21,309 bases of DNA from an uncultured virus (IMG/VR IMGVR_UViG_3300015606_001060) (lineage: Duplodnaviria > Heunggongvirae > Uroviricota > Caudoviricetes). Below the pieces are notes generated by a model. The model was not told the origin of the DNA and did no database searches. It saw only the letters and a program-made list of their open reading frames with translations. The position numbers and the translations under genes are program-made. Positions 1 to 21,309 of the stretch are shown here, in pieces; position 1 is the first letter of the stretch, and each line of letters opens with the position of its first letter. The DNA lies in the IMG/VR virus record IMGVR_UViG_3300015606_001060; one strand, written 5' to 3'.

Positions 1-51
1 TGGTGAAGGTGACGACCTGGGCGCTGCGCAAATAGCGGCACCAGAAACAAC

Positions 52-76
52 AAAGCCCGCTTGCGCGGGCTTTTTT
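52..76. terminator. Probably bidirectional intrinsic terminator at the end of the leftward operon
   Basis: AAAGCCCGC-TTGC-GCGGGCTTT inverted repeat, T-tract on + strand and A-rich flank on the other side, abutting the stop of ORF 76-444. Confidence 0.8.
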
Positions 77-444
77 CATCGGTATTCATCAGGGTAAAGG
101 CGCCGGTTCTCCGCTTCGCGCTCTTCATCCCAGCGGCGGCGAACGGCAGCGCGTGCTGCATACATGGCCTGAGACATTTCAAGCAGGCCGGGGAAATTCT
201 CGGCGCACCATTTGCCAGCCTGGCGCAGTTCTTCCGTTTCTCCATGCCTGGCGTACTCCTGCAGCATGGCCATGACTACGGCGGTATAGCGAGAGTCGAG
301 CGGCGAGAGGATTTCGCCGATGCTGTACGAGTGGACATCGTTGTAAAGCGACAGGATGCACTTGGCCAGCGCCGCCTGGCCGCTGGTGCCGTGGTTGATT
401 TTGACCAGTTCGAGGCCGGCCAGGTAGGGGTTTTGGGTGGTCAT
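76..444 (-). CDS. Hypothetical phage protein (122 aa)
   Basis: ATG preceded by GGAG (CCGGAGCAATAACC-ATG); tiles with neighbouring ORFs; ends at terminator. Confidence 0.8.
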   Translation of the reverse strand: MTTQNPYLAGLELVKINHGTSGQAALAKCILSLYNDVHSYSIGEILSPLDSRYTAVVMAMLQEYARHGETEELRQAGKWCAENFPGLLEMSQAMYAARAAVRRRWDEEREAENRRLYPDEYR

Positions 445-446
445 GG

Positions 447-662
447 TTATTGCTCCGGTTTGTAGTCGTGGCCAAAAGACTCGGCGATTTCGCGGCGCGT
501 GGCATGCAGCGGGTTGAATTGCTTTCCCATGTGCACCCAGCCGCTACCGTCATGGCAAAGGCGGCGATAAGTCCAGATGATTCCCTGCTGGCCGTTCATC
601 GTGACGCGGCTATCTGGTTCGTAGCGGATGTCGCAGCCGTTCTGAAAGGTCTTGGTTGCCAT
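447..662 (-). CDS. Hypothetical phage protein (71 aa, MATKTF...)
   Basis: Internal ATG at 662 with GAGGA upstream; fills the gap between 667-927 and 76-444. Confidence 0.7.
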   Translation of the reverse strand: MATKTFQNGCDIRYEPDSRVTMNGQQGIIWTYRRLCHDGSGWVHMGKQFNPLHATRREIAESFGHDYKPEQ

Positions 663-666
663 GGCA

Positions 667-927
667 TCAGTCCTCGTTCTCATAGACGGAGAAATTGGCC
701 GACCCAGGTTCTTCGCCCTTGTTGATGCGGCCGGCGACAGTTTTCAGATGGGCATCGACGCCTTTGAACAGTTCCGGCAGTTCGGCATCTGTCCATCCGC
801 GGGCCTTTTCGTGCTCCAGCTTGTCGCGCACGAATTCGTCGAGCGCATCGAGCACGACCTGGCGGCCGGCGAGAATGAAATCGTCCAGCGTCATGCTGTT
901 CGGCGTCTTGATGATGGGTGCTTGCAT
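667..927 (-). CDS. Hypothetical phage protein (86 aa)
   Basis: AGGAGAACAAACC-ATG ribosome binding site; operon tiling. Confidence 0.75.
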   Translation of the reverse strand: MQAPIIKTPNSMTLDDFILAGRQVVLDALDEFVRDKLEHEKARGWTDAELPELFKGVDAHLKTVAGRINKGEEPGSANFSVYENED

Positions 928-938
928 GGTTTGTTCTC

Positions 939-1133
939 CTATGTCGTGTAGGTAAGTTTAACGCCAATGCGGCCCAGTGCCTTGCACAAGGTCGGGCGCT
1001 TGATGTCGTTGGCCCGGCAGGCGTCGGCCTGCTTCTGGCCATCGACCAGCACGGCGCGCAGCGCGTTGTAGGTCTTGCTGCCGGCCTTGATGCGGGTGGC
1101 GCTAGTTAGCTGGGTGAATTGTTGTTCGGTCAT
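939..1133 (-). CDS. KorA/TrfB-like helix-turn-helix DNA-binding protein (64 aa)
   Basis: MTEQQF...ALRAVLVDGQKQADACRANDIKRPTLCKALGRI resembles the recalled IncP KorA N-terminal domain (LTESQF...ARGVLVDGKPQ...RGAVSQAVHRV); ATGA overlap with the upstream ORF. Confidence 0.65.
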   Translation of the reverse strand: MTEQQFTQLTSATRIKAGSKTYNALRAVLVDGQKQADACRANDIKRPTLCKALGRIGVKLTYTT

Positions 1134-1327
1134 TTCAGCACCTCGTTTTCCTGCAGTTCCGCCCATTGGTCGTAGTTCATCACTTCGTTGGCCATCGTGT
1201 TGATGATAAGGCGGGGCGTCTTGCGTGCGTGGATGGCAGCAAGGCGCCTGATAATGGGTTCGCACGCCTTCTGATGCTGGCGATAAATCTCGGCCAGCTG
1301 GGCGCGCAGTTCTTGCTCTTCGGTCAT
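1130..1327 (-). CDS. Hypothetical phage protein (65 aa)
   Basis: AGGAG RBS; ATGA overlaps at both ends. Confidence 0.75.
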   Translation of the reverse strand: MTEEQELRAQLAEIYRQHQKACEPIIRRLAAIHARKTPRLIINTMANEVMNYDQWAELQENEVLK

Positions 1328-1584
1328 GGCGTTTTGCTCCTGAAAAATCGGCGGTGAAACAACATGCTCGACGTGATCCCTAAAGGCCCGCCCGTGAGAT
1401 AGGCGGCTATCTCGACCGGGCCGGCGTTGGGTGCCAGCTTGAACATGACAAGGTTGCAGGCGCCGATGGCGAACGAGTTGAGAAAGGCGGCCAGGTAATG
1501 ACCGTCGCGCACGACCTGGCTCTGCAGGCCGAGGAAGAAGACCAGCACGTAGGCGCTGGCGAAGAGGGCGAGGATGTTGGTCAT
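1324..1584 (-). CDS. Small membrane protein (86 aa, about 3 hydrophobic segments)
   Basis: Hydrophobic stretches (ILALFASAYVLVFFLGL; YLAAFLNSFAIGACNLVMF; IAAYLTGGPLGI), basic C-terminus, ATGA overlaps. Confidence 0.75.
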   Translation of the reverse strand: MTNILALFASAYVLVFFLGLQSQVVRDGHYLAAFLNSFAIGACNLVMFKLAPNAGPVEIAAYLTGGPLGITSSMLFHRRFFRSKTP

Positions 1585-1844
1585 TTGTCTCGCTCTTTCA
1601 GCATGGCGTCAGCAATGTCATAACACAGCACGGCCATAACTTCACATCCCTCGATAAGAGATTCTGCTGTTTCGCCAACATTGAAATACTTGTGAAGAAT
1701 CGCATCCATGGCCTTTGCGGCGAAGTAGTCGCGGATCGTCAGGCCTTCGTGCATCGTTTCCTCTTGGTGCATCATGCCGTTCGGCGCCGTCTTGATTTTG
1801 CCCGGTATGCGGCACGGGAATGCGGGCTGGTTGTCTTTGCTCAT
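1581..1844 (-). CDS. Conserved phage protein of the PAFP...GLTIRDYFAAKAM...YDIADAML type (87 aa)
   Basis: Motif widespread in proteobacterial phage early regions; AAGGAG RBS before ATG 1844. Confidence 0.8.
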   Translation of the reverse strand: MSKDNQPAFPCRIPGKIKTAPNGMMHQEETMHEGLTIRDYFAAKAMDAILHKYFNVGETAESLIEGCEVMAVLCYDIADAMLKERDK

Positions 1845-2419
1845 TGGTGCGGCTCCTTGGCGGTGTCGAGAGAGGCGAGCGCGGCGGCCATGCGCGCCCA
1901 TAGGGCTTCGTTGTCGAACATGCCGACGTTGCCATGGTCGGCCATGTCGTATTGATGAACGGCCAGAAGCACCTCGATGCACTCGGCGATTGGCCCGGCC
2001 AGCAGGCGGCGCACCTCGCGCATTTCGGCGTTGCGGTAATGGCTATCGACATAGACGCGGATTTCGTTTTCGTGCTGGCGTCGTCCTCGCCCTGCTACAT
2101 AGGCGTGCGCTGCTTCGTAGGTGAGGAAGCAAACACCCGTGTGGCGCCAGCGGAATTCATAGCCGCAGCGCGTCCAGCCAATAGGCTCCTTTCCGTAGCG
2201 GTCGTAATAGCGTTCCAGGGCGCGGTGCTTGCGGCTGGTCGGTTCTTCTGGAAAGCGCGCCTCTTCGGAAAACCAGCCAATAGCGCCGCCGTAGTCCTCG
2301 TCGATGCCGCAAAACAGCTGGTGCTCCTGAATGCAGTAGTTCGGGCTGGCCGTGTAAGCGTTGTCCTGGGTTTGCAGTTGCTGCGCCAGGTTGCGCAGGA
2401 ATTCGATGGACTTGCTCAT
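1841..2419 (-). CDS. Conserved phage early protein, possibly Ead/Ea22-like (192 aa)
   Basis: LQTQDNxxTAxP and RVYVDSHYRNAEM motifs; start at 2419 overlaps the upstream stop (ATGA). Confidence 0.7.
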   Translation of the reverse strand: MSKSIEFLRNLAQQLQTQDNAYTASPNYCIQEHQLFCGIDEDYGGAIGWFSEEARFPEEPTSRKHRALERYYDRYGKEPIGWTRCGYEFRWRHTGVCFLTYEAAHAYVAGRGRRQHENEIRVYVDSHYRNAEMREVRRLLAGPIAECIEVLLAVHQYDMADHGNVGMFDNEALWARMAAALASLDTAKEPHQ

Positions 2420-2670
2420 TGCGACATCGCCCGGTAGGTTTCGCCGTCTTCGTAGCGGATGCCGCGCTTGCCGTCCCACATCGGGCCGTACAGGCCATCG
2501 AAGACCGGCGCGCCCTGCAGTTCGGTGCGGTGGCGCGGGTTGAAGTTGTCGCGCTGGTACTTGAATCCTCGGGCCTCGATGGCGGCGCGGCAGTCGTCGG
2601 TGGTCAGGTCGGTCACGGTCGCCTCAATGCGGCCGGCGACCATCTGGTAAAGGGTTACGGGTTGTGCCAT
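2416..2670 (-). CDS. Hypothetical phage protein (84 aa, MAQPVT...)
   Basis: CTAGGAG RBS before ATG 2670. Confidence 0.75.
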   Translation of the reverse strand: MAQPVTLYQMVAGRIEATVTDLTTDDCRAAIEARGFKYQRDNFNPRHRTELQGAPVFDGLYGPMWDGKRGIRYEDGETYRAMSQ

Positions 2671-2743
2671 GGGGAAATCTCCTAGTGTTGTCGGGCTTGG
2701 CGCCTCGTTGGGCTGCCCTCGGTGAAGGCAGCCGGGCGAAGAG

Positions 2744-3034
2744 TCAGCGTTTGGCGCGTTGTTGGCGTATATGGCTGGCGACGACTTGGCGGGCGTGCTT
2801 CGCTTCGTCGTCGCGGTAGCCTGGGAGGCTGCGAAAGCGGATGCAGCAGACGCCAAGCATCTTGGCAGCGGCCCATGTCTTGCACTGGGTCAGATATACA
2901 GGCCGGTTTAGCCATTGCTCGAAGGTTAGCGCGCTGTCGCGGTAGCTGTGTGCTCGACGGGTCGATATGGGCTGTGTGTTGGCATCGGCCAGCACGTTAT
3001 TCAGGCCTTCGTGGTGGGCGGTGGCGAGGTTCAT
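2744..3034 (-). CDS. Hypothetical phage protein (96 aa)
   Basis: GGAGG RBS; ATGA overlap with 3031-3282. Confidence 0.65.
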   Translation of the reverse strand: MNLATAHHEGLNNVLADANTQPISTRRAHSYRDSALTFEQWLNRPVYLTQCKTWAAAKMLGVCCIRFRSLPGYRDDEAKHARQVVASHIRQQRAKR

Positions 3035-3282
3035 TTGCGTTCGTCCTCCGCTATGTTGTAGTGAATGCCGTTGATGCCGTAGGTGCGCTCGAATTCGTGC
3101 GCGCCTTCTTCGTTGGGTTCATGGCCACGCCAGCAATAAGCAGCGCAGCAGTCGCCCAGGCCGTGCCCGGTGTCTTGGTTGTGCCATTGCCGGCCTTTGT
3201 AATACTGGCCGCAGCAGGTGCAGCGCATGCCGCGGATGGGCTTCTTGCGCTCGATGTCGTGCTTGTCGATGACTTTGGCCAT
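3031..3282 (-). CDS. Small Cys-rich, putatively metal-binding protein (83 aa)
   Basis: CTCCG...QWHNQDTGHGLGDCC; GAGGA RBS. Confidence 0.7.
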   Translation of the reverse strand: MAKVIDKHDIERKKPIRGMRCTCCGQYYKGRQWHNQDTGHGLGDCCAAYCWRGHEPNEEGAHEFERTYGINGIHYNIAEDERK

Positions 3283-3293
3283 GCTGTCCTCGC

Positions 3294-3692
3294 TCAGAAA
3301 TGGGGGTCGATATAGTGGTTGCGCTCGCCGATGCGCAGGCCGTAGCCGTCGCTCTTGTTCCAGCGCTGCGTTTCCTCATTGAAGAAGATTTGTTCCCACA
3401 TGCCGCGCTTGTTCTGGCGGAAGTGGTAGGGCATGGCGCTGGTGTCACGCTCGAAGATGTATGCCTGGCACTCGCTCAAGCCGTTCTTGTCGGTGCGGGT
3501 GGCGATGTCGCGCGTAACCTCGATGCGAGTGACCTTGCCGCCGTTCAGGGTGATGCCGGTGATGGTGCCGGCGTAGCGATCAGTCCAGGCGAGCAGGGTG
3601 GCGCCCATGCCAGGCTTCGGGGATGGCTGTCCGATGACGGCGCGGGAAACCAGGTGGTTGTTGATGCTGGCGGTTTGTTTGCCGAGTTGCAT
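3294..3692 (-). CDS. Hypothetical phage protein (132 aa)
   Basis: CTAGGAG RBS; GMGAT...WTDRYAGTI and C-terminal YIDPHF pattern seen in phage proteins. Confidence 0.8.
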   Translation of the reverse strand: MQLGKQTASINNHLVSRAVIGQPSPKPGMGATLLAWTDRYAGTITGITLNGGKVTRIEVTRDIATRTDKNGLSECQAYIFERDTSAMPYHFRQNKRGMWEQIFFNEETQRWNKSDGYGLRIGERNHYIDPHF

Positions 3693-3721
3693 GAAAGGCT
3701 CCTAGTTTGTTGTGGTGTTGG

Positions 3722-3985
3722 TTACGGGCGGTTGGTGGTGCGCTGGCAGTGTCCGATGCAGTGGCGGGCGTTGTCGTGGCCATTGAAAAACGCCTTGACT
3801 GAACCCGTCGGCAGTTCTTCGGGTGCATCCATGCCGGCGCCGCTTTCACGAGCCTGTATCGGGTCAGCCAGAGCGTCCTCGACGCATGCGACTGCCGATA
3901 CAGTCATGGTGCCGCCTGGAAAACTGGGGAATTGAAGGCCGTGCGTTCTTCGCATGTTGGCCGGTCGTATTTCGTGGGTGGTCAT
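3722..3985 (-). CDS. Hypothetical phage protein (87 aa)
   Basis: AGGAGAGCACAAC-ATG RBS. Confidence 0.6.
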   Translation of the reverse strand: MTTHEIRPANMRRTHGLQFPSFPGGTMTVSAVACVEDALADPIQARESGAGMDAPEELPTGSVKAFFNGHDNARHCIGHCQRTTNRP

Positions 3986-4041
3986 GTTGTGCTCTCCTGG
4001 GTAATCCAGTGGGGCGCCCTCCTTGAAGGCGCCCGGCTTGA

Positions 4042-4236
4042 TTACTTCGGGGTGGCGACGATGCAGAGATGGCCGCCGATGCGCTTGCCGGTCAGGCGGT
4101 TGTTCTGCTGCAGCCTGGCGTTCATTTCGTCGCTGACGTTGGCCAGGGGTGCGGCAATCGATGCCGGCCGGGCGGGCTGCAGCGTCTTGAACGCGATTCC
4201 GGCCAGGAAGGCCGCGGGGTTGTCGAAGCGGCGCAT
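4042..4236 (-). CDS. Hypothetical phage protein (64 aa)
   Basis: GGAGG RBS; operon tiling. Confidence 0.65.
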   Translation of the reverse strand: MRRFDNPAAFLAGIAFKTLQPARPASIAAPLANVSDEMNARLQQNNRLTGKRIGGHLCIVATPK

Positions 4237-4239
4237 GGC

Positions 4240-4434
4240 TTAACCCTCCGTGAAGTTGCAGCTGCCGACCTTGTTGCCACTGAAGTCGCGCAGGGTGGTC
4301 GGTGCGCTGCGCATGGTGCGCAGTTCGAGTGCGACCTTTTCGAGAATGCGGGCCACTTCGTCGCAGGCTGTGAACTGGTCTTCGCCGAATGACGGGTGAT
4401 TGCAGTCAATCTCAAGTTTGAAGGCGAGGCCCAT
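4240..4434 (-). CDS. Hypothetical phage protein (64 aa)
   Basis: GGAGG RBS; EVARILE...LRDFSGNKVG motif common in small phage proteins. Confidence 0.75.
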   Translation of the reverse strand: MGLAFKLEIDCNHPSFGEDQFTACDEVARILEKVALELRTMRSAPTTLRDFSGNKVGSCNFTEG

Positions 4435-4436
4435 GG

Positions 4437-4577
4437 TTACGCCCTCCGCGTGGCAAGCAGTTGAATGGCCTCCTGAAGCGTCCAGCCGGCTGCGTAAAGG
4501 GTGGAGGCGGCCAGGCGGGTGCCGGCCACGTTCTGAAGCGCAAGGGCGCGCTCCTTGTCAATTTGCTTTTGGAACAT
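4437..4577 (-). CDS. Hypothetical small protein (46 aa, MFQKQI...)
   Basis: CTAGGAG RBS before ATG 4577. Confidence 0.65.
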   Translation of the reverse strand: MFQKQIDKERALALQNVAGTRLAASTLYAAGWTLQEAIQLLATRRA

Positions 4578-4653
4578 GGTTGAAACTCCTAGTCTGTTGT
4601 GTTCGGGTCTAATCGCCCGTGATGGCCCTCTGTCACAGGGCCATGGCTGGCGG

Positions 4654-4878
4654 TTACTTGGGGCGGCTGAAGCTGCGCGGCATGTCCCAGCCACTGCCGG
4701 CGTAGGGATACCAGTAGGTACTGCCGGCTGGCATGGCTTCGGGGGCATCGAGGCATCCGCCAGCAATGCCGAAATAGCGAGTGCCGTGCGGGTCGTCCAG
4801 GCGCTCGTTAAAGATGTGCTCGGCGTATTGGCCAGCATTGCCGCCTATCGGGTGGTGCATGTGATCAGATGTCAGCAT
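4654..4878 (-). CDS. Hypothetical phage protein (74 aa)
   Basis: GAGGAAGAC-ATG RBS; stop lies at the base of the intergenic hairpin. Confidence 0.6.
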   Translation of the reverse strand: MLTSDHMHHPIGGNAGQYAEHIFNERLDDPHGTRYFGIAGGCLDAPEAMPAGSTYWYPYAGSGWDMPRSFSRPK

Positions 4879-4887
4879 GTCTTCCTC

Positions 4888-5049
4888 TTACTTGTTGAGT
4901 GTGTTGAGCATCATGGGCATGTCTTCAGCGTGGAAAATCCCGCAGTAGCATTCATAGCCACAGACGAAGCGCACCAGGGATATGTCGGCCATGCCATACG
5001 GGCCGCTTGTGTTCAGATCGAAAGCCATGCGGATGAATTCTGGGTTCAT
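4888..5049 (-). CDS. Hypothetical small protein (53 aa, MNPEFIRMAF...), below the ORF-track cutoff
   Basis: Translated by hand; GGAGG upstream; exactly fills the gap between neighbouring ORFs. Confidence 0.6.
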   Translation of the reverse strand: MNPEFIRMAFDLNTSGPYGMADISLVRFVCGYECYCGIFHAEDMPMMLNTLNK

Positions 5050-5051
5050 GG

Positions 5052-5288
5052 CTAGATAACCTCCGCGGCGCGGCGCATAAGTTCGGCTCGCTTTGTCAGG
5101 CGCTCGGCCTTCGCTTCAAGCTCGGCCGCGGTTTGCAGCAGGGATTCCGATGCGCTGCGGCCAGGTTCAAGGCGAACGTCCATCGTGCCGCGCTGGTGTG
5201 ATATGCAGGCATAGGCGTATTGCGCGCCTACCAGCGTCCGAACGGTCAGGCCGTTCCCGGCTTTCAGTGCGATTCTTTCGGTTGTCAT
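5052..5288 (-). CDS. Hypothetical phage protein (78 aa)
   Basis: GAGGA RBS; operon tiling. Confidence 0.7.
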   Translation of the reverse strand: MTTERIALKAGNGLTVRTLVGAQYAYACISHQRGTMDVRLEPGRSASESLLQTAAELEAKAERLTKRAELMRRAAEVI

Positions 5289-5467
5289 AGCATCCTCACG
5301 TTGAGCGCGTTGTAGTGGCGCATGCTGCCGCCGTTGAAGGTTCTGGCCATCTCGTCAGCGTGCTCTCGCACCCATTGGAGAGGCTTGGCTACCTCGATTT
5401 CAAAAACGTGCATCACGCTGCAGCCCGCGGGGGCTGGCGTGATGACGGTCAATTCATAGCGGGCCAT
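5285..5467 (-). CDS. Hypothetical phage protein (60 aa, MARYEL...)
   Basis: GGAGCAAAACC-ATG RBS at 5467. Confidence 0.65.
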   Translation of the reverse strand: MARYELTVITPAPAGCSVMHVFEIEVAKPLQWVREHADEMARTFNGGSMRHYNALNVRML

Positions 5468-5663
5468 GGTTTTGCTCCAAGATGTGCGCAAAGTCACGCG
5501 CTCGGTTGTTGCTGCAAAAGGCCTGCGCTTGCGCCAGCGTATAAACCGGCTGGGTGACAGGGGCGGCCCGAAATGTTCCTTTCTTGCGATTGCCGGTGCA
5601 GACATCGACGCGCCAGCCCTTGTTGCCTTCGGCCAGTGCCGGCGCTAGGTGAATGGTTGCCAT
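5454..5663 (-). CDS. Hypothetical phage protein (69 aa, MATIHL...)
   Basis: AAGGAGG RBS; TAATG overlap with the upstream gene. Confidence 0.7.
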   Translation of the reverse strand: MATIHLAPALAEGNKGWRVDVCTGNRKKGTFRAAPVTQPVYTLAQAQAFCSNNRARDFAHILEQNHGPL

Positions 5664-5920
5664 TACGCTGCCCTCCTTTGTTTGTTGATCAGCTTGAAGC
5701 ACATTTCAGCGACCTGGGCGACGCAGCGGCCGGCGAGGTTGGCGCGGTTGGCTTCGTTCAGTGCGTCATAGACGGCCACGATGGCCGAGGCGGTGAAGGC
5801 ATCAACAAAAACCTCGTTGATTTTCATCGGGCCTTCGGTGGCGATGCGTCGGCAGGCCTCGATACCTTCGATGCCGATGGGCTTGAGGCGCTGGGCCTCG
5901 ATGTGTTGGCGCTTGGTCAT
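5663..5920 (-). CDS. Hypothetical phage protein (85 aa)
   Basis: AAGGAG RBS; VDAFTASAIVAVYDALNEAN motif. Confidence 0.75.
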   Translation of the reverse strand: MTKRQHIEAQRLKPIGIEGIEACRRIATEGPMKINEVFVDAFTASAIVAVYDALNEANRANLAGRCVAQVAEMCFKLINKQRRAA

Positions 5921-5922
5921 GG

Positions 5923-6153
5923 CTATAGCTCCTTTGCTTCTATTGCACGGGCGTCGGCGACATCTTTGTGTGCGCCAGAATGGGCGTGCGGCATGCTCGC
6001 GTAGTGCATAACGTGGTCAATCAGCTTGCCAAGCATGGCGCGCTGCTGCTCGATGGTTTCGACAAAGGCCTTGACTTCGGCCGGGGAGAATTCGCCGCCA
6101 CCGACATGCACCGTTTCACGGTTGAATGCGGCGGCCTTCAGGTTAGCCAGCAT
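5923..6153 (-). CDS. Hypothetical phage protein (76 aa)
   Basis: CTAGGAG RBS. Confidence 0.75.
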   Translation of the reverse strand: MLANLKAAAFNRETVHVGGGEFSPAEVKAFVETIEQQRAMLGKLIDHVMHYASMPHAHSGAHKDVADARAIEAKEL

Positions 6154-6230
6154 GATTTAGCTCCTAGTAAGTTGTGTGACTCGGGTCTGATTGCCCGTCA
6201 CTGCAGCCAGGTGGCCGCAGTAGCTGGAAA

Positions 6231-6551
6231 TCAGCAAACTACGTGACAGGTGACTTGCACCAGATATTCGCGGCGCTTGGTGTGCTTGATGCGCCAGACG
6301 CTCGCCGATACGTGGCCGCAGCAGTCGTGCGCGCAGTGGCATCGGCGATTGAATACCCTGTTCAGGGCTTCGGCGACTTCGGCCGGGTCTTTGCTCTTGA
6401 CTGCCATCAAGTAGCTATCCGTCCAGTATTCTCCGTAGCCGTATGCCTCCGGGTCGCCATAGTCGCGGCCCAGCTTCTTCAGCTGCGCCACCGGGATACG
6501 CTTCTCTTCCTCGGTGGCTTCGTTGTAGGTGTAGGCGTTGTACCAGTCCAT
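6231..6551 (-). CDS. Hypothetical protein with CxCxHDCCGH motif, putatively Zn-binding (106 aa)
   Basis: RRCHCAHDCCGH; AGGAG RBS. Confidence 0.75.
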   Translation of the reverse strand: MDWYNAYTYNEATEEEKRIPVAQLKKLGRDYGDPEAYGYGEYWTDSYLMAVKSKDPAEVAEALNRVFNRRCHCAHDCCGHVSASVWRIKHTKRREYLVQVTCHVVC

Positions 6552-6553
6552 GA

Positions 6554-6769
6554 TTAGCTCCTGTTGGCCAGCCGATTGGCTTCCATGCGCTGCGCGCTGG
6601 GTAGTCTGTCGGCGATTTCGGTGTCGGTCAGGTCGTCCAGCGCCACCAGGCAGGTTCCGCCACGGCAGACCAGGATTGTTTTCGTGCCGTCAGGAAACTT
6701 GCCTTTGTAATCCTTGTGGGTGTGCCGGTAGATCAGCTTCAGTGCTGCCTTGCGTTCTTCGGGGGTCAT
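6554..6769 (-). CDS. Hypothetical phage protein (71 aa)
   Basis: CCGGAGCACAAC-ATG RBS. Confidence 0.75.
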   Translation of the reverse strand: MTPEERKAALKLIYRHTHKDYKGKFPDGTKTILVCRGGTCLVALDDLTDTEIADRLPSAQRMEANRLANRS

Positions 6770-6781
6770 GTTGTGCTCCGG

Positions 6782-6967
6782 TTAGTAGTCTTGAAGTGGG
6801 TTGTAGTCGGGTTCGATTTCCTGCCACATCGGGCAAGGGCACCAGCCCTGTTCCGTTTCGACTTCGATGAATCGGCCGCGCTCGCGGGAGTGGCCTGTCG
6901 AGTAGCGGATGATTTCGCCGGCTGCCTTCATTTGCTCGGCCATGGCTTGAGCTTGCTGAAAAGTCAT
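6782..6967 (-). CDS. First gene of the leftward operon, hypothetical (61 aa)
   Basis: CCGGAGCACGCA-ATG RBS. Confidence 0.7.
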   Translation of the reverse strand: MTFQQAQAMAEQMKAAGEIIRYSTGHSRERGRFIEVETEQGWCPCPMWQEIEPDYNPLQDY

Positions 6968-7197
6968 TGCGTGCTCCGGTTGAGTGAATCCAGCTGGCCC
7001 GGCCTGTTGCCAAGCGGGCCAAGTTGATTAGCTCGGGTAGTGCGGGGTGTTGTCGCAGGGGCTGCCTGCACTTCTCGGCCTTGTCGGCCCTACGCCTCTC
7101 GGCGTCAGTCATAGGGTCATCCACGCTTGCGGGTACAGAGCGACGTACTAACGTCGTTGTAGGTGGTGGCCGCTATTGGGTGGTGTTACTTTCTGTT

Positions 7198-7209
7198 TGT
7201 TAAAGAGCA
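7198..7209 (-). promoter_or_regulatory. boxA antitermination element (rrn-type consensus TGCTCTTTAACA)
   Basis: Reverse complement of TGTTAAAGAGCA is a 12/12 match, immediately downstream of the predicted leftward promoter. Confidence 0.75.
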
Positions 7210-7223
7210 TTTACTACGCTTCC

Positions 7224-7251
7224 AGTATAGCAAGTGCTAACAAATTAGCAA
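7224..7251 (-). promoter_or_regulatory. Leftward sigma70-type promoter with overlapping palindromic operator candidate
   Basis: Minus strand TTGCTA-N16-TATACT with extended -10 TGn; AT-rich upstream; palindrome TGCTAA-CAAA-TTAGCA at 7235-7250. Confidence 0.7.
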
Positions 7252-7297
7252 TAAGAATTTGCACAATCACGTAAATATTTTTACCACCAACGAATAC

Positions 7298-7705
7298 ATG
7301 ACCGCATCGAACCCTGAAACGGCGCGCCTCGAAGCGCACTTAGAGCATGTGCGTGACGACATCGGCGAGATGAAAGTCGTCATCTCCGATATGGCCAAGG
7401 CCATCCGAACACTGACCAGCATTGAGGCGAAGCAGGAAGAGCACAACGGGGCGATTAGCCGGTGCTTCACGGAAATCGGCGAGGTAAGGGCGCGGGTTAC
7501 GTCCCTGGAGATTCAGCAGCCACTGGCCAAGCAGACACAGGGGATTGTGAACAAGGCGGTCGAGGTGATTCTGGTCGCTGTACTGGGTGCCTTGATTGCC
7601 CTGGTCGTGGTGAAGCCGGCCGAGGTGAAGGCGCAGCCGGCCGTCATCCAGGCATCGCCGGCCAGCAAGGGAATGGAGGGGCAGACACATGGCACGCCCA
7701 AGTAA
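7298..7705 (+). CDS. Coiled-coil protein with C-terminal transmembrane helix (possibly holin/XhlA-like), 135 aa
   Basis: Heptad-like N-terminus then AVEVILVAVLGALIALVVVK; first gene of the rightward arm. Confidence 0.6.
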   Translation: MTASNPETARLEAHLEHVRDDIGEMKVVISDMAKAIRTLTSIEAKQEEHNGAISRCFTEIGEVRARVTSLEIQQPLAKQTQGIVNKAVEVILVAVLGALIALVVVKPAEVKAQPAVIQASPASKGMEGQTHGTPK

Positions 7706-8309
7706 GGAGAATGCAGCCGACTGGGAGGCCATTGAGCGGGCTTACCGGCTGGGTAATAAGACTATCAGCCAGTTGGCTGACGAGTATGGGGTGAATAAGT
7801 CATCCATCTCTCGCCGGGCCAAGTCTTCGGGGTGGATTCAGGACAAGACCGAGGAAGTGCAAACGATTGCGAGCGCATTGCTAACGCAGTCCCTTTGTGT
7901 AAATGCAACACCGAACGCAACGAATAACGCAACACCCAGTGCATTTGACGTGCAGGTTGCGGCGCAAACCCAGGCAAACGTGGTGCTTGGCCATCGCAAA
8001 GGGCTGGCGCGCCTGACTTTGTTGCGCGACAAGCTGCTGGATGACATTGAGGGCGCGATTGATTTGCTGGGCAGTCACCAGGAGATTCTGAGCGCGCTGG
8101 CCGATGGTGATGGCGAGGCGCTGGTGTCGCGTGTCTCGAAGGTGCTCGGTCGCTCGGTGATCATCGACGACTTGAAGAAGCTGACCGAGATTGACGAGAA
8201 GGTGCGCAAGGGCGAGCGCGAGGCCTTCGGCATCAAGGAAGAGGGCGAAAAGGTTTCGAGCTATGAGCAGATGCTTGAACGCCTGGCCAACGTGGAGCTT
8301 CCGACCTGA
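7689..8309 (+). CDS. terS: Terminase small subunit (putative)
   Basis: N-terminal HTH (DWEAIERAYRLG...ISQLADEYGVNKSSISRRAKSSGW); directly upstream of TerL. Confidence 0.75.
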   Translation: MARPSKENAADWEAIERAYRLGNKTISQLADEYGVNKSSISRRAKSSGWIQDKTEEVQTIASALLTQSLCVNATPNATNNATPSAFDVQVAAQTQANVVLGHRKGLARLTLLRDKLLDDIEGAIDLLGSHQEILSALADGDGEALVSRVSKVLGRSVIIDDLKKLTEIDEKVRKGEREAFGIKEEGEKVSSYEQMLERLANVELPT

Positions 8310-8328
8310 TGGGCGCTGACGGTTCGTA

Positions 8329-9852
8329 ATGGGCGCGCTTTCTCCGCTCGAAATCGGCTTCCTGCGCGTTCGGGATAACCTCGAAGTATTCGCGGCCACT
8401 TGCCTGCGCATCAAGGACAAGGCGGGCGACAGCAAGCCATTCCTGTTCAATCAGGCGCAGCAATACGTGCATGAGCGGCTGGAGCAGCAGCTGAAGCAAA
8501 CCGGAAAGGTGCGGGCGCTGATCCTGAAGGGGCGGCAGCAGGGCATCTCGACATACATCTCAGCGCGCTTCTATCACAAGACGACGATGAAGACAGGCCA
8601 AACGGCCTTGATTGTCGCGCACGAACAGAAGGCGACTGACAACCTGTTCAAGATGGTCAAGCGGTATCACGACCACAACCCGCTGCCGGTCAGCACGGGC
8701 AACACGAACGCCAAGGAACTGATTTTCGACAAGCTGGGCGGGGGCTACATGCTGGCCACTGCCGGCAGCAAGGACGTGGCGCGCGGCAATACGGCCCAGT
8801 TCGCGCATCTCTCGGAGTTCGCCTTCTGGCAGAACGCCAACATGCACATGGCGGGCCTGGGCAACATCGTCGCCGACCTGCCGGGCACCGAGATGGTGAT
8901 GGAATCCACGGCAAACGGCCTGGGCAACGCCTTTCACTCGCTCTGGCAGGATGCCGAAGCCGGGCTAAACGACTTCATCGCCATCTTTGTGCCGTGGTAC
9001 TGGCAGCCGGAATATCAGGCGCCGGTTAAAAAAGATTTCACGCTATCCGGCGAGGATCGTGAATACCAGCTTGCCTACGGGCTGACGCTGGAGCAAATGC
9101 AGTGGCGCGCCAACAAGATTTCCACGTATGGCGCGGGCTTTGAATGGCTGTTCGACCAGGAATACCCGGCTACCGCTGCGCTCGCTTTCAAGACCTCGAC
9201 GCAGAACCCGCTGATTTCGCCAAATCTGGTCATGCAGGCGGTTCATTCGACCTACCTTGACCCGCAGGCGCCACTGATCATTGGTTGCGATCCCGCGGGC
9301 GACGGGGCGAACGATGCTGACCGCACGGCGATTGCCTTCCGTCGTGGCCGCATGGTGCAGCGCATCGAGTATCACAGCGGCCTGAATACGATGCAGATCG
9401 CCGGCAAACTGGCGGAATACGTGCGCACTTACCAGCCGGATGGCCTCTTCATCGATAAGGGCGGCCTGGGCGCTGGCATCTATGACCGGCTGCTGGAACT
9501 GAATATCAACGTCATCGGCGTGAATAGCGCAACTGCAGCCATCGACCACGAACGCTACGAGAACAAGCGGGCTGAAATGTGGTGGTTGATGCGCGAATGG
9601 TTCGAGAACCAGCCTTGCCGGCTGCCGAACAACCCGGCGCTGATTGCCGACATCACCAGCCCACAGCCGAAGGTGTCGAGCAATGGCCGAAAGTTGCTGG
9701 AGAAGAAAGAGGACATGGCCAAGCGTGGTATTCGCTCGCCTGACGGCGCGGACGCACTGGCGCTGACCTTCGCCTTTCCTGTCGCCACCCGTGGCAGCGC
9801 TGACACTGGCGGGCAACGCGATAACACGCCGGCCACGTCTGCCGGTTACTGA
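8329..9852 (+). CDS. terL: Terminase large subunit
   Basis: Walker A ILKGRQQGIST, Walker B AHLSE, EST coupling motif, nuclease motifs IIGCDPA and RSPDGADALALTFA. Confidence 0.95.
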   Translation: MGALSPLEIGFLRVRDNLEVFAATCLRIKDKAGDSKPFLFNQAQQYVHERLEQQLKQTGKVRALILKGRQQGISTYISARFYHKTTMKTGQTALIVAHEQKATDNLFKMVKRYHDHNPLPVSTGNTNAKELIFDKLGGGYMLATAGSKDVARGNTAQFAHLSEFAFWQNANMHMAGLGNIVADLPGTEMVMESTANGLGNAFHSLWQDAEAGLNDFIAIFVPWYWQPEYQAPVKKDFTLSGEDREYQLAYGLTLEQMQWRANKISTYGAGFEWLFDQEYPATAALAFKTSTQNPLISPNLVMQAVHSTYLDPQAPLIIGCDPAGDGANDADRTAIAFRRGRMVQRIEYHSGLNTMQIAGKLAEYVRTYQPDGLFIDKGGLGAGIYDRLLELNINVIGVNSATAAIDHERYENKRAEMWWLMREWFENQPCRLPNNPALIADITSPQPKVSSNGRKLLEKKEDMAKRGIRSPDGADALALTFAFPVATRGSADTGGQRDNTPATSAGY

Positions 9853-9860
9853 GGAATCCC

Positions 9861-10274
9861 ATGCAAACCTACATCGGAACAAAGACCGTCAAGGCAGCAC
9901 CCATGACGCGCGGCGATTACAACGTGCTGCGCGGCTGGGAATGCCCGGCCGACGAGAACCCGGCAGACGCTGGCTTTCTCGTCGAATACGTGGATGGCGG
10001 CAAGGCCAATCACCCGGATTTCGCCGGCTACGTCAGCTGGTCGCCGGCTGGCGTGTTCGAGCGCGCCTACAGGCTGGCGGATACCTGGCTCGACCGGCTG
10101 CGCATCGAGCGCGACGAACTGAGCGCACGACTGGACAAGCTGACGGCTTTCACCGAGTCGCCCGCCTTCAATGACGTGCCCGAGCACGATGCGGCCCTGC
10201 TGCTCGACCAGCGCAACGCCATGGCAGGCTATCTGGAAATCCTGACGGTGCGCATTGAGAGGGCTGGCCAATGA
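9861..10274 (+). CDS. Conserved phage protein (YIGTK...YVSWSPAGVFERAY plus coiled coil)
   Basis: Recognisable motif family frequent in phage morphogenesis regions; GAGGA RBS. Confidence 0.8.
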   Translation: MQTYIGTKTVKAAPMTRGDYNVLRGWECPADENPADAGFLVEYVDGGKANHPDFAGYVSWSPAGVFERAYRLADTWLDRLRIERDELSARLDKLTAFTESPAFNDVPEHDAALLLDQRNAMAGYLEILTVRIERAGQ

Positions 10275-10669
10275 GCGCGGATGCCATCGAGGCCCAGCTG
10301 CAGGCCACTGCCAAGGCGCCGCGCATCACGCCGGATGACATCGAGGCGAATATCAAGGGCGAGCACTATTTCACTGCGGCCGATGGTATTCGCGGTGCAA
10401 ACGAACTTGAGTGTGAGCAAGGCGACCCGCTGACGCTGCTGACATTCTGCGTGCTCGAACTGCGCAATGGCTTCACGGTGACGGGCGAATCGGCCTGTGC
10501 TTCGCCGGAAAACTTCAACGCCGAGATTGGCCGCCAGATTGCCCGCCAGAACGCTGTTGCGAAGGTTTGGCCGCTGATGGGCTATCAGCTGAGATCAACG
10601 CTATGGCACCAGCAGCAGCTGCTCGCCGAGCGCAATAAGGCAGGCGAAGCCATGGAGGTGCGACCGTGA
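10271..10669 (+). CDS. Gp49 family protein (Phage_gp49_66-like)
   Basis: LTFCVLELRNGFTVTGESACASPENFNAEIGRQIA...VWPLMGY signature. Confidence 0.9.
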   Translation: MSADAIEAQLQATAKAPRITPDDIEANIKGEHYFTAADGIRGANELECEQGDPLTLLTFCVLELRNGFTVTGESACASPENFNAEIGRQIARQNAVAKVWPLMGYQLRSTLWHQQQLLAERNKAGEAMEVRP

Positions 10670-10821
10670 GCAAGCAAGAGCAAACCTTTGAAGACGCCTG
10701 GCTCGATGGCGAGGCGCCGGCCGCACCCGAGCACGCCCGCAAGAAGAAGGCCGCCGACGACGAGCGGATGGCCGAATCGGCCGCCTTTTCGGCCTCATGG
10801 AATGAACTGAAGGACGAATAG
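10666..10821 (+). CDS. Small charged hypothetical protein (51 aa, GTG start), not in the ORF track
   Basis: GGAGG RBS, GTGA overlap with the Gp49 stop, ends 4 nt before the portal start. Confidence 0.6.
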   Translation: MSKQEQTFEDAWLDGEAPAAPEHARKKKAADDERMAESAAFSASWNELKDE

Positions 10822-10825
10822 CCAC

Positions 10826-13117
10826 ATGGAAGCTGTTTTGATGATGGAAGAAGAGCAAAAGCCGGCCGACGAGTTCGAGCACGCCGCGGCACAGGCCTTT
10901 GCCGAACCCGAGGCGCAGGAGCAAGCGGTTCAATCGGCGCTTGGTACTCGCCTCCTATCCGAGTTCGCCCAGGCAGAGGGCGACCGGCGATTGACTGAAG
11001 AGCGCTGGCTGAAGGATTTGCGGCAATACCGTGGGGTGTATGACCCCGATGTACTCGCCAAGATCGGCGTCAATCGCTCCAAGGCCTTCGTGCGCAAGAC
11101 GCGCGTCAAGGTGAAGACCATCGATTCCCGCGTCGCCGACCTGCTTTTCCCGGCTGGCACGGAAAAGAACTGGGACGTTAAGCCGACGCCGAAGCCCAGC
11201 ATCTCGAAAGAGCAGCGCGCCATCATCATCCAGCAGCTGAAGGCCATGCAGGCCCAGGCGGCGCAGATGGGCGGCCAGGCTGTCCCGCTCAACGATGACG
11301 CCATCGGCAAGGCGGTCGTCAATTTCGCCAAGGAATCGGCGAAGAAGATGGCGAAGACCATCGAGGATCAGCTAGTCGAATCGCGCTACAAAGAGGTGTG
11401 CATCAAAGCGGTGCATTCGGGCCACTTGTACGGCACGGGCATCATCAAAGGCCCGCTCATTGAGCGCAAGGTGCGCACGCGCTTCGTGATGGAGGGCGGC
11501 AAGTGGGTAGCGAAGAGCGAGAGCTATGTCGTGCCCTTCGTCGATTATGTGCCGCTGTGGCGATTCTATCCCGACATGAACGCCACGCAACTGAGCGAGT
11601 GCCGCTACGTCTATGAGCGACACAACATGACGGTCAGCGACCTGGCCGAACTGGCCGAGCGCAAGAGTTTCAACAAGAAGGCCATCGTCAGCTACATCAA
11701 GAGTCATCCGCATGGGCAGACAACGCCGCGCTACATCGACAACGAACTGAAGTTGATTGGCGACCGGCAGCAGAACCAGGGGCAGCAGGGGCGAGGCATG
11801 TTCGAGGTGCTGGAGCGCTGGGGCTGGCTGACCGGGCAGGACTTGCTGGACGTGGGCGTTAAGGTGCCGGCCGAACGGGTGCATGAGGCGTTTTTCTCGA
11901 ACGTCTGGCTGCTGCCGAACGGGGAGGTGATCAAGGCCGTTTTGCAGCCGATCAATGGCGTGACCTGGCCCTATCACATCTACAGCTTTGACAAGGACGA
12001 AACCAGCATTTTCTGCGAAGGCCTGGCCGCGGTCATGCGCGACGACCAGACCATGCTGAATGCCGCGGTGCGCTTGATGCTGGATAACGGCGCGCTGACT
12101 TCCGGCCCCATGGTCGAGGTTACGCCTCAGTTGCTGTCGAGCTACGACAAGATTGACGAGTTGGCGCCCTGGAAGGTTTGGACTCGCAACCTGACGAACC
12201 CCGGCGCGCCGGCTATTCGCCCCATTGAGTTGCCGAGCCATCTGAACGAACTGCAGGCCATGGCCAATATGTTCGAGCAGAACACCGACGAGGTGACGGC
12301 GATCCCGCGCTACATGACCGGCGAGAATGCCACCCAAGGCGCAGCCGGCACAGCGGCAGGCATGTCGATGCTGATGGGCGCGGCAAACATCGTCATCAAG
12401 GATTTGATCACCAGCTGGGACGAGGGCATTACGCGGCCCTTCCTGCAGGCGCTGTACCGCTGGAACATGCAATTCAACCCGGACAACAGCATCAAGGGCG
12501 ATTTTGACGTGCAGGCCCGCGGCGCCGCTTCGCTGGTGGCCAAGGAGGTGCGCGGCCGGCTGCTCAACGAGTTTGGGCAGATGACGGCGAACCCGCTCGA
12601 TGCGCCGTTCATCAAGCGGGACGTGTTCAACCGGTTGCGCGCCGAGGCGCTGGAAATGTCCGATGTCGTCAAGACCGAGGATGAAGTGATGGCCGAGCAG
12701 CAAGGCGGCCCGGCCCAGGCCCAGATGCAGATGCAGCAGCAGCTGCAGCAGCTGGAGGTGGCGCTGAAGCAGGCCCAGGTGACGGAGATGCAGATGAAGG
12801 CCGAGCGCTCTAAGGCCGAGGCGGCCCGCATCCAGGCGGATGAAATCCTGCAGCGCGCCAAGACGATCAGCGAGCGGGTATCCGCGGCTTATGCGGCCCT
12901 GCAGGCGGGTGGCGTGGTGGCCGCTTCGCCGCACGCTGCCGAGCCGGGCGACGAAATCCTGCGCTCCGCGGGCTGGGAGGATGCAACGCCCGAGCAGAGC
13001 ATTGCGCAGACCATGGCGGGCGCCCAGCCTGGCCCGGCCTTCGATGCGCCGCCGATGCAGCCGGCGACGGGATTCGCCGGGGAGCACGCCGGGATTGAAA
13101 CGGAGGAGTTCGTCTGA
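10826..13117 (+). CDS. Portal protein (podovirus/P22-like)
   Basis: 763 aa downstream of TerL; YGTGIIK, FYPD, TAAGMSMLM motifs; Gln-rich C-terminal coiled coil. Confidence 0.9.
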   Translation: MEAVLMMEEEQKPADEFEHAAAQAFAEPEAQEQAVQSALGTRLLSEFAQAEGDRRLTEERWLKDLRQYRGVYDPDVLAKIGVNRSKAFVRKTRVKVKTIDSRVADLLFPAGTEKNWDVKPTPKPSISKEQRAIIIQQLKAMQAQAAQMGGQAVPLNDDAIGKAVVNFAKESAKKMAKTIEDQLVESRYKEVCIKAVHSGHLYGTGIIKGPLIERKVRTRFVMEGGKWVAKSESYVVPFVDYVPLWRFYPDMNATQLSECRYVYERHNMTVSDLAELAERKSFNKKAIVSYIKSHPHGQTTPRYIDNELKLIGDRQQNQGQQGRGMFEVLERWGWLTGQDLLDVGVKVPAERVHEAFFSNVWLLPNGEVIKAVLQPINGVTWPYHIYSFDKDETSIFCEGLAAVMRDDQTMLNAAVRLMLDNGALTSGPMVEVTPQLLSSYDKIDELAPWKVWTRNLTNPGAPAIRPIELPSHLNELQAMANMFEQNTDEVTAIPRYMTGENATQGAAGTAAGMSMLMGAANIVIKDLITSWDEGITRPFLQALYRWNMQFNPDNSIKGDFDVQARGAASLVAKEVRGRLLNEFGQMTANPLDAPFIKRDVFNRLRAEALEMSDVVKTEDEVMAEQQGGPAQAQMQMQQQLQQLEVALKQAQVTEMQMKAERSKAEAARIQADEILQRAKTISERVSAAYAALQAGGVVAASPHAAEPGDEILRSAGWEDATPEQSIAQTMAGAQPGPAFDAPPMQPATGFAGEHAGIETEEFV

Positions 13118-13887
13118 TGGCCGAGTACGGGAAGCGCGCCAACGGCACGCCAAAGGGGCGCGGTTATTTTGGCGAAATCAAGATGAAAGATGGCTCTGTG
13201 ATGACCGAGCTAGGGGTGAATGAAACCGTGGATGGCGAGGACTTGCACTATCCGCTGATTCACCCCGGCATGTCGCGCGACGACCTGGATTGGTTGGCGT
13301 CTGGGAAGAAGCCGACCGGCGCCATGTATGACGCTGCACTTGGCCATGCCATGAAGCGGAGAGCGGCCGGGCGCGACCCGTTCGCTGGCGAGGATGACGA
13401 GGTGATGCCGATGCCTGAACCGGCCAAGAAGTTCGCCGATGGCGGCATGCTCGACCAGTACCGTGCGCTCAAGAAGGAATATCCGACTGCCTACACGGTG
13501 GCGGCCATTGCGCCAGTCACCGGGCAAGCGCTGGCCGTTGCCGATTACGCCGACGCGATGGATAGAGGCGACACTGGCGACGGCATCATGGCCGCAGCCT
13601 CGTTAATTCCAGGCATCAAGCTGGCAAAGCTGGGCAGCAAAATCGCACCAGCGGCGCATGAGCTTGCCATTGCCAAGACGTTCTACCCAAAGAGCGCCCG
13701 CGCGGTTCTTGCGCCAATGACGGCAAACTCAGACCGGATTGGAAAGGTTGCTGCTGCAGAGCAGCTTGGCGAATACGCCGACAATAAGGCAAGCGAGTAC
13801 GCCATGCGCAAGGCCGAGCACGATGCCAAGAACCGGCAGGACAACGAGGCTTATTCAATGGCCTGGCATGACGTGGTGAAGCAATGA
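13117..13887 (+). CDS. Two-part hypothetical protein, possibly virion-associated (256 aa)
   Basis: TGATG overlap with the portal stop; GGAG RBS; KFADGG junction. Confidence 0.7.
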   Translation: MAEYGKRANGTPKGRGYFGEIKMKDGSVMTELGVNETVDGEDLHYPLIHPGMSRDDLDWLASGKKPTGAMYDAALGHAMKRRAAGRDPFAGEDDEVMPMPEPAKKFADGGMLDQYRALKKEYPTAYTVAAIAPVTGQALAVADYADAMDRGDTGDGIMAAASLIPGIKLAKLGSKIAPAAHELAIAKTFYPKSARAVLAPMTANSDRIGKVAAAEQLGEYADNKASEYAMRKAEHDAKNRQDNEAYSMAWHDVVKQ

Positions 13888-14123
13888 ACGAAATCAAAGC
13901 CCATGAGCGACTGCTGGCGGCCGCGGATGACGTGCGCCAGTTCGCCGGCTGCGATGCGTCGCGCTGCTTTGCGGCCTTGCTCGAATCGCTGGTCGAGAGC
14001 TATCGCTTCGACCTTGAGAACGCCACGCCGGAAACGCTAGGCGCCACCCAGGCCAAGCTGAAACAGGTGCGTGCGCTGCTGGCAGTGGTGGCCGGCGATA
14101 CAAATGCGTCGGCAAAAATTTAG
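13884..14123 (+). CDS. Hypothetical helical protein between portal and scaffold (79 aa)
   Basis: ATGA overlap; position in the head module. Confidence 0.7.
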   Translation: MNEIKAHERLLAAADDVRQFAGCDASRCFAALLESLVESYRFDLENATPETLGATQAKLKQVRALLAVVAGDTNASAKI

Positions 14124-14148
14124 CACAGCAACCAACAAGGAAAAACCA

Positions 14149-15174
14149 ATGGCAACTCTCGAAGACCTGACCAGCAGCGAAGCTGAATTCGCTTCTGCTT
14201 TCAATGAAGACGTGCCCGAGCGCGCCGAGCTATCCGAAGACGAGGCTTTCGGCATCATGCCGTTGCAACCCAGCGAGGACGGTGCGAGCGATGGCAATTC
14301 GGCCGACCAGGGCGGCGCGGCAAAAGGTGGCGCCATGACCCTGCAACCGGCTGCCGGTGATGCGCTGCAGGCCGAGGCGGATGCTGTGGCTGGCGCTGCC
14401 GAGCCGGGCGAGCGCATCGAGGGTGATGTGGCCATGCAGGATCAGCCGAGCGAGGAAGATTTGCAGCGGCAACGCTCCTGGGAGGGGCGTTTGCGTGCCC
14501 GTGAGGCGCAGCTGGCCGCCAAGCAGGCTGAACTGGAGGCGTTGGCAGCCCAGCTGCAGGCCGGCCAGCAGCCGGTGATGCGCGCCGATGGCGGCGAAGT
14601 TGAGGATGCGCTGCACGAAGCCGGCGAGGGGGACGAGATCGAGGCAATGGAGGATGCTGCCGAGCAGCTGGAAAGCGGCAAGCCGGTCGATGCCGTCATT
14701 CAGTCACTGCGCGACGACTTCGGCGACGACTTTGTATCGGCCATTGAGTCGCTGGTGCAGGCCAAGGCGGCCGAAATCGCTGAAAGGATGGTTGGCGAGA
14801 AGGTGGGTGACGTGAATGGCGCCGTTGAGGCGCTGATTACCAACCTGCAAGACCGTGACGAGCGCGCCCATTTCAGCGCTATCGCCAAGGTGCACCCGGA
14901 TTTCATGGAGGTGGCCAACGGCGAAGGCATGGGCGCTTACCTGGCCGCGCTGCCGCCGAATGAACGCGCTGCTGCCGAGTCGGTTATTGACGGCGGTTCG
15001 GCCGAGGATGTTATCGCACTCATTGATGCGGTGAAGAGTCACGGTAAGCCGCAGGCGGCGCCGCAGGATGACGAGGCCATGGCAGCCGCCGAGGGGGTGC
15101 GCTCGAACGGCCTGAAGATTCCCGAGAAGCCGGGCAAGGCAGACGACTACGAGGGCGCCTGGGCCGAATTCTGA
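14149..15174 (+). CDS. Capsid scaffolding protein (putative, 341 aa)
   Basis: Very acidic, coiled-coil (RSWEGRLR...), directly upstream of the capsid gene; AAGGA RBS before ATG 14149. Confidence 0.75.
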   Translation: MATLEDLTSSEAEFASAFNEDVPERAELSEDEAFGIMPLQPSEDGASDGNSADQGGAAKGGAMTLQPAAGDALQAEADAVAGAAEPGERIEGDVAMQDQPSEEDLQRQRSWEGRLRAREAQLAAKQAELEALAAQLQAGQQPVMRADGGEVEDALHEAGEGDEIEAMEDAAEQLESGKPVDAVIQSLRDDFGDDFVSAIESLVQAKAAEIAERMVGEKVGDVNGAVEALITNLQDRDERAHFSAIAKVHPDFMEVANGEGMGAYLAALPPNERAAAESVIDGGSAEDVIALIDAVKSHGKPQAAPQDDEAMAAAEGVRSNGLKIPEKPGKADDYEGAWAEF

Positions 15175-15198
15175 TAGCGGCGCATGCAGCGACCAGAC

Positions 15199-15222
15199 AA
15201 GGCGCCTACGGGCGCCTTTTTT
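15199..15222 (+). terminator. Intrinsic terminator after the scaffold gene
   Basis: AAGGCGCC-TACG-GGCGCCTT followed by a T-tract. Confidence 0.85.
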
Positions 15223-15240
15223 GCGCAATCCTGCTAGAAA

Positions 15241-15258
15241 GTCTCAGTCAGTGGTGGC
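15241..15258 (+). repeat. 18-bp direct repeat copy 1 (GTCTCAGTCAGTGGTGGC), putative late promoter element
   Basis: Identical to 16520-16537. Confidence 0.8.
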
Positions 15259-15453
15259 CGCTACCATGTTGTAAAACAATCCATTCCGTTGAGGCGAGTT
15301 GCCTCGATGGAGCAAGACAAGCGACGCGCTGACGAAGTTGGTTGGGCTAAGGCCGAAAGCCTCCCCGTGATGACCAGCAGGCTCGGCATACGGCCCATGT
15401 GAGTCATTCGCTCCTTTCCATGAATGCCATCAATTCACGAAAGGATACCCACA

Positions 15454-16437
15454 ATGGCAATCAATACCTTCGGCGATATTTCGCCTCGTACTGCGGCCTA
15501 TGCCGAGAAGGAACTGCTGAAGCGCGGCCTGCCCTTCCTGGTGCTGGAGAAGTTCGGCCAAGCCAAGCCGTTGCCGGCCAACAACAGCAAGGTCATCAAG
15601 TTCCGCCGCTACAACCCGCTGCCGAACACCCCGGTCGCCCTGTCCGAAGGCGTGACCCCGACCAGCCAGAACCTGACCGTGACCGACGTTACGGCTACCC
15701 TGGTGCAGTATGGAGGCATCACCACGCTGACCGATGTCGTACTCGACACGCACGAAGACCCGGTACTGAACGAAGCTGTCGCCATCCTGGGCGAGCAGGC
15801 CGCTCAGATGATCGAAAAAATGCGTTTCGGCATCCTGGTCGCCGGCACCAACGTCGTTTACGCCAACGGCGCCGCCCGTAACGCAGTCAATACGACCATC
15901 TCGCTGGCCATTCAGCGCAAGTGCACCCGTGCCCTGAAGCGCCAGAATGCCCGCCCGATCACCAGCATCGTGCGCTCGACGCCGGCTTACGATACGGCCG
16001 CTGTCGCGCCGGGCTTCGTCGGCCTGATCCACCCCGACCTGGAGGGTGATGTTCGTAATCTGACTGGCTTCGTCCCGGCTGAAAAGTACGGCACGATGAC
16101 CCCGTGGGAAAACGAACTGGGCAAGTGCGAGGACGTGCGCTACGTGTCCTCGACCATCTTCGAGCCGTTCGCTGATGCCGGTGGCGCCAAGGGCACCATG
16201 CTCTCCACCACGGGTACGAACGCCGACGTGTATCCCATCCTGTACCTGGCACGCGACGCCTACGGCATCGTGGCGCTCAAGGGCCAGTATGCGGCCACGC
16301 CGATGGTCGTCAATCCGAAGCCGTCCGACTCCGACCCGCTGGCCCAGCGCGGTCACGCCGGCTGGAAGGCCATGCAGACCGCCGTCATCCTACAGGATGC
16401 CTGGATGGTTCGCTGCGAGGTGGCTGCAACCGCCTAA
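15454..16437 (+). CDS. Major capsid protein, N4-gp56 family (327 aa)
   Basis: GDISPRTAAYA, IKFRRY, LSEGVTP, QYG, DPLAQRGHAGWK motifs; strongly biased codons; AAGGA RBS. Confidence 0.93.
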   Translation: MAINTFGDISPRTAAYAEKELLKRGLPFLVLEKFGQAKPLPANNSKVIKFRRYNPLPNTPVALSEGVTPTSQNLTVTDVTATLVQYGGITTLTDVVLDTHEDPVLNEAVAILGEQAAQMIEKMRFGILVAGTNVVYANGAARNAVNTTISLAIQRKCTRALKRQNARPITSIVRSTPAYDTAAVAPGFVGLIHPDLEGDVRNLTGFVPAEKYGTMTPWENELGKCEDVRYVSSTIFEPFADAGGAKGTMLSTTGTNADVYPILYLARDAYGIVALKGQYAATPMVVNPKPSDSDPLAQRGHAGWKAMQTAVILQDAWMVRCEVAATA

Positions 16438-16456
16438 CCGCTTGGTTGCTGTGTGA

Positions 16457-16491
16457 AAAGGGGCGGGCCTTCGTGGCTCGCCCTTTTTTTT
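16457..16491 (+). terminator. Intrinsic terminator after the capsid gene
   Basis: GGGCGGGCC-TTCGT-GGCTCGCCC followed by T8. Confidence 0.9.
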
Positions 16492-16519
16492 GACTCGTTT
16501 TGCGATGCGTTGCGCGCAT

Positions 16520-16537
16520 GTCTCAGTCAGTGGTGGC
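16520..16537 (+). repeat. 18-bp direct repeat copy 2
   Basis: Identical to 15241-15258. Confidence 0.8.
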
Positions 16538-16597
16538 ACATGCGCCGCGCTCCGACAATCGCCAGGCAGCAATCACAACCAACCAACGAGGTTTTAC

Positions 16598-16966
16598 ATG
16601 AGCAATTCCCAATCTGTTGTTACCGACCTGTCCGACGAAGTGACCGCCTCCCCGGTCGCCGAGAAGCCCGCCAAGGCCGCCAAGGTTGCCGCCAAGGAGG
16701 TCAAGGGCGCCAACGCTGACGGCGAACTGTCCGGTAAGCGTGTCACGCTGACCATCCACCAGACCAGCGAAGAAGGCGGCGACGAGGATGTGTTCATCGG
16801 CCTGAACGGCTATGGATACAAGATCAAGCGCGGCGAGCCGTGCAGCGTGCCGGAAGAGGTGGCCAACATCATCAAAAATGCCGTGACGACGACCATTCGG
16901 CCGGGCAAAGAGGGTGGCGTGACCGAATCGAAGACGCCGCGTTTCGCCTACTCCATCTCGGGCTAA
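16598..16966 (+). CDS. Hypothetical virion-module protein (122 aa)
   Basis: GAGG RBS; DVFIGLNGYGYKIKRGE...VPEEV motif, commonly found after phage capsid genes. Confidence 0.8.
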   Translation: MSNSQSVVTDLSDEVTASPVAEKPAKAAKVAAKEVKGANADGELSGKRVTLTIHQTSEEGGDEDVFIGLNGYGYKIKRGEPCSVPEEVANIIKNAVTTTIRPGKEGGVTESKTPRFAYSISG

Positions 16967-16972
16967 TCGCCG

Positions 16973-17614
16973 ATGGCCGCTAACGCCAGCCTGCACCCAT
17001 ACTGCGCGCCCGAATTGCCGGGCGTGCCGGCGCCAATGCTCGATGCCTACATCAATCGGGCCTGGTTCGACCTCGCCAAGCAATCGCTCTGCTGGAGCGA
17101 GTGGCAGAGCATTGCGCTGCGGGCTGGCGTGGCCACGTATGAGTTGGAAACGCCGAGCGATGGCGCGGCACGCATCCATCTGGTCATCACGGCGCAGCAG
17201 GGTAGCAACATCCTATCGCCGCGCGGCATCGAACAGCAACTGATGTACGACGCTGCCCAAGCGGAGCGTCGCGGTACGCCGAACGGCTATCGCCTGGAGC
17301 AGAACAAGGATTTCATCGTCTATCCGATTCCGCAGGCCGATGACATCGCCTTGCCGATTCGTGCCCTGGTGGCTTTTGTACCGGTGCTGACGGCGACGAC
17401 CATTCCCGACCAGTTCGCCGAAAAGTACCTGGATACCCTGGTAGCCGGCGCCAAGGCCAAGCTGATGGCCATGGTTGGCCAGCCCTGGAGCAATCCGCAG
17501 GCCGCTGCTTACTGGAATGGCGTGTTTGATGCGGGTATCACTGATGCCGTGGTTGAGCGCATGAAGGGCGGCACGCAGGCCGCAATCACCGTTCGCCCGC
17601 GGCTTTTCATGTAA
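16973..17614 (+). CDS. Putative head-tail adaptor / tail tubular protein
   Basis: Position; VYPIP...IPDQFAEKYLDTLVAGAKAKLM...PWSNP pattern. Confidence 0.65.
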   Translation: MAANASLHPYCAPELPGVPAPMLDAYINRAWFDLAKQSLCWSEWQSIALRAGVATYELETPSDGAARIHLVITAQQGSNILSPRGIEQQLMYDAAQAERRGTPNGYRLEQNKDFIVYPIPQADDIALPIRALVAFVPVLTATTIPDQFAEKYLDTLVAGAKAKLMAMVGQPWSNPQAAAYWNGVFDAGITDAVVERMKGGTQAAITVRPRLFM

Positions 17615-17623
17615 GGGGCGCGC

Positions 17624-18193
17624 ATGGCCGTACCGTGCAATCTCGTTCTTCTGAACGTCAAGACGCTGCTCAATGATGCCGGCCTGGTGCATTGGACGCA
17701 GGATGAATTGCTGGCCTGGGGCAGCGAGGGGCAGGTTGAGCTTGTCACGCTCAAGCCGGATGCGGCAACCAAGACGGTGACGCATCAGCTGGTGGCCGGC
17801 GCCCGGCAGACGGCGCCCGCGGATTGCATCTCGATCCTGGATATGCGCCAGAACGATGGCGGCACCGCCATTACACCGTGCGACCGCAATGCGCTCGACC
17901 GATTCCAGCCGGGCTGGATGAAATCGCCGACTGCATCGACCGTCAAGCACTGGATGCCTGACCCGCAGCCGGACACGTTCTATGTCTATCCCGCGCAAAA
18001 CGCCACGCCGGCCAAGGTCATCATCACACACAGCTTTGCGCCGCCCGCCCTGACGGCCAACGGCACGCTCGGCGTGCGCGACATCTATCAGGCCGCCATC
18101 GAAAACTACATTCTGTTCCGCGCGTTCAGCAAGGATGCAGAGCCGGCCAGCGCCGAGCGCGCCATGGCCTACGGCAAAGCCTTCTACGGGTAA
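17624..18193 (+). CDS. Putative second adaptor-like protein
   Basis: WTQDELLAW...FYVYP...AIENYILFRAFSKDAE pattern; position. Confidence 0.65.
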   Translation: MAVPCNLVLLNVKTLLNDAGLVHWTQDELLAWGSEGQVELVTLKPDAATKTVTHQLVAGARQTAPADCISILDMRQNDGGTAITPCDRNALDRFQPGWMKSPTASTVKHWMPDPQPDTFYVYPAQNATPAKVIITHSFAPPALTANGTLGVRDIYQAAIENYILFRAFSKDAEPASAERAMAYGKAFYG

Positions 18194-18198
18194 TCACT

Positions 18199-18549
18199 AT
18201 GCCAGCAGCCATTTACGACTTTGAAATCGAGCAAGGCACCACGCTCAACAAGCAGATGGTGTGGAAGGGCAGCACCGGGGCGCCGGTTAATTTGTCTGGC
18301 TACACGGCCCGCATGCAGATGCGGCCAAGCGTATCGAGCGATACCGTCCTACTCAACCTGACGACCGAGAACGGCGGTATCACGCTGGGCGGCGCGCTGG
18401 GCACGATTACGCTGCACTTCACGGCGGCACAGACGGCTGCGCTCCCCAAAGGCGGCGTCTATGACCTTGAGGTGATTATCGGCGGCAATGTGACGCGCTT
18501 GCTGCAGGGCGCCGTGTCGCTATCCAAGGAGGTGACGCGCAATGTCTGA
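18199..18549 (+). CDS. Putative tail fibre attachment/connector protein (116 aa)
   Basis: IEQGTT...VNLSGYTARMQMR...GVYDLEV...RLLQG...EVTR motif; precedes the fibre gene. Confidence 0.7.
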   Translation: MPAAIYDFEIEQGTTLNKQMVWKGSTGAPVNLSGYTARMQMRPSVSSDTVLLNLTTENGGITLGGALGTITLHFTAAQTAALPKGGVYDLEVIIGGNVTRLLQGAVSLSKEVTRNV

Positions 18550-19702
18550 CATCCTGATTGCGCAAGAGGTTGGCACGGTCGTCGTGATTGAAACGGCGCC
18601 GGCTGAAATCGTTGAGGTGGTGGCTGTTGGCCCGCAAGGCCCGGTTGGTGATGTAAATCCGCAAATGCCGGTGATTCTGGCAGCCACGGAGGCGGCACGC
18701 GATGCGGCGCTGGTATCCAAACTGGCGGCAGCCGCTTCGCAGTCGGCAGCGGCCACCTCGGCGGCCAACGCAGCGACCTCGGAGAGCAATGCGGCGACCT
18801 CAGCAGCCACGGCCACGGCGCAGGCAACGGCTTCGGCAGGCTCGGCGACGGCTTCGGCTGGCTCGGCTGCAGCGGCGCAATCCTCGGCCACGAATGCCGC
18901 AACCTCGGAAACCAACGCTGCGAACAGCGCCACGGCTTCGGCCAACTCGGCGACCAGTTCGGCGAATAGCGCGACGGCGGCACAGGCGGCGCGAACCGCC
19001 ACCGAGTCGGCCCGTGATACGACGCTGGCCACCATTGGCACGGCTGCGCTCAAGGCGAACAACCTATCCGACTTGGCAAACGCTGCCACGGCCCGTAGCA
19101 ACCTTGGTTTGGGTAATGTCAACAACACATCGGATGCCAATAAGCCAATTAGCACAGCGACGCAGACTGCGCTGAATGCCAAGGAGAATACGGCCAACAA
19201 GGGCGTGGCCAACGGTTATGCCGCGCTTGATGCGACAGGTAAGGTTCCTACTGCACAGTTGCCGTCTTATGTAGATGATGTGCTTGAATATGCAAGCCTG
19301 TCTGGTTTTCCTGCAACCGGTGAGACAGGGAAAATCTACGTCGCGCTGGACACCAACAAGACTTATCGCTGGTCTGGTTCTGCCTATGTCGAGATCAGCG
19401 CATCACCCGGCACGACCGACTCACTGACCGAAGGTGCGACCAATCTTTATTTCACCACGGCACGGGCGCGGGCCGCTTTGAGCGCCACAGGCGCCGTGTC
19501 ATACAACAGCGCCACCGGGGTCATTTCAGCCGAGCTTACCTCTGGCTACGCTTCAAAGACAGTCGCTGTGAATACCACTCTTGCCGCCGATACAGAGTAC
19601 GAAACGGGGCGCAATCTGCGCATCAATCACGGCGTCAATCTGGCCATTCCGGCATCAACCAAACTGATCGTGCGCAAGTACGCGGCAGGCTCATCGCTTT
19701 AA
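18542..19702 (+). CDS. Tail fibre protein with Ala/Ser/Thr-rich coiled-coil shaft (386 aa)
   Basis: Stf-like A/S/T repeats; NNLSDLANAATARSNLGL; NTSDANKPISTATQTAL; KGVANGYAALDATGKVP. Confidence 0.85.
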   Translation: MSDILIAQEVGTVVVIETAPAEIVEVVAVGPQGPVGDVNPQMPVILAATEAARDAALVSKLAAAASQSAAATSAANAATSESNAATSAATATAQATASAGSATASAGSAAAAQSSATNAATSETNAANSATASANSATSSANSATAAQAARTATESARDTTLATIGTAALKANNLSDLANAATARSNLGLGNVNNTSDANKPISTATQTALNAKENTANKGVANGYAALDATGKVPTAQLPSYVDDVLEYASLSGFPATGETGKIYVALDTNKTYRWSGSAYVEISASPGTTDSLTEGATNLYFTTARARAALSATGAVSYNSATGVISAELTSGYASKTVAVNTTLAADTEYETGRNLRINHGVNLAIPASTKLIVRKYAAGSSL

Positions 19703-19714
19703 CAGGAGAAAACT

Positions 19715-20776
19715 ATGTCCATGCAACTTGATTCAGCCAGTGGATCCATCACGCTCATCCCGGAGGACGGCGCTGGAAACGTCAATGTCACCGTTCCGCG
19801 CGCCGGGTTCGCCTCGGTGCCAGCCTATGGCCTGTTCGCCAAGGCCGATCCGACGACCGTTGCATTCACCAAGACCGCTGCTGGTGCCGCAAGTATCAAG
19901 GCAGGCACCAAGGTAGATGTGGCTGGTACGCTGGTGCAGTTCGGCAGCGCGACGGCCATCACCATGCCGACCCTAACGGCAGGCACCGATTACGCCATTT
20001 GGGTCAAGGACGACGGAACCATTCAGGCGTCCAGCGGCCACACATCAGCACCCGGCGCCGGTAACTGGCGCAAGATCGGCGGCTTCAACTACGCGCCGGG
20101 CGGCCTGGCGACAGGCACCAGCGGCGGCGATACCACACCGCAGATTCTTGCCGGGACGTTCTGGGACTTGAAATTCCGCCCAGCCTGCTCTGATCCGCGC
20201 GGCATGAAGTTGGTGGCTGATGCGTTTTGGGCAGACCTCTGGATGCTCAATACCGATCCTGCCGTCAATGGCACGTCAAAATATGGCGCGACCATCGCCG
20301 ACGGCAGTAGCCCGCCGAAAGTGCCATCCGCATTCGGCGGTAATGGCACGACGACATACCCCGACGGGAATTGGTGGAACATGGCCGAATGCCTCAGCGC
20401 TTATGGCAAACGGCTGCCGACCTATTCCGAGTTCGCTGCCCTTGCTTATGGAACTACCGAGGCCACGTCACGCGGTACGGATCCCGGTACGTGTCAAGTC
20501 GATGCCGCCCGCACCTCGCAGCATGTGTTCCAGGCCACGGGGAACTTGTGGACATGGGGCGACGAATTCGGTGGCGGCGCAGCAGCAGCAAGCTGGACAG
20601 CGAATACTGGTGGGCGGGGTTCTACTTACCAGATGGAAAACGCCGTGCTGTTTGGGGGCTACTGGGCCAGCGCGTCGAACTCCGGTTCACGTGCCTCGCT
20701 CTGGGTCCACTCGCCCACGCTCTCGAGCGGCGACATCGGGGTGCGCGGCGTCTGTGACCACCTGATCCTTGACTAA
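19715..20776 (+). CDS. mtd: Major tropism determinant-like receptor-binding protein; DGR target (C-type lectin fold C-terminus)
   Basis: Closely resembles recalled BPP-1 Mtd (SIKAGT, LTAGTDYAI, DPRGM, GTSKY, YTANTGGRGS-like, C-terminal RGVCDHLIL); carries the VR. Confidence 0.93.
   Translation: MSMQLDSASGSITLIPEDGAGNVNVTVPRAGFASVPAYGLFAKADPTTVAFTKTAAGAASIKAGTKVDVAGTLVQFGSATAITMPTLTAGTDYAIWVKDDGTIQASSGHTSAPGAGNWRKIGGFNYAPGGLATGTSGGDTTPQILAGTFWDLKFRPACSDPRGMKLVADAFWADLWMLNTDPAVNGTSKYGATIADGSSPPKVPSAFGGNGTTTYPDGNWWNMAECLSAYGKRLPTYSEFAALAYGTTEATSRGTDPGTCQVDAARTSQHVFQATGNLWTWGDEFGGGAAAASWTANTGGRGSTYQMENAVLFGGYWASASNSGSRASLWVHSPTLSSGDIGVRGVCDHLILD
20641..20757 (+). repeat. DGR variable repeat (VR)
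   Basis: Ungapped 117-nt match to 21193-21309 with 16 mismatches, all opposite TR adenines. Confidence 0.97.
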
Positions 20777-20792
20777 GGCGGCGACAGCCGCC
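20737..20792 (+). promoter_or_regulatory. DGR homing signals: GC element, IMH and downstream hairpin
   Basis: CGGGGTGCGCGGCG (20737-20750), TCTGTGACCACCTGATCCTTG (20751-20771), GGCGGC-GACA-GCCGCC (20777-20792). Confidence 0.85.
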
Positions 20793-20808
20793 GGAACGAT
20801 TGTTGAAC

Positions 20809-21189
20809 ATGCAGCCTGAAAAAGAAGTCACGCAATGCTACGAGCAGATGAACATCGTCGAGAAATACGAAACGGTGATCGCCTACCTGTACCCCATTGC
20901 GCAGAATATCCCGCGCAAGCATGGCGTGGCCAAGGCCATGTTCATCGAGTGCCTGCTAGAGCAGGTCAAACTGATTGTGGAGGCCGGGAAGTCTGGACAG
21001 ATTTCCCGCCTTTACGTCGCAGACGCGGGACTCTCGCAACTGCGATTTTGGCTGCGGTTTCTGGTGAGCAAGCAGGTACGCAGCATCACGCCACACCAAG
21101 TCGAGACGGCACAAGTGCTGATCGCGGAGGTGGGGCGCTTGCTGGGTGCCTGGATTGTGAAGCAGAAGCGCAGAGGGCAACATGGATAA
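20809..21189 (+). CDS. avd: DGR accessory variability determinant Avd (126 aa)
   Basis: Closely resembles recalled BPP-1 Avd (YLYPIAQxIPRKHGVA, ADAGL..LRFWLRFL, TPHQVETAQVLIAEVGR.LG.W); lies between VR and TR. Confidence 0.95.
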   Translation: MQPEKEVTQCYEQMNIVEKYETVIAYLYPIAQNIPRKHGVAKAMFIECLLEQVKLIVEAGKSGQISRLYVADAGLSQLRFWLRFLVSKQVRSITPHQVETAQVLIAEVGRLLGAWIVKQKRRGQHG

Positions 21190-21192
21190 ATT

Positions 21193-21309
21193 CGCCGTGC
21201 TATTTGGGGGCAACTGGGACAACACGTCGAACTCCGGTTCACGTGCCTCGAACTGGAACAACTCGCCCACGAACTCGAACAACAACATCGGGGTGCGCGG
21301 CGTCTGTGA
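21193..21309 (+). repeat. DGR template repeat (TR), truncated by the window end
   Basis: AAC-rich copy of VR starting 4 nt after the avd stop. Confidence 0.96.

What the first reader, a model, noticed from the sequence alone, without database searches (positions are those of the whole stretch)
19715..21309. Diversity-generating retroelement hypermutating the phage receptor-binding protein
Seen: VR 20641-20757 and TR 21193-21309 align without gaps over 117 nt. All 16 differences fall on TR adenines (8 A>G, 4 A>T, 4 A>C; 16 of 27 adenines). Nine of the 10 in-frame AAC codons are altered. TR would read FGGNWDNTSNSGSRASNWNNSPTNSNNNIG and VR reads FGGYWASASNSGSRASLWVHSPTLSSGDIG, 11 residue changes. 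Established: this is the signature of mutagenic retrohoming in the BPP-1 mtd-avd-TR-brt system. Inference: the phage switches host tropism, with up to 4^26 (about 4.5e15) nucleotide variants from the 26 adenines before the GC element. The system class is known, but this instance and its host may not be.
Basis: partly seen in the sequence, partly recalled or inferred. Interest (0 to 1): 0.92.

Follow-up and report, generated by a model that had tools for sequence, protein, structure and literature searches.

The report
BPP-1-type retroelement diversifying phage receptor protein
An uncultured wastewater phage carries the same kind of reverse-transcriptase cassette as Bordetella phage BPP-1, which rewrites the tip of its receptor-binding protein; it is a real, probably active, but ordinary new example of a well-known system.

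Summary
VR 20641-20757 and TR 21193-21309 align without gaps over 117 nt. All 16 mismatches fall on TR adenines and 90 of 90 non-adenine positions are identical (P = 6.5e-13).

The target ORF is an Mtd homologue (56% identity to BPP-1 Mtd; PDB 1yu1, E 1e-103). The next gene is Avd. A BPP-1-like IMH (33 of 35 nt identical) and a GC hairpin with a GACA loop follow the VR.

The window ends on the last base of VR/TR identity, so it holds no reverse transcriptase. In related contigs, 65 of 72 with enough downstream DNA carry an RT about 170 nt past the TR. That RT has YMDD, IGSLTSQ and R74 and is 63% identical to Brt. One of these contigs shares the window's backbone.

Sixteen near-identical-TR relatives all have different VRs: 26 of 27 adenine columns vary, against 15 of 90 others. 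This argues for ongoing activity.

Outside the cassette the phage is unrelated to BPP-1, so the cassette looks like a transferable module. The host is unknown; a betaproteobacterium is a weak guess.

Verdict: a new member of a known kind.

The parts
19715..20776 (+). mtd-like target gene (353 aa), the receptor-binding tail protein. An AGGAG ribosome-binding site lies 8 nt upstream of the ATG.
   Evidence: Pfam mtd_2nd 1.8e-17. PHROG 11262 tail protein 8e-111. 55.7-56.3% identity to Mtd of BPP-1/BMP-1/BIP-1 over residues 41-353. PDB 1yu1 and others, E 1e-103, residues 40-353. Start region read.
20641..20757 (+). Variable repeat (VR), the last 117 nt of identity with the TR. It encodes Mtd residues about 310-348.
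   Evidence: 16 of 16 mismatches at TR adenines and 90 of 90 non-A positions identical.
20737..20771 (+). IMH-like element: a 14-nt GC-rich segment (13 of 14 G/C) plus a 21-nt segment.
   Evidence: 33 of 35 nt identical to the last 35 nt of the BPP-1 VR. The IMH is defined as (GC)14 + 21 bp in PMC3240598 (passages).
20777..20792 (+). Hairpin/cruciform candidate, GGCGGC-GACA-GCCGCC, directly after the mtd stop codon (TAA 20774-20776).
   Evidence: The same position in BPP-1 holds an 8-bp stem with a GAAA loop. 42 of 53 distinct relatives have a perfect stem of at least 5 bp with a 4-nt loop here, with 9 different stem sequences. The GRNA loop consensus is from PMC3240598.
20809..21189 (+). avd accessory gene. 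The ATG at 20809 gives 126 aa. The ORF finder's TTG start at 20800 gives 129 aa.
   Evidence: Pfam bAvd 1.3e-31. NCBIfam DivGenRetAVD 5.5e-31, above its cutoff. PHROG 3206, Avd protein of DGR. 67% identity to BPP-1 Bbp7. Relatives align from residues 3-4 onward.
21193..21309 (+). Template repeat (TR), non-coding, cut by the end of the window. It includes the equivalent of the BPP-1 cDNA start (TR 117 = 21306) but not the spacer RNA or the RT.
   Evidence: Relatives L061 and L063 continue with a 167-nt spacer and a 331-aa RT.

Best explanation
The window is about half of an uncultured phage genome, found in wastewater and sludge metagenomes. Its 3' end carries a BPP-1-type diversity-generating retroelement in the order mtd (with VR) - IMH - hairpin - avd - TR. 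The contig stops at the last base of VR/TR identity.

The likely mechanism is inferred by homology with BPP-1. An avd-TR-spacer RNA is bound by an RT-Avd complex. cDNA is primed from a spacer adenosine and starts at the G equivalent to TR 117 (window 21306). The RT misincorporates opposite the 26 template adenines. The cDNA then replaces the VR, guided by the IMH and the hairpin.

This rewrites up to 14 codons (10 of them AAC) on the ligand-binding face of the Mtd C-terminal domain, giving about 1.5e14 possible proteins, and so changes which host surface molecule the phage binds.

Shown here: the adenine-only TR/VR pattern; homology of Mtd and Avd; conserved IMH and hairpin; presence of the RT in relatives; and VR-specific, adenine-specific variation among relatives. 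Inferred: that this very contig continues into an RT, that the element is active now, and that the outcome is a change of tropism.
For: TR/VR pattern: 16 of 16 mismatches on TR adenines and 90 of 90 other positions identical, P = 6.5e-13. 9 of 10 AAC codons are changed.

Homology: Mtd and Avd.

Target signals: the IMH is 33 of 35 nt identical to BPP-1. A 6-bp GC hairpin with a GACA loop sits right after the stop codon. A hairpin is kept in 42 of 53 distinct relatives with 9 different stems, and 37 of those 42 loops fit GRNA.

RT in relatives: 65 of 72 related loci with at least 1400 nt after avd have an RT on the same strand, starting 273-318 nt after avd (not de-duplicated). L061 is 94.8% identical to window 20547-21309. 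Its 331-aa RT has YMDD at 213, IGSLTSQ at 181 and R74 and aligns end to end with bRT, PDB 8ub7, E 2e-140. L063/L008 shares the window's backbone (88-90% aa over genes 17624-19702) and also has the RT.

Population variation: among 16 distinct TR/VR pairs whose TR is at least 110 of 117 identical to the window's, all 16 VRs differ. 26 of 27 A columns vary in the VR against 15 of 90 non-A columns. Mean pairwise difference is 18.5 in the VR and 4.2 in the TR. In the wider family, 620 of 684 mismatches in 59 distinct pairs lie at TR adenines.

Concerted change: the window has T at 21294 (TR) and at 20742 (VR), where L061 and L062 have C in both copies.

Continuation beyond the window: in the coded run X4, a 1833-nt contig lies on 20755-21309 with 3 differences and runs 1278 nt past the window end.
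Against: No RT, spacer or IMH* equivalent is in the window, and no whole assembly is held. Completeness of this exact element is therefore not shown.

No raw reads were available; all runs are kept as contigs. Within-sample VR heterogeneity was not measured, and the table of differing letters was cut off before the VR.

The hairpin stem is 6 bp, below the 7-10 bp range reported for phage DGRs (PMC3240598). The (GC)14 element holds one T.

Some close relatives show 1-2 non-adenine TR/VR differences, so the adenine rule is not absolute in the lineage.

The host and any tropism change are untested.
Confidence: 0.93

Rival explanations
1. Relic DGR: the VR was diversified in the past, but this phage has lost its RT or it is inactive, so the VR is now frozen.
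For: The window contains no RT and ends at the TR. 7 of 72 related loci with enough downstream sequence lacked a full RT hit. Some relatives (L023/L073/L074, L075) have a downstream repeat copy that has itself lost its adenines, so decay does occur in this family.
Against: mtd and avd are intact ORFs, and the TR keeps 27 adenines and 10 AAC codons. All 90 non-A positions are still identical between TR and VR. The shared T at 21294/20742, where L061 and L062 have C in both copies, points to TR-to-VR transfer after these lineages split. The same-backbone relative L063 has the RT. A contig in run X4 continues 1278 nt beyond the window end.
Confidence: 0.05
2. An ordinary tandem-like duplication of the 3' end of a tail-fibre gene that diverged by point mutation, or an assembly artefact that joins two strain variants.
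For: The contig ends exactly at the repeat. Public contigs break around the VR in all 4 runs laid, as repeats and strain variation tend to cause.
Against: The adenine-only pattern has P = 6.5e-13. The same architecture with the same bias recurs in 59 distinct TR/VR pairs from three collections. An Avd gene lies between the copies, and an RT follows in relatives.
Confidence: 0.01

Closest known systems
Bordetella phage BPP-1 DGR (mtd-avd/bbp7-TR-brt; AY029185 / NC_005357)
   Same: The gene order is the same. Identities are Mtd 56% (residues 41-353), Avd 67%, and the relatives' RT 63%. The IMH is 33 of 35 nt identical, and a hairpin sits at the same place after the stop codon. AAC-rich TR codons fall at aligned positions. 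In relatives the spacer keeps the GGTCAGCC motif that holds the BPP-1 priming adenosine Sp 56 (PMC6182149).
   Different: The rest of the phage is unrelated. Of 37 window proteins, only the large terminase (36% over 109 aa), Mtd and Avd hit the BPP-1 genome at E <= 1e-5. The Mtd N-terminal 40 residues differ, and the protein is 353 aa against 381. The hairpin has a 6-bp GGCGGC stem and GACA loop, against 8 bp and GAAA. There are 14 variable codons. After the cDNA start, the relatives' TR diverges completely from the VR and carries a 13-nt insertion before a CATCACCTTC stretch shared with the BPP-1 IMH*.
Prophage-like DGR cassette in a Hydrogenophilales MAG (JADJCP010000001.1, locus L040) and other betaproteobacterial MAGs
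   Same: These are the closest cassettes in named genomes: Avd 83%, Mtd 64%, RT 76-83%. 17 of 17 TR/VR mismatches fall at adenines. The GGCGGC-GACA hairpin is the same.
   Different: In the 20 kb held, only the cassette and the small gene after the RT are shared with the window. The flanking phage genes differ.
Mtd-type targets of Synechococcus phages S-CBS1/S-CBS3 and Marinomonas phage P12026
   Same: Mtd homologues with 39-44% identity over 85-91% of the protein.
   Different: They are much more distant, from different phage types and hosts. Their cassettes were not examined here.

Membership tests
Diversity-generating retroelement (BPP-1 type) | A TR/VR repeat pair whose differences are confined to adenines of the TR | tested here: met
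   16 of 16 mismatches at TR adenines and 90 of 90 non-A positions identical, P = 6.5e-13.
Diversity-generating retroelement (BPP-1 type) | The VR lies at the 3' end of a target gene encoding an Mtd / C-type-lectin-fold ligand-binding domain | tested here: met
   The VR covers residues about 310-348 of a 353-aa ORF. Sequence homology to solved Mtd structures 1yu0-1yu4 and 2iou is E 1e-101 to 1e-103 over residues 40-353. The fold itself was not modelled here.
Diversity-generating retroelement (BPP-1 type) | An accessory Avd gene lies between the target and the TR | tested here: met
   Pfam bAvd 1.3e-31. NCBIfam DivGenRetAVD 107 bits against a cutoff of 80.
Diversity-generating retroelement (BPP-1 type) | An adjacent DGR-clade reverse transcriptase with YxDD and the [I/V/L]GxxxSQ motif | tested here: inconclusive
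   It is not in the window, because the contig ends at the TR, and no assembly is held. It is present in 65 of 72 related loci with enough sequence. L061's RT has YMDD, IGSLTSQ and R74 and hits bRT 8ub7 at E 2e-140. The motif definition is from PMC7826257.
Diversity-generating retroelement (BPP-1 type) | An IMH at the VR 3' end ((GC)14 + 21 bp) that differs from the TR counterpart (IMH*) | tested here: met
   VR side: 33 of 35 nt identical to the BPP-1 IMH, with 13 of 14 G/C. TR side: cut off in the window. In L061 and L063 the TR diverges from the VR right after GTCTGTGA.
Diversity-generating retroelement (BPP-1 type) | A GC-rich hairpin/cruciform with a 4-nt GRNA loop just downstream of the VR | tested here: met
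   GGCGGC-GACA-GCCGCC at 20777-20792. The 6-bp stem is one short of the published 7-10 bp range (PMC3240598). Stem covariation is seen across relatives.
Diversity-generating retroelement (BPP-1 type) | Activity: the VR varies at TR-adenine positions within the population while the TR stays constant | tested here: met
   Tested between contigs of different samples only. There are 16 distinct VRs against 10 TRs. 26 of 27 A columns vary against 15 of 90 non-A. Mean pairwise difference is 18.5 against 4.2. Read-level variation within one sample could not be tested.
Rauchvirus (BPP-1-like phages) | A shared structural and replication gene set with BPP-1 | tested here: not met
   Portal, capsid, adaptor and tail genes of the window have no tblastn hit in BPP-1 at E <= 1e-5. 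Only the large terminase hits weakly, plus the cassette. Megablast against the phage collection found nothing. The best capsid hits are 45-46% to Pseudoalteromonas phage vB_Pun_Y3 and Pseudomonas phage Rollin.

The most novel reading that the evidence does not exclude
The block from mtd (about residue 40 onward) through avd, TR and RT is a self-contained module that recombines between unrelated phage backbones. One exchange could then give a phage a programmable receptor-binding tip.

In this wastewater lineage the block is 90-99% conserved at DNA level across phages whose neighbouring structural genes are only about 36% identical. The same block sits in BPP-1 and in a Hydrogenophilales prophage with otherwise unrelated genes.

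A side branch (L023/L074, L075) may show natural self-mutagenesis of the template. That outcome is known so far only from engineered IMH swaps (recalled, not checked in a paper here).
Probability: 0.45. Interest if true: 0.45.

Novelty: new member of a known kind. Interest (0 to 1): 0.3.

Why it matters
This adds a well-supported natural relative of the best-studied DGR. It comes with a ready comparative set of 59 distinct TR/VR pairs, 9 hairpin stem variants and a conserved spacer motif, which could help define what the BPP-1 machinery really requires.

It also shows the cassette on a different phage backbone, recurring in wastewater metagenomes of at least 10 studies. It does not change what is known about how DGRs work.

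Tried and rejected
Whole assembly: none is held. The nearest record, G001, is an 8739-nt fragment identical to window 8935-17673 and does not reach the cassette.

Megablast of 18500-21309 against the phage collection gave no match. The exact TR 66-mer had no match in genome contigs.

Read-level test: all runs are kept as contigs. The one read-laying run listed differing letters only up to 19543, so per-position VR/TR variation in those runs could not be read. I use only the piece table. Contigs break at or near the VR in all 4 runs. One X4 piece over 20529-20756 carries 19 differences in 228 nt, against 3 in 555 nt over 20755-21309.

Host by backbone: the capsid protein was not found in the 5 genomes that hold the closest cassettes. 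It found only 40%-identity matches in 2 of 400 scored genomes of the class of G002, and one further genome could not be scored. The host stays open. 15 of 20 genome contigs cassette relatives have betaproteobacterial titles (classification recalled), but the cassette moves between backbones and MAG binning of phage contigs is unreliable.

Other negatives: Rfam and tRNA scan found nothing. A second VR in the window was sought and not found. No structure prediction was run, because sequence homology to solved Mtd and bRT made it unnecessary.

Relatives were fetched by reference instead.

Supplements of the cited papers were not opened. The DGR catalogues there may already list the related IMG/VR contigs.

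Full report
OBSERVATION

I read 19500-21309 and compared the two stretches by script. Window 20641-20757 and 21193-21309 align without gaps over 117 nt with 16 mismatches. In every one the downstream copy has A (8 A>G, 4 A>T, 4 A>C). The downstream copy has 27 A and the upstream copy 11.

All 90 non-adenine positions are identical. The chance that 16 random mismatches all fall on the 27 adenines is 6.5e-13. No further copy exists on either strand of the window.

In the frame of ORF 19715-20776 the downstream copy has 10 AAC codons, 9 of them changed in the upstream copy.

WHAT THE PARTS ARE

- Target gene. ORF 19715-20776 (353 aa) matches Pfam mtd_2nd (1.8e-17) and PHROG 11262 tail protein (8e-111). 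It is 55.7-56.3% identical over residues 41-353 to Mtd of Bordetella phages BPP-1, BMP-1 and BIP-1. It aligns over residues 40-353 with the solved Mtd structures 1yu0-1yu4 and 2iou (E 1e-101 to 1e-103).
- Accessory gene. The next ORF runs from 20800, or more likely from the ATG at 20809, to 21189. It is Avd: Pfam bAvd 1.3e-31, NCBIfam DivGenRetAVD 107 bits against a cutoff of 80, and 67% identity to BPP-1 Bbp7.
- Template. The A-rich copy begins 4 nt after the avd stop codon and is non-coding.
- Target signals. The 35 nt at 20737-20771 are 33 of 35 identical to the BPP-1 IMH. That element is a 14-bp GC segment plus a 21-bp segment (definition in PMC3240598, passages; comparison). Directly after the mtd stop codon lies GGCGGC-GACA-GCCGCC (20777-20792). 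BPP-1 has an 8-bp stem with a GAAA loop at the same place. The paper reports 7-10 bp GC-rich stems and a GRNA loop consensus for phage DGRs. Here the loop fits and the stem is one pair short.

THE MISSING REVERSE TRANSCRIPTASE

The window ends on the last base of VR/TR identity and no assembly is held. I therefore looked at relatives.

- The TR 66-mer is exact in 4 IMG/VR contigs and in none of genome contigs.
- Searching with Avd gave 34 IMG/VR loci, 20 genome loci (alignment A1) and 35 metagenome loci.
- Of 72 loci with at least 1400 nt after avd, 65 carry an RT on the same strand starting 273-318 nt after avd. This count is not de-duplicated; several contigs occur in two collections. The 7 without are L037, L048, L057, L058, L059, L068 and L092.
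- The closest relative, L061, is 94.8% identical to window 20547-21309. It has a 167-nt spacer and then a 331-aa RT with YMDD at 213, IGSLTSQ at 181 and R74.
- IGSLTSQ fits the signature DGR motif [I/V/L]GxxxSQ, and R74 and I181 are the two residues shown to promote adenine mutagenesis (PMC7826257, passages).
- This RT aligns end to end with bRT (8ub7, E 2e-140). The L001 RT is 63% identical to Brt and matches Pfam RVT_1 (2.5e-17).
- L063/L008 shares the window's own backbone (88-90% aa identity for genes 17624-19702) and also has the RT.
- In the coded run X4, a 1833-nt contig lies on 20755-21309 with 3 differences and runs 1278 nt past the window end.

I put the chance that this phage has the RT just beyond the window at about 0.9. 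It is not shown.

IS IT ACTIVE?

Raw reads were not available; all 24 runs listed are kept as contigs. I compared contigs from different samples instead.

- Sixteen distinct TR/VR pairs, the window's among them, have a TR at least 110 of 117 identical to the window's. They carry 16 different VRs and 10 TRs.
- In the VR, 26 of 27 adenine columns vary against 15 of 90 other columns. Mean pairwise difference is 18.5 nt in the VR and 4.2 in the TR.
- The one adenine that never varies is 21309. It lies 3' of the position equivalent to TR 117, where BPP-1 cDNA synthesis starts (PMC6182149 passages).
- Against L061, the window differs at 15 VR positions, 1 TR position and 24 of the other 529 positions.
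- The single TR difference (T/C at 21294) is mirrored in each contig's own VR (20742). This is what TR-to-VR copying after the lineages split would give.
- Across the whole family, 81 loci were examined: 67 were testable, 10 had too little flank and 4 had no repeat. They give 59 distinct pairs, in which 620 of 684 mismatches lie on TR adenines.
- A hairpin with a perfect stem of at least 5 bp and a 4-nt loop follows the VR in 42 of 53 distinct relatives. There are 9 different stem sequences, and 37 of the 42 loops fit GRNA. That is covariation in favour of a structural signal.

Results that cut the other way:

- Several close relatives have 1-2 non-adenine TR/VR differences, for example T>G at the position of 20681 in 3 of 16 VRs.
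- A few loci have decayed or odd repeats: L023/L073/L074, L075 and L049.

MECHANISM

The mechanism is inferred by homology with BPP-1.

1. An RNA spanning the end of avd, the TR and the spacer is bound by RT-Avd.
2. cDNA is primed from the 2'-OH of a spacer adenosine. In BPP-1 this is Sp 56. L061 and L063 keep the GGTCAGCC motif around it, at spacer position 73.
3. Synthesis starts at the G equivalent to TR 117 (window 21306). The RT misincorporates opposite the 26 upstream adenines.
4. The cDNA replaces the VR, directed by the IMH and the hairpin.

Sixteen of 26 mutable adenines differ here (62%). This is of the order of the roughly 52% misincorporation per adenine reported in vitro (PMC7826257).

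Fourteen codons can change amino acid, 10 AAC codons with 15 outcomes each and 4 codons with 4 outcomes each, giving 1.5e14 proteins without stop codons.

That the outcome is a change of host receptor use is inferred from Mtd homology alone.

CONTEXT

The window reads as a phage:

- small ORFs on the minus strand, one a holin;
- small and large terminase subunits;
- an SU10-type portal;
- the major capsid protein;
- two SU10-type adaptor proteins;
- tail proteins, then the cassette.

Only the cassette, plus a weak large-terminase match (36% over 109 aa), is shared with BPP-1. Megablast against 50,697 phage records found nothing. The best capsid matches are 45-46% to Pseudoalteromonas phage vB_Pun_Y3 and Pseudomonas phage Rollin, and the best portal matches are about 30%. 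So this is not a Rauchvirus.

Contigs whose avd-TR is 91-99% identical to the window's (L001, L003) have a neighbouring structural gene only 36% identical. The closest cassette in a named genome is in a Hydrogenophilales MAG (Avd 83%), and it shares nothing else in 20 kb. The cassette therefore behaves as an exchangeable module. That is an inference from the distribution, not something seen to move.

The DNA occurs in wastewater and sludge metagenomes of at least 10 studies.

The host is unknown. Fifteen of 20 genome relatives of the cassette have betaproteobacterial titles (the classification is recalled). Backbone-based searches gave nothing close.

COMPARISON AND NOVELTY

In function and in membership this is a BPP-1-type DGR. 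Every defining feature that can lie inside the window is met, and the RT is met only in relatives.

It differs from BPP-1 in several ways:

- the phage backbone;
- the Mtd N-terminal 40 residues;
- the hairpin stem (6 bp, different sequence);
- the number of variable codons;
- in relatives, a TR 3' flank that diverges fully from the VR and has a 13-nt insertion before a CATCACCTTC stretch shared with the BPP-1 IMH*.

Phage DGRs that target tail proteins are catalogued from metagenomes in large numbers (PMC8144416 passages; PMC5758913 abstract in the listing).

I rate this a new member of a known kind, with interest 0.3.

Noticed in passing
L023 2850-2916 / 3399-3465 (same pair in L073, L074); L075 269-375 / 818-924: In these relatives the repeat copy after avd, where the TR should be, has lost nearly all its adenines (2-3 left). 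The two copies differ at many former adenine sites in both directions, as if the template itself had been mutagenised or replaced by a VR-like copy. L074 still has a long ORF where the RT would lie.
   Followed up: partly
window 20100-20600 (Mtd residues about 125-290): Between close relatives, the non-VR scaffold of the Mtd C-terminal domain is the most diverged part of the cassette. The window's Mtd is 77% identical to that of L003, with differences clustered there. By contrast avd and TR are 94-99% identical at DNA level. Several relatives' DNA homology to the window starts abruptly at 20530-20563.
   Followed up: partly
L061 784-950; L063 after 3882: The spacer between TR and RT keeps the BPP-1 GGTCAGCC...TGTCCTGCTTCGGC core. 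It has a 13-nt insertion right after the cDNA start site relative to BPP-1, which moves the motif's central A, the equivalent of the BPP-1 priming adenosine Sp 56, to position 73.
   Followed up: partly
window 20681 and equivalents in L001, L002, L003: A recurrent non-adenine TR/VR difference (T in the TR, G in the VR) occurs at one position in 3 of 16 close relatives. It could be an older TR allele kept in the VR by partial 5' cDNA integration, or a rare non-adenine misincorporation.
   Followed up: no
window 1-7000, minus strand: About 21 small ORFs (49-212 aa) run head to tail on the minus strand. Almost none has a family match. The exceptions are a holin (1324-1584, PHROG 7045) and PHROG 3205 (1841-2479). 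No integrase or repressor was recognised in the window, so the lifestyle is unknown.
   Followed up: no
phage records LR745707.1 and LR745708.1 (hits H12, H13): Two Escherichia phage T7 records carry, in tail fibre gene 17, a C-terminal part 53-55% identical to the window's Mtd residues 137-353. I take them to be engineered T7 constructs with an Mtd tip (recalled, not checked).
   Followed up: no
window 8935-17673: An 8739-nt IMG/VR fragment (G001, locus L096) is 100% identical to this part of the window. The same phage was therefore assembled at least twice, or filed twice.
   Followed up: partly
window 9861-10669: Two adjacent ORFs of 137 and 132 aa, overlapping by 4 nt, hit different parts of the same PHROG families of unknown function (3934 and 9467). 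They may be a split or duplicated gene.
   Followed up: no
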